Origin: an uncultured Bacilli bacterium | Lineage (GTDB): Bacteria; Bacillota_I; Bacilli_A; RF39; UBA660 | Assembly (NCBI GenBank): GCA_947627435.1 | Contig: CANQWB010000004.1 | Location: 19,331-51,330, forward strand | Length of the DNA: 32,000 nucleotides | Reading direction: 5' to 3' | Shown: positions 1 to 32,000 of the stretch, piece after piece | Layout of the letters: the number at the start of each line of letters is the position of its first letter | Position numbering within the stretch: position 1 is the first letter of the stretch | Made by a program: the position numbers and the translations under genes | Notes under the pieces: model-generated | Told to the model about the DNA's origin: nothing | The model's input: the letters and a program-made list of their open reading frames with translations, nothing else | Databases searched by the model: none

Positions 1-350
1 TGATTGCGAATTGCTTTACATATCACTTGTTGTTCTTCTCTATCATCTGAAAGTATAGATAAAAATTGGTCTTTTATAATCTTTTCTCCTAAGTCGGCAT
101 GATCAATGGAATGTCTATCTTCATATGTTTTGTATTCTGTCCATTGGGAAAATCTACCAATATCATGATATAGTCCAATCACTAAGGCTAGATTTTGATC
201 TTCTTCACTTAAATGTATGGATTTAGCAATCTCATAGGCATAATTCATCACGCGAAAAGAATGATGAAACTTTCTCATAATAGCTTCATCTTGCATATCA
301 AAATTTTTTACATATTGAATAAAAGTTTTTCGGCATTGTATAGTATCCAT
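1..350 (-). CDS. HD/HDIG-domain metal-dependent phosphohydrolase (C-terminal part lies outside the window)
   Basis: The minus-strand frame is open to the window edge. The ATG at 350-348 is preceded by AGGAGAGG. The translation MDTIQCRKTFIQYVKNF...FHHSFRVMNYAYEIAKSIHLSEEDQNLALVIGLYHDIGRF... carries the H...HD(IG) metal-ligand signature of the HD superfamily. The ORF is absent from the supplied track because it is truncated. Confidence 0.75.
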   Translation of the reverse strand, partial: MDTIQCRKTFIQYVKNFDMQDEAIMRKFHHSFRVMNYAYEIAKSIHLSEEDQNLALVIGLYHDIGRFSQWTEYKTYEDRHSIDHADLGEKIIKDQFLSILSDDREEQQVICKAIRN

Positions 351-365
351 GATAAATCCTCTCCT

Positions 366-585
366 AAAAAAATCATCACATCCTATAAGGACGTGATGAC
401 GTGGTACCACCTTAATTTATAACCTAAGTTATCTCAAACTCTTTAACGCAGAAAAACGAAATATTCTACTTCATTTCAAATATTCAGCTCCCAAGCTACC
501 TTCTAATGGTTATCTAATCTGTTTGCACCTACCACAGACTCTCTTCTTAGCATTCCATTATACTCCTCTTGTTCAAAGCTTTTAT
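366..585 (-). promoter_or_regulatory. T-box riboswitch leader with a glycine (GGU) specifier and an intrinsic terminator
   Basis: Read on the minus strand. The stem I 5' side is GGAGTA, followed by helix TAATGG/CCATTA. The specifier loop is GAA-GGT-A, with the codon being the complement of 498-500. An F-box GCGTTA is present. The T-box core is AAGGTGGTACCACG (about 400-413). The antiterminator is AAGG[TGGTACC]ACGT-CATC-ACGT-CCTT. The terminator is TCATCACGTCC-TTATA-GGATGTGATGA (373-399) followed by T7, then the RBS and ATG of the HD gene. Confidence 0.85.
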
Positions 586-588
586 AAC

Positions 589-617
589 ATTATATGCGTA
601 AATAAAACTTTTGTCAA
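589..617 (-). promoter_or_regulatory. sigma-A type promoter for the T-box/HD-gene transcript
   Basis: On the minus strand there is TTGACA (612-617), a 17-nt spacer, and TATAAT (589-594). It sits directly upstream of the T-box stem I. Confidence 0.65.
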
Positions 618-622
618 TGATT

Positions 623-662
623 AAAATAAAAACACAAATGGATTTGATTGACAAATCTTCCA
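623..662 (-). terminator. probable intrinsic terminator after the SpoIID-like gene
   Basis: On the minus strand, GG-aa-GATTTG-tcaat-CAAATCC is followed by the T-rich run ATTTGTGTTTTTATTTT. It lies 38 nt past the stop at 700. Confidence 0.45.
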
Positions 663-699
663 TTCATATATATGCTGATACAATACCCTAATTGGCATA

Positions 700-2007
700 T
701 TATGACAAACTTAAAACAGTCCCAGGATAATAATGCGCTAAAATTTGATGATAACTATAACCAGCATTGGCCATTCCATTGGCACCATATTGACTCATAC
801 CAACACCATGACCCCATCCACGCGTTGTAACAACCAAATTCCCATTTTCAATATGTAAATCAAAATCAGCAGAACTCAACCCTAATAAATTTCTTAAATC
901 TACTCCTTGATAAATTTGATTTTGGATACGTACTTCTGCCACCCTACCACTTTCATTACGACTTAAGATTTCGATATCCCCTTCCTGTAAATTGGTAATT
1001 CCAAATATTTGTAATATTTGATTCATATCTTTATATTCTGTTTTTAAATAAAAAGTGGTATTCATATCATAACTGGAATCCACACTTTGCAAATAAGGAA
1101 CCTCATATCCCCATACATTCCTTGCTGCTTCTGTTTTCCCATTGCTCGTCGAGTGATACACAGCATCAATATACTGACCTTGATAACGCAAAGTTTCTCC
1201 CTTTGTACTTTGGACAGCATCTTTTATTTTATTATAATAAAAATCAAAAGAAGAACCCCACATATTACGTAGCTGCCCTTCATCATAATAGACTTGTGTA
1301 TCAGTAGTATCTGTTAACCTTTTTCCTTCACTTTGATATTTCAAAGCATAAGTGCGAGCAAGTACGGCTTGTGCTTGTAAAGCGGGAAGTGAAAATGATG
1401 CAGGAATTTCGGCAGCAACCACACCTGTCACATAATCTTCTAAAGCAAGTGTAACCGGAACACCACTACGGTAAATAGTAATTGGATGCTCTATGATTTG
1501 CTCTTGGATAGGAGATTCTGGTACTGACTCTGATGGTAATTGTTGAGTTTCATTGGTCGATGAAACTGACTCTGATGTTGGTTCTACGGACGATACAGAA
1601 TGGGATGTTTCTTGGGTATCCGTTGTTTCTATATCTACATTTATATTCATCTCATTATCTGGTTGCATTTCTTCTATTTGTACTTCTTTATCGATCAAAT
1701 CATAAAAAGAATTATCTGTTAATTGTTCTGTAATCGCAGAAGACATATATAAATTTGGATCTGCTGAAACAGGTTTTTGATCATCTCCAAGTAACAATGA
1801 AGCTATTACAATACCACTTGCAAGAATGACTACTTTTTTACCATAGAAAGCAATTCTATTTTTACGGATCCATTCTTCTACTTGCTTTCCGATTTTGCCA
1901 TCTTTCATATTTGAAAAAAATTCTTTACTAAATTCATAATCATAGGAAAGATAACAATATAATACTTCTTGTCCATTCTCATTTTTTACTTCAAAAGATT
2001 CTAACAT
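700..2007 (-). CDS. SpoIID/LytB-domain protein with an N-terminal membrane anchor and an acidic/Ser-rich linker
   Basis: 435-aa ORF. The ATG is preceded by GGTGG. A TM segment (VVILASGIVIASLLL) is followed by a low-complexity linker. The SpoIID-family hallmarks follow: VVAAEIPASF...ALQAQAVLARTYAL...YHSTSNGKTE...GWGHGVGMSQYGANGMA. Confidence 0.85.
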   Translation of the reverse strand: MLESFEVKNENGQEVLYCYLSYDYEFSKEFFSNMKDGKIGKQVEEWIRKNRIAFYGKKVVILASGIVIASLLLGDDQKPVSADPNLYMSSAITEQLTDNSFYDLIDKEVQIEEMQPDNEMNINVDIETTDTQETSHSVSSVEPTSESVSSTNETQQLPSESVPESPIQEQIIEHPITIYRSGVPVTLALEDYVTGVVAAEIPASFSLPALQAQAVLARTYALKYQSEGKRLTDTTDTQVYYDEGQLRNMWGSSFDFYYNKIKDAVQSTKGETLRYQGQYIDAVYHSTSNGKTEAARNVWGYEVPYLQSVDSSYDMNTTFYLKTEYKDMNQILQIFGITNLQEGDIEILSRNESGRVAEVRIQNQIYQGVDLRNLLGLSSADFDLHIENGNLVVTTRGWGHGVGMSQYGANGMANAGYSYHQILAHYYPGTVLSLS

Positions 2008-2032
2008 ATAACCACCATTATTAATATGGGAA

Positions 2033-2070
2033 TAAATAAAAAAAAGAATACGAATTTTTATTCATATTCT
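2033..2070 (-). terminator. intrinsic terminator after clpC
   Basis: The palindrome AGAATAcGAATttttATTCaTATTCT (2045-2070) overlaps the clpC stop codon. It is followed on the minus strand by T8. Confidence 0.55.
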
Positions 2071-4387
2071 ATCTTACTTTTTCTTTGGATAAAGAAACAA
2101 TTTGGATATGATCCTCACCCTTTATCACCTGATCAATAATTTGATTTTCAATTTTATCTTTGATAATTTTATCAATCTTACGAGCTCCAAACTCAGTATA
2201 ATTGGATAATTTACAAATTTCTTCTAGAACAGATGTCTTAATACGTACCGTAATCTTCTTGTGCGCATATTTGTCTTTTAATTCTTTTATTTTTGTATGA
2301 ACTACTTCCATAATATTTTCTTTGGTAAGTGTATGAAAAACAATCACATTATCAATTCGATTCACAAAGGCAACACTAAAATTTTCTTTTAACTTACTTA
2401 GAATCGTATCATGGGATGCTTCATGAAATCCTACATGAATATCGGAAAAACCTATATTAGATGTCATTAAAATAATCACATGGTCAAAACGAATGACTTT
2501 TCCACTCGCATCTTTGATTTCACCTTTTTCTAAAATCTGAAAAAACAAATGAATAATATTAGGATGTGCTTTTTCGATTTCATCTAATATTAAAACAGAA
2601 TATGGCTTATTTCTAATTTCTTCTAAAATATTACGGTTATCGTCATAGCCTACATAGCCTGGAGGTGCTCCTACAATTTTACTGATGGCATGCGCTTCAG
2701 CATATTCACTCATATCTAAACGAATGACATTTTCTTTTCCTACCATACATTCTCCAAACAAAGTAGATAAAGCAGTCTTACCAACGCCCGTTGGTCCCAT
2801 AAATAACATGGAATAACATTCATGTTCATAAAAACCTAACTTAATTTTTTTGGCGATATGAAATAATTCTTCTAATGCATGATCTTGTCCTACAATTTTT
2901 GTTTTCAATTGTTTTTCAAGAGCTGTCACTGTCTTTTCATTATCTGCGAGTAATTCATACACAGGAATCTTAGTTTTTAAATGAACAACTTCAGCAATAT
3001 CTTCTTTGGTAACAGGTTTTCTATTTTTTTGATATAATTTTAATTCTAATTGATTCATTTCATCTAAATACTGATTTTCTTCTTCTTTCAATTGAGATGC
3101 TGTTTCAAAATCATGACGTATTACCGCGTTATTCTTCTCCAAAATTAAATTTTCCACTTTCTTTTTCAATTGATTGTATTTTTTAATATCTTTATTTTCT
3201 TTCAAACTTACTTTAGCGCATACTTCATCTAAAATATCAATGGAGCGATCGGGTTCATTTCGATCATATATATATTTACCAGATAAATCAATTATCAAAT
3301 CAATCATATCTTCACTCATCTCAACAAAATGATATTTTTCATAAATAGATTTTAATTTCATAAGAATATCTTTGACAATTTCTCGTGATGGAATATCTAC
3401 TATAATTTTTTGAAAGCGACGTTCTAATGCACCATCTTTTTCAATATATTTTTTATATTCTGTCGTTGTAGTTGCTCCAATACAACGTAATTTATTACGT
3501 GCCAAAGCAGGTTTAAAAATATTGGATGCATCAATCGCACCTTCTGCTCCTCCCGCTCCTACTAATGTATGAATTTCATCAATAAAAAGGATAATGTCAT
3601 CATTTTCTTCTATTTCTTTTAAAATCTTGCGCATACGTTCTTCAAATTCACCACGATATTTTGTTCCTGCTACTGCGGATGCCATATCTAAACTGATAAT
3701 ACGTTTATTACGCAACTGCATAGGTACTTCTCCACTCACAATCATACGAGATAATTCTTCTACAATCGCAGTTTTACCAACACCAGCTTCTCCAATGAGA
3801 AGTGGATTATTTTTTGTTCTTCTGGATAATACTTCAAGCACACGTTTGATTTCTGCATCCCTACCAATGACAGGATCTAATTCTCCATTTTGTGCTTTTT
3901 GTGTTAAATCGATACCCAATTCTTCTAACAATAGTTTTTTATTTTTTTTATGTTTCTTAGGATTTGTAATACGATATACAAAATCAGAATATAACTGATC
4001 AATATCAATGTTCATACCCATTAAAATGCGAATCGCAACCCCTTCTCCTTCTTCCAACATACTTGAGAATAAATGTTCAATTGTCACTTCGCCACTGTTA
4101 TTTTCCTTACTATCAATAATCGCATTTTCAATAATTCGTTTTAAAAGTGGTGTACGTAAATAATATTCGTTTGGTTCACTTCCTACTCCAATTACAGAAA
4201 TAATTTCTTCTTTGAATTTATGATAATCCAAGCCATATTCTTTTAATTTTTTAGAAATACTATTTTCTCGTTTTAAAATAGAAAGCAATAAATGTTCGCT
4301 TCCCACATATGGATGTTTCAAATCATACATTTCTTTTTTGGCTGCTGCTAAAATTTTCCTTGCTTCTTCTGTAAAATTACCATACAT
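2069..4387 (-). CDS. clpC: Class I Clp/Hsp100 ATPase, ClpC-like (ATP-binding subunit of the Clp protease)
   Basis: 772-aa ORF with RBS GAGGAGA 9 nt upstream of the ATG. The N-terminus has Clp_N repeats (FTEEARKIL...[10 protein letters not shown]; [22 protein letters not shown]). There are two P-loops (GEAGVGKTA and GPTGVGKTA), Walker B motifs ILFIDEIH and [11 protein letters not shown], and a coiled-coil middle region. No ctsR/mcsAB genes lie upstream. Confidence 0.85.
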
Positions 4388-4900
4388 AAGATATCATCTC
4401 CTCTATCTATTCTATGTATATGATGAAACAATAACTTACATTTTAATCAACAATTTACTTCTTTTTTCCATGTCTTACTATAACATCTTCAAAATAATAA
4501 ATATGTCGGAGTATAGAAGAGATTAAAAACTATAGATTTTATTTCTTCTATTGAATGGTCATGAATGCGAATATTTTTCCAACATTTGTTTCATTTCACT
4601 CAATTTGGTTTCTAATAATTTTTTATAATTGCATTGTATAGAATAATACCTTTACAATTGCGATCATATGACTTTCCTCTTCTGTTTTTTATATTACTCA
4701 AAACCAACATATTACTGGACCAACTCAATTGTGTCAACAGTGTTGACAATATATATTTCACTATAATCGTAGTGTTTTCTATCATTTATTGAAATATACA
4801 TTTATCATTTTCTTCTGTTATTATACTGGAAATCATTCTAAATCCCTTTTTCCATAATGACTCATACATCTTGTAACATTATTATGTATGGAAATTGATG

Positions 4901-4929
4901 ATAAAAAAAATCAATCATTACGATTGATT
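4901..4929 (-). terminator. intrinsic terminator after the VWA gene; left copy of a 29-30 nt direct repeat
   Basis: On the minus strand, AATCAATC-GTAAT-GATTGATT is followed by T8. The sequence ataaaaaaaatcaatcattacgattgatt recurs at 8919-8948 with one extra A. Confidence 0.7.
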
Positions 4930-4954
4930 GAAAATAAAATAATATGATATCAAC

Positions 4955-6355
4955 TTACTTCGTTTTTCCTTTTATCTCACCTGCTATTTGACAATGATAT
5001 AATTGATTCAGTTGATGATCATCTATATAAATTACTTTACCACCTGGTGGATGAATTTTACGTCCACCAAAGACAATCCAAATCGCATCGATTGAAGTAT
5101 TAGGCATATTTGCTTGTCCATCAGTAAAAATGATCTTATTTTCTACTCTTTTAGTAAATGAATTTACTGCAGTATCAAAGTTCGTTCCGCCTCCACCATA
5201 CAATTTTAAATTATCAATATCTGATAGCGTTTTGATTTCTGTAAATCCATAAAACATGGTATCAAAACAGCCTACTTTCACTTTAGAAGTTGGTAATATA
5301 TTTTTACATTCCCTTAAAAAATTTTTAACAAGTGTTTCATTTATAGAACCACTTGTATCTAAAATAATTTCTGTTTCTGGTCTTGTTATTTCTTCTAAAT
5401 ATGCGGTTACTACACCATCTTCTATCCCCGCATTTTGATATGACCAATCAACGTCATATGTAATTGCCTCTTTTAACAATGTTCTCCAATCAAAAAGTGG
5501 TTTAGCTGTTCCAATATCCGTAATATTTCTTGTTTCACTATTTGTCATACTTCCATGGCCATGTGATTGACTAGCTAATGATTTTCTTAATTCTTCTAGT
5601 TGCTTTTTTCTTTCTAATTTATTTTGCTTAAATGCTTCTTTTTCACCAATTTTTGTTAATTCTTTCGCTTCTTCATTCTTTTCATTTTCTGAATTAAGAT
5701 TTTGCATTTTACTAGATTGTTCTTCTTGATGTTTCTTCTCTATTGCCTTATCCCACATAGCATGCGTATCATGTCCAACATCGCAAGTTTCGTTTTCTTC
5801 GCTTTTAGAAGAAGTGGAAGATGACTCTAAATTACTTTTTTGATTTTGACTTTGACTATTTTGATGATTAGAACTTTCCATGTTTGCATTTGAAAAACCT
5901 TTCCCATTTTGCTTTTGTTGTTCTAAATTAGTATTTTTTGTATCATTACCTTGCCCACTATTTTGTTGCTTTTCTTTTAAAAGTTTTTGATACATTTCTT
6001 CTGCATCATAATGGATTGCCTCTGGAGTATCAACTGCACCTTCTATGATAGATAATCCATCTTGTTTAAGAAAAGCATTGATAACGGAATCAGTAGCAAT
6101 ATTCCATAAATTTTGATCTTTACCTTCACTTCTCACAATATGATTAAATGCAATATGACATATTTCATGTGCGAAAATAAATACTTGTTGATCGTCAGTA
6201 ATCGATTCCATAAAGTTAGAATTATAATAAATATTTGTACCATCCGTTCCAGCTGTTCCTACGGATGTTTTTGAAATAAAGTTGGAATGCACTACTACAC
6301 TTCCAAAAAGAGGATACTTAACTAATAATTTTCTTTTCATTGATTCTAAATTCAT
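4955..6355 (-). CDS. Zincin-like metallopeptidase domain (DUF2201_N-like) fused through a long low-complexity linker to a VWA/MIDAS domain (DUF2201-like)
   Basis: 466-aa ORF. Its RBS AAGGA overlaps the stop codon of the upstream gene. The N-terminus reads LFGSVV...GTAGTDGTNIYYN...FIFAHEICHIAFNH...WNIATDSVINAFL, with the HExxH at 6155-6169. Residues about 125-275 form a Q/N/S/E/K-rich linker. The C-terminus reads ILDTSGS (the DxSxS MIDAS motif at 5345-5359)...GGGGTNFD...IIFTDGQA, which is typical of a VWA fold. Confidence 0.75.
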   Translation of the reverse strand: MNLESMKRKLLVKYPLFGSVVVHSNFISKTSVGTAGTDGTNIYYNSNFMESITDDQQVFIFAHEICHIAFNHIVRSEGKDQNLWNIATDSVINAFLKQDGLSIIEGAVDTPEAIHYDAEEMYQKLLKEKQQNSGQGNDTKNTNLEQQKQNGKGFSNANMESSNHQNSQSQNQKSNLESSSTSSKSEENETCDVGHDTHAMWDKAIEKKHQEEQSSKMQNLNSENEKNEEAKELTKIGEKEAFKQNKLERKKQLEELRKSLASQSHGHGSMTNSETRNITDIGTAKPLFDWRTLLKEAITYDVDWSYQNAGIEDGVVTAYLEEITRPETEIILDTSGSINETLVKNFLRECKNILPTSKVKVGCFDTMFYGFTEIKTLSDIDNLKLYGGGGTNFDTAVNSFTKRVENKIIFTDGQANMPNTSIDAIWIVFGGRKIHPPGGKVIYIDDHQLNQLYHCQIAGEIKGKTK

Positions 6356-6364
6356 AAGACATCC

Positions 6365-6766
6365 TTAAATTTGCGCTAAAAGGGAATAAACTTCTTCATT
6401 CACCTTATTTGCACTCAGATCTGAGCAAGTAACAATCACCAAACAATTTTTAGGTAATTCAAATGTGCTAATTTTTTTATATTTTAATATTTCAATAAAT
6501 TTAGTTTGTTCTTCTAATGCAATTTCATTGATATTCTCAATGACCAAAGCAGTAGGATTTGTTTTACTTTTTTCGATTAACTCTTGATACCACGTTGGAG
6601 GACAAAAATTGGTATTTTCATAATGTCCATTTAATTCTGCTTTTTCAATATTTGATTTTATTATCACTGAAGAACGAAAAAAATTTGAAGGTATATTTTC
6701 AATCAATAACGGAGATACACCAGATTGAATATAATTCTTTAATAAATCTAATCTTTCTTGATTCAT
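6365..6766 (-). CDS. Truncated, catalytically degenerate AAA+ (MoxR-like) paralogue of the upstream ATPase core
   Basis: 133-aa ORF. Its ATG overlaps the upstream stop (ATGA at 6763-6766). It aligns by eye with residues about 360-430 of the 641-aa ATPase. The small ORF reads CPPTWYQELIEKSKTNP-TALVIENINEIALEEQTKFIEIL...LPKNCLVIVTCSD. The ATPase reads VPPTWYSRVLEKCKAEPNKIHIIFFDELTNALPSIQ...LPTNARIVAAGND. The P-loop position reads LLIENIPSNFFRS (no GK[ST]), and the Walker B DE is replaced by EN. Confidence 0.6.
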   Translation of the reverse strand: MNQERLDLLKNYIQSGVSPLLIENIPSNFFRSSVIIKSNIEKAELNGHYENTNFCPPTWYQELIEKSKTNPTALVIENINEIALEEQTKFIEILKYKKISTFELPKNCLVIVTCSDLSANKVNEEVYSLLAQI

Positions 6767-8688
6767 CTTGTCATTCCTCCTTGTGATAAGTTATCCTTCA
6801 TTTGTATTTCTGCAAGGTGTTCTAATCTTTTTTCATCACCATGTGTCCACATAGATTCAAAGGCAGCTCTTGGCTCTGCACCTATTTGTTTCATAAAATC
6901 TCTGACTACTTCAAAATGTTCATCATCAACAGAAGATAAACCTACTGCGGTTGCGAATTTTTGTGATATATCCATTTCTAAATCGACATCTGAATAATTG
7001 TGCTGAATAACATCTTCTACACTTATGACTTGCTGTTTTACAAAAGCTGTAAAATCCCATGTTAACTCGTCCCCTATTAGTGCTCTTAACATTGTTGGCT
7101 GTTTCGTTTTATAAAGTAATTTAGATGCCATTTCCCATTTTCTTGGATCTGCATTTGGTTTATCTCCAGTATAAGGAGTTCTTAATACATCATAACCACT
7201 GTAAGATTTATACGCTATATAAGCATAAATGGCAGGATGAATTTTTGCATCTAGTTTCTCTTCTTGATAGTCTAACCTTTCATATTTTTCTTTAGGCGTA
7301 GATGCCCATCGCAACCAACTATCTACTGTAGTATGAATATAAACATGAGCAAATCTGTTAAATAATGGTTCAGCCATTTGATTAGCCGCTAATGAATCAT
7401 TCAAATCGTTTCCTGCGGCAACGATTCTAGCATTTGTTGGTAATTTCCATTTACCATTTACTTCACCATCTAAAACAATATTAAATGCCATACCCTGTAT
7501 AGAAGGAAGTGCATTGGTTAATTCATCAAAAAAGATAATATGAATTTTATTTGGTTCTGCTTTACATTTTTCTAATACGCGTGAATACCATGTTGGTGGT
7601 ACATCAATCATTTCTCCCTTTTCCGCATTATAAACACTTTTTCCATTTAAACTATCAGGAGTTGCATTTCTCATATATATAATTTCACAATCTGGATCCA
7701 ACTGTTTTACTCTTGCAGATTTACCTTCGCTTGATTTACCATGTAAGAATACTGAAATATTACTTTCTACTGCTCCTCTTATGATATCTTCTTCTGATAC
7801 TTTATCAAAATGAAAGCCATAAGGATTTTGTTTTCTGACAGATTCTTTTCCTTCTACAATTAATATATTCGATTTCTTTTCTCCTTCTGAATTTTGTGTT
7901 TGCTCTAATTGGTTGTTTTTTAAAACGCTATTAGAAACGATTTCTTTTGAAAAATAACGATCCATAAATTGTTTGATATCCGTTTTATCAAAATCACCAT
8001 TATAAGTTTCGTCATTTTTAAATTGTACTCCAGAAAAAAGAATTTTCTTGGAAAGTGCTATATCAGCTTTTTCATCAACCAACCAAATAATTGGTTCTAC
8101 ACGTACCCAACGTACGTCTCCTAACTTAACCCGTCTACCATCAGACAAAATTTCTTCAGCACAGTTTTGATCTACCACAAAACGAATATATCTTTTTCCA
8201 TCATATTCATATTCAATATGTTGTCTGTCTTGAAAACTTATACTATAATCGTTAACTTGAACTGAGTCCGTCGTGTATTTTCTACCTGTAGTTCTTAAAT
8301 ATCCAGTATAGTATCTGTTTTCTAATAAAGTTTTCAAATGATAGTTATCAACAATTGTTTGTGGATATTCGCCATATGCAACTTCTAACACTCCACTATT
8401 TTCTCTCCCTTTGTACGAAGAGATAGATTGGATGGAAGAATAAGGTAAAGCTGGGCGTGCCCCACCAGTACGTCCCTGAATATTGCTCCAACAATAACTA
8501 CCATTCGTGTCAACGTTCCATGCATTACCTGTCCACCAAAAACCAGTAGTATAATCTTCTGATGACACATAACCACCTAATAAAATCGCAAAATCAGTGA
8601 TAGCACATTTGGTACCATATTTATCAAATATATCTAATCTAGAGTTTCCAAAAATAAGGTCATCAGTTAAAAAAGTACAATTAGTCAT
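6763..8688 (-). CDS. AAA+ ATPase (MoxR/AAA_5-like core) with a ~260-aa N-terminal non-ATPase domain (DUF6273-like motifs) and a ~190-aa C-terminal extension
   Basis: 641-aa ORF with RBS AGGTGGTG. Walker A is GKSSEGKS (7717-7740), and I verified the codons GGT AAA TCA AGC GAA GGT AAA TCT. Walker B is IIFFDE (7522-7539). Sensor-1-like ARIVAAGN and PLFNRFAHV are present. The N-terminal 260 aa read AITDFAILLGG...GFWWTGNAW...GGARPALPY, then AYGEYPQT...VEPIIWLVDEKADIALSKKILFSG. There is no signal peptide or TM segment. Confidence 0.75.
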   Translation of the reverse strand: MTNCTFLTDDLIFGNSRLDIFDKYGTKCAITDFAILLGGYVSSEDYTTGFWWTGNAWNVDTNGSYCWSNIQGRTGGARPALPYSSIQSISSYKGRENSGVLEVAYGEYPQTIVDNYHLKTLLENRYYTGYLRTTGRKYTTDSVQVNDYSISFQDRQHIEYEYDGKRYIRFVVDQNCAEEILSDGRRVKLGDVRWVRVEPIIWLVDEKADIALSKKILFSGVQFKNDETYNGDFDKTDIKQFMDRYFSKEIVSNSVLKNNQLEQTQNSEGEKKSNILIVEGKESVRKQNPYGFHFDKVSEEDIIRGAVESNISVFLHGKSSEGKSARVKQLDPDCEIIYMRNATPDSLNGKSVYNAEKGEMIDVPPTWYSRVLEKCKAEPNKIHIIFFDELTNALPSIQGMAFNIVLDGEVNGKWKLPTNARIVAAGNDLNDSLAANQMAEPLFNRFAHVYIHTTVDSWLRWASTPKEKYERLDYQEEKLDAKIHPAIYAYIAYKSYSGYDVLRTPYTGDKPNADPRKWEMASKLLYKTKQPTMLRALIGDELTWDFTAFVKQQVISVEDVIQHNYSDVDLEMDISQKFATAVGLSSVDDEHFEVVRDFMKQIGAEPRAAFESMWTHGDEKRLEHLAEIQMKDNLSQGGMTR

Positions 8689-8918
8689 ATTGACACCACC
8701 TAACTATATCATAGCATATTTTTATATTTTTTAATAGTTTTTCTACGCATCATAGTTTAATTCTTTGCATTAACTATTTTTTCAATCACATTTGTAGATT
8801 TTGGAATCACTTCTATTTTTTTATAATTTTCATATGATTTAACCAACTTACTTGTAACACATTATACCAATTCATAAAAATAGAGCGATTATTTATCATG
8901 GATTGTTTCATTTTTTTT

Positions 8919-8948
8919 ATAAAAAAAAATCAATCATTACGATTGATT
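8919..8948 (-). terminator. intrinsic terminator after the flippase gene; right copy of the 29-30 nt direct repeat
   Basis: The hairpin is the same as at 4901-4929 (AATCAATC-GTAAT-GATTGATT), here followed by T9 on the minus strand. It lies 5 nt past the stop at 8954. Confidence 0.7.
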
Positions 8949-8953
8949 TTAGA

Positions 8954-10561
8954 TTATGATTTTCTAAAACGAGAAAGTACTTGTTTCAATATTCCACTTT
9001 TAATTACAGTTACTCCATATACAATGACGCCAAGCACTGTATAGAATAACACTTTAATAATGGCTATCATGCGGCTTTCTGTAGTAACAGGTATGAATCT
9101 TCCTATAATTTTTAAACTTACATACATAATCAGTGTAGAAAGAATGATTTTTAAAATCATATAGAAAGTATTTCCAAATACAATTTTATGTTTATGCTTT
9201 AACTGATATAATACAATCGCAATCACAATTCCTTGTGCAATTATAGTTGCTATACTAGGTCCATAATAAGATTCCATACCCATGATATGACATAAATACA
9301 TAATAGGAATATTTAAAATCACTTTTAATAAAAATCCAAACAATAAACTTCCAAGCGCTACTTTAGTATCATTCATCGTTTGCACAATATTGAGTAAAAT
9401 GGTCATACAACAAAATGTCAAAGCTTGAAAAATAAAAAGGGAAAAAATAGAACTACATATAGAATCTGCCCCATAGAAAATAGTCCATACAGAATCTGCT
9501 AAAAAAGAAAGTCCAAAAACCATTGGCAATACAAAAAATAACAATACTTGTAAAGCTGCTTTGATTTTAATACTCACTTCTGTCATATTTTGATTGACAT
9601 AAGCACTTGCGATATTAGGAACTAAACTCATACTAATTCCAAGCGCAATAGATATGACTATCATATTTAATTTTGTGCCCCAAGTATTTAATACCCCTAT
9701 AACACTTTCAGCAATACTGGCTTCATATCCAAGTTGCGTCAACGTTTTGACAACGGTAAAGGTATCTACTAAAGAAAACGCCGATTTACATAAATCAATT
9801 GCTAAAAAAGGAAACGCATAGAAAATAATTTTTTTCACAATCACTTGATTGGTTATTTTTGCTTCATTTCTAGTTATTTTCGGATGACAATATAATTCTT
9901 CTTTGTGATGATATATTTTTGATCCTAAATATAAATACGCAATAATGGCACCTGCAGTCGCACCAAATACAGCTACCCCTACAGCGGTATCAATGGATAC
10001 ATGAAATACCTTTAAAGCCAATAAACTGCCAAGTAGAATCACGCTCACGCGCACAAGTTGTTCTAAGACATTTGCTTTACTCACGCTATCCATCATTTGA
10101 TGTCCCTGTAAATATCCTTTGGTAACACTAAATATTGGTACAATCAATAAAGAAGTAGAAATAATGCGAATTACCATGGTGACACTTTGCACTGTATTTC
10201 CACCAGTTAAATTACCCAAAATCAAATGGGCAAGAGTTGGTGCAGAAATCATCATAATCAAATACAGTACAAATGATAATGCTGTAATTACAAGTAAACC
10301 TATCTTATATACTCGTTCTTTACTATTTTGATATTGTAATGTTTGATATTCACTTACAAGTTTGGAAATCGCAATTGGAATCCCACTAGTTGATAAACTC
10401 AAAAAAACGGCATAAATAGAATAAGCATAGCTATAAAGAGCGCCTCCCCGACTTCCTACCATAGAATAAAAGGGAATCACATAGAGTAATCCTATCATTT
10501 TACAAATGATAATTCCGATGGTGGCAATCAATGCACCTTCTAAAAAATTACTTTTTTTCAT
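8954..10561 (-). CDS. MOP-superfamily flippase (MurJ/SpoVB/YtgP-like polysaccharide or lipid II flippase)
   Basis: 535-aa polytopic membrane ORF. The N-terminus KSNFLEGALIATIGIIICKMIGLLYVIPFYSMVG...ALYSYAYSIYAVFLSLSTSGIPIAISKLVSE is typical of the YtgP/SpoVB subgroup. The RBS GAGG lies after the stop of the small upstream ORF. Confidence 0.75.
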   Translation of the reverse strand: MKKSNFLEGALIATIGIIICKMIGLLYVIPFYSMVGSRGGALYSYAYSIYAVFLSLSTSGIPIAISKLVSEYQTLQYQNSKERVYKIGLLVITALSFVLYLIMMISAPTLAHLILGNLTGGNTVQSVTMVIRIISTSLLIVPIFSVTKGYLQGHQMMDSVSKANVLEQLVRVSVILLGSLLALKVFHVSIDTAVGVAVFGATAGAIIAYLYLGSKIYHHKEELYCHPKITRNEAKITNQVIVKKIIFYAFPFLAIDLCKSAFSLVDTFTVVKTLTQLGYEASIAESVIGVLNTWGTKLNMIVISIALGISMSLVPNIASAYVNQNMTEVSIKIKAALQVLLFFVLPMVFGLSFLADSVWTIFYGADSICSSIFSLFIFQALTFCCMTILLNIVQTMNDTKVALGSLLFGFLLKVILNIPIMYLCHIMGMESYYGPSIATIIAQGIVIAIVLYQLKHKHKIVFGNTFYMILKIILSTLIMYVSLKIIGRFIPVTTESRMIAIIKVLFYTVLGVIVYGVTVIKSGILKQVLSRFRKS

Positions 10562-10575
10562 ACTTCAAAACCTCA

Positions 10576-10749
10576 CTATTTTTGATAAATAATCATAGCG
10601 GAAAAACAATATACTTGTTCTTCTGAAAATACACTCAAAGAAACTTGATATTTAATATCTATTACTTCTACATCTTCTTCACTTAAAAAGTCATTAATCG
10701 CCGCTTCTAAATCTTTTTCATGATCCTCATCAAATAATTTTACTTTCAT
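10576..10749 (-). CDS. Cse60-like small sporulation protein (57 aa; below the ORF-track size cutoff)
   Basis: My own translation of the minus strand gives MKVKLFDEDHEKDLEAAINDFLSEEDVEVIDIKYQVSLSVFSEEQVYCFSAMIIYQK*. The pattern VKLFD..HEKDLE..IN.FL....IDIKYQV....EEQ.YCFSAMI.Y matches my memory of the Cse60/YteV family. The stop TAG is followed by GAGG and the flippase ATG. Confidence 0.6.
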   Translation of the reverse strand: MKVKLFDEDHEKDLEAAINDFLSEEDVEVIDIKYQVSLSVFSEEQVYCFSAMIIYQK

Positions 10750-10775
10750 ACTATCACCTGATGAAAATATAACAT

Positions 10776-12320
10776 TTATACATGTCTAAATCTGTTGATT
10801 TTAGAAGAAATTTCACTCTTTATTTTTTCATAAAAATACTTGAAATCTTCTGATTTTCGAAATAAGAAATAAAATAAGACATTGACAATTAAAAAACATA
10901 AAACAGCTTTTAGGAAAAACCATATTAAATTTTTATTTGGAATCCAATTGACAACCCAATAAGTGAAAAAAGTAGTCCCTATCAATATTAGTAAAAAATA
11001 TATATATTTTGTGAAATAATGTTTTGCACTTTGTTGAAATCCATAATGATACACAATATAAGGATCTATCCAAGCAACCGTCACAAGGCGACTAATGATA
11101 GTTCCTAAAACAACTCCCGCAATTCCCATAAAATGTACTAGTATAATAGATACAATTAAATTGATTGCAATCATAACAAGTGGACGATATTTGGCCTTCC
11201 AAAATAATCCATAAGCATTACGAAAAGAAGTTGTCACAGATTGCATACCAGTAATATAAAAATTAAAGGCAAGTAACAATATTACGTTAAATGGTAATAA
11301 ATACTCTTTTCCAATCCAAATTTGAATAAATGGATTGAACAATACCAACAAACATATACTACAAAGTGCATATAGCCAAAAATTCACCAAATTTAATTTT
11401 TCATAGACATTTGCACTTCTCTTACCATTGGTCGTTACAACTAAATTACCAATACTAGATGTAATCGCATTAAATAGTTGATTTAAAATAAGTGTTAAGG
11501 AATTCATAATCAATAAATAGTTAGAATAAATACCAACCATGACTAGACCAATATATTTTGAAATCACAATGTTATCTGTTCCGTTTGTCACAACATTTCC
11601 AACACGATAAATTAACAAGGCCGATACATTCTTTTTAATATCATGAATATCTTGTGGATCCATTTTTCCAACCTTTTTTTGTTTTAAAAATGGGTACAAT
11701 TGCATCGCTTTATGGGATATATATATATTTTGAATTACTACAATAAAAATACTAGATAATAAGAATAAAATATAATTTTTGGTTGTGATTAATAGAATAA
11801 TTTGTAATATGGATAAAATTGTAGAAAAAATAAAAATGATTTCCGCTGTAATATAACCTTTTTGATCCGATTCAATTAAAAATCTCTTGTATACAAAGAA
11901 ATAGCTAGATGCAGAATGAATTACAAAAAGTGCATAAATCCATGGAAGTGCAGGAATACTTGGCATATCTTTAATGATGAAACCTAAGAATGGAGTTAAT
12001 GATAATCCTACCAGCAAAACAAATACTCCTATTACATTATATACCTTTGCATAAAATTTCATGAGAATATTAATTTTTTCTGTATCATGTTCTGCCAAAG
12101 GCTTATATAAACTATAAGGAATCGCAACTCCAATGCCCAAATCTGCCAAAGAGAGCATAGTAATAATATTTGAAAAAAGGCCATTGACACCTAGATATTC
12201 AGAACCTAAAGTATGAATAAAAACAGTTTTTACAATAAAATTAATGCACACGGTTAAAACTTGTGTCACAATGGATACTGTTGAATTACGAATAGAGTTT
12301 TGTGTTCTTGATTCTGCCAT
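10776..12320 (-). CDS. Wzx-like oligosaccharide/polysaccharide flippase (MOP superfamily)
   Basis: 514-aa polytopic ORF. The N-terminus SIRNSTVSIVTQVLTVCINFIVKTVFIHTLGSEYLGVNGLFSNIITMLSLADLGIG is typical of Wzx/RfbX-type exporters. Confidence 0.7.
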   Translation of the reverse strand: MAESRTQNSIRNSTVSIVTQVLTVCINFIVKTVFIHTLGSEYLGVNGLFSNIITMLSLADLGIGVAIPYSLYKPLAEHDTEKINILMKFYAKVYNVIGVFVLLVGLSLTPFLGFIIKDMPSIPALPWIYALFVIHSASSYFFVYKRFLIESDQKGYITAEIIFIFSTILSILQIILLITTKNYILFLLSSIFIVVIQNIYISHKAMQLYPFLKQKKVGKMDPQDIHDIKKNVSALLIYRVGNVVTNGTDNIVISKYIGLVMVGIYSNYLLIMNSLTLILNQLFNAITSSIGNLVVTTNGKRSANVYEKLNLVNFWLYALCSICLLVLFNPFIQIWIGKEYLLPFNVILLLAFNFYITGMQSVTTSFRNAYGLFWKAKYRPLVMIAINLIVSIILVHFMGIAGVVLGTIISRLVTVAWIDPYIVYHYGFQQSAKHYFTKYIYFLLILIGTTFFTYWVVNWIPNKNLIWFFLKAVLCFLIVNVLFYFLFRKSEDFKYFYEKIKSEISSKINRFRHV

Positions 12321-12398
12321 ATCATCACATATCTTTCTGTTATTATTATATCGAAAAATACAATACTTGTAAATTCTAATTTTCTTTCATGTATATAT

Positions 12399-12423
12399 AA
12401 AAAAGAAGTAATGAATTTACTTC
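12399..12423 (-). terminator. intrinsic terminator after the M23 peptidase gene
   Basis: GAAGTAA-attca-TTACTTC is followed by T6 on the minus strand, 12 nt past the stop at 12435. Confidence 0.6.
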
Positions 12424-12434
12424 TTTTACAATCA

Positions 12435-13631
12435 TCAATAAGCAGTAATACGATCAGTCCAACGATTATAAAGACCTGATGGAAAATTAATGACACTTCT
12501 AGGATTAATAGAATATTTTTGATTCAATTCATATGTCCAATTGACATAATCCACCAAAAAGCGTCCCGTTGCGATAGTCACATGTAAATGTGGACCAGTA
12601 GTACATTGATCATATCCACCAGCAGTACCACCGGAATAACCAATTACAGTATTACGTGTTACTTCTTGACCACTACTGACGTTGATGGATGATAAATGTG
12701 CATAAACAGAAGTATAATATCTATTATTGATATTATGATGTACAATTACCATGTTTCCACCACAATTATAACGTACAACCGAAGCAACCATACCAGTACC
12801 AACGGCATAAACAGTAGTACCAACACCAGCACCTATATCAATTCCTTCATGCCATGATCTTCCTAGTAAATCTCTTGGTCCCCATTCACTCGTAATATAA
12901 CCTGACTCCGTTGGACGATAGAATGCTGTACCTTGTGGTAATACACTACGACCACAAGTTGCAATATCCTCATTTTCAGTACAACCTTTACTTCTGTATA
13001 ATGCAATAACTTCTTTTTGATATTCAATTGTATCGGCAATGTCTACACTGACAGCATCTAAATCTACAATCGTTTGTCCTAATAAATTTTTCTTTTGTTC
13101 TAGCTGTTCTTTTTGATTGGCCATTTCACTTTGTTTTTTCGTTAATTCTTCTTGTTTTTTCTTAGATTCATCAATCGTAGCATTATATTGGTCAATCAAT
13201 TTTTCATTATAACCAGTAATTTGTTCAGATACTGCAACACGATAGATAAAATCTGTAAAATCCTGTGCTCCAAATGCATATTCTAAGTAAGCAGATTCCC
13301 CATTAGAAATTTGCACAAAATGGATAATATCTTTCATTTGTTGATCTTTCTTTTTGATCTCTTCATTTAAATGATCAATTTCAATTTGTAGATTTGCCAT
13401 ATCGACATAAATTTGATCAATATTACTTTGTAATCTGACAATTTCTTGATTGGCTTGATTAATTTCTTCTTGTGTTTGCGCTCTTTTGTTTTTGTTTTCT
13501 GAATACTCTGCTTCTTTTTGTTCTAACTCTCGTACTAATTCACCCAATGTTTTGGCATGGGCGACAGTTGGAACACAAAAAGTAGTTGATAGCATCATAA
13601 CAATACAAAAAACGGAAAATATCTTCTTCAT
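12435..13631 (-). CDS. Secreted M23-family peptidoglycan metalloendopeptidase with an N-terminal coiled coil (EnvC/LytM-like architecture)
   Basis: I moved the start to the ATG at 13631 (MKKIFSVFCIVMM...), which has GAGGTG 5 nt upstream. The track's GTG start lies inside that RBS. A signal peptide ends in VAHA, followed by a long coiled coil. The M23 motifs are HEGIDIGAGVGTTVYAVGTGMV and GPHLHVTI. Confidence 0.85.
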   Translation of the reverse strand: MKKIFSVFCIVMMLSTTFCVPTVAHAKTLGELVRELEQKEAEYSENKNKRAQTQEEINQANQEIVRLQSNIDQIYVDMANLQIEIDHLNEEIKKKDQQMKDIIHFVQISNGESAYLEYAFGAQDFTDFIYRVAVSEQITGYNEKLIDQYNATIDESKKKQEELTKKQSEMANQKEQLEQKKNLLGQTIVDLDAVSVDIADTIEYQKEVIALYRSKGCTENEDIATCGRSVLPQGTAFYRPTESGYITSEWGPRDLLGRSWHEGIDIGAGVGTTVYAVGTGMVASVVRYNCGGNMVIVHHNINNRYYTSVYAHLSSINVSSGQEVTRNTVIGYSGGTAGGYDQCTTGPHLHVTIATGRFLVDYVNWTYELNQKYSINPRSVINFPSGLYNRWTDRITAY

Positions 13632-13642
13632 ACAACACCTCA

Positions 13643-14272
13643 CTACTCTTTCAATTGCTTTTTTATCTCTTTATAGTTTGGACAATATTTCATGACGAGA
13701 TTCCAAAATTGTTTAGAATGATTAAAATGAATTAAATGAGATAATTCATGAATAATCACATAATCAATCGTTTCGAGTGGATAATGTAATAACTCAGCAT
13801 TCAAGGTAATTGTTCTACTCTTTCTATTACATACACCCCATCTAGTTTTCATACTACGAATACGCATACGATAATATGGAATCTTTTCTTCAAATTTTTG
13901 ATAACAAATGTAATAACGTTCTAGAAAAATTTGTTTCATTTGTTTTTGATACCATTTTTGCAACTGCTCCCTACTGGAAGTATATATATGATCATGAATC
14001 ATTTCTATATGATCAGTAGGTATTATAATTATATCATAACTTTCTCCTAAGTATATGAATTTTTCTTGCTTTTGTTGTTTATATTGACATTTTGTAATCA
14101 TTTTGATAATGGCATCCTCATTATGTTTCAAAATATCTAAGATTTGTTTTTTCGTGACAAAATAATTTGTAGATACTTCTATTTTCTCATCTTTCATACG
14201 GATATACGTATGTTTATTATTTTTTCGAATCACTTCTACAGGGTATTCTTTTCCATTTATTTGATACTTCAT
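13643..14272 (-). CDS. DUF45/YgjP-like (M48-related, WLM/SprT-like) zinc metallohydrolase
   Basis: The translation contains RWGVCNRKSRTITLNAELLHYPLETIDYVIIHELSHLIHFNHSKQFWNLV, which is the characteristic HExxH...H block of the family. I prefer the second ATG (14272), which has AAAGGG 6 nt upstream. The stop abuts the M23 gene. Confidence 0.75.
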   Translation of the reverse strand: MKYQINGKEYPVEVIRKNNKHTYIRMKDEKIEVSTNYFVTKKQILDILKHNEDAIIKMITKCQYKQQKQEKFIYLGESYDIIIIPTDHIEMIHDHIYTSSREQLQKWYQKQMKQIFLERYYICYQKFEEKIPYYRMRIRSMKTRWGVCNRKSRTITLNAELLHYPLETIDYVIIHELSHLIHFNHSKQFWNLVMKYCPNYKEIKKQLKE

Positions 14273-14302
14273 ATGCATCCCTTTATCATTATATCACACA
14301 TT

Positions 14303-14327
14303 AAAAAAATGAACTATTTGAGTTCAC
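14303..14327 (-). terminator. intrinsic terminator after the YfcC-like gene
   Basis: TGAACT-caaat-AGTTCA is followed by T7 on the minus strand, just past the stop at 14343. Confidence 0.55.
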
Positions 14328-14342
14328 TTTTCATAATTTTTT

Positions 14343-15782
14343 TTATCCTAATAATAGCATCAATACAATGAAAATGACTATGACAAGGAATGCTAATAAT
14401 AAATATTTCCAAATATTCTTAAACCATTCTGTATAAGAAATATCCAAATATTTCAGTCCTGCTACCAAAATAACACTCGTTGGTGCAATCAACATCACAA
14501 GACCATGTATCATTTGCATTAACATACCAATAAATCCATAATTGGTATATAATGTTGTAATTGGATCATATAAGGCATTTATTAAATAAGGAAAATCATT
14601 ATAGAAAATTCCACCAAATGCAGATAAAATTCCAAATGAGAAAACATTAAATTTACCATTGGTCAATTGCATCAAGAAATCAGCTATCGTATGGAAGAAT
14701 GTAGCACCTGTACTACTACTATTCATTAATAAGAATAGAATATTGGCAGCAATTGCATAAATTGCAACTGGCACCATTGTTTTCACTCCTGTTAAGAATG
14801 ATTGCCATTTTTCTTTTCCTTTTACATCGTAAATCCATGCAATTAACATTGTTGCTACGAATAAGATAATTGCAAGTTCATAACTAGACCAATAACCTAA
14901 TGGATCAACGGTACCAATTATATTTGCAAAAATTGGATATCCTGAAATTTGAAATTCTGTAATAGATGTATGCATATTATTGAAAACATCTACACCAAGT
15001 CCAATTTCCCAATTATACATACTTACCAATGCAAGTACGATCATGAAAATAGAAATGATAATCATAGGTAACATACTTTTCTTTGCTACTACATGATTTT
15101 CATATAAAGGAATTTCTACGGCAGTATCCTTTTTCGCATTTTTCTTTCCTGTTGTAGCATTAGATTTTTGTTTTTCGCTTAAAAATAATACAAATCCAAT
15201 TAACACATTCGTCGCAACTAAGAAGAATAAAATACGACTGACAATAGTATCATTGATACCTGTGCCAAAGAAATAAGTAATATATCCATTTACATTAAAT
15301 CCATAGGTAGAACCCATGTTACCAACTAAAATAGCACCTACTGTAGATAACAGTGCAACAATTTTGTTATACCCTAATTTTAGTATAACAGCTACAAAGA
15401 ATGGTACCATAATAAATAATGGTAATGTAAGTGCTGTCAAAGAAGATAAAAGTGCGAATAAGAAAATTGTAATTGCTAAAAAGATAGCGCCATTTTTCTT
15501 AAACTTATCACTCACTTTTTCTACTATATTGGCATAAACTCCTGTTTGATTTAAGACTCCATAGAATCCTCCAATCAATAATATCACAAATGCTGTTAAT
15601 ACAAACAATGATGTGGATGCAGTTACAATTGGATAACGTAAAATATCAAAAAATCCTAATGGTTCTGTCGCATTTTTTGTTAAAACTCCATTTGTAAATG
15701 ATCCAGATGGAATGATCCAACTAAGAATAACAAATACTAAAAAACATATCCCAATTGCTTTCCATAAATTATTTTTTTTCAT
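14343..15782 (-). CDS. YfcC/DcuC-family polytopic membrane transporter (substrate unknown)
   Basis: I moved the start to the ATG at 15782 (MKKNNLWKAIGICFLVFVILSWIIPSGSF...), which has GGAGG 7 nt upstream. The protein has about 12 or more hydrophobic segments. The N-terminal pattern resembles YfcC-type carriers. The family call is from memory only. Confidence 0.55.
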   Translation of the reverse strand: MKKNNLWKAIGICFLVFVILSWIIPSGSFTNGVLTKNATEPLGFFDILRYPIVTASTSLFVLTAFVILLIGGFYGVLNQTGVYANIVEKVSDKFKKNGAIFLAITIFLFALLSSLTALTLPLFIMVPFFVAVILKLGYNKIVALLSTVGAILVGNMGSTYGFNVNGYITYFFGTGINDTIVSRILFFLVATNVLIGFVLFLSEKQKSNATTGKKNAKKDTAVEIPLYENHVVAKKSMLPMIIISIFMIVLALVSMYNWEIGLGVDVFNNMHTSITEFQISGYPIFANIIGTVDPLGYWSSYELAIILFVATMLIAWIYDVKGKEKWQSFLTGVKTMVPVAIYAIAANILFLLMNSSSTGATFFHTIADFLMQLTNGKFNVFSFGILSAFGGIFYNDFPYLINALYDPITTLYTNYGFIGMLMQMIHGLVMLIAPTSVILVAGLKYLDISYTEWFKNIWKYLLLAFLVIVIFIVLMLLLG

Positions 15783-15909
15783 CTTATTACCTCCATTATC
15801 ATTATAACACATCTAAACATAAATCAAAAATTTTTTTTACTATATTTTTCCAAAATAGATTGATTCTCGAATCAATTTACGATATTTTATAGTATATGGA
15901 TGTGATGTT

Positions 15910-16854
15910 ATGAATCTATTTCAGTATACGAATTCCAATAAACGTTATTACACTTTAGATTATTTTTATAGAAAACTTTTCGGTTCAAAAGTATTTAAAG
16001 TAAGTTTAAATGCTGGTTTTACTTGTCCAAATATTGATGGTACTGTGGGAACGGGTGGTTGTATTTATTGTTCTAGTTTAGGAAGTGGCGATTTTGGTGG
16101 AAATGTAGAGGAAGATTTAAAAACACAATTTGAAACAATCAAAAATATGATGTCTCAAAAATGGCCAGATAGTAAATATATTGGCTATTTTCAAGCACAT
16201 ACAAATACATATGCACCACTTTCTATTTTAAAAGAAAAATATGAATCCATACTCACACTTCCAAATGTCGTCGGACTATCTATCGCAACTAGACCTGATG
16301 CAATTACAGATGAATGTATGAACTATTTAGAAGAATTATCCAAACGAACGTATTTAACAATTGAATTAGGTCTACAAACAATTCATGAAAAAACTGTACA
16401 ATTTATCAATCGCTGTCATACATTAGAATGTTTCGAAACATGTGTACAAAAATTGCGAGAAAGAAATATCAATGTAGTCGTACATATCATCAATGGATTA
16501 CCTTATGAAACAAAAGAAATGATGCTTGAAACAACTGACTATTTAAATCAATTAGATATTCAAGGTATTAAAATTCATATGCTACATATATTAAAACATA
16601 CGAAACTAGGTATCTATTATCAAGCCAAACCATTCCATGTATTAACAAAAGAAGAATATGTCGATATTGTCTGTGATCAATTAGAACGCTTGAGACCCGA
16701 CCTTGTCATCCATCGTATTACAGGTGACCCAGATCCCAATGAATTAATCGAACCAAAGTGGCTATGTAAAAAATTTTGTGTTTTAAATGAAATTGACAAA
16801 GAACTCGCAAAACGAGATACATATCAAGGTATTTACTATCAAAAAAAGGACTAA
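15910..16854 (+). CDS. Radical SAM protein, TIGR01212 (YhcC-like) family
   Basis: 314-aa ORF. KVSLNAGFTCPNIDGTVGTGGCIYCS contains the Cx(n)CxxC cluster context characteristic of TIGR01212. It is followed by GYFQAHTNTY...LSIATRPD...IELGLQT. Confidence 0.8.
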   Translation: MNLFQYTNSNKRYYTLDYFYRKLFGSKVFKVSLNAGFTCPNIDGTVGTGGCIYCSSLGSGDFGGNVEEDLKTQFETIKNMMSQKWPDSKYIGYFQAHTNTYAPLSILKEKYESILTLPNVVGLSIATRPDAITDECMNYLEELSKRTYLTIELGLQTIHEKTVQFINRCHTLECFETCVQKLRERNINVVVHIINGLPYETKEMMLETTDYLNQLDIQGIKIHMLHILKHTKLGIYYQAKPFHVLTKEEYVDIVCDQLERLRPDLVIHRITGDPDPNELIEPKWLCKKFCVLNEIDKELAKRDTYQGIYYQKKD

Positions 16855-17156
16855 TGTTGTCCTCGTTTCCAAAAGGTTTTCATAAAACCTTTTTGTTGTT
16901 CATGATTTGTTTCCATTGGTATTTCTGTCACACCATATTTGATGTATGCCTCTTCCATTGAAAGAAAACCACGCCCTATTAATTTTTCAATCGTTTTCTC
17001 TCCTAAAATTTCATAATAGTAATGTCCACAAAAGACACGATATATTTGGTTCATATTTTTTTGAATCATATAAATATTTACATCATGTTGATTGATCACT
17101 TCGTATACATAATCTAAATCATTATCTGCTTGTAGTTGTTTTTGTTTATTCAGCAT
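16851..17156 (-). CDS. hypothetical protein (about 101 aa) downstream of tex
   Basis: The ORF lies in the same orientation as tex. I prefer the ATG at 17156 (MLNKQKQLQ...), which has AGGTGA upstream. The track's ATG at 17186 lacks an RBS. I recognise no motif. The 3' end overlaps the convergent radical-SAM stop by 4 nt. Confidence 0.4.
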   Translation of the reverse strand: MLNKQKQLQADNDLDYVYEVINQHDVNIYMIQKNMNQIYRVFCGHYYYEILGEKTIEKLIGRGFLSMEEAYIKYGVTEIPMETNHEQQKGFMKTFWKRGQH

Positions 17157-17195
17157 AACATCACCTATCATAGTATATGAAATCATAAGAAATTG

Positions 17196-19349
17196 TTATA
17201 CAGACTTTTCTAATAAAGAAAGAGAAACTTTATTTTTGTCTAAGAAGATTTCATCGACATAACAATCGACAATATCTCCTACATTTACAACTTCCATTGG
17301 ATGTTTAATATAATGATTTGTTAATTTAGAAATATGAGCTAAACCATCATTTTTAAGACCAATATCAATAAATACTCCAAAGTCTACAACATTGCGTACA
17401 GTTCCTTGTAATTTCATTCCCACTTTTAAATCTTCAATATGCAAAATATCACTTCTTAGAATTGGTGCTGGCATTTGGTCACGTGGATCACGGTTTGGTT
17501 TCTTTAAATCTTCTATGATATCCGTAATGGTATATAGATCTGTATTTAAACTACTTGCCATTTGATTGACATCGACTTGATTTAAAGTTTCCACAAATGG
17601 AAAAGTTCCCATTTGTTCTAATTCTAAATGCAATTCTTCTAATAATTTTCGTGTCAGAGCATAACTTTCTGGATGAATAGCAGTACGATCTAATAAATCG
17701 GTAGCATCTGGAATTCGTAAAAAGCCAATCGCTTGTTCATAAGTTTTATCCGTTAATATTTTATTTTTATTTAATTCTTCTCGCGATACGAACTTACCAT
17801 GTTGATCACGGTATGCAATTAATTTATCAATATGTTTTTTGGTAATTCCAGAAACATATTTAAGTAAACTAGGACTTGCAGTATTGATATTGACACCAAC
17901 CTGATTTACCACTTTTTGTACGACAAAATCTAGCGATTCTGATAAACGTTTATTGGATACATCATGTTGATATAATCCAACACCAATACTTTCAGGATCA
18001 ATTTTAACAAGTTCTGAAAGAGGATCTTGTAAACGTCTTCCAATACTAATAGCACTTCGCTCTTCCACATGTAAATCTGGAAATTCTGAGATAGCAAGCT
18101 TAGATGCCGAATACACACTAGCCCCTGCTTCACTGACAATAATATATTCTACTTTACGAGTTGCAGATTGAATCACATCAGCAATAAAAGCTTCACTTTC
18201 ACGACTAGCAGTTCCATTACCAATCGCAATAATATCAATATGATATTGATCAATTAAATTTAAGACTGTCTGTTTGCTCTTTTCGTATTCATTTTTTGGT
18301 TCATGGGGATAGATGACAGAAATAGCAAGTTTCTTTCCTGTTGGATCAATAACAGCTAACTTACAGCCAGTTCGATATGCAGGATCAAATCCTAATACCA
18401 TTTTATCCTTCATGGGTGGTTGTAATAACAATTTTTCTAAGTTGTTTCCAAAGTTTTGAATTGCAACTTCTTCGGCTTTTTCTGTTAAATCCGCACGAAT
18501 TTCACGTTCAATACTAGGTGCAACCAAACGTTTATAACTATCTTGGATCGCCTGTTTTACTTCTGAGCAAACAAAAGATGCTTCATTTTTGATAATTTTC
18601 GATTCTAAAAATGCAAGAATTGGTTCTACTTCAACCACAATGGAAACAGATAATACTTTTTCATTTTCACCGCGATTTAAAGCAAGCACACGGTGTGGTT
18701 TTACTTGTTTCACTGTTTCTTTATAGTCGTAATACATCTCATATATTTTCATTTCATCTTTAGCATCTTTTTTTACCTTAGATTCTATTACACCATTATG
18801 ATACATATAACTACGAATCCATTTACGATAATAAGCATTATCGCTAAACCATTCTGCCATAATATAACGAGCACCTTCTAAAGCGGATTCTACTGTTGCA
18901 ACTTTTTCATTTATAAAACGCGTTGCTAGACTGATCATATCACCTGTTGTTGGAAAAGATAATATCATTTTCGCAAGAGGTTCTAATCCTAAAGCAATGG
19001 CTTCTGTAGCTTTTGTTTTTTTCTTTTCTTTATAAGGTCGATATAAGTCTTCTATTTCTACCAATTTACCTGCTTTTTCAATTTTTTCTTTGAGTTCTTC
19101 TGTCAACATTCCTTTTTCGTCAATCAAACGAATGACATCTTCTTTTCTTTTTTGAAGATTGACTTGATATGCATATACTTCATTGATTTTTCGGATTTGT
19201 TCTTCATCTAAAGCACCTGTTACTTCTTTACGGTAACGAGCAATAAAAGGAATTGTATTTCCTTGTTCTAACAATTGTAGTGTTGCTTCTACTTGTTTAT
19301 TTTTTACATTTAATGTTTCACATATATTTTGAATAATTTCTTGATTCAT
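17196..19349 (-). CDS. tex: Tex-like transcription accessory protein (YqgF/RuvC-like, HhH and C-terminal S1 domains)
   Basis: 717-aa ORF. The N-terminus IPFIARYRKE is the Tex signature. GFDPAYRTGCKLAVID is the YqgF-like part. The C-terminal S1 domain reads GMKLQGTVRNVVDFGVFIDIGLKNDGLAHISKL. Confidence 0.9.
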   Translation of the reverse strand: MNQEIIQNICETLNVKNKQVEATLQLLEQGNTIPFIARYRKEVTGALDEEQIRKINEVYAYQVNLQKRKEDVIRLIDEKGMLTEELKEKIEKAGKLVEIEDLYRPYKEKKKTKATEAIALGLEPLAKMILSFPTTGDMISLATRFINEKVATVESALEGARYIMAEWFSDNAYYRKWIRSYMYHNGVIESKVKKDAKDEMKIYEMYYDYKETVKQVKPHRVLALNRGENEKVLSVSIVVEVEPILAFLESKIIKNEASFVCSEVKQAIQDSYKRLVAPSIEREIRADLTEKAEEVAIQNFGNNLEKLLLQPPMKDKMVLGFDPAYRTGCKLAVIDPTGKKLAISVIYPHEPKNEYEKSKQTVLNLIDQYHIDIIAIGNGTASRESEAFIADVIQSATRKVEYIIVSEAGASVYSASKLAISEFPDLHVEERSAISIGRRLQDPLSELVKIDPESIGVGLYQHDVSNKRLSESLDFVVQKVVNQVGVNINTASPSLLKYVSGITKKHIDKLIAYRDQHGKFVSREELNKNKILTDKTYEQAIGFLRIPDATDLLDRTAIHPESYALTRKLLEELHLELEQMGTFPFVETLNQVDVNQMASSLNTDLYTITDIIEDLKKPNRDPRDQMPAPILRSDILHIEDLKVGMKLQGTVRNVVDFGVFIDIGLKNDGLAHISKLTNHYIKHPMEVVNVGDIVDCYVDEIFLDKNKVSLSLLEKSV

Positions 19350-19361
19350 AATTTCCTCTTT

Positions 19362-20183
19362 CTATTTTTGACATTTAGGACAATAATAAGTACCTCTACC
19401 ACCTACTGTGATTTTTTGAATGGTTGTTCCACAATACCTACATGGTTCTCCTTCTTTTCCATGGACAAATAAATTTTGTTGAAAACGTCCATGCACACCT
19501 TCACTCGATTCATAACTACGAATGGTAGTTCCTCCTTTAATAATCGCATCTGTCAATACTTGTCTTGTATTTTGAATGATTTTTTCTAATTCTTTTGGTT
19601 TCACTTGATTACTTTTTTTCGTAGGTTTTATTTTACTTAAAAAAAGAATTTCATTCGCATAAATGTTCCCAATTCCTGCAATGATACTTTGATCTAACAA
19701 ACTGGTTTTAATAGGAATTATTTTTTGTTTTAATTTTTTTTGTAAATAAGATACCGTTAAATGGGCATCCCATGGTTCTAATCCTAAATCTATCAATGGT
19801 GGTAAATTCCATACTTTTTCTTTTTCTATCAAATGCATACGACCAAATTTACGTGTATCTTTATAGCGCAATTCTTCTCCAGTATCTAGGATGAAAGCAA
19901 TATGTTCATGTTTATCCATGTCATCTCCTTGGGTACGGAAAACATATCTACCTTCCATACGCAGATGGCTGAGTAAATAATAATGGTCTAATTCCAATAA
20001 CAGCCATTTGCCTCTTCGTTCTAAATTATGAATGGTTTCTCCTACAATTTGATGAACAAACTCTTGTGCAGTTGGTGTTTCAATCAATTTTGGATAAGAT
20101 AGCAAGACCCCTACGATTTTACGATTGATGAGCTTTTTCTTTAACGCTTCTTTTACAGTTTCTACTTCTGGTAATTCTGGCAT
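19362..20183 (-). CDS. mutM: Formamidopyrimidine-DNA glycosylase
   Basis: I set the start at the ATG at 20183 so that the protein begins MPELPEVETV. The catalytic N-terminal Pro requires this start. The C-terminal zinc finger is CRYCGTTIQKITVGGRGTYYCPKCQ. The RBS is AGGTGA. Confidence 0.9.
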   Translation of the reverse strand: MPELPEVETVKEALKKKLINRKIVGVLLSYPKLIETPTAQEFVHQIVGETIHNLERRGKWLLLELDHYYLLSHLRMEGRYVFRTQGDDMDKHEHIAFILDTGEELRYKDTRKFGRMHLIEKEKVWNLPPLIDLGLEPWDAHLTVSYLQKKLKQKIIPIKTSLLDQSIIAGIGNIYANEILFLSKIKPTKKSNQVKPKELEKIIQNTRQVLTDAIIKGGTTIRSYESSEGVHGRFQQNLFVHGKEGEPCRYCGTTIQKITVGGRGTYYCPKCQK

Positions 20184-20255
20184 AATATCACCTAATTTAT
20201 AGTTTACCATAAATCATGTCGATTTGTAATTGGTAATAAAAAGAAAAAGAGTAAA

Positions 20256-21119
20256 CTACTCTTCATCAATATCTACTGGATTCACATGAATATTGATATA
20301 TCTAGCGCGATGATCATAATCCTTTAATTTCTGTTCTATTTGTTCGACAATATTGTGAACTTCTTTTAATGGTAAATTTTGATCCATTCCAACTTCTCCA
20401 GTAATTTGAAAATATGGTCCATTTTTAATGACCGCAAAATGATCTATGGAAATGACTTGATCATCTTTTAGTAATTCTAACATTTCTTCTATATCCATAT
20501 CACTTACTTGTTCTCCAATCATACTACTCATATTTTCTTTTATTACGTCAAACCCTGTTTTGGTTACCAAAATACCTACAATGATAGTTGCAACCAAATT
20601 GGAATATTTGAGTATGAAATATTCGCTGGAAAACTGCATCAGTATACTAGATAGTAAAACAAAAATAGAACTTACGACATCCATACTACTTTCTTTTCCA
20701 CTGGAAATTAAAATTTGATTGTTTTCTCTTTTACCAATTCGCAGTAAATAACGAGATAATAATAGTTTAAGAAAAATAGTCAGTATACTTACTACAATTA
20801 CTAGTTTACTTGGAATCACAATTTCTTGTTCAAATGCATTGGATATAATTTCTAATCCTAAAGCCAGTATGACAATTCCAATTACAAAACAAGTTAAATA
20901 TTCGACTTTCCCATGACCAAAAGGATGTTCTTTATCGGCAGGTTTCATCGCATAACGATTTCCAAAAATCGCAACTGAATCGGTTGCTAAATCACTGAAA
21001 GAATGAATACCATCTGCTATTAAAGCACTGGAATATCCAACAATACCTACAATTATTTTGGAAATAGATAAAAATAAATTGACAATAAAACTTTTTAATA
21101 ACGCTTTCGTTGTATGCAC
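20256..21119 (-). CDS. Cation diffusion facilitator (CDF) family metal efflux transporter
   Basis: 287 aa with a GTG start. The six-TM N-terminal half contains ALIADGIHSFSDLATD and HPFGHGKVE. A cytoplasmic C-terminal domain follows. Confidence 0.8.
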   Translation of the reverse strand: MHTTKALLKSFIVNLFLSISKIIVGIVGYSSALIADGIHSFSDLATDSVAIFGNRYAMKPADKEHPFGHGKVEYLTCFVIGIVILALGLEIISNAFEQEIVIPSKLVIVVSILTIFLKLLLSRYLLRIGKRENNQILISSGKESSMDVVSSIFVLLSSILMQFSSEYFILKYSNLVATIIVGILVTKTGFDVIKENMSSMIGEQVSDMDIEEMLELLKDDQVISIDHFAVIKNGPYFQITGEVGMDQNLPLKEVHNIVEQIEQKLKDYDHRARYINIHVNPVDIDEE

Positions 21120-21183
21120 ACGATCACTTCCTTTGTTATTCTATGAAACAGAACGCAATTTGTTTGATACATTCTTCCTATGA

Positions 21184-21211
21184 TAAAAGAAAATGTAGAT
21201 TTATTCTACAT
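21184..21211 (-). terminator. intrinsic terminator after the lipoprotein gene
   Basis: ATGTAGA-ataaa-TCTACAT is followed by TTTTCTTTT on the minus strand, 4 nt past the stop at 21215. Confidence 0.6.
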
Positions 21212-21214
21212 CTC

Positions 21215-22339
21215 TTATTTTATGGTACGTGTGAGTACATGTTGTTTTTCTTGATTCAGTTGTTTTTCCAAAGCAATTACTTCATCATAAGTTAATGTTG
21301 TTTTGTTCTCTAAATCTCCTGTCAAATATGGTGTGATGTCATTAATAGTTTCAATATCACCAGGATGATAATCACCTAATGATTCTATAAATTCACGATT
21401 AGATGATGTAAATTTTTCAATATAAAGTGGTTGTGAATCTCCTTGAGTATCGTATTTTTTTTGATATTCATAAACTGGTTCAAACCTACATTTAATTGCA
21501 TTTTCTGGATTAGAAATACTATATACATACCTAACTCTATGATTTGTATCTGCATTTTCAAGATCAGGATTTTCATACAATTCTACGTATAGATTAGCAT
21601 ATATGATAAAATATTGATCATGATATTTGAATATTTTTAACAGTTTTGAATCATAAGTTAAAATGTTAAAGTAATTGTATATATTATAAGTGGGCTCTCC
21701 TAATATTTGTTCAATATTTTTCAAATCTTCAACGCTATAAGTACTTTGAAGATCGTATTCTTTTGGCATGATAAAATCCATTGTACCAGCAATTGTAACG
21801 GGATTTAAGAGAGCTGTTTGCACTGTATAATCTGGCACTGACAATCCTAATAAATTGCTATATAATACAGGAATATTGCTACAAGAATTTAATATATCAC
21901 CATCATAAACATATTCATATTGTTGATAAAATAAATTAGGATTTGTAACACTTAAATATGAAGTTTGTGATACACTATAATCATTAAAATATCCTGGAGC
22001 ATTAAAATATTCTGTTCCTTCAAAATTTCCCTCTACAAAATGATATTGTGGATGACCAGATCCATCATTGATTACAATAATATCCAGTTCTGTTGGTTTA
22101 TAATCTTGTTGCAAAGAAGCAACTAACAATTTATTTTGTTGTTCTAACAAATCTAATCTCTGTAAAATAGATTCTTCAATATTCTCAGAGTATAAAATTT
22201 CTTTTAAACTTTCATTTTCCTCTGATAAACTTTCTATTGTACTTTCTGCATCCGTTTCGTTCGTTTTACCACAACTACTCAAACCTAGTGTTGTTGCAAG
22301 TCCAAACAATAATAATTTCTTTTTATAATGGTTCATCAT
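21215..22339 (-). CDS. hypothetical lipoprotein
   Basis: 374 aa with RBS AGGGGGA. The signal peptide has a lipobox (LATTLGLSS-C-GK). The mature part is Y/N/E-rich, and I recognise no motif in it. Confidence 0.7.
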   Translation of the reverse strand: MMNHYKKKLLLFGLATTLGLSSCGKTNETDAESTIESLSEENESLKEILYSENIEESILQRLDLLEQQNKLLVASLQQDYKPTELDIIVINDGSGHPQYHFVEGNFEGTEYFNAPGYFNDYSVSQTSYLSVTNPNLFYQQYEYVYDGDILNSCSNIPVLYSNLLGLSVPDYTVQTALLNPVTIAGTMDFIMPKEYDLQSTYSVEDLKNIEQILGEPTYNIYNYFNILTYDSKLLKIFKYHDQYFIIYANLYVELYENPDLENADTNHRVRYVYSISNPENAIKCRFEPVYEYQKKYDTQGDSQPLYIEKFTSSNREFIESLGDYHPGDIETINDITPYLTGDLENKTTLTYDEVIALEKQLNQEKQHVLTRTIK

Positions 22340-22419
22340 TTATCCCCCTAACATGAAACTTTTTTAATTATACATAAATAAATTTTTTATGTCAACGTTT
22401 TTTTGTAATCACAGTTTTG

Positions 22420-22459
22420 CCACTCATATAAGGTTGTAATGCTTTTGATATTAGAATAC
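22420..22459 (-). repeat. left copy of a 40-nt imperfect direct repeat; displaced relic of the serS 3' end
   Basis: ccactcatataaggttgtaatgcttttgatattagaatac is compared with 23730-23769, ccacccatataaggctgtaatgcttttggtattagaatac (37/40 identical). Read on the minus strand and continued to a TGA at 22392-22394, it encodes ILISKALQPYMSGKTVITKKR*. That is a plausible SerRS C-terminus. Confidence 0.8.
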
Positions 22460-22490
22460 AAGATAACATACAAAAAAACATATAAGATAA

Positions 22491-22519
22491 TTGACTATTA
22501 TTGTTTTCTTTAGTATAAT
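22491..22519 (+). promoter_or_regulatory. sigma-A type promoter of the Fic gene
   Basis: TTGACT (22491-22496), a 17-nt spacer, and TATAAT (22514-22519). It lies about 28 nt upstream of the ATG at 22547. Confidence 0.6.
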
Positions 22520-22546
22520 AATAGTATTATAAATGAGGTGATTTTA

Positions 22547-23539
22547 ATGAACAAATATACTCCACCTTTTGAAATAACAAATAAAATGCTCGACTTAGTT
22601 GCTTCCATAATGAAAAAAATAGGAAAATTAGATAATTATAAAGATTTAAGTAAATTACCAATTTTAAGAAGAAACAATCGCATTCACTCTATACATTCTT
22701 CGCTTGCGATAGAAGATAATTCTTTATCTTTTAAAGAAGTAAAAGATATTATCGATGGAAAAATAGTTGTTGGTAATCAAAGAGAAATACAAGAAGTAAA
22801 AAATGCTTATAAAGCCTATGAAATGATGAAACAAATAAATCCATATTCTATAAAAGATTTAAAAAAAATTCATGGCATAATGACTTTTTTAACAGTTCAA
22901 GAATCAGGAGAATTTAGAAAGGGTAATGAAGGAGTTTTCGATGGAGATAAATGTATTCATATGTGTCCGAAACCTGAAATGGTAAATTCACTTATGGAAC
23001 AGTTATTTGATTGGATGAAGAAAAATAAAAATACTATTCACCCTTTAATATTATCATCAGTATTTCACTATGAATTTGTTTTTATTCACCCATTTAGTGA
23101 TGGAAATGGAAGAACTGTAAGATTATGGCAAAACATACTGTTATCTAATTGGGAAAATATCTTTGAATATGTTCCAATAGAATCTCAAATAAAAGAATAT
23201 CAGGATGAATATTATAAAACAATCAATAACTGCAATTTAAAAGGAAATTCAACTGAATTTATTGAATTTATGTTAAAAATGATTGATGAAATTTTAGAAA
23301 GTTTAATGGAAAGTACAACAATTGAAGCAAACCATATTAGTATTTATGTTAAAAAGTTGTTAAATATAATGGAAGAACAACCAGCTATGACAACCAAAGA
23401 ATTAATGGATAAATTAGGACTAAAATCAAGATTATCATTTAGAAAAAATTATATAGATCCAGCTCTTGCAAATGGTCTTATAAAAATGACAAATCCAGAA
23501 AAACCAACTAGTAAAAATCAACGTTATTATAAAGTTTAA
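22547..23539 (+). CDS. Fic-family protein (probable AMP/nucleotidyl transferase) with an N-terminal inhibitory-helix motif and a C-terminal wHTH-like tail
   Basis: I set the start at the ATG at 22547, which has GAGGTG 6 nt upstream. The track's GTG start lies inside that RBS. The Fic active-site motif HPFSDGNGRTVR is at 23087-23122. The upstream motif SSLAIEDN (22700-22717) fits the (S/T)xxxE inhibitory motif. Confidence 0.9.
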   Translation: MNKYTPPFEITNKMLDLVASIMKKIGKLDNYKDLSKLPILRRNNRIHSIHSSLAIEDNSLSFKEVKDIIDGKIVVGNQREIQEVKNAYKAYEMMKQINPYSIKDLKKIHGIMTFLTVQESGEFRKGNEGVFDGDKCIHMCPKPEMVNSLMEQLFDWMKKNKNTIHPLILSSVFHYEFVFIHPFSDGNGRTVRLWQNILLSNWENIFEYVPIESQIKEYQDEYYKTINNCNLKGNSTEFIEFMLKMIDEILESLMESTTIEANHISIYVKKLLNIMEEQPAMTTKELMDKLGLKSRLSFRKNYIDPALANGLIKMTNPEKPTSKNQRYYKV

Positions 23540-23704
23540 GCAATAAAGAAGAAACAATCATTTTCATTTTTATTGTAACTAAAAATATGTCAATAAATAT
23601 AAGTAAATAAAAGAAGTAATATAATAGTTCTTCAATGTTTTTGAAAGATCATTTATATATACTTCTTTTTTTAATAAACAGCTAACTTTTTTGTACACGA
23701 ATAC

Positions 23705-24988
23705 TTAGTTCTTCTCTATCTTTTCTATTCCACCCATATAAGGCTGTAATGCTTTTGGTATTAGAATACTTCCGTCTTCTTGATAATTGTTTTCTATGAG
23801 AGCAATGAGTCCTCTTGGAGTAGCTAATACCGTGTTATTTAAAGTTGAAACTAAATAGTTGCCATTTTCCCCCTTAGCTCGAATACTTAATCTTCTTGCT
23901 TGCGCATCTCCTAAAGTAGAACATGATCCAACTTCGAAATATTTTTGTTGTCTTGGACTCCATGCTTCAACATCACAAGATTTTACTTTTAAATCGGCCA
24001 AATCACCACTACAACATTCCAGTGTTCTAACTGGAACATCTAAACTTCTAAAAAATTCTACCGTATAACTCCACATCTTATTATACCATTCCATAGCGTC
24101 TTCAGGTTTACATAAAACAACCATTTCTTGTTTTTCAAATTGATGTACACGATAAAGTCCTCTTTCTTCCAATCCATGAGATCCTACTTCTTTTCTAAAA
24201 CATGGTGAATAAGAAGTAAGAGCAAGTGGAAGTTCTTCTTCTTTTATCAATTGTCCTTTAAACTTACCAATCATAGAATGTTCACTCGTACCAATTAAGT
24301 ATAAATCTTCATTTTCAATTTTATACATCATAGCATCCATTTCCGCAAAAGACATAACACCATTCACAACATCACTACGAATCATAAATGGAGGTACACA
24401 ATAAGTAAAACCTTTATCAATCATAAAATCCCTTGCATAACTAATCATAGCAGAATGTAATCTTGCAATATCGCCCATTAAATAATAGAAACCATTACCA
24501 CTGGTTCTACCAGCACTTTCTTTATCTAATCCATTCAAAGCTTCACAAATATCAGCATGATGGGGAATTTCGTAATTTGGAACAAGCGGTTCGCCAAAAC
24601 GTTCTATTTCAACATTCTCACTATCATCCTTTCCAATTGGAACACTGTCATCAATGATGTTTGGAATTGTCATCATAATTTTTGTAATTTGAGCATCCAA
24701 TTCTTCTACTTGTTTCGTTAAAACATCAATTGTATCTCCATATTTTGCGACTTCTTGTTTGATTGCCTCTGCTTCTTCTTTTTTGCCATCACGCATAAAT
24801 GCACCAATCTCTGCACTCTTACGATTACGGTCTGCTCGCAAACGTTCCATTTCCATCAATTGGTCTTTTTTTTGATCATACAATTCGACTACTTGATCAA
24901 CAAGTGGTAATTTCTCGTCTTGAAATTTTTTACGAATATTTTCTTTTACTTTCTCACTATTTTCTTTTAAAAATTTAATATCGATCAT
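23705..24988 (-). CDS. serS: Seryl-tRNA synthetase
   Basis: 427 aa. The N-terminus is the coiled-coil tRNA-binding arm (MIDIKFLKEN...). The class II core contains GTSEHS, FRKEVGSHG, RVHQFEKQE and GSCSTLGDAQARR. A Ser-specific T-box lies upstream. Confidence 0.95.
   Translation of the reverse strand: MIDIKFLKENSEKVKENIRKKFQDEKLPLVDQVVELYDQKKDQLMEMERLRADRNRKSAEIGAFMRDGKKEEAEAIKQEVAKYGDTIDVLTKQVEELDAQITKIMMTIPNIIDDSVPIGKDDSENVEIERFGEPLVPNYEIPHHADICEALNGLDKESAGRTSGNGFYYLMGDIARLHSAMISYARDFMIDKGFTYCVPPFMIRSDVVNGVMSFAEMDAMMYKIENEDLYLIGTSEHSMIGKFKGQLIKEEELPLALTSYSPCFRKEVGSHGLEERGLYRVHQFEKQEMVVLCKPEDAMEWYNKMWSYTVEFFRSLDVPVRTLECCSGDLADLKVKSCDVEAWSPRQQKYFEVGSCSTLGDAQARRLSIRAKGENGNYLVSTLNNTVLATPRGLIALIENNYQEDGSILIPKALQPYMGGIEKIEKN
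23730..23769 (-). repeat. right copy of the 40-nt imperfect direct repeat (inside the functional serS 3' end)
   Basis: See 22420-22459. This copy encodes ILIPKALQPYMGG of the intact serS. Confidence 0.8.
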
Positions 24989-25012
24989 ATCAATTCCTCT
25001 TTCCTATTTTTC

Positions 25013-25205
25013 AATAAAAAAGCTATTAGTATAGGAGCATTTGATGCGGTACCATCCTACTAATAACTTACTTTAGATAACGGTATTACCGGAAATGTTT
25101 ACATTTCTCTTGAGAGTAGATTCATAAACAATTATGATTCGTTTGCATCAACCACGAACTTTCTTCTACATAACTCATTTATTACTAGTCTCTCATCACT
25201 GATTT
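25013..25205 (-). promoter_or_regulatory. T-box riboswitch leader with a serine (UCU) specifier, upstream of serS
   Basis: Read on the minus strand. The K-turn region is GATGAGAGAC. AGTA is followed by helix ATAAATGA/TTGTTTAT. The specifier loop is GAA-TCT-A, with the codon being the complement of 25118-25120. The F-box CCGTTA is present. The T-box core is AGGATGGTACCGC (about 25046-25058). The antiterminator is TAGGA[TGGTACC]GCAT-CAA-ATGC-TCCTA, followed by GCTTTTTTATT. Confidence 0.85.
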
Positions 25206-25243
25206 ATAGTTTTATTTTAACATATTAAACCTAGATAGTCAAT

Positions 25244-27841
25244 CTATTTAGCTTGATACCAATTGTCTCCATATTCGATATCTACTTTAAATGGAACGTC
25301 TAAATCTAACACATGTTCCATACATTCCGTTACAATCGCAATCACTTGATCTTTTTCTTCTTCTAACGTATCGAAAACCAGTTCATCGTGTACTTGTAAA
25401 ATCATTTTTGACTTGATATTTTCTTCACGGAAACGTCTATCAATATCCACCATTGCTTTTTTAATCATATCTGCACTCGTACCTTGAATTGGTGTATTTA
25501 AAGCAATTCTTTCTCCACTCGAACGAATCATACGATTCTTATTACTTAACTCTGGAATCAAACGTTTACGATTCATCAAAGTACGCACAAATCCATCTTG
25601 GTAAGCCTGCAGAATGGTAGAATCCATATATTCTTTGATACCTGGATAACTTTCAAAATAATTATCAATAAATTTTTTAGCTTCTGTTGGCGTAATACCA
25701 ACATTTTCTGATAATCCATAACTACTAATTCCGTAGATAATTCCAAAATTAACAGCTTTGGCAATACGACGCATTTCTTTCGTTACTTGATTTTCTTCTA
25801 CATGAAAAATATCAGCAGCCGTTTTGGTATGGACATCTACTTCTCGCTTGAATGTTTCAATCAAAGCTTCCACATGGGCCATATGCGCTAAAATACGAAG
25901 TTCCACCTGAGAATAATCACCACTAATGATAATCGAATTGGGACTTGGAACAAAGGCTTTACGAATGAGTCTTCCATATTCATAACGAATGGGTATATTT
26001 TGTAAATTAGGATCAATAGAAGATAAACGTCCGGTACGTGTTAAAGTCTGTGTAAAAATAGTATGAATTTTGCCATCTTCTAATATTGTATTGGTTAATC
26101 CTTCAATATAAGTGGTATAAAGCTTACTAAGCATACGATATTCCATAATTTTATTGATGATAGGATGTTCGTTTTGTATCTTATTTAAAATATCGGCAGA
26201 GGTCGAATATCCACTACGATTCTTTTTGCCATGAGGCAATTGCAATTTTTCAAATAGAATTTCACCTAACTGTTTTGGAGATGAAATATTAAATGTACAC
26301 CCTGCATCATTATAGATATCCTTTTCTACCAGTTCCATTTTAATTTGGATTTCTTCACCCATTTTTTTGAGTTCTTCCCTATCAATATGCACACCATTAT
26401 ATTCCATATCAGAAAGAACACGTGCTAAAGGAAGTTCTACTTGCTCATATAAATCCCATAGGTTTTCTTCTTTCAATTGATTTTCAAAAGTAACTTTTGT
26501 TTCATAAATAAATTTAGCTTTTAAAATAGCATTTTGAGCAGTCATTTTTGGATTTTCTTCGATATAAATATCTTTGGTTTTCATTTTCTTATAGATATTT
26601 TCATAGAAAGGAACTTCATAACGAAATTGATTGGCAAGATAAGCAATATCATCTTTGATATTATAATCCAATAAATAAGCTGCAATCATAGTATCAAACT
26701 CAATATGGTTTAATTCCATATGTTGCCATTTTAAAGCAGTATAGATTTTTTTATAGTCATATGTATAATAAATTTGATCTAAAATACGCGGATCTTCTTT
26801 TAAAACATCAATTGGAATATAGAAAGAATTTTCATCATTATAAATAGCAAGTCCTAAGATAGGTGCAGTATGGTAGTTGACACCTAGAATTTCTAAATAT
26901 CCTGCACTTGGTTTTGTCACATGTACTTCTGACATATGCGTAATAATCTTACAATTATTTTGTACCAAATTTGGTGTCATAGCATCTTCTTTTCTAAGAA
27001 GCGAGTAAAATTCTAGTTCCTCATACATTTGATTCAATTTTACATGATCTTTTGGTTTACATTTCACATCTTCCATATGAATTTCCATTGGGACATTACG
27101 AACAATCGTCGCTAAATGATAACTCATATAAGCATCGTCTTTACTAGTTTCTAATTTTTCCCTCATTTTAGGAGTAAATGCATCTAAATTTGCATAAACA
27201 CCATCTAATGTTTCATAATCTTGTAACATCTTTAAAGCAGTTTTCTCGCCCACTCCACGTACTCCTGGAATATTATCCGATGAATCTCCCATCAAAGCCT
27301 TTAAATCAATGACATGAATAGGGTCAATTCCATAATCTTTACGGAATGTTTCTTTGTTATAACGAATGTAATCTTTTTGTTTTAATAATTTCATATCAAT
27401 ATCATCGCTAATTAACTGTAATAAGTCTTTATCGCTACTAATAATTGTTCCAACAAAATTAGGATCTTCATCACAAAAAGACGCAAATGTACCTAAAATA
27501 TCATCAGCTTCATAGTTATCACATTCATAATACTGAATTCCCATATAAGTTAACATTTCCTTCGCTTTTGGAAATTGCATTTTTAATTCTTCTGGTGTTT
27601 CACTACGACCACCTTTATAATCTTTATACTCTGCATGACGGAATGTTTTTCCTTTATCAAATGCAACAATCATATAAGTTGGTTTTTCTTCTAGTATGAT
27701 TTTATTCATCATATTTGCAAATCCAAATAGTGCATTGGTTGGAAATCCTTTACTATTGCTCATAATATTTCCACTATATGCGGTTGCATAATAACTACGA
27801 AATAATAAGTTATTACCATCTACTAAAATTATCTTTTCCAC
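25244..27841 (-). CDS. polA: DNA polymerase I
   Basis: 865 aa. The GTG start has GAGGGA 6 nt upstream. The 5'-nuclease domain reads ILVDGNNLLFRSYYA...GDSSDNIPGVRGVGEKTA. The polymerase motifs are DYSQVELRILAH (motif A), RRIAKAVNFGIIYG (motif B) and QVHDEL (motif C). Confidence 0.95.
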   Translation of the reverse strand: MEKIILVDGNNLLFRSYYATAYSGNIMSNSKGFPTNALFGFANMMNKIILEEKPTYMIVAFDKGKTFRHAEYKDYKGGRSETPEELKMQFPKAKEMLTYMGIQYYECDNYEADDILGTFASFCDEDPNFVGTIISSDKDLLQLISDDIDMKLLKQKDYIRYNKETFRKDYGIDPIHVIDLKALMGDSSDNIPGVRGVGEKTALKMLQDYETLDGVYANLDAFTPKMREKLETSKDDAYMSYHLATIVRNVPMEIHMEDVKCKPKDHVKLNQMYEELEFYSLLRKEDAMTPNLVQNNCKIITHMSEVHVTKPSAGYLEILGVNYHTAPILGLAIYNDENSFYIPIDVLKEDPRILDQIYYTYDYKKIYTALKWQHMELNHIEFDTMIAAYLLDYNIKDDIAYLANQFRYEVPFYENIYKKMKTKDIYIEENPKMTAQNAILKAKFIYETKVTFENQLKEENLWDLYEQVELPLARVLSDMEYNGVHIDREELKKMGEEIQIKMELVEKDIYNDAGCTFNISSPKQLGEILFEKLQLPHGKKNRSGYSTSADILNKIQNEHPIINKIMEYRMLSKLYTTYIEGLTNTILEDGKIHTIFTQTLTRTGRLSSIDPNLQNIPIRYEYGRLIRKAFVPSPNSIIISGDYSQVELRILAHMAHVEALIETFKREVDVHTKTAADIFHVEENQVTKEMRRIAKAVNFGIIYGISSYGLSENVGITPTEAKKFIDNYFESYPGIKEYMDSTILQAYQDGFVRTLMNRKRLIPELSNKNRMIRSSGERIALNTPIQGTSADMIKKAMVDIDRRFREENIKSKMILQVHDELVFDTLEEEKDQVIAIVTECMEHVLDLDVPFKVDIEYGDNWYQAK

Positions 27842-27977
27842 TCTACATCCCTCATTTTTATTATTATATCATAATCATGAAATAGAATTCTAGTAGCAGA
27901 AAGATTAGTACATATGAAAAATCACTTGTGAAATTCTTTAGAAATCGGTTATAATAATACTACCGGAGTGTGGTGAT

Positions 27978-28925
27978 ATGATATGGAATATTTTACTACT
28001 TGTTTTAGGTTTTCTATTCTTAATAAAAGGAGCTGATATTTTTGTAGATGGAGCATCCTCTACTGCTCAAAATTTTAAAGTATCCAAAATATTGATTGGT
28101 TTAACAATTGTGGCTTTTGGAACTTCTGCTCCAGAATTTGCAGTTTCCATGCAAGCACTTGCCAATCATAGTACAGATATGGTACTTGGAAATGTCATAG
28201 GTAGTAATATTTTAAATATTTTACTCATTTTAGGTGTTTCTGCATTCATTCATCCAATCCATATTAAGCGAAATACCATTCAAAAAGAACTACCACTTTG
28301 TATGTTAATATCTACGGTACTGGTTGTTTTATTCTTAGATATTGAATTAGGTAATGGACTCGTGAATCAAATTACGAAAGCAGATGCACTCATTATATTA
28401 TTATTCTTTTCTATTTTCTTATATTATTTGATTACGCTTGCCAAACAAAAGAAAAAAGAAAAAGAAAATCAACCATCTTTTTCATTAGGTAAATCTCTAC
28501 TTTTGGTTATATTAGGATTAATTGGTATTATTATTGGTAGCGACTTAGTGGTTGAAAATGCTTCGCAAATTGCTGCTATACTTGGAATGAGTGAACGTGT
28601 AATATCACTTACCATTATTGCTTTTGGTACATCTTTACCTGAATTTGTTACATCCATTGTGTCATCTAAAAAACAAGAACAAGAACTATTATTAGGAAAT
28701 ATTATAGGTAGTAACATTTTTAATATATGTGTTGTTTTAGGAATTCCATGTGCTATTTATGGTACCATTACATCATCTAGTTTTGCAATATTAGATCTTA
28801 TTATGCTAATTGGTTCATCAATTCTGTTATTCTTATTTGCAACCACACACAAAACCATCCAAAGATGGGAAGGCGCTATTATGGTCATAACATTTATTCT
28901 ATATTATATTTTTACCTTTGTTTGA
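27978..28925 (+). CDS. CaCA-family sodium/calcium antiporter (YrbG-like)
   Basis: 315 aa. There are two alpha-repeat signatures, GLTIVAFGTSAPEFAVS...GNVIGSNILNILLILG and SLTIIAFGTSLPEFVTS...GNIIGSNIFNICVVLG. Confidence 0.85.
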   Translation: MIWNILLLVLGFLFLIKGADIFVDGASSTAQNFKVSKILIGLTIVAFGTSAPEFAVSMQALANHSTDMVLGNVIGSNILNILLILGVSAFIHPIHIKRNTIQKELPLCMLISTVLVVLFLDIELGNGLVNQITKADALIILLFFSIFLYYLITLAKQKKKEKENQPSFSLGKSLLLVILGLIGIIIGSDLVVENASQIAAILGMSERVISLTIIAFGTSLPEFVTSIVSSKKQEQELLLGNIIGSNIFNICVVLGIPCAIYGTITSSSFAILDLIMLIGSSILLFLFATTHKTIQRWEGAIMVITFILYYIFTFV

Positions 28926-28936
28926 TATTAAAAATT

Positions 28937-28971
28937 AAAAAAGAAAATAGTTTATTCTATTTTCTTTTTTT
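28937..28971. terminator. bidirectional intrinsic terminator between the convergent antiporter and pilin-like genes
   Basis: AAAA-AAGAAAATAG-tttatt-CTATTTTCTT-TTTT. The 10-bp stem is flanked by an A run and a T run. Confidence 0.65.
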
Positions 28972-29102
28972 AACTCTCGTATTTTCTGTATAAAACAATA
29001 AAATTCTGAATCATAAAATTTTAAAAACATTGGATATTAACCAATGTTTAAATTGTTAGAAACTTATTATCGATAAAAGAAATAACTACTCTCAAACCTT
29101 TA

Positions 29103-30617
29103 TTAGTTGGTTTTAATAAGGCGAGCACCGCTAACACCGTCAGCAAGAGACGAATTACTGTGAAATGCCCAATTCCACAAACCAGAACGTTGATCAAAGT
29201 CATGCCTATCGCCGACACGAACAGTCATATTACCGTTTGCTTGCCAATAATAATCCGGAATATAGGTACTGTCACTTCCACCCATATTTGTTGGAAAACT
29301 GATTAATGGATTGTTTGAATCATATCCTAGTTTTGTAACCCAACCATCATTTGTTGAATTCTTATATCCAATTGGTTGATAACATCCATCAAACTTATCT
29401 GATTGATACTTGCTTGGATCATAACATACATATGCTTGATGATCTTGAATATTTATTCCATCTACAAATTGCCATATATTTCCATAGATATCTTCCATTC
29501 CTCTATATATCATAGAATGCTTTCCATCATTTTCTAACGTGCCTGATTTCATTCCTAAATCATTACATCCACCACTAGATATTGATGCACCATTAGATAT
29601 AGCATTAGATGTAGCATTACTTGTAGATGTATATCCTTTTCCAAGTTTCTCTTGAGAATCATAATCTGCATATTCCACTAAATATAATAATTGAATAATA
29701 AAATAATGGTAATCTAATTGATTGAATTCAGACCCTAACTTTCTTGCATATTCTCTAAATTCATTTATTTTCTTACTCGTTAATGGTTGTACCCCACTTT
29801 TACTATGTACCTTCTCATCTTCTCCTAACGACATCGTATATCTTCCTATTGAAAATTCATCACTTCTTGTATATCCTTCTATGTTTTTATTGGATATCAA
29901 TATATATTCATAGCCATTTTCTTGATATCTCTTATAATAGAATGTTGGTATATATGTTAGTACTTCTCCTTTACTTCCATCAAATTTGAATTTATCTTTT
30001 TCTTCATTATACCAACTGGTTACTTCTTTTTTCTCTACATCATATGTATATGTCTCTATATCACTCCATGGATATACACTATCAAAATCATTTTTTACAT
30101 TTGTTGCATCTGGTCCTATTTGGGCATTTGCTGTTAAATCTATTCCATCATCTATTCTTTCCCATTCTGTTGATTCACTTTCTATATTTCTTTTTACTCC
30201 ATATATTTTTGTTGTTTGATTAGCTTTTTCTGATGCTTTCATCTCACATTCTTTTCTTGTGACTATGGTTGGTTCTTCATCTAAAAATTTCTTTTCGATA
30301 CAGTATTTTCCATATTTTGCTATAATACTCATATTTCCTAAACTATCATAGATGAGTTCTCCACTATCTGGTTTACTTCCTTTTATATCTAAAGTATCAC
30401 CAGTTAAATCGATTTCAGTTTCTCTTACTCCATCCAACATCGCTTCTGCTTGATATTGTTCTCCTGCTTCTAATAAGCCATTCACTGATTGGATGGCTGC
30501 TCCCTTTCTTGCTTTCTCAATCACTCCCATAATCATTGGCGTTGCGATTAGTGCGATAATTGCGAGTATTACGATTACTGCCAACAATTCTATTAATGTA
30601 AATCCTTTTTTCTTCAT
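29103..30617 (-). CDS. Prepilin-type (type IV pilin/pseudopilin class) N-terminal methylation-motif protein with a large C-terminal domain of uncertain (lectin/FGE-sulfatase-like) fold
   Basis: I set the start at the ATG at 30617 (MKKKG|FTLIELLAVIVILAIIALIATP), which has GAAAGGA 9 nt upstream. The G-FTLIE cleavage/methylation motif is at 30588-30605, followed by the hydrophobic helix. The C-terminus carries YRGMEDIYGNIWQFVDG and a terminal ...RSGLWNWAF...GARL block. These are reminiscent of FGE-sulfatase/C-type-lectin-fold and phage fibre-tip domains, from memory. Confidence 0.75.
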   Translation of the reverse strand: MKKKGFTLIELLAVIVILAIIALIATPMIMGVIEKARKGAAIQSVNGLLEAGEQYQAEAMLDGVRETEIDLTGDTLDIKGSKPDSGELIYDSLGNMSIIAKYGKYCIEKKFLDEEPTIVTRKECEMKASEKANQTTKIYGVKRNIESESTEWERIDDGIDLTANAQIGPDATNVKNDFDSVYPWSDIETYTYDVEKKEVTSWYNEEKDKFKFDGSKGEVLTYIPTFYYKRYQENGYEYILISNKNIEGYTRSDEFSIGRYTMSLGEDEKVHSKSGVQPLTSKKINEFREYARKLGSEFNQLDYHYFIIQLLYLVEYADYDSQEKLGKGYTSTSNATSNAISNGASISSGGCNDLGMKSGTLENDGKHSMIYRGMEDIYGNIWQFVDGINIQDHQAYVCYDPSKYQSDKFDGCYQPIGYKNSTNDGWVTKLGYDSNNPLISFPTNMGGSDSTYIPDYYWQANGNMTVRVGDRHDFDQRSGLWNWAFHSNSSLADGVSGARLIKTN

Positions 30618-30663
30618 TTTCTTCATTCCTTTCACTTCTTTAGACAATAAAAAAAGAGGGTTA

Positions 30664-30673
30664 CCCCCCCCCC
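30664..30673 (-). repeat. G10 homopolymer (C10 on the plus strand) in the leader of the pilin-like gene
   Basis: I counted 10 consecutive C at 30664-30673. The tract lies 46 nt upstream of the ATG at 30617. It is flanked by a 7-nt tandem repeat, (TTTGCTA)x2, on the minus strand, and followed by TAACCC and T7. Confidence 0.9.
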
Positions 30674-30741
30674 GTTTACAAATAGCAAATAGCAAAGTAT
30701 CTCCTACTTACAAACTATTCTATGATTTATTTGACATCTCA

Positions 30742-30750
30742 ATTATAACA
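30742..30750 (-). promoter_or_regulatory. extended -10 promoter element (TGTTATAAT) for the pilin-like gene
   Basis: The minus strand reads TGTTATAAT, immediately after the ABC-operon terminator. I see no good -35 element. Confidence 0.4.
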
Positions 30751-30781
30751 AAAAAGAATCTCTTTGACAAGATTCTTTTTT
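30751..30781 (-). terminator. intrinsic terminator after the ABC ATPase gene
   Basis: AAAAAGAATCT-(8-nt loop)-AGATTCTTTTT forms an 11-bp stem. It lies 19 nt past the stop at 30800. Confidence 0.65.
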
Positions 30782-30799
30782 ATGCTAACAATATTTCCC

Positions 30800-31507
30800 T
30801 TACCCCCAAGGAATTTCTCGAGGATTCATACGAGTTTTATTTTCTTTAATATCTACAATTTTTCCACTATTCATACGTACAACACGATCTCCAATTAAAG
30901 CAATACCAGGATTATGCGTTACAATAATCATTGTAGTACCTAATTTTTCATTTGCTTCAACTAAAGATTTTAAAACAATCTTACCTGTTTTTTCATCCAA
31001 TGCACCTGTTGGTTCATCACAGAACATCACACTTGGATTTTTAGCAAGAGCCCTTGCAATAGAAACTCTCTGTTGCTCTCCACCTGATAATTGATACATA
31101 TATTTTTTCTTATGACGTTTTAACCCTACAGTATCAATAATTTTATCAATATCTACTTTAGTATGTCCTAAAGAAGCCCCAACCAAAACATTTTCATATA
31201 CATTTAAGTGTTCTAGTAAATTGTAAGTTTGAAAAATAAAACCTAAATTTTTCTTACGGAACTGTGTCATTTTATAATCACGATATTTTGCAATGTTTTT
31301 TCCTTCATATAGAATTTTTCCTTTGCTTACCTTATCCAATCCAGAAATAACATTCAGTAGTGTTGTTTTTCCACTTCCACTAGGTCCTAATATGACAATA
31401 ATTTCTCCCTTACGTACAGAAAGAGAAACATCAGATAAAGCTTGGCTTCCTACTTTACCTAACTGATATGTTTTATATATATTTTGAATTTCAATTAAAT
31501 TTTCCAT
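30800..31507 (-). CDS. ABC transporter ATP-binding protein (MacB/LolD/FtsE-like subfamily)
   Basis: 235 aa. Walker A is GPSGSGKTT, the Q-loop is FQTYNL, the signature is LSGGEQQR, Walker B is VMFCDEPTGALD, and the H-loop is VTHN. Confidence 0.9.
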   Translation of the reverse strand: MENLIEIQNIYKTYQLGKVGSQALSDVSLSVRKGEIIVILGPSGSGKTTLLNVISGLDKVSKGKILYEGKNIAKYRDYKMTQFRKKNLGFIFQTYNLLEHLNVYENVLVGASLGHTKVDIDKIIDTVGLKRHKKKYMYQLSGGEQQRVSIARALAKNPSVMFCDEPTGALDEKTGKIVLKSLVEANEKLGTTMIIVTHNPGIALIGDRVVRMNSGKIVDIKENKTRMNPREIPWG

Positions 31508-31511
31508 ATCT

Positions 31512-32000
31512 CTACTCCCTCTTTAATGCCACAGCAAGTGGAACTTTATTTAATACACGTTTGGACAATGCAATTGCAATATAATATGCGATGAGTAAGC
31601 CAAAGAGTCCTAGAATCGCAAGTCCCGGTGATAATGTAATTGGAATTGTCACTTCAATATCACCTACAATAGCTTTTACAATGGCTTTTAGAATTTGTAT
31701 CATAGCTGGGATAGAAAGTAGATAAGCAACAATAATAAATGGTGTATAAATATTAAGTACCATACTACTAATTCTACGATTTTGATATCCCATTACTTTT
31801 AATAAAGATATTGTCTTCTTATTTTCTTCCACCACAATATTGGCAATCACTGCTATAATAACAAGTACCATAATAGAAGCAAAGGCAATGATAATATAAA
31901 TACTTCCATTAAAACGATCCATTTGTTTTTCAATATTTGCTCTCATATCACTCATATTTAAAATATAGGCAATTTTAGAAGTTTCCTCCTCAGATAAATT
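31512..32000 (-). CDS. FtsX/MacB-type ABC transporter permease, C-terminal part (the 5' end lies outside the window)
   Basis: I checked that the minus-strand frame stays open from the track's Met (31955) to the window edge (...NLSEEETSKIAYILNMSDM...). The C-terminal three-TM block with LKVMGY is typical of the FtsX-like domain. The stop lies 4 nt before the ATPase ATG. Confidence 0.75.
   Translation of the reverse strand, partial: NLSEEETSKIAYILNMSDMRANIEKQMDRFNGSIYIIIAFASIMVLVIIAVIANIVVEENKKTISLLKVMGYQNRRISSMVLNIYTPFIIVAYLLSIPAMIQILKAIVKAIVGDIEVTIPITLSPGLAILGLFGLLIAYYIAIALSKRVLNKVPLAVALKRE

Follow-up and report, generated by a model that had tools for sequence, protein, structure and literature searches.

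A three-gene AAA+ ATPase and zincin-VWA cassette of uncultured gut Bacilli with a predicted lectin-like sensor that is a retroelement target in relatives

The locus described here raises the question of what function could be served by three tightly packed minus-strand genes, denoted A, B and C, that lie at the clpC-flippase junction in an uncultured Bacilli bacterium. The window, that is, the entire analyzed stretch of 32,000 nucleotides, was first annotated from sequence alone, and the list of open reading frames reproduces the coordinates and lengths of the three genes as first described (Table 1). The proposed translational coupling of A and B is borne out by the overlap of the A stop codon with the B start (ATGA), and the ribosome-binding site of C (AAGGA) indeed overlaps the B stop, 9 nt ahead of the C ATG. 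The suggested architecture, an active AAA+ ATPase followed by a degenerate AAA+ subunit and a zincin-VWA protein, holds as well; no transmembrane segments are predicted in A, B or C.

Table 1. Features of the A-B-C locus in window coordinates
Feature	Position	Strand	Basis
Downstream copy of 27-nt direct repeat; trio terminator	4903-4929	-	exact repeat
Gene C	4955-6355	-	ORF, 466 aa
VWA domain of C	5021-5383	-	Pfam DUF2201
MIDAS DTSGS of C, aa 333-337	5345-5359	-	translation
Polar linker of C, roughly 165 aa, K/E/S/N/Q-rich	5486-5980	-	composition
Zincin domain of C	5981-6337	-	Pfam DUF2201_N
HEICH (HExxH) of C, aa 63-67	6155-6169	-	translation
Gene B	6365-6766	-	ORF, 133 aa
Gene A	6763-8688	-	ORF, 641 aa
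AAA+ alpha/beta core of A	7309-7791	-	motifs checked by translation
Sensor-1 N427 and conserved R445 (NRF) of A	within 7342-7419	-	translation
Walker B IIFFDE, A aa 384-389	7522-7539	-	translation
Walker A GKSSEGKS, A aa 317-324	7717-7740	-	translation
Conserved beta-rich middle domain, A residues 100-215 (YGEYPQ ... WVxVEPIxWLVD)	8044-8391	-	model and alignment
DUF6273-like (C-type-lectin-like) putative ligand-binding domain, A residues 1-95	8404-8688	-	homologues carry PF19789
GC-rich homing-site-like element and hairpin, 3' end of former variable region, GGTGGGGCACGCCCAGCTTTACC	8444-8466	-	retained
Variable-region equivalent, A residues 56-79, AWNVDTNGSYCWSNIQGRTGGARP	8452-8523	-	entropy and template/variable mapping in relatives
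54-nt leader upstream of A, TGnTATGAT-like element and GGTGG ribosome-binding site	8689-8742	-	conserved with other cassettes
Upstream copy of 27-nt direct repeat; flippase-gene terminator hairpin	8922-8948	-	exact repeat

Protein A consists of an N-terminal lectin-like sensor, a beta-rich middle domain, a low-complexity linker, an AAA+ (AAA_5/MoxR-like) motor and a helical C-terminal domain. The Walker A and Walker B motifs, reported as intact at first reading, were confirmed by translation, and 47 homologues show no variation at residues G322, K323, S324, D388, E389, N427 and R445. The expected assignment to AAA_5 or AAA_3 applies to distant family members (32/66 and 7/66, respectively) but not to the window protein itself, for which the Pfam search returned no AAA family above the cut-off; the motor (aa 301-624) matches the PHROG family phrog_1297, 'ATPase' (E 5.6e-41). 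The middle domain, in which several alignment columns are invariant, is the best-predicted part of the structural model (pLDDT 75-92 for blocks 101-140 and 151-170), whereas the pLDDT of the whole model, 56.7, is too low to judge whether the window protein has MoxR-specific inserts or a lectin fold. The DUF6273 profile (PF19789), a C-type-lectin-like retroelement target (PMC10743442; bioRxiv 10.1101/2024.10.15.618418), does not match window A but is present in homologues at 65-73% identity, and relatives show sub-threshold matches to the C-terminal, variable-region part of this model. In other family members, LRR, WG-repeat, DUF4116 or SWIM modules take the place of the lectin domain. Judging from these sequence features, A combines a cytoplasmic AAA_5/MoxR-like AAA+ motor with a lectin-like predicted binding domain at its N-terminus.

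For C, the predicted family was recovered by Pfam (DUF2201_N, 8.8e-32; DUF2201, 1.5e-12), the HExxH and MIDAS motifs that had been noted are intact on translation, and the protein matches phrog_1314 (E 8.3e-65). C is a predicted protease of the zincin type, with a MIDAS-containing VWA domain at the far end of a long flexible linker.

Protein B contains no P-loop, with QNIPS at the position of GKSSEGKS in A; the DE of Walker B is replaced by EN, the arginine is lost, the lid domain is absent, and a motif scan yielded no Walker A or Walker B match. The claim that B is a paralogue of the ATPase core of A is supported by BLASTP (27% identity over A364-449, E 7e-8), by hhalign (B35-133 aligned with A337-449, probability 88.6%, E 2.6e-6) and by an AlphaFold2 model (pLDDT 87.3) for which Foldseek retrieved AAA+ cores, including MuB, NorQ, CbbQ2 and sigma54 activators (probability 1.00, E about 1e-5). 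A pseudogene fragment was considered and rejected because hundreds of clusters at 90% identity (391 and 706 matches) preserve the length of 130-133 aa. By sequence and model comparison, B is predicted to be an inactive paralogue of the A core that retains the AAA+ fold without the catalytic motifs.

The 'candidate sensor domain' of the first-pass annotation is the claim most strongly reinforced by the relatives, in which this domain is the target of a retroelement. Sequence entropy across the 47 A homologues peaks at residues 56-79, and directly upstream of A some relatives carry the parts of a diversity-generating retroelement, namely bAvd, a template repeat and a reverse transcriptase; the genes were confirmed by RVT_1 and bAvd profile matches, and the reverse transcriptase contains the LGNQSSQ and YMDD motifs. 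Among the 49 informative loci, those in which 1.5 kb or more of sequence precedes A, an intact reverse transcriptase is located just upstream of A in 10 and remnants in 5. The template/variable repeat pairs of seven loci (L011, L017, L019, L031, L033, L044 and L097), 80-101 nt long and located at A codons about 59-100, map to the patch codons, with 81/96 mismatches at template adenines (p = 3e-27); roughly 28 codons of the N-terminal lectin-like domain are rewritten in these relatives.

Patch diversification follows the presence of the retroelement and is frozen in lineages that lack it. In two retroelement-bearing pairs, L017/L018 and L031/L033, the patch differs at 8/34 and 10/35 positions, compared to 0/574 and 5/569 elsewhere, respectively; in lineages without the retroelement, patch differences are 0/39 vs 1-5/589 elsewhere and 0/35 vs 40/563 elsewhere. 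Within an 818-member 90%-identity cluster of A, the differences fall mainly in VVxxxGxxxWxxVxxRxGGARP. Tandem arrays (A-A-A-A-B-C, A-A-B-C and A-B-C-A) were also detected, some loci having two to four A paralogues that share one B-C, with motors 90-98% identical and patches 23-44% identical. Because the retroelement rewrites the binding domain of A in related cassettes, A appears to be the specificity (sensor) subunit, and given that the rewritten patch bears its mismatches at template adenines, the candidate sensor can be viewed as a programmable predicted binding site. Such rewriting suggests a reprogrammable intracellular recognition system.

In the window, we found no reverse transcriptase and no template repeat, and the equivalent of the variable region falls 5-10 residues short of its length in relatives. 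The retained homing-site-like element, which a scan marks as a hairpin inside coding sequence, differs by one base from its counterpart in the variable regions of L019 and L017. With the mutator gone, a single specificity would be inherited unchanged. We modestly favor the joint view that the window copy, 'frozen' and without a retroelement, belongs to a mobile three-gene cassette that is frequent among uncultured gut Bacilli and that this cassette is a sensor-motor-protease conflict system. The losses, along with the failure of DUF6273 to match window A, could also be taken to indicate that the trio is a functionless relic decaying after the departure of the retroelement; this is very unlikely, considering that the three open reading frames, every catalytic motif and the coupling signals are preserved, that A, B and C are intact, with few substitutions, in other lineages lacking the retroelement, and that all contigs of the window strain encode an identical A protein, with the same sequence across several samples.

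The 54-nt leader marks the 5' limit of similarity to six other loci (L019, L017, L108, L023, L004 and L106; 77-82% identity), and in retroelement-bearing loci the same stretch separates the stop codon of the reverse-transcriptase gene from the start of A. The promoter originally assigned to the trio is only partly substantiated: a scan gave 26 promoter-like matches vs 29.3 +/- 5.5 in shuffled sequences, but the leader with its TGnTATGAT-like element is conserved.

The cassette is present in hundreds of gut 'Bacilli' metagenome contigs at differing chromosomal sites, with the A-B-C order retained down to 48% identity of A, B directly after A in 54/68 loci and C present in 44/49. It lies between unrelated housekeeping genes that differ among genomes and, in L097, at the end of a prophage, after the lysis genes; the initial suggestion of an accessory acquisition is thus corroborated, the unit being accessory and mobile. 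The reported flanking duplication is an exact 27-nt direct repeat, an AT-rich hairpin with a T-run, i.e. a terminator, that was found only in contigs of the window strain; a check for an empty clpC-flippase junction found none for comparison. An association with defense neighborhoods, in contrast, was not observed: the 133 flanking open reading frames of 19 loci are not enriched in known defense genes and consist of housekeeping genes and a few HTH regulators, and PADLOC gave no match for A, B or C.

A role of the cassette in conflict or surveillance is nonetheless plausible. A would assemble into a ring on which the VWA domain of C docks as NorD does on NorQ, where the NorD VWA finger inserts into the pore of the MoxR-type ring (PMC13036017), and B could play the part of a catalytically inactive AAA+ adaptor or cap, comparable to the degenerate AAA+ module in subunit D of Mg-chelatase. 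Binding of an intracellular ligand by the variable lectin domains might elicit ATP-driven remodeling coupled via the linker of C, so that a captured protein is presented to the zincin or the zincin is switched on. The likeliest role would be in conflict with phages or other mobile elements, including prophage-carried exclusion functions. This scheme of a ring motor, a docked zincin-VWA protein and an inactive third subunit in a lectin-sensed conflict cassette is somewhat more probable than its negation, and in published proposals, lectin domains diversified by retroelements serve MoxR-vWA and STAND conflict systems as antigen sensors (PMC10907252, PMC7159879). Against it, after loss of the retroelement, the patch remains unchanged over about 7% protein divergence, a pattern more in keeping with a stable ligand than with an arms race.

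One parallel is with the MoxR-vWA ternary conflict systems (VMAP, iSTAND, FtsH and beta-propeller types; Kaur et al. 2020, Dore et al. 2024), which likewise combine an AAA+ MoxR-type motor, a VWA partner and a third component, include retroelement-diversified lectin-fold sensors, as in the relatives of the cassette, and share the proposed logic of threshold sensing coupled to a protease effector (PMC7159879, PMC10907252). In those systems, however, the variable lectin is C-terminal on a VWA or STAND protein rather than at the N-terminus of the ATPase, the third component is VMAP, iSTAND or FtsH rather than a pseudo-AAA+ core, and the hosts are multicellular cyanobacteria, actinobacteria and proteobacteria rather than small-genome gut Bacilli. 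No VMAP-type match was found for the cassette, and only 2/66 distant relatives match bpMoxR. AAA-type ATPase retroelement targets ('Midasin' targets) resemble A in that the hypervariable protein is itself an AAA-type ATPase (PMC5758913; PMC10907252); as far as these published descriptions go, their variable region is usually C-terminal, their lineages and reverse-transcriptase clades differ, and the relevant passages report neither a zincin-VWA partner nor a pseudo-AAA subunit.

The nearest known relatives of the motor and of C are gp24 (ATPase; 26% identity to the A core, E 2e-10) and gp25 (vWFA; 29%, E 5e-17) of phage N4, encoded by adjacent or nearly adjacent core genes of N4-like phages (Schitoviridae), with a pair of this type also in PA5oct-type jumbo phages; the phage pair likewise has no assigned function (PMC4193335). 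These being lytic-phage core genes, the ancestral job of the motor-protease pair was probably not host defense. The phage ATPase is only about 350 aa long and, unlike A, has no N-terminal sensor, and the phage loci contain no B-like gene (none in L009 or L010) and no retroelement. This homology would also fit a phage or mobile-element weapon, in which the programmable lectin domain recognizes host proteins, such as immune or surface-biogenesis factors, that the motor-protease removes, chromosomal copies being prophage remnants or morons. Tail, holin and endolysin genes precede the cassette in L097, a serine recombinase, HTH genes (phage-type repressors) and RhuM adjoin it in L108, and most known gut Firmicutes retroelements of such kind are phage-borne (PMC11792537). 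We consider this reading unlikely: the cassette occurs in 1 of 2.9 million viral contigs vs 288 metagenome stretches, most loci are flanked on both sides by housekeeping genes with no phage genes, and cellular genomes have kept their copies intact and frozen across long divergence.

In a computational study of jumbo phages, Iyer et al. noted a pair of MoxR and metallopeptidase-vWA proteins and suggested that it acts in virion assembly and proteolytic processing (PMC7824862); all characterized MoxR-VWA pairs, NorQD, CbbQO and RavA-ViaA, are maturation chaperones (PMC13036017, PMC9976466). The cassette could, by extension, encode an assembly chaperone and processing protease, as in virion or tail assembly, with the retroelement incidental or serving a structural protein. 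This is quite improbable given that virion genes are absent from most loci, the retroelement targets the ATPase itself, within the predicted binding domain, paralogue arrays vary the sensor while retaining the motor, and a fixed assembly client has no need of a hypervariable recognition site.

NorQ/NorD, CbbQ/CbbO and RavA/ViaA combine, like the cassette, a ring motor with a long-linker VWA protein, and NorQ and CbbQ2 are among the best structural matches of the B model; these are, however, housekeeping maturation factors with fixed clients, without a sensor or protease domain, and the PDB chains searched include no detectable sequence match to the cassette proteins. A host metal-insertion or complex-maturation system comparable to NorQ/NorD or CobS/CobT would account for the motor-plus-VWA logic, the intact MIDAS and a G+C content that is the same as in the neighboring genes of the window. 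It is exceedingly improbable in view of the variable sites, the retroelement association and the lack of a conserved partner pathway, with neighbors that differ in every genome; an NCBIfam search found no equivalog matches for the trio. Mg-chelatase (BchI/ChlI with BchD/ChlD) similarly joins an active AAA+ subunit to a degenerate AAA+ module, an acidic or polar linker and a MIDAS VWA domain (PMC6604950), so that B and C might be likened, by analogy, to a split D subunit; yet D has no zincin, B is a separate gene, and Mg_chelatase family profiles do not match the cassette proteins.

Finally, the DUF6273 retroelement targets of gut phages, tentaclins and Mtd-like proteins, contain the same kind of lectin-like domain as the relatives of A. 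In tentaclins, the variable region is encoded close to the 5' end of the target, as in A, and targets that persist without a retroelement, like the window copy, have also been described (PMC10743442; bioRxiv 10.1101/2024.10.15.618418). The phage proteins are virion receptor-binding proteins with Ig-like domains, whereas in A the domain is fused to a cytoplasmic ATPase.

Three translationally coupled genes form the unit in the window: A, an AAA+ ATPase with an N-terminal sensor domain, B, a pseudo-AAA+ protein, and C, a zincin-VWA protein (see the table). The stop codon of A overlaps the start codon of B (ATGA), and C starts 9 nt past an AAGGA ribosome-binding site that itself overlaps the stop codon of B; together with the open reading frames and motifs, these overlaps bear out the architecture described in the first-pass annotation, where a MoxR-VWA-type conflict or surveillance module had been proposed. 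The complete set of AAA+ signatures, namely Walker A (GxxxxGK[ST]), Walker B (hhhhDE), a sensor-1 Asn and a conserved arginine before strand 5, is found in A, and its Walker A, Walker B, sensor-1 N427 and R445 are invariant among 47 homologues. Both the HExxH and the MIDAS DxSxS motif of C are intact; the linker between them, ~165 aa long, is enriched in K, E, S, N and Q. The two Pfam models that had been predicted for this protein both match above the gathering cut-off, DUF2201_N with E 8.8e-32 and 111.2 bits (cut-off 23.2) and DUF2201 with E 1.5e-12 and 48.1 bits (cut-off 26.4), which identifies C as a DUF2201_N + DUF2201 zincin-VWA protein; among PDB chains, it has marginal zincin matches only. 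Because none of the three proteins contains a hydrophobic stretch long enough to span a membrane, the A-B-C system is predicted to be cytoplasmic.

Coordinates of the features discussed in the text, in the window and in the comparison loci
Feature	Sequence	Position	Strand	Remark
Gene A	window	6763-8688	minus	ORF of 641 aa
Gene B	window	6365-6766	minus	ORF of 133 aa
Gene C	window	4955-6355	minus	ORF of 466 aa
Walker A, GKSSEGKS	protein A	aa 317-324		from translation
Walker B, IIFFDE	protein A	aa 384-389		from translation
HEICH	protein C	aa 63-67		
MIDAS, DTSGS	protein C	aa 333-337		
Equivalent of the variable patch	protein A; window	aa 56-79; nt 8452-8523		
GC-rich homing-type element	window	8444-8466		GGTGGGGCACGCCCAGCTTTACC
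27-nt direct repeats	window	8922-8948 and 4903-4929		exact
Flippase-like fragment	window	4631-4676	minus	46 nt, 78% identical to 9034-9079
SpoIID gene	window	700-2007		
Cse60-like small spore protein gene	window	~10590-10760		
Two Polysacc_synt/MurJ-type flippase-like genes	window	8954-12320		
40-nt direct repeat	window	22420-22459 and 23730-23769		93% identity
52-nt repeat	window	28183-28234 and 28690-28741		77% identity, inside ORF 27978-28925
Array A-A-A-A-B-C	L059	8020-17670		
Array A-A-B-C	L069	9989-15665		
Array A-B-C-A	L057, L068			
Retroelement-cassette and phage genes	L097 (viral contig)	173-5598 and 8234-13589		
N4 gp25	L112 (phage N4)	3165-4307		
In-frame TGA	L011	8610-8612		
In-frame TGA	L031	~9639-9641		
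In-frame TGA	L033	~10270-10272		

The ATPase of the window itself yields only a weak match to Sigma54_activat (Pfam, E 0.014, below the cut-off), and its AAA_5/MoxR-like assignment is transitive only, running through 66 representatives of the A family, 32 of which match AAA_5, 7 match AAA_3 and 2 match bpMoxR. Judged by these profile matches, the constant part of the family is an AAA_5-type motor, and C is encoded as the VWA partner beside the ATPase in 44 of the 49 loci with enough downstream sequence. An AlphaFold2 model of full-length A, built with 47 homologues of 70-79% identity, was poor (pLDDT 56.7, core below 50), and a Foldseek search with it returned nothing at E <= 0.001, the weak MCM, McrB, dynein and 2r44 matches being meaningless; searches of PDB chains with the single sequence and with a profile gave no match even at E = 10.

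The second protein, B, is related to this motor. It is 27% identical to the core of A (BLASTP, E 7e-8), and residues 35-133 of B align with residues 337-449 of A (hhalign, 88.6% probability, E 2.6e-6). The AlphaFold2 model of B, based on an alignment of 56 sequences (pLDDT 87.3, pTM 0.81), matches AAA+ alpha/beta cores with a Foldseek probability of 1.00 and query TM-scores of 0.6-0.68, including those of MuB, NorQ of the NorQD complex, MoxR-type CbbQ2, sigma54 activators, Lon and dynein. The P-loop is missing, with QNIPS at the position of the GKSSEGKS of A, the Walker B DE is changed to EN, the arginine of the NRF motif of A is replaced, and the lid domain is absent. B keeps a length of 130-133 aa across two deep clades with 40-45% identity between them; given this conservation of length and sequence and the confidently predicted fold, we rejected the possibility that B is a gene fragment. 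The alignments and the model thus show B to be a real pseudo-ATPase with an AAA+ fold that is predicted to be inactive. In 54 of 68 loci, B is the next gene after A; a few lineages (L035, L041, L043 and L046) have A followed by C without B, indicating that B is an added component, which most simply originated by partial duplication of A.

In relatives of the window cassette, the N-terminal domain of A is the target of a diversity-generating retroelement, which lends substance to the earlier suggestion that a candidate sensor domain is fused to the ATPase. In locus L011, a bAvd-like gene, an 83-nt repeat and a reverse transcriptase (RVT_1 at 6e-17, with LGNQSSQ and YMDD motifs) lie directly upstream of A, and the second copy of the repeat is located inside A, at codons 70-98, ending with ...GGARPALP. 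Pairs of template and variable repeats of 80-101 nt were detected in seven loci (L011, L017, L019, L031, L033, L044 and L097), with 81 of the 96 mismatches falling at template adenines (binomial p = 3e-27); A is a retroelement target in these seven loci and in L108. Alignments of the A proteins contain a single hypervariable patch, from WWT to GGARPALPYSS, with the remainder highly conserved, and the examined members of an 818-member cluster (90% identity) differ mainly in VVxxxGxxxWxxVxxRxGGARP. In the homologues, the patch lies within the domain that matches DUF6273: the A homologue P0002 exceeds the cut-off of 23.5 with 27.3 bits, L019, L090 and L108 are sub-threshold, and the window A, whose C-type-lectin-type fold is putative, has no match.

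Where the retroelement is present, closely related A proteins differ chiefly in the patch: L017 and L018 at 8 of 34 patch positions and at 0 of 574 positions elsewhere, and L031 and L033 at 10 of 35 and 5 of 569, respectively. Where it is absent, the patch is unchanged, with 0 of 39 patch differences among L024, L025, L027, L028 and L037 (1-5 of 589 elsewhere), and 0 of 35 between L090 and L094, which differ at 40 of 563 positions elsewhere. On these alignments, patch diversification tracks the presence of the retroelement. Among the 49 distinct loci with at least 1.5 kb of sequence upstream of A, the reverse transcriptase is intact in 10, reduced to short remnants in 5 and missing from 34. 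Fragments covering 85-152 aa of the reverse transcriptase, at ~56% identity, lie upstream of A in L045, L062/L063, L075, L077/L078, L080, L081, L084 and L086-L089; such short fragments, found in several lineages with frozen patches, are decayed retroelements.

The variable regions of A in L011, L031 and L033 each contain an in-frame TGA. The templates of these loci have TAA at that codon, and a further TGA is also present in L011. An alternative genetic code (code 4, TGA = Trp) is not supported; the TGA may stem from a chimeric consensus where the population is mixed, from decay of the template or from an 'off' state.

The 32 kb of the window contain no reverse transcriptase, Avd, template or template-like repeat, or reverse-transcriptase remnant, and the A protein is identical in all contigs of the window strain, from which we infer that this A is an orphaned, frozen former target. 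Accordingly, it is not a current target of a retroelement, unless a trans-acting element is encoded elsewhere in the genome. The patch equivalent is shorter than the patches of the relatives, shows, by visual comparison with an L019-type template, most of its differences at template adenines, and retains at its 3' end a GC-rich homing-type element that is one mismatch away from the variable regions of L019 and L017. Similarity of the window to other cassettes begins just 54 nt before the start of A, and in the retroelement-bearing loci this 54-nt stretch is the spacer after the reverse-transcriptase gene. As for the promoter earlier ascribed to the unit, a scan of the window performed no better than on shuffled sequence, but the conserved 54-nt leader includes a TGnTATGAT-like element.

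Several loci contain arrays of A genes with a single B-C pair (see the table). Paralogous A proteins within a locus share 90-98% identity in the AAA+ core; for the middle domain the figure is 32-85%, and for the patch only 23-44%. Longer versions of A (P0002, P0003, P0094, P0108 and P0114; 892-936 aa) comprise two tandem whole N-terminal sensor modules, each with its own WW...RPA patch, and among the 66 representatives of the wider family, other modules (BspA-type LRR, LRR_8, WG repeats, DUF4116 or SWIM) take the place of the lectin module, with a fusion to DUF2201 in one member. The shared B-C pair in the arrays, the constant motor compared to the divergent patch, and the swapped sensor modules jointly indicate that A is the specificity subunit.

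The A family is large, with thousands of close relatives in gut metagenomes and 5,259 clusters (50% identity, E <= 1e-3), and the A-B-C order is conserved down to 48% identity of A. The cassette was found in 288 metagenome stretches and one viral contig, and the named genomes that carry it are 'uncultured Bacilli bacterium' assemblies from mouse, rabbit and human gut, with one exception, L013 (CAVFIJ010000086.1), a contig labelled 'Bacteroidaceae bacterium' with a 65%-identical cassette; the label is probably a binning error because the sequence is low-G+C and of Bacilli type. The neighbours of the cassette change from genome to genome: a flippase and clpC in the window; SecA, IS605 TnpB and RhuM at one end and HipA at the opposite end in a second genome; GlyRS and a HIGH-family nucleotidyltransferase in a third; transposases and NAGPA in a fourth; type II secretion-like genes and ribosomal protein L21 in a fifth. 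In L108, HTH genes and a serine recombinase follow the cassette, and in the 40-kb viral contig L097 (IMGVR_UViG_3300006217_003178), the retroelement and A-B-C are located just past the tail, tail-fibre, holin and endolysin genes, a typical moron position at the end of a prophage. Thus, the cassette is mobile, in agreement with the original description of an accessory unit unrelated to its neighbours. The duplicated sequence noticed around the unit is a direct repeat of 27 nt with identical copies; it consists of an AT-rich hairpin and a subsequent T-run and is the terminator of the upstream flippase gene; the G+C content of the trio equals that of its neighbours. In a search for clpC-flippase junctions that lack the unit, made with the exact protein sequences of ClpC and the flippase, only contigs with the trio were recovered, and a nucleotide search of phage genomes with the whole unit gave no match. 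Between the trio and clpC lies a 46-nt remnant-like fragment that encodes MIAIVKVLFYT... and resembles the flippase gene at its 3' end. This fragment and the 27-nt repeat suggest that the insertion site underwent a rearrangement or duplication.

At the protein level, A and C are related to phage proteins. The core of A matches phrog_1297 (E 5.6e-41) and C matches phrog_1314 (E 8.3e-65) in PHROG, and each protein has tblastn matches in ~500 phage genomes, mostly N4-like and PA5oct-type jumbo phages. In phage N4, the adjacent genes 24 and 25 encode homologues of both proteins, gp24, an ATPase, with 26% identity to A (E 2e-10), and gp25, with 29% identity to C (E 5e-17); compared to this pair, the window unit additionally has gene B, the sensor of A and an extended linker in C. 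These two are among the 14 core genes of N4-like phages, listed as 'unknown' and 'vWFA domain' (PMC4193335), and for the MoxR and metallopeptidase-vWA pair of jumbo phages a role in virion assembly has been proposed (Iyer et al. 2021; PMC7824862). A search for functional studies of DUF2201 in the literature found none. In RefSeq and PHROGs, N4 gp25 and phrog_1314 are labelled 'HNH endonuclease', which looks like a propagated annotation error because the protein combines a zincin (HExxH) with a VWA domain (DUF2201_N + DUF2201).

Every single ingredient of the cassette has a precedent. DUF6273 domains are retroelement targets in gut phages. Retroelement-linked MoxR-vWA conflict systems have been described (Kaur 2020; Dore 2024; PMC7159879, PMC10907252), as have lectin-AAA retroelement targets in CPR and DPANN (Paul 2017, as cited). 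The vWA-MoxR ternary systems of Kaur et al. 2020 have VMAP, iSTAND, FtsH or a beta-propeller as the third component, whereas the third gene here encodes a 133-aa pseudo-AAA+ core, and none of those four domains was found in A, B or C. Literature searches for retroelements with MoxR, AAA or von Willebrand turned up no papers apart from those cited here. In the literature that could be searched, we saw no account of the combination, in gut Bacilli, of an N-terminal variable lectin-like domain on the motor, a dedicated pseudo-AAA+ subunit and a zincin-VWA protein, with a series from active to lost retroelements and with arrays.

By analogy with characterized MoxR-VWA pairs, A would form a ring on which the VWA domain of C docks; in NorQD, a finger of the VWA domain inserts into the pore, and the linker of the partner is pulled by the motor (PMC13036017). 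B could be the counterpart of the degenerate AAA+ module that precedes the linker and VWA domain in subunit D of Mg-chelatase (PMC6604950). Ligand binding by the lectin domains may then be coupled to remodelling, such that the ligand is delivered to the zincin or the zincin is activated.

The role that we consider most likely for the cassette is conflict with phages or other mobile elements. Retroelements of this type nearly always diversify molecules at the interface between host and parasite, and the cassette itself is mobile and sometimes resides on a prophage. A further argument in the same direction comes from the intracellular lectin-NTPase targets, which have been proposed to be antigen sensors (PMC10907252, PMC7159879). 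Against this role, A, B and C have no match in PADLOC-DB 2.0 at E <= 0.1, and the flanks consist of housekeeping genes as judged by Pfam for 19 loci. Among the 133 flanking ORFs of these loci, no defence island was found: the recurrent PADLOC matches are HTH and control-protein models only, two further ORFs match the candidate models PDC-S05/PDC-S23, and RhuM, HipA, IS605 TnpB or a recombinase occur nearby in single loci only. The relationship to phage core genes and the frozen patches that stay unchanged over long divergence also argue against a conflict role.

We tentatively suggest, as a possibility that we consider rather doubtful in its entirety, that gut Bacilli and some prophages carry a reprogrammable intracellular recognition machine, in which a lectin-like domain written by a retroelement sits on an AAA+ motor that, together with a pseudo-ATPase adaptor, would drive or gate a VWA-tethered zincin against a captured target. 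Useful specificities would be fixed later, either by loss of the retroelement, as in the window, or by duplication of the sensor-motor gene, giving arrays with a single common adaptor-protease pair. Should this be the case, single-celled gut Firmicutes would possess a hypermutating immune receptor-protease system, beyond the 'multicellular bacteria' for which such sensors were proposed, and retroelement-programmed intracellular sensing would extend to abundant small-genome members of this group, with the variable domain on the ATPase itself. The loci would also provide a natural series for the fixation of hypervariable specificities (active, decayed, absent with a frozen patch, paralogue arrays), a clue to what the long-unexplained N4 gp24/gp25 core genes do, and a handle on the function of a motor-protease pair that belongs to the core of N4-like phages and is frequent in jumbo phages. 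A diversifiable binding domain joined to a motor and a protease would, moreover, be a starting point for engineered targeted proteolysis. With three genes and no retroelement, the window copy is the simplest version to express.

The presence of SpoIID, a Cse60-like spore protein and two flippase-like genes among the window neighbours makes it likely that the host is a spore-forming member of the Bacilli. The window also contains a 40-nt direct repeat with copies 1.3 kb apart and a 52-nt repeat, both unrelated to the trio.

Follow-up and report, generated by a model that had tools for sequence, protein, structure and literature searches.

A Fic gene cassette at the 3' end of serS and a candidate recombination hot spot for single defence-type genes in uncultured gut Bacilli

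The question raised by this locus is how a single defence-type gene came to lie at the very end of an essential housekeeping gene, the seryl-tRNA synthetase gene serS, leaving that gene intact and a second copy of its 3' end on the far side of the insert. The spread of small defence "islets" that carry no mobility genes is poorly explained, and the serS locus offers a concrete and repeated case, in which self-contained defence-type genes pass between gut Bacilli whose SerRS proteins are only 67-75% identical. The window, by which we mean the whole 32-kb stretch of DNA that was analysed, contains serS on the minus strand (23705..24988) as an intact gene of 427 aa in the list of open reading frames (ORFs), with the Pfam domains Seryl_tRNA_N and tRNA-synt_2b and with a product that is 94% identical to P0122. 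On its 5' side, a T-box leader (25030..25208, minus strand) matches Rfam RF00230 over the full model length with 77.3 bits (E 2.9e-17), a score below the gathering score of 93.

The displaced and the replacement end of serS

The initial annotation of this DNA described a 40-nt direct repeat with 37/40 identity and a spacing of 1310 nt, and our repeat search re-found it at 22420..22459 (distal copy) and 23730..23769 (proximal copy), both on the minus strand, as the longest close direct repeat of the region and of the window as a whole. Allowing up to 3 mismatches, exactly two copies exist, and none of the shuffles (0/100) gave any match, which rules out a chance origin; the direct repeats that flank the insert (93% identity over 40 nt, 0 expected by chance) are derived from the target. 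The proximal copy is made of in-frame serS codons for (S)ILIPKALQPYMGG within a protein that ends ...PYMGGIEKIEKN in the feature list and ...ILIPKALQPYMGGIEKIEKN in the ORF translation. The distal copy is composite. Positions 22420-22447 are serS-derived. The 12 nt nearest to Fic (22448-22459, ATATTAGAATAC) also terminate the Fic cassette of a related locus, L084, whose own serS does not have this sequence. Because ATATTAGAATAC ends the L084 cassette as well, only about 28 of the 40 nt, together with the 27-nt tail that follows, are certainly serS-derived.

Translated on the minus strand, 22457..22392 gives ILISKALQPYMSGKTVITKKR*, which had been proposed to be a genuine SerRS tail. Comparison with the related locus L179 bears this out, as its native serS end can be aligned with the distal copy and tail along 71 nt at 82% identity, a stretch that takes in the TTGACAT after the stop codon. 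This copy is the displaced ancestral SerRS C-terminus, in which (G)KTVITKKR and the old stop codon TGA (22392-22394) occupy 22392..22419 on the minus strand. The ancestral tail type in the clade is GGKT(V/E)I.., and comparable tails are found in P0124 (GGKTVIKK) and P0126 (GGKTEITIK). The empty-site comparison suggested in the initial annotation was made as well: L179 is syntenic with the window and has no Fic, its serS ends in GGKTVIKK* and is directly followed by a promoter and the next ORF, and the order 3' of serS is serS-ORF-CDF-Fpg-Tex-...-radical SAM-DcuC (the genes upstream of serS have no Pfam call). An empty site fitting the displaced end is therefore present in L179, but not in L175, which has other cargo and a remnant of its own.

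The displaced tail runs into the promoter of the next ORF (TTGACA-17-TATAAT, 22367..22395, minus strand), a perfect 12/12 match to the consensus in the promoter scan, and the native serS stop of L179 is followed by the same TTGACA..TATAAT layout. The -35 box in the window shares bases with the old stop codon, and this would explain, in part or in full, why the old tail has been kept. The ORF that this promoter would serve (21215..22339, minus strand, 374 aa) is lipoprotein-like, with no Pfam match and only a weak lipoprotein signal-peptide match. It is unrelated to the ORFs in the same position of L175 and L179 and is one of the changing occupants of the slot that separates serS from the CDF transporter gene, a slot that holds unrelated genes in every relative examined. 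A second displaced C-terminal fragment of a housekeeping gene is present elsewhere in the window.

The working serS ends in ...GGIEKIEKN*, just as first described, and the last part of it, IEKIEKN plus the stop codon (23705..23729, minus strand), is a non-ancestral, KEKI-type replacement tail. At the DNA level it is matched best by the serS tail of L083, another Fic-bearing locus, with 89.7% identity over 58 nt and 92% over the last 36 nt, compared with only 75% for the gene body. This match is suggestive only, and the tail was rejected as a unique marker of the element, since native KEKIEKK tails in Fic-less loci reach 86-89%. Sliding identity profiles against L175, L179 and L084 gave no clear step that would mark a homologous-crossover breakpoint inside serS.

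A foreign Fic cassette

The gene between the repeats (22547..23539, plus strand, 330 aa, start codon ATG at 22547) is convergent with serS, and the initial annotation of it as a Fic-family gene with the motif HPFSDGNGRTVR holds. It encodes a class II Fic domain (PF02661, E 4e-21) and a C-terminal winged-helix domain (Fic-like_C, PF21247), and it matches PDB 4RGL (E 1e-76), FICD and, over nearly its full length, the PADLOC SoFic model (2.6e-42); with the NCBIfam SoFic equivalog it scores 59 bits against a cut-off of 550. The catalytic motif HxFx(D/E)GNGRxxR is present, HPFSDGNGRTVR being aligned with HPFADGNGRMGR of 4RGL. The inhibitory-helix motif SLAIED aligns with SLAIEN of 4RGL, so that of the expected (S/T)xxxE(G/N) the Glu is kept and the last position is D. 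The most likely role suggested by homology is that of an abortive-infection toxin with autoinhibited AMP-transferase activity.

The Fic promoter region (22456..22519, plus strand) consists of 2.9 copies of a 12-nt tandem motif, ATACAAGATAAC (22456-22490, TRF), a -35 box TTGACT (22491-22496) and a -10 box TATAAT (22514-22519); the consensus promoter reported earlier is TTGACT-17-TATAAT (22491-22519), which matches 11/12 consensus positions in the promoter scan. The ATACAAGATAAC motif is conserved, with four copies in L180, and is present also in L165, L168 and L099; the winged-helix domain of Fic may bind these 12-nt repeats of its own promoter. On the other side of the gene, the 165-nt spacer between the convergent Fic and serS stop codons (23540..23704), of the length first given, holds a long hairpin at about 23611-23667 that could terminate both genes. 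The segment 23590-23710 of the minus strand has a predicted fold of -19 kcal/mol (z -2.05), and L084, L017 and L048 have homologues of the AAGAAGTAT...TACTTCTT hairpin after their serS. Within the islet, no Rfam family reached its gathering score.

The Fic cassette is foreign, horizontally acquired and mobile, because the dS of Fic lies far below that of serS and the genome backgrounds differ. Between the window and L081 the dS is 0.41 for Fic vs 1.26 for serS, and between the window and L084 it is 0.18 vs 1.10. The cassette DNA is about 90% identical to that of L081, the serS DNA about 70%, and the SerRS amino acid identity is 67%. The insert abuts a conserved gene that is usable as a homologous anchor, and by both dS and identity profiles the cargo is younger than that anchor. 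The convergent arrangement of Fic and serS recurs in at least four genome backgrounds (the window, L084, L081/L083 and L180), whose neighbouring genes differ from one to the next, and the same cassette occurs also at non-serS sites, some of them flanked by 38-48-nt repeats unrelated to serS. The adjacency in four backgrounds, and the tidy arrangement of L180 with no duplication, could be read as a Fic-serS linkage, with its duplicated serS end, that was ancestral to the whole clade and mostly lost later. We hold such vertical inheritance to be exceedingly improbable: it is contradicted by the dS comparison in the same genome pairs (0.18-0.41 for Fic, 0.88-1.26 for serS), Fic is not found beside serS in any of the 80 species representatives whose SerRS is most similar, and the closer relatives L175, L179, L186 and L188 have no Fic whereas more distant ones do. 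The closest of them, L175, has a SerRS identity of 94% and a serS dS of 0.88. A phage or plasmid origin of the cassette was considered and rejected, as the IMG/VR contigs contained no relative and matches in phage and plasmid records stayed below 60% identity (best 45-51%).

Recurrent events at serS and how they may arise

Counted from the serS stop, the duplicated segment extends over -64..-25 in the window, -131..-13 in L081, -110..+2 in L016, -141..-6 in L017 and -56..+47 in L061, and it is absent in L180 and L039; the junction positions differ among independent events, including these two without duplication. Every existing duplication includes a 32-nt core (-56..-25) coding for IPKALQPYMGG, and the starts of three independent distal fragments cluster within about 10 nt (-131 to -141). 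At the distal junction of the window, a single junction, the cassette end ATATTAGAATAC found also in L084 overlaps serS GTATTAGAATAC by 11 nt (22449-22459). The cargo is not always Fic. In L016 and L017 (AAA_14/DUF4143 genes), L061 (a 168-aa ORF) and L175 (a 337-aa ORF), a displaced serS 3' fragment lies after the cargo, and the AAA_14 cassettes of L017 and L039 are 90% identical, compared with 78% for serS. The KEKI-type proximal tail and the AAGAAGTAT..TACTTCTT terminator are common to the window, L084, L017 and L048, with differing cargo. In the sister loci L081 and L083 the distal fragment is the same, and the identity between the two serS copies is 95-96% in L081 and 81-82% in L083, a difference that points to gene conversion between the copies. 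Two further candidates were set aside: a 52-nt repeat in L016, taken as a second target duplication, matches a palindromic motif that is repeated ahead of AAA_14 genes, as in L048, and positions 2680-2705 of L084, taken as a decayed serS remnant, are of low complexity with about 70% similarity by manual count and were not relied on.

The initial annotation had named a Fic-less relative with the new-type tail and the extra repeat as an observation that would speak against its reading, and half of this is what L175 displays: Fic is missing, and a tail of the KEKI type and one more displaced piece of serS are present, but around a different 337-aa ORF. Displacement of the tail may thus be older than the arrival of Fic, and the locus behaves like a hot spot at which cargo is exchanged. 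Given the separate displaced fragment of L175, Fic may have come in the same event that displaced the tail or in a later exchange of cargo.

The earlier statement that no integrase or excisionase lies between the repeats agrees with our searches. No recombinase, integrase or excisionase was found there or among the Pfam-scanned ORFs of the 32-kb window, which were 20 of the 22 non-overlapping ORFs of at least 100 aa (the two others, 17196-19349 and 19362-20210, are the syntenic counterparts of Tex and Fpg in L175, and polA was matched by tblastn only). The gene calls of L081, L083, L084, L175-L179, L180 and L186-L188, covering a few kb of flank per locus, contained no recombinase, and the sole trace of one is a serine-recombinase pseudogene beside Fic at a non-serS site in L165. 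The genome is present in rabbit-gut samples. The assembled Logan contigs of public runs that contain the sequence yielded no in-register joint indicative of excision or of an empty site; a joint from 22447 to 23927 was discarded as excision evidence, being out of register with 35-nt side support.

We consider it somewhat probable that the serS 3' end is a recombination hot spot for single defence-type genes, at which homologous and illegitimate recombination act together, and that it is located in the serS-CDF slot of a clade of uncultured gut Bacilli. Self-contained single-gene cassettes with their own promoter, mostly defence-like, would be gained and exchanged in this slot. In the lineage of the window, the incoming DNA would have consisted of a foreign or allelic serS 3' end, with its KEKI-type tail and terminator, and of the convergent SoFic-type Fic cassette. 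On one side it would have entered by homologous recombination inside serS, and on the other by illegitimate joining at an 11-nt microhomology (GTATTCTAATA) within the resident serS 3' end or, alternatively, by recombination with a serS fragment displaced by an earlier event. The outcome would be an intact serS with a replacement tail and the ancestral last 22 codons stranded 1.3 kb downstream; the essential gene would survive an insertion in its last codons because a spare tail comes along. The two serS copies would then be built-in homology arms for later gene conversion, cargo swapping and onward transfer with no dedicated integrase. The pathway (RecA-type recombination plus illegitimate joining) and the route of DNA entry are points that we infer, and homologous recombination on 40 nt with mismatches is inefficient, which counts against the hot-spot reading.

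The main rival of this reading is an integrase acting in trans. The initial annotation saw the islet as the footprint of a site-specific element, which would here be a minimal or decayed one whose attP comprises the last 40-140 nt of serS plus the replacement tail and whose tyrosine integrase is supplied by another element or by the chromosome. Several findings speak for this rival: the mobile foreign Fic, imperfect direct repeats around the insert, a gene repaired by its replacement tail, and serS as a target of differing cargo in several diverged lineages. The tail and terminator shared despite different cargo would agree with it too, and the common 32-nt core and the three starts at -131 to -141 would also fit a site-specific recombinase with its core there. 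We nevertheless regard this explanation as unlikely, although a serious contender. The duplicated segment has no fixed att boundaries, its length varies by locus and it is missing from L180 and L039; the same Fic cassette sits at non-serS sites with unrelated repeats; viral contigs, phage records and plasmids contain no close homologue; no integrase or excisionase was seen in the window or the inspected flanks; and our targeted literature searches found no paper describing serS as an integration or att site. The flanks inspected at related loci were a few kb each, and an integrase could lie elsewhere in the carrier genomes. A bolder proposal, which we rate as rather doubtful, sees the duplicated serS ends, copies of the most conserved part of an essential gene on both sides of the cargo, not as scars but as the working parts of an integrase-free mobile unit, from which host recombination would loop out single-gene defence cassettes (Fic, AAA_14/DUF4143 and others) and place them harmlessly into the serS of distant species, or else would have an undescribed recombinase recognise the core coding for IPKALQPYMGG.

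It is also conceivable, and in our judgement very unlikely, that the cassettes carry or recruit an unconventional insertion activity of their own, for example the PD-(D/E)XK nuclease-ATPase of the AAA_14/DUF4143 cassettes that share this site, which would cut near gene 3' ends or terminators and leave long target duplications of variable length. DUF4143 is classed as a PD-(D/E)XK domain (PMC3424549). AAA_14/DUF4143 genes lie directly downstream of serS in L016, L017, L039, L048 and L180 and beside Fic in L168 and L180, the cassettes have sharp ends, from promoter repeats to stop codon, and the target duplications (38-136 nt) often include terminators. However, no AAA_14 gene is near Fic in the window or in L081/L083/L084, L168 and L180 encode AAA_14 proteins with no sequence relationship to each other, and the PADLOC class of these genes, the defence candidate PDC-S01, explains their presence at a hot spot with no role in mobility. 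We know of no mechanism by which AAA_14/DUF4143 proteins drive cassette insertion.

Under the hot-spot reading, the duplicated gene ends left behind could help to bring about the next exchange. Should the pattern be general, conserved gene ends would be natural landing pads for defence genes, and displaced C-terminal fragments of housekeeping genes would be a simple signature of such hot spots in metagenomes.

Comparison with known systems

Integrative islands, integrative and conjugative elements (ICEs) and prophages enter gene 3' ends and restore them with a copy carried in attP, e.g. ICESt3 in fda and the many islands that target tRNA genes. The serS locus resembles them in having an intact gene with a replaced 3' end, the old end beyond the insert and flanking direct repeats. 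It differs in that the insert of the window is a single 1.1-kb gene cassette with no integrase or excisionase, and in that the serS repeats vary in extent and are sometimes absent, while the cargo changes and the structure remains the same. The minimal mobile elements (MMEs) of Neisseria and other chromosomal hot spots of horizontal gene transfer are integrase-free and lie between conserved core genes. Here, too, relatives have differing cargo and no mobility genes between the same core genes (serS and CDF), but one border of the serS locus falls inside the coding sequence of a core gene and leaves duplicated gene ends.

In CdiA and Rhs toxins, C-terminal displacement leaves "orphan" modules. 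Sequential displacement has been described for the type VI secretion (T6SS) effector genes of Vibrio cholerae (PMC5361080). In these systems, as at serS, recombination in the conserved part of a gene brings in a new 3' end with linked cargo, and a non-functional remnant, the old 3' end with some of the conserved part still attached, stays behind downstream. Unlike the toxin genes, serS encodes an essential housekeeping enzyme whose tail has no known functional role, and its cargo is an unrelated convergent defence-type gene instead of a cognate immunity gene.

As for the cargo itself, SoFic is a class II Fic AMP-transferase that by itself constitutes an anti-phage defence system (PMC12249575; structures PDB 4RGL and 3EQX). 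The Fic protein of the window shares with it the catalytic core, the N-terminal inhibitory-helix Glu and the C-terminal winged helix, and departs from it in its low equivalog score, in SLAIED where ...E(G/N) is expected and in having no small AS1-like antitoxin ORF downstream.

The process that we propose is closest in form to homology-facilitated illegitimate recombination (PMC3240628), in which one homologous anchor, here serS, is combined with an illegitimate joint at a short microhomology. Foreign DNA beside a conserved gene and junctions at variable positions are likewise common to both. For this process, a microhomology of up to 11 nt lies towards the upper end of the usual range. The duplicated serS anchor sets the locus apart, as it could also serve ordinary two-arm homologous exchange.

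The displaced end of serS

The serS gene of the window (23705-24988, minus strand) encodes a C-terminal end ...ILIPKALQPYMGGIEKIEKN*, and 40 nt of its 3' end, coding for (S)ILIPKALQPYMGG (23730-23769, minus strand; the proximal copy), are repeated with 3 mismatches at 22420-22459 on the same strand (the distal copy). These are the only two copies at ≤3 mismatches, and 0 of 100 shuffled controls gave any match. Continued translation of the distal copy on the minus strand gives ILISKALQPYMSGKTVITKKR*. Between the copies lie a near-consensus promoter (22491-22519, plus strand; TTGACT-17-TATAAT), a Fic gene (22547-23539, plus strand; 330 aa, Pfam Fic and Fic-like_C) and a 165-nt spacer between Fic and serS that contains a long hairpin. 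The initial annotation of the repeat, tails, Fic gene, spacer and promoter was right in every detail that could be checked. A Pfam scan of 20 of the 22 non-overlapping ORFs of ≥100 aa detected no recombinase gene in the 32-kb window. The serS leader (25030-25208, minus strand) matches the T-box model over its full length with 77 bits (E 3e-17), under the Rfam gathering score of 93.

The nearest SerRS proteins in a large protein collection are P0122 (94% identical) and then others at 88-89%. The contigs that encode them share synteny with the window 3' of serS (serS-ORF-CDF-Fpg-Tex-...-radical SAM-DcuC), in the related loci L175-L178 also upstream of it (polA, Na/Ca exchanger), and Fic is absent from all of them. 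In a further relative, L179, serS ends in ...GGKTVIKK*, with TTGACAT...TATAAT and then the next ORF behind the stop. The distal remnant aligns with this native end over 71 nt (82%), well outside the limits of the 40-nt repeat and across the stop codon, which bears out the proposal that it is a real displaced SerRS C-terminus; the distal copy is the ancestral serS end. P0124, P0126 and a displaced fragment of L175 have related GGKT(V/E)I.. tails, so that this is the ancestral tail type of the clade and the working IEKIEKN tail is of outside origin. The old TGA stop shares bases with the -35 box of a promoter with perfect 12/12 consensus (22395-22367, minus strand) ahead of the downstream 374-aa ORF, a functional reason to retain the remnant. 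The remnant carries two replacements, P->S, located in the segment common to the cassette end, and G->S inside the conserved PYMGG motif, the latter fitting relaxed coding constraint.

Mobility and regulation of the Fic cassette

Sequence divergence indicates horizontal mobility of the Fic cassette. Homologs of Fic with 91-96% identity are also convergent with serS in the related loci L081, L083 and L084, where the neighbor genes are different. Between the window and L081, Fic is 91% and SerRS 67% identical at the protein level; at the DNA level the cassette (about 22460 to 23545) is ~90% and serS ~70% identical. The dS values are 0.41 for Fic and 1.26 for serS against L081, and 0.18 and 1.10 against L084 (serS alone, 0.88, against L175, which is without Fic). 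Because the dS of Fic is far under that of serS, entry of the cassette postdates the divergence of these lineages. A remoter Fic copy (80%) adjoins serS in L180-L182, with a bidirectional terminator common to both and without duplication of serS, and copies at 81-83% identity are located at other sites: between DUF2179 and infC (L165), beside an AbiEii gene (L168) and upstream of iscS-thiI (L183). The convergent Fic-serS pairing was seen in 0 of 80 metagenome copies at ≤77% identity, Fic was beside serS in 0 of the 80 GTDB species representatives closest in SerRS sequence, and viral contigs, phage records and plasmids contained no close relatives of the cassette.

Two of the non-serS sites have further features. 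Directly after the 82% Fic of L165 is a pseudogene, the frame-broken remnant of a large serine recombinase (9030-9440; zinc-ribbon region, read by eye); no other trace of a recombinase was seen near a cassette. In L168 (9016-9081; also in L169) a 66-nt tandem duplicate (97%) of the Fic promoter and 5' end directly follows the Fic stop, with a truncated second start of Fic behind it.

The Fic protein contains the catalytic motif HPFSDGNGRTVR. Its N-terminal inhibitory-helix motif, SLAIED, aligns with SLAIEN of PDB 4RGL (E 1e-76), and the protein also matches FICD. It matches the PADLOC SoFic model at 2.6e-42 and is far under the cut-off of the NCBIfam SoFic equivalog. SoFic is an abortive-infection defense toxin that AMPylates its targets (PMC12249575), and the window has no small ORF 3' of Fic resembling the AS1 antitoxin of that report. 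The intramolecular glutamate is likely the brake on Fic. Just 5' of the Fic -35 box is a 12-nt motif (ATACAAGATAAC-like, 3-4 copies), conserved in cassettes at different sites: it is repeated in tandem 2.9 times in the window (22456-22490) and 4 times in L180 (about 4915-4966, our own count), and is also present in L165 (7901-7942). These repeats and the C-terminal winged-helix domain suggest autoregulation of Fic, for which the motif may be the operator.

Other cargo at serS and a second displaced gene end

We looked for displaced serS 3' fragments by scanning for a second stretch that codes for PYMGG and then by BLAST, and found them 3' of serS in loci without Fic as well. With extents counted from the serS stop, the repeat is 113 nt in L016 (99%; -110..+2) and 136 nt in L017 (94%, tails differ; -141..-6), both with an AAA_14/DUF4143 gene as cargo, 104 nt in L061 (95%; -56..+47), with a 168-aa ORF of unknown function, and 90 nt in L175-L178 (91%; -131..-42; old tail KTEIQKKK*), with an unknown 337-aa ORF. 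L175-L178 are the closest relative of the window, and because L175 owns a displaced fragment (8339-8428) behind an unrelated ORF, the serS end was hit independently, or earlier, in the clade. Single-gene AAA_14/DUF4143 cassettes (PADLOC candidate PDC-S01) are directly 3' of serS in five loci (L016 2426-4034, L017 7143-8970, L039 7372-8684, L048 7368-8735 and L180 3551-4863), two of which have the serS-end duplications (113-136 nt). The cassettes of L017 and L039 are 90% identical and their serS genes 78%, the same transfer signature as for Fic. Their promoter region has two GTTTTTCCAATTCAACCAAAAAA copies or, in the L016/L048 type, a 36-nt palindrome. The first ORFs after serS in the window, L175 and L179 are mutually unrelated, and L186 and L188 have still other genes at this position (Pfam calls). 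By this comparison, serS appears to be a hot spot in general, with an architecture that recurs. At the other end of the gene, an Acetyltransf_3 gene overlaps the serS start in L175 and L186 and is absent from the window.

The hairpin in the window spacer is homologous to post-serS hairpins of L084, L017 and L048, and the L081 spacer holds a palindromic motif found ahead of the AAA_14 genes in L048. It therefore seems that the proximal tail and spacer derive from genomes that already had such cassettes after serS.

A 46-nt direct repeat (4631-4676 and 9034-9079; 78%) marks a second displaced gene end within the window. Its distal copy reads ..ESHMIAIVKVLFYT.., a piece of the C-terminal region (..ESRMIAIIKVLFYT..) of a Polysacc_synt/MurJ-like gene (8954-10561, minus strand). 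The three genes between the copies (4955-8688) encode proteins of 641 aa and 133 aa, with no Pfam match, and a 466-aa DUF2201_N+DUF2201 protein; PADLOC matched 0 of the 3.

Junctions and route of insertion

A classical integrase footprint should show both a recombinase gene and an att boundary that is fixed. The islet had been taken for such a site-specific footprint, and the direct repeats agree with this; a recombinase gene was found neither in the window nor in any inspected flank of the related loci, and no fixed att boundary was seen. The serS duplications are of varying length and position, and L180 and L039 have none. A recombinase supplied in trans, in favor of which are the -56..-25 core common to all duplications and the start of three distal fragments near -131/-141, is a possible but less likely source of the insertions. 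The Fic cassettes away from serS in L115 and L099 (69-73%) are flanked by unrelated direct repeats of 38 nt (4860-4897 / 6029-6065) and 48 nt (578-625 / 3451-3498), respectively, which consist of the 3' end and terminator of the target (final codons of the gene upstream and/or a terminator hairpin); the L099 insert additionally contains a DUF2130 gene. At the distal junction of the window, the 12 nt ATATTAGAATAC (22448-22459) are also the cassette end in L084, whose serS is without that sequence. They match the window serS at 11 of 12 positions, base 22448, one of the three repeat mismatches, being that of the cassette; this overlap points to a microhomology junction.

Homology-anchored insertion at serS is the most economical reading. 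Recombination would be anchored by serS homology, and the second joint would be illegitimate or made with a serS fragment displaced beforehand; later, the duplicated ends could act as homology arms in conversion, swapping of cargo and transfer onward. Orthologous distal fragments are present in the sister loci L081 and L083, and the identity between their serS copies is 95-96% in L081 (96% over 112 nt, 95% over 119 nt) and 81-82% in L083, unequal values that reveal gene conversion between the copies. The L083 distal fragment has in-frame stops, and serS itself (7161-8446) is called there as two ORFs (190 + 230 aa) on a contig of low coverage (5x); it is either a pseudogene or broken by a frameshift of the assembly. 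Two orders of events are possible in the window lineage, given that L175 too carries a displaced fragment and ends serS in a KEKI-type tail: Fic and the new tail may have arrived together, or Fic may have entered a pre-existing landing pad by a later swap.

We found no description of serS as an integration site in the literature. The serS insertions are like 3'-end-targeting islands in outcome, and like CdiA/Rhs C-terminal displacement, the C-terminal displacement of T6SS effector arrays (PMC5361080) and homology-facilitated illegitimate recombination (PMC3240628) in process. Unusual at serS are the lack of a mobility gene over many independent loci, the repeated use of an essential aminoacyl-tRNA synthetase gene at its coding end, and a cargo of one promoter-bearing gene of defense type.
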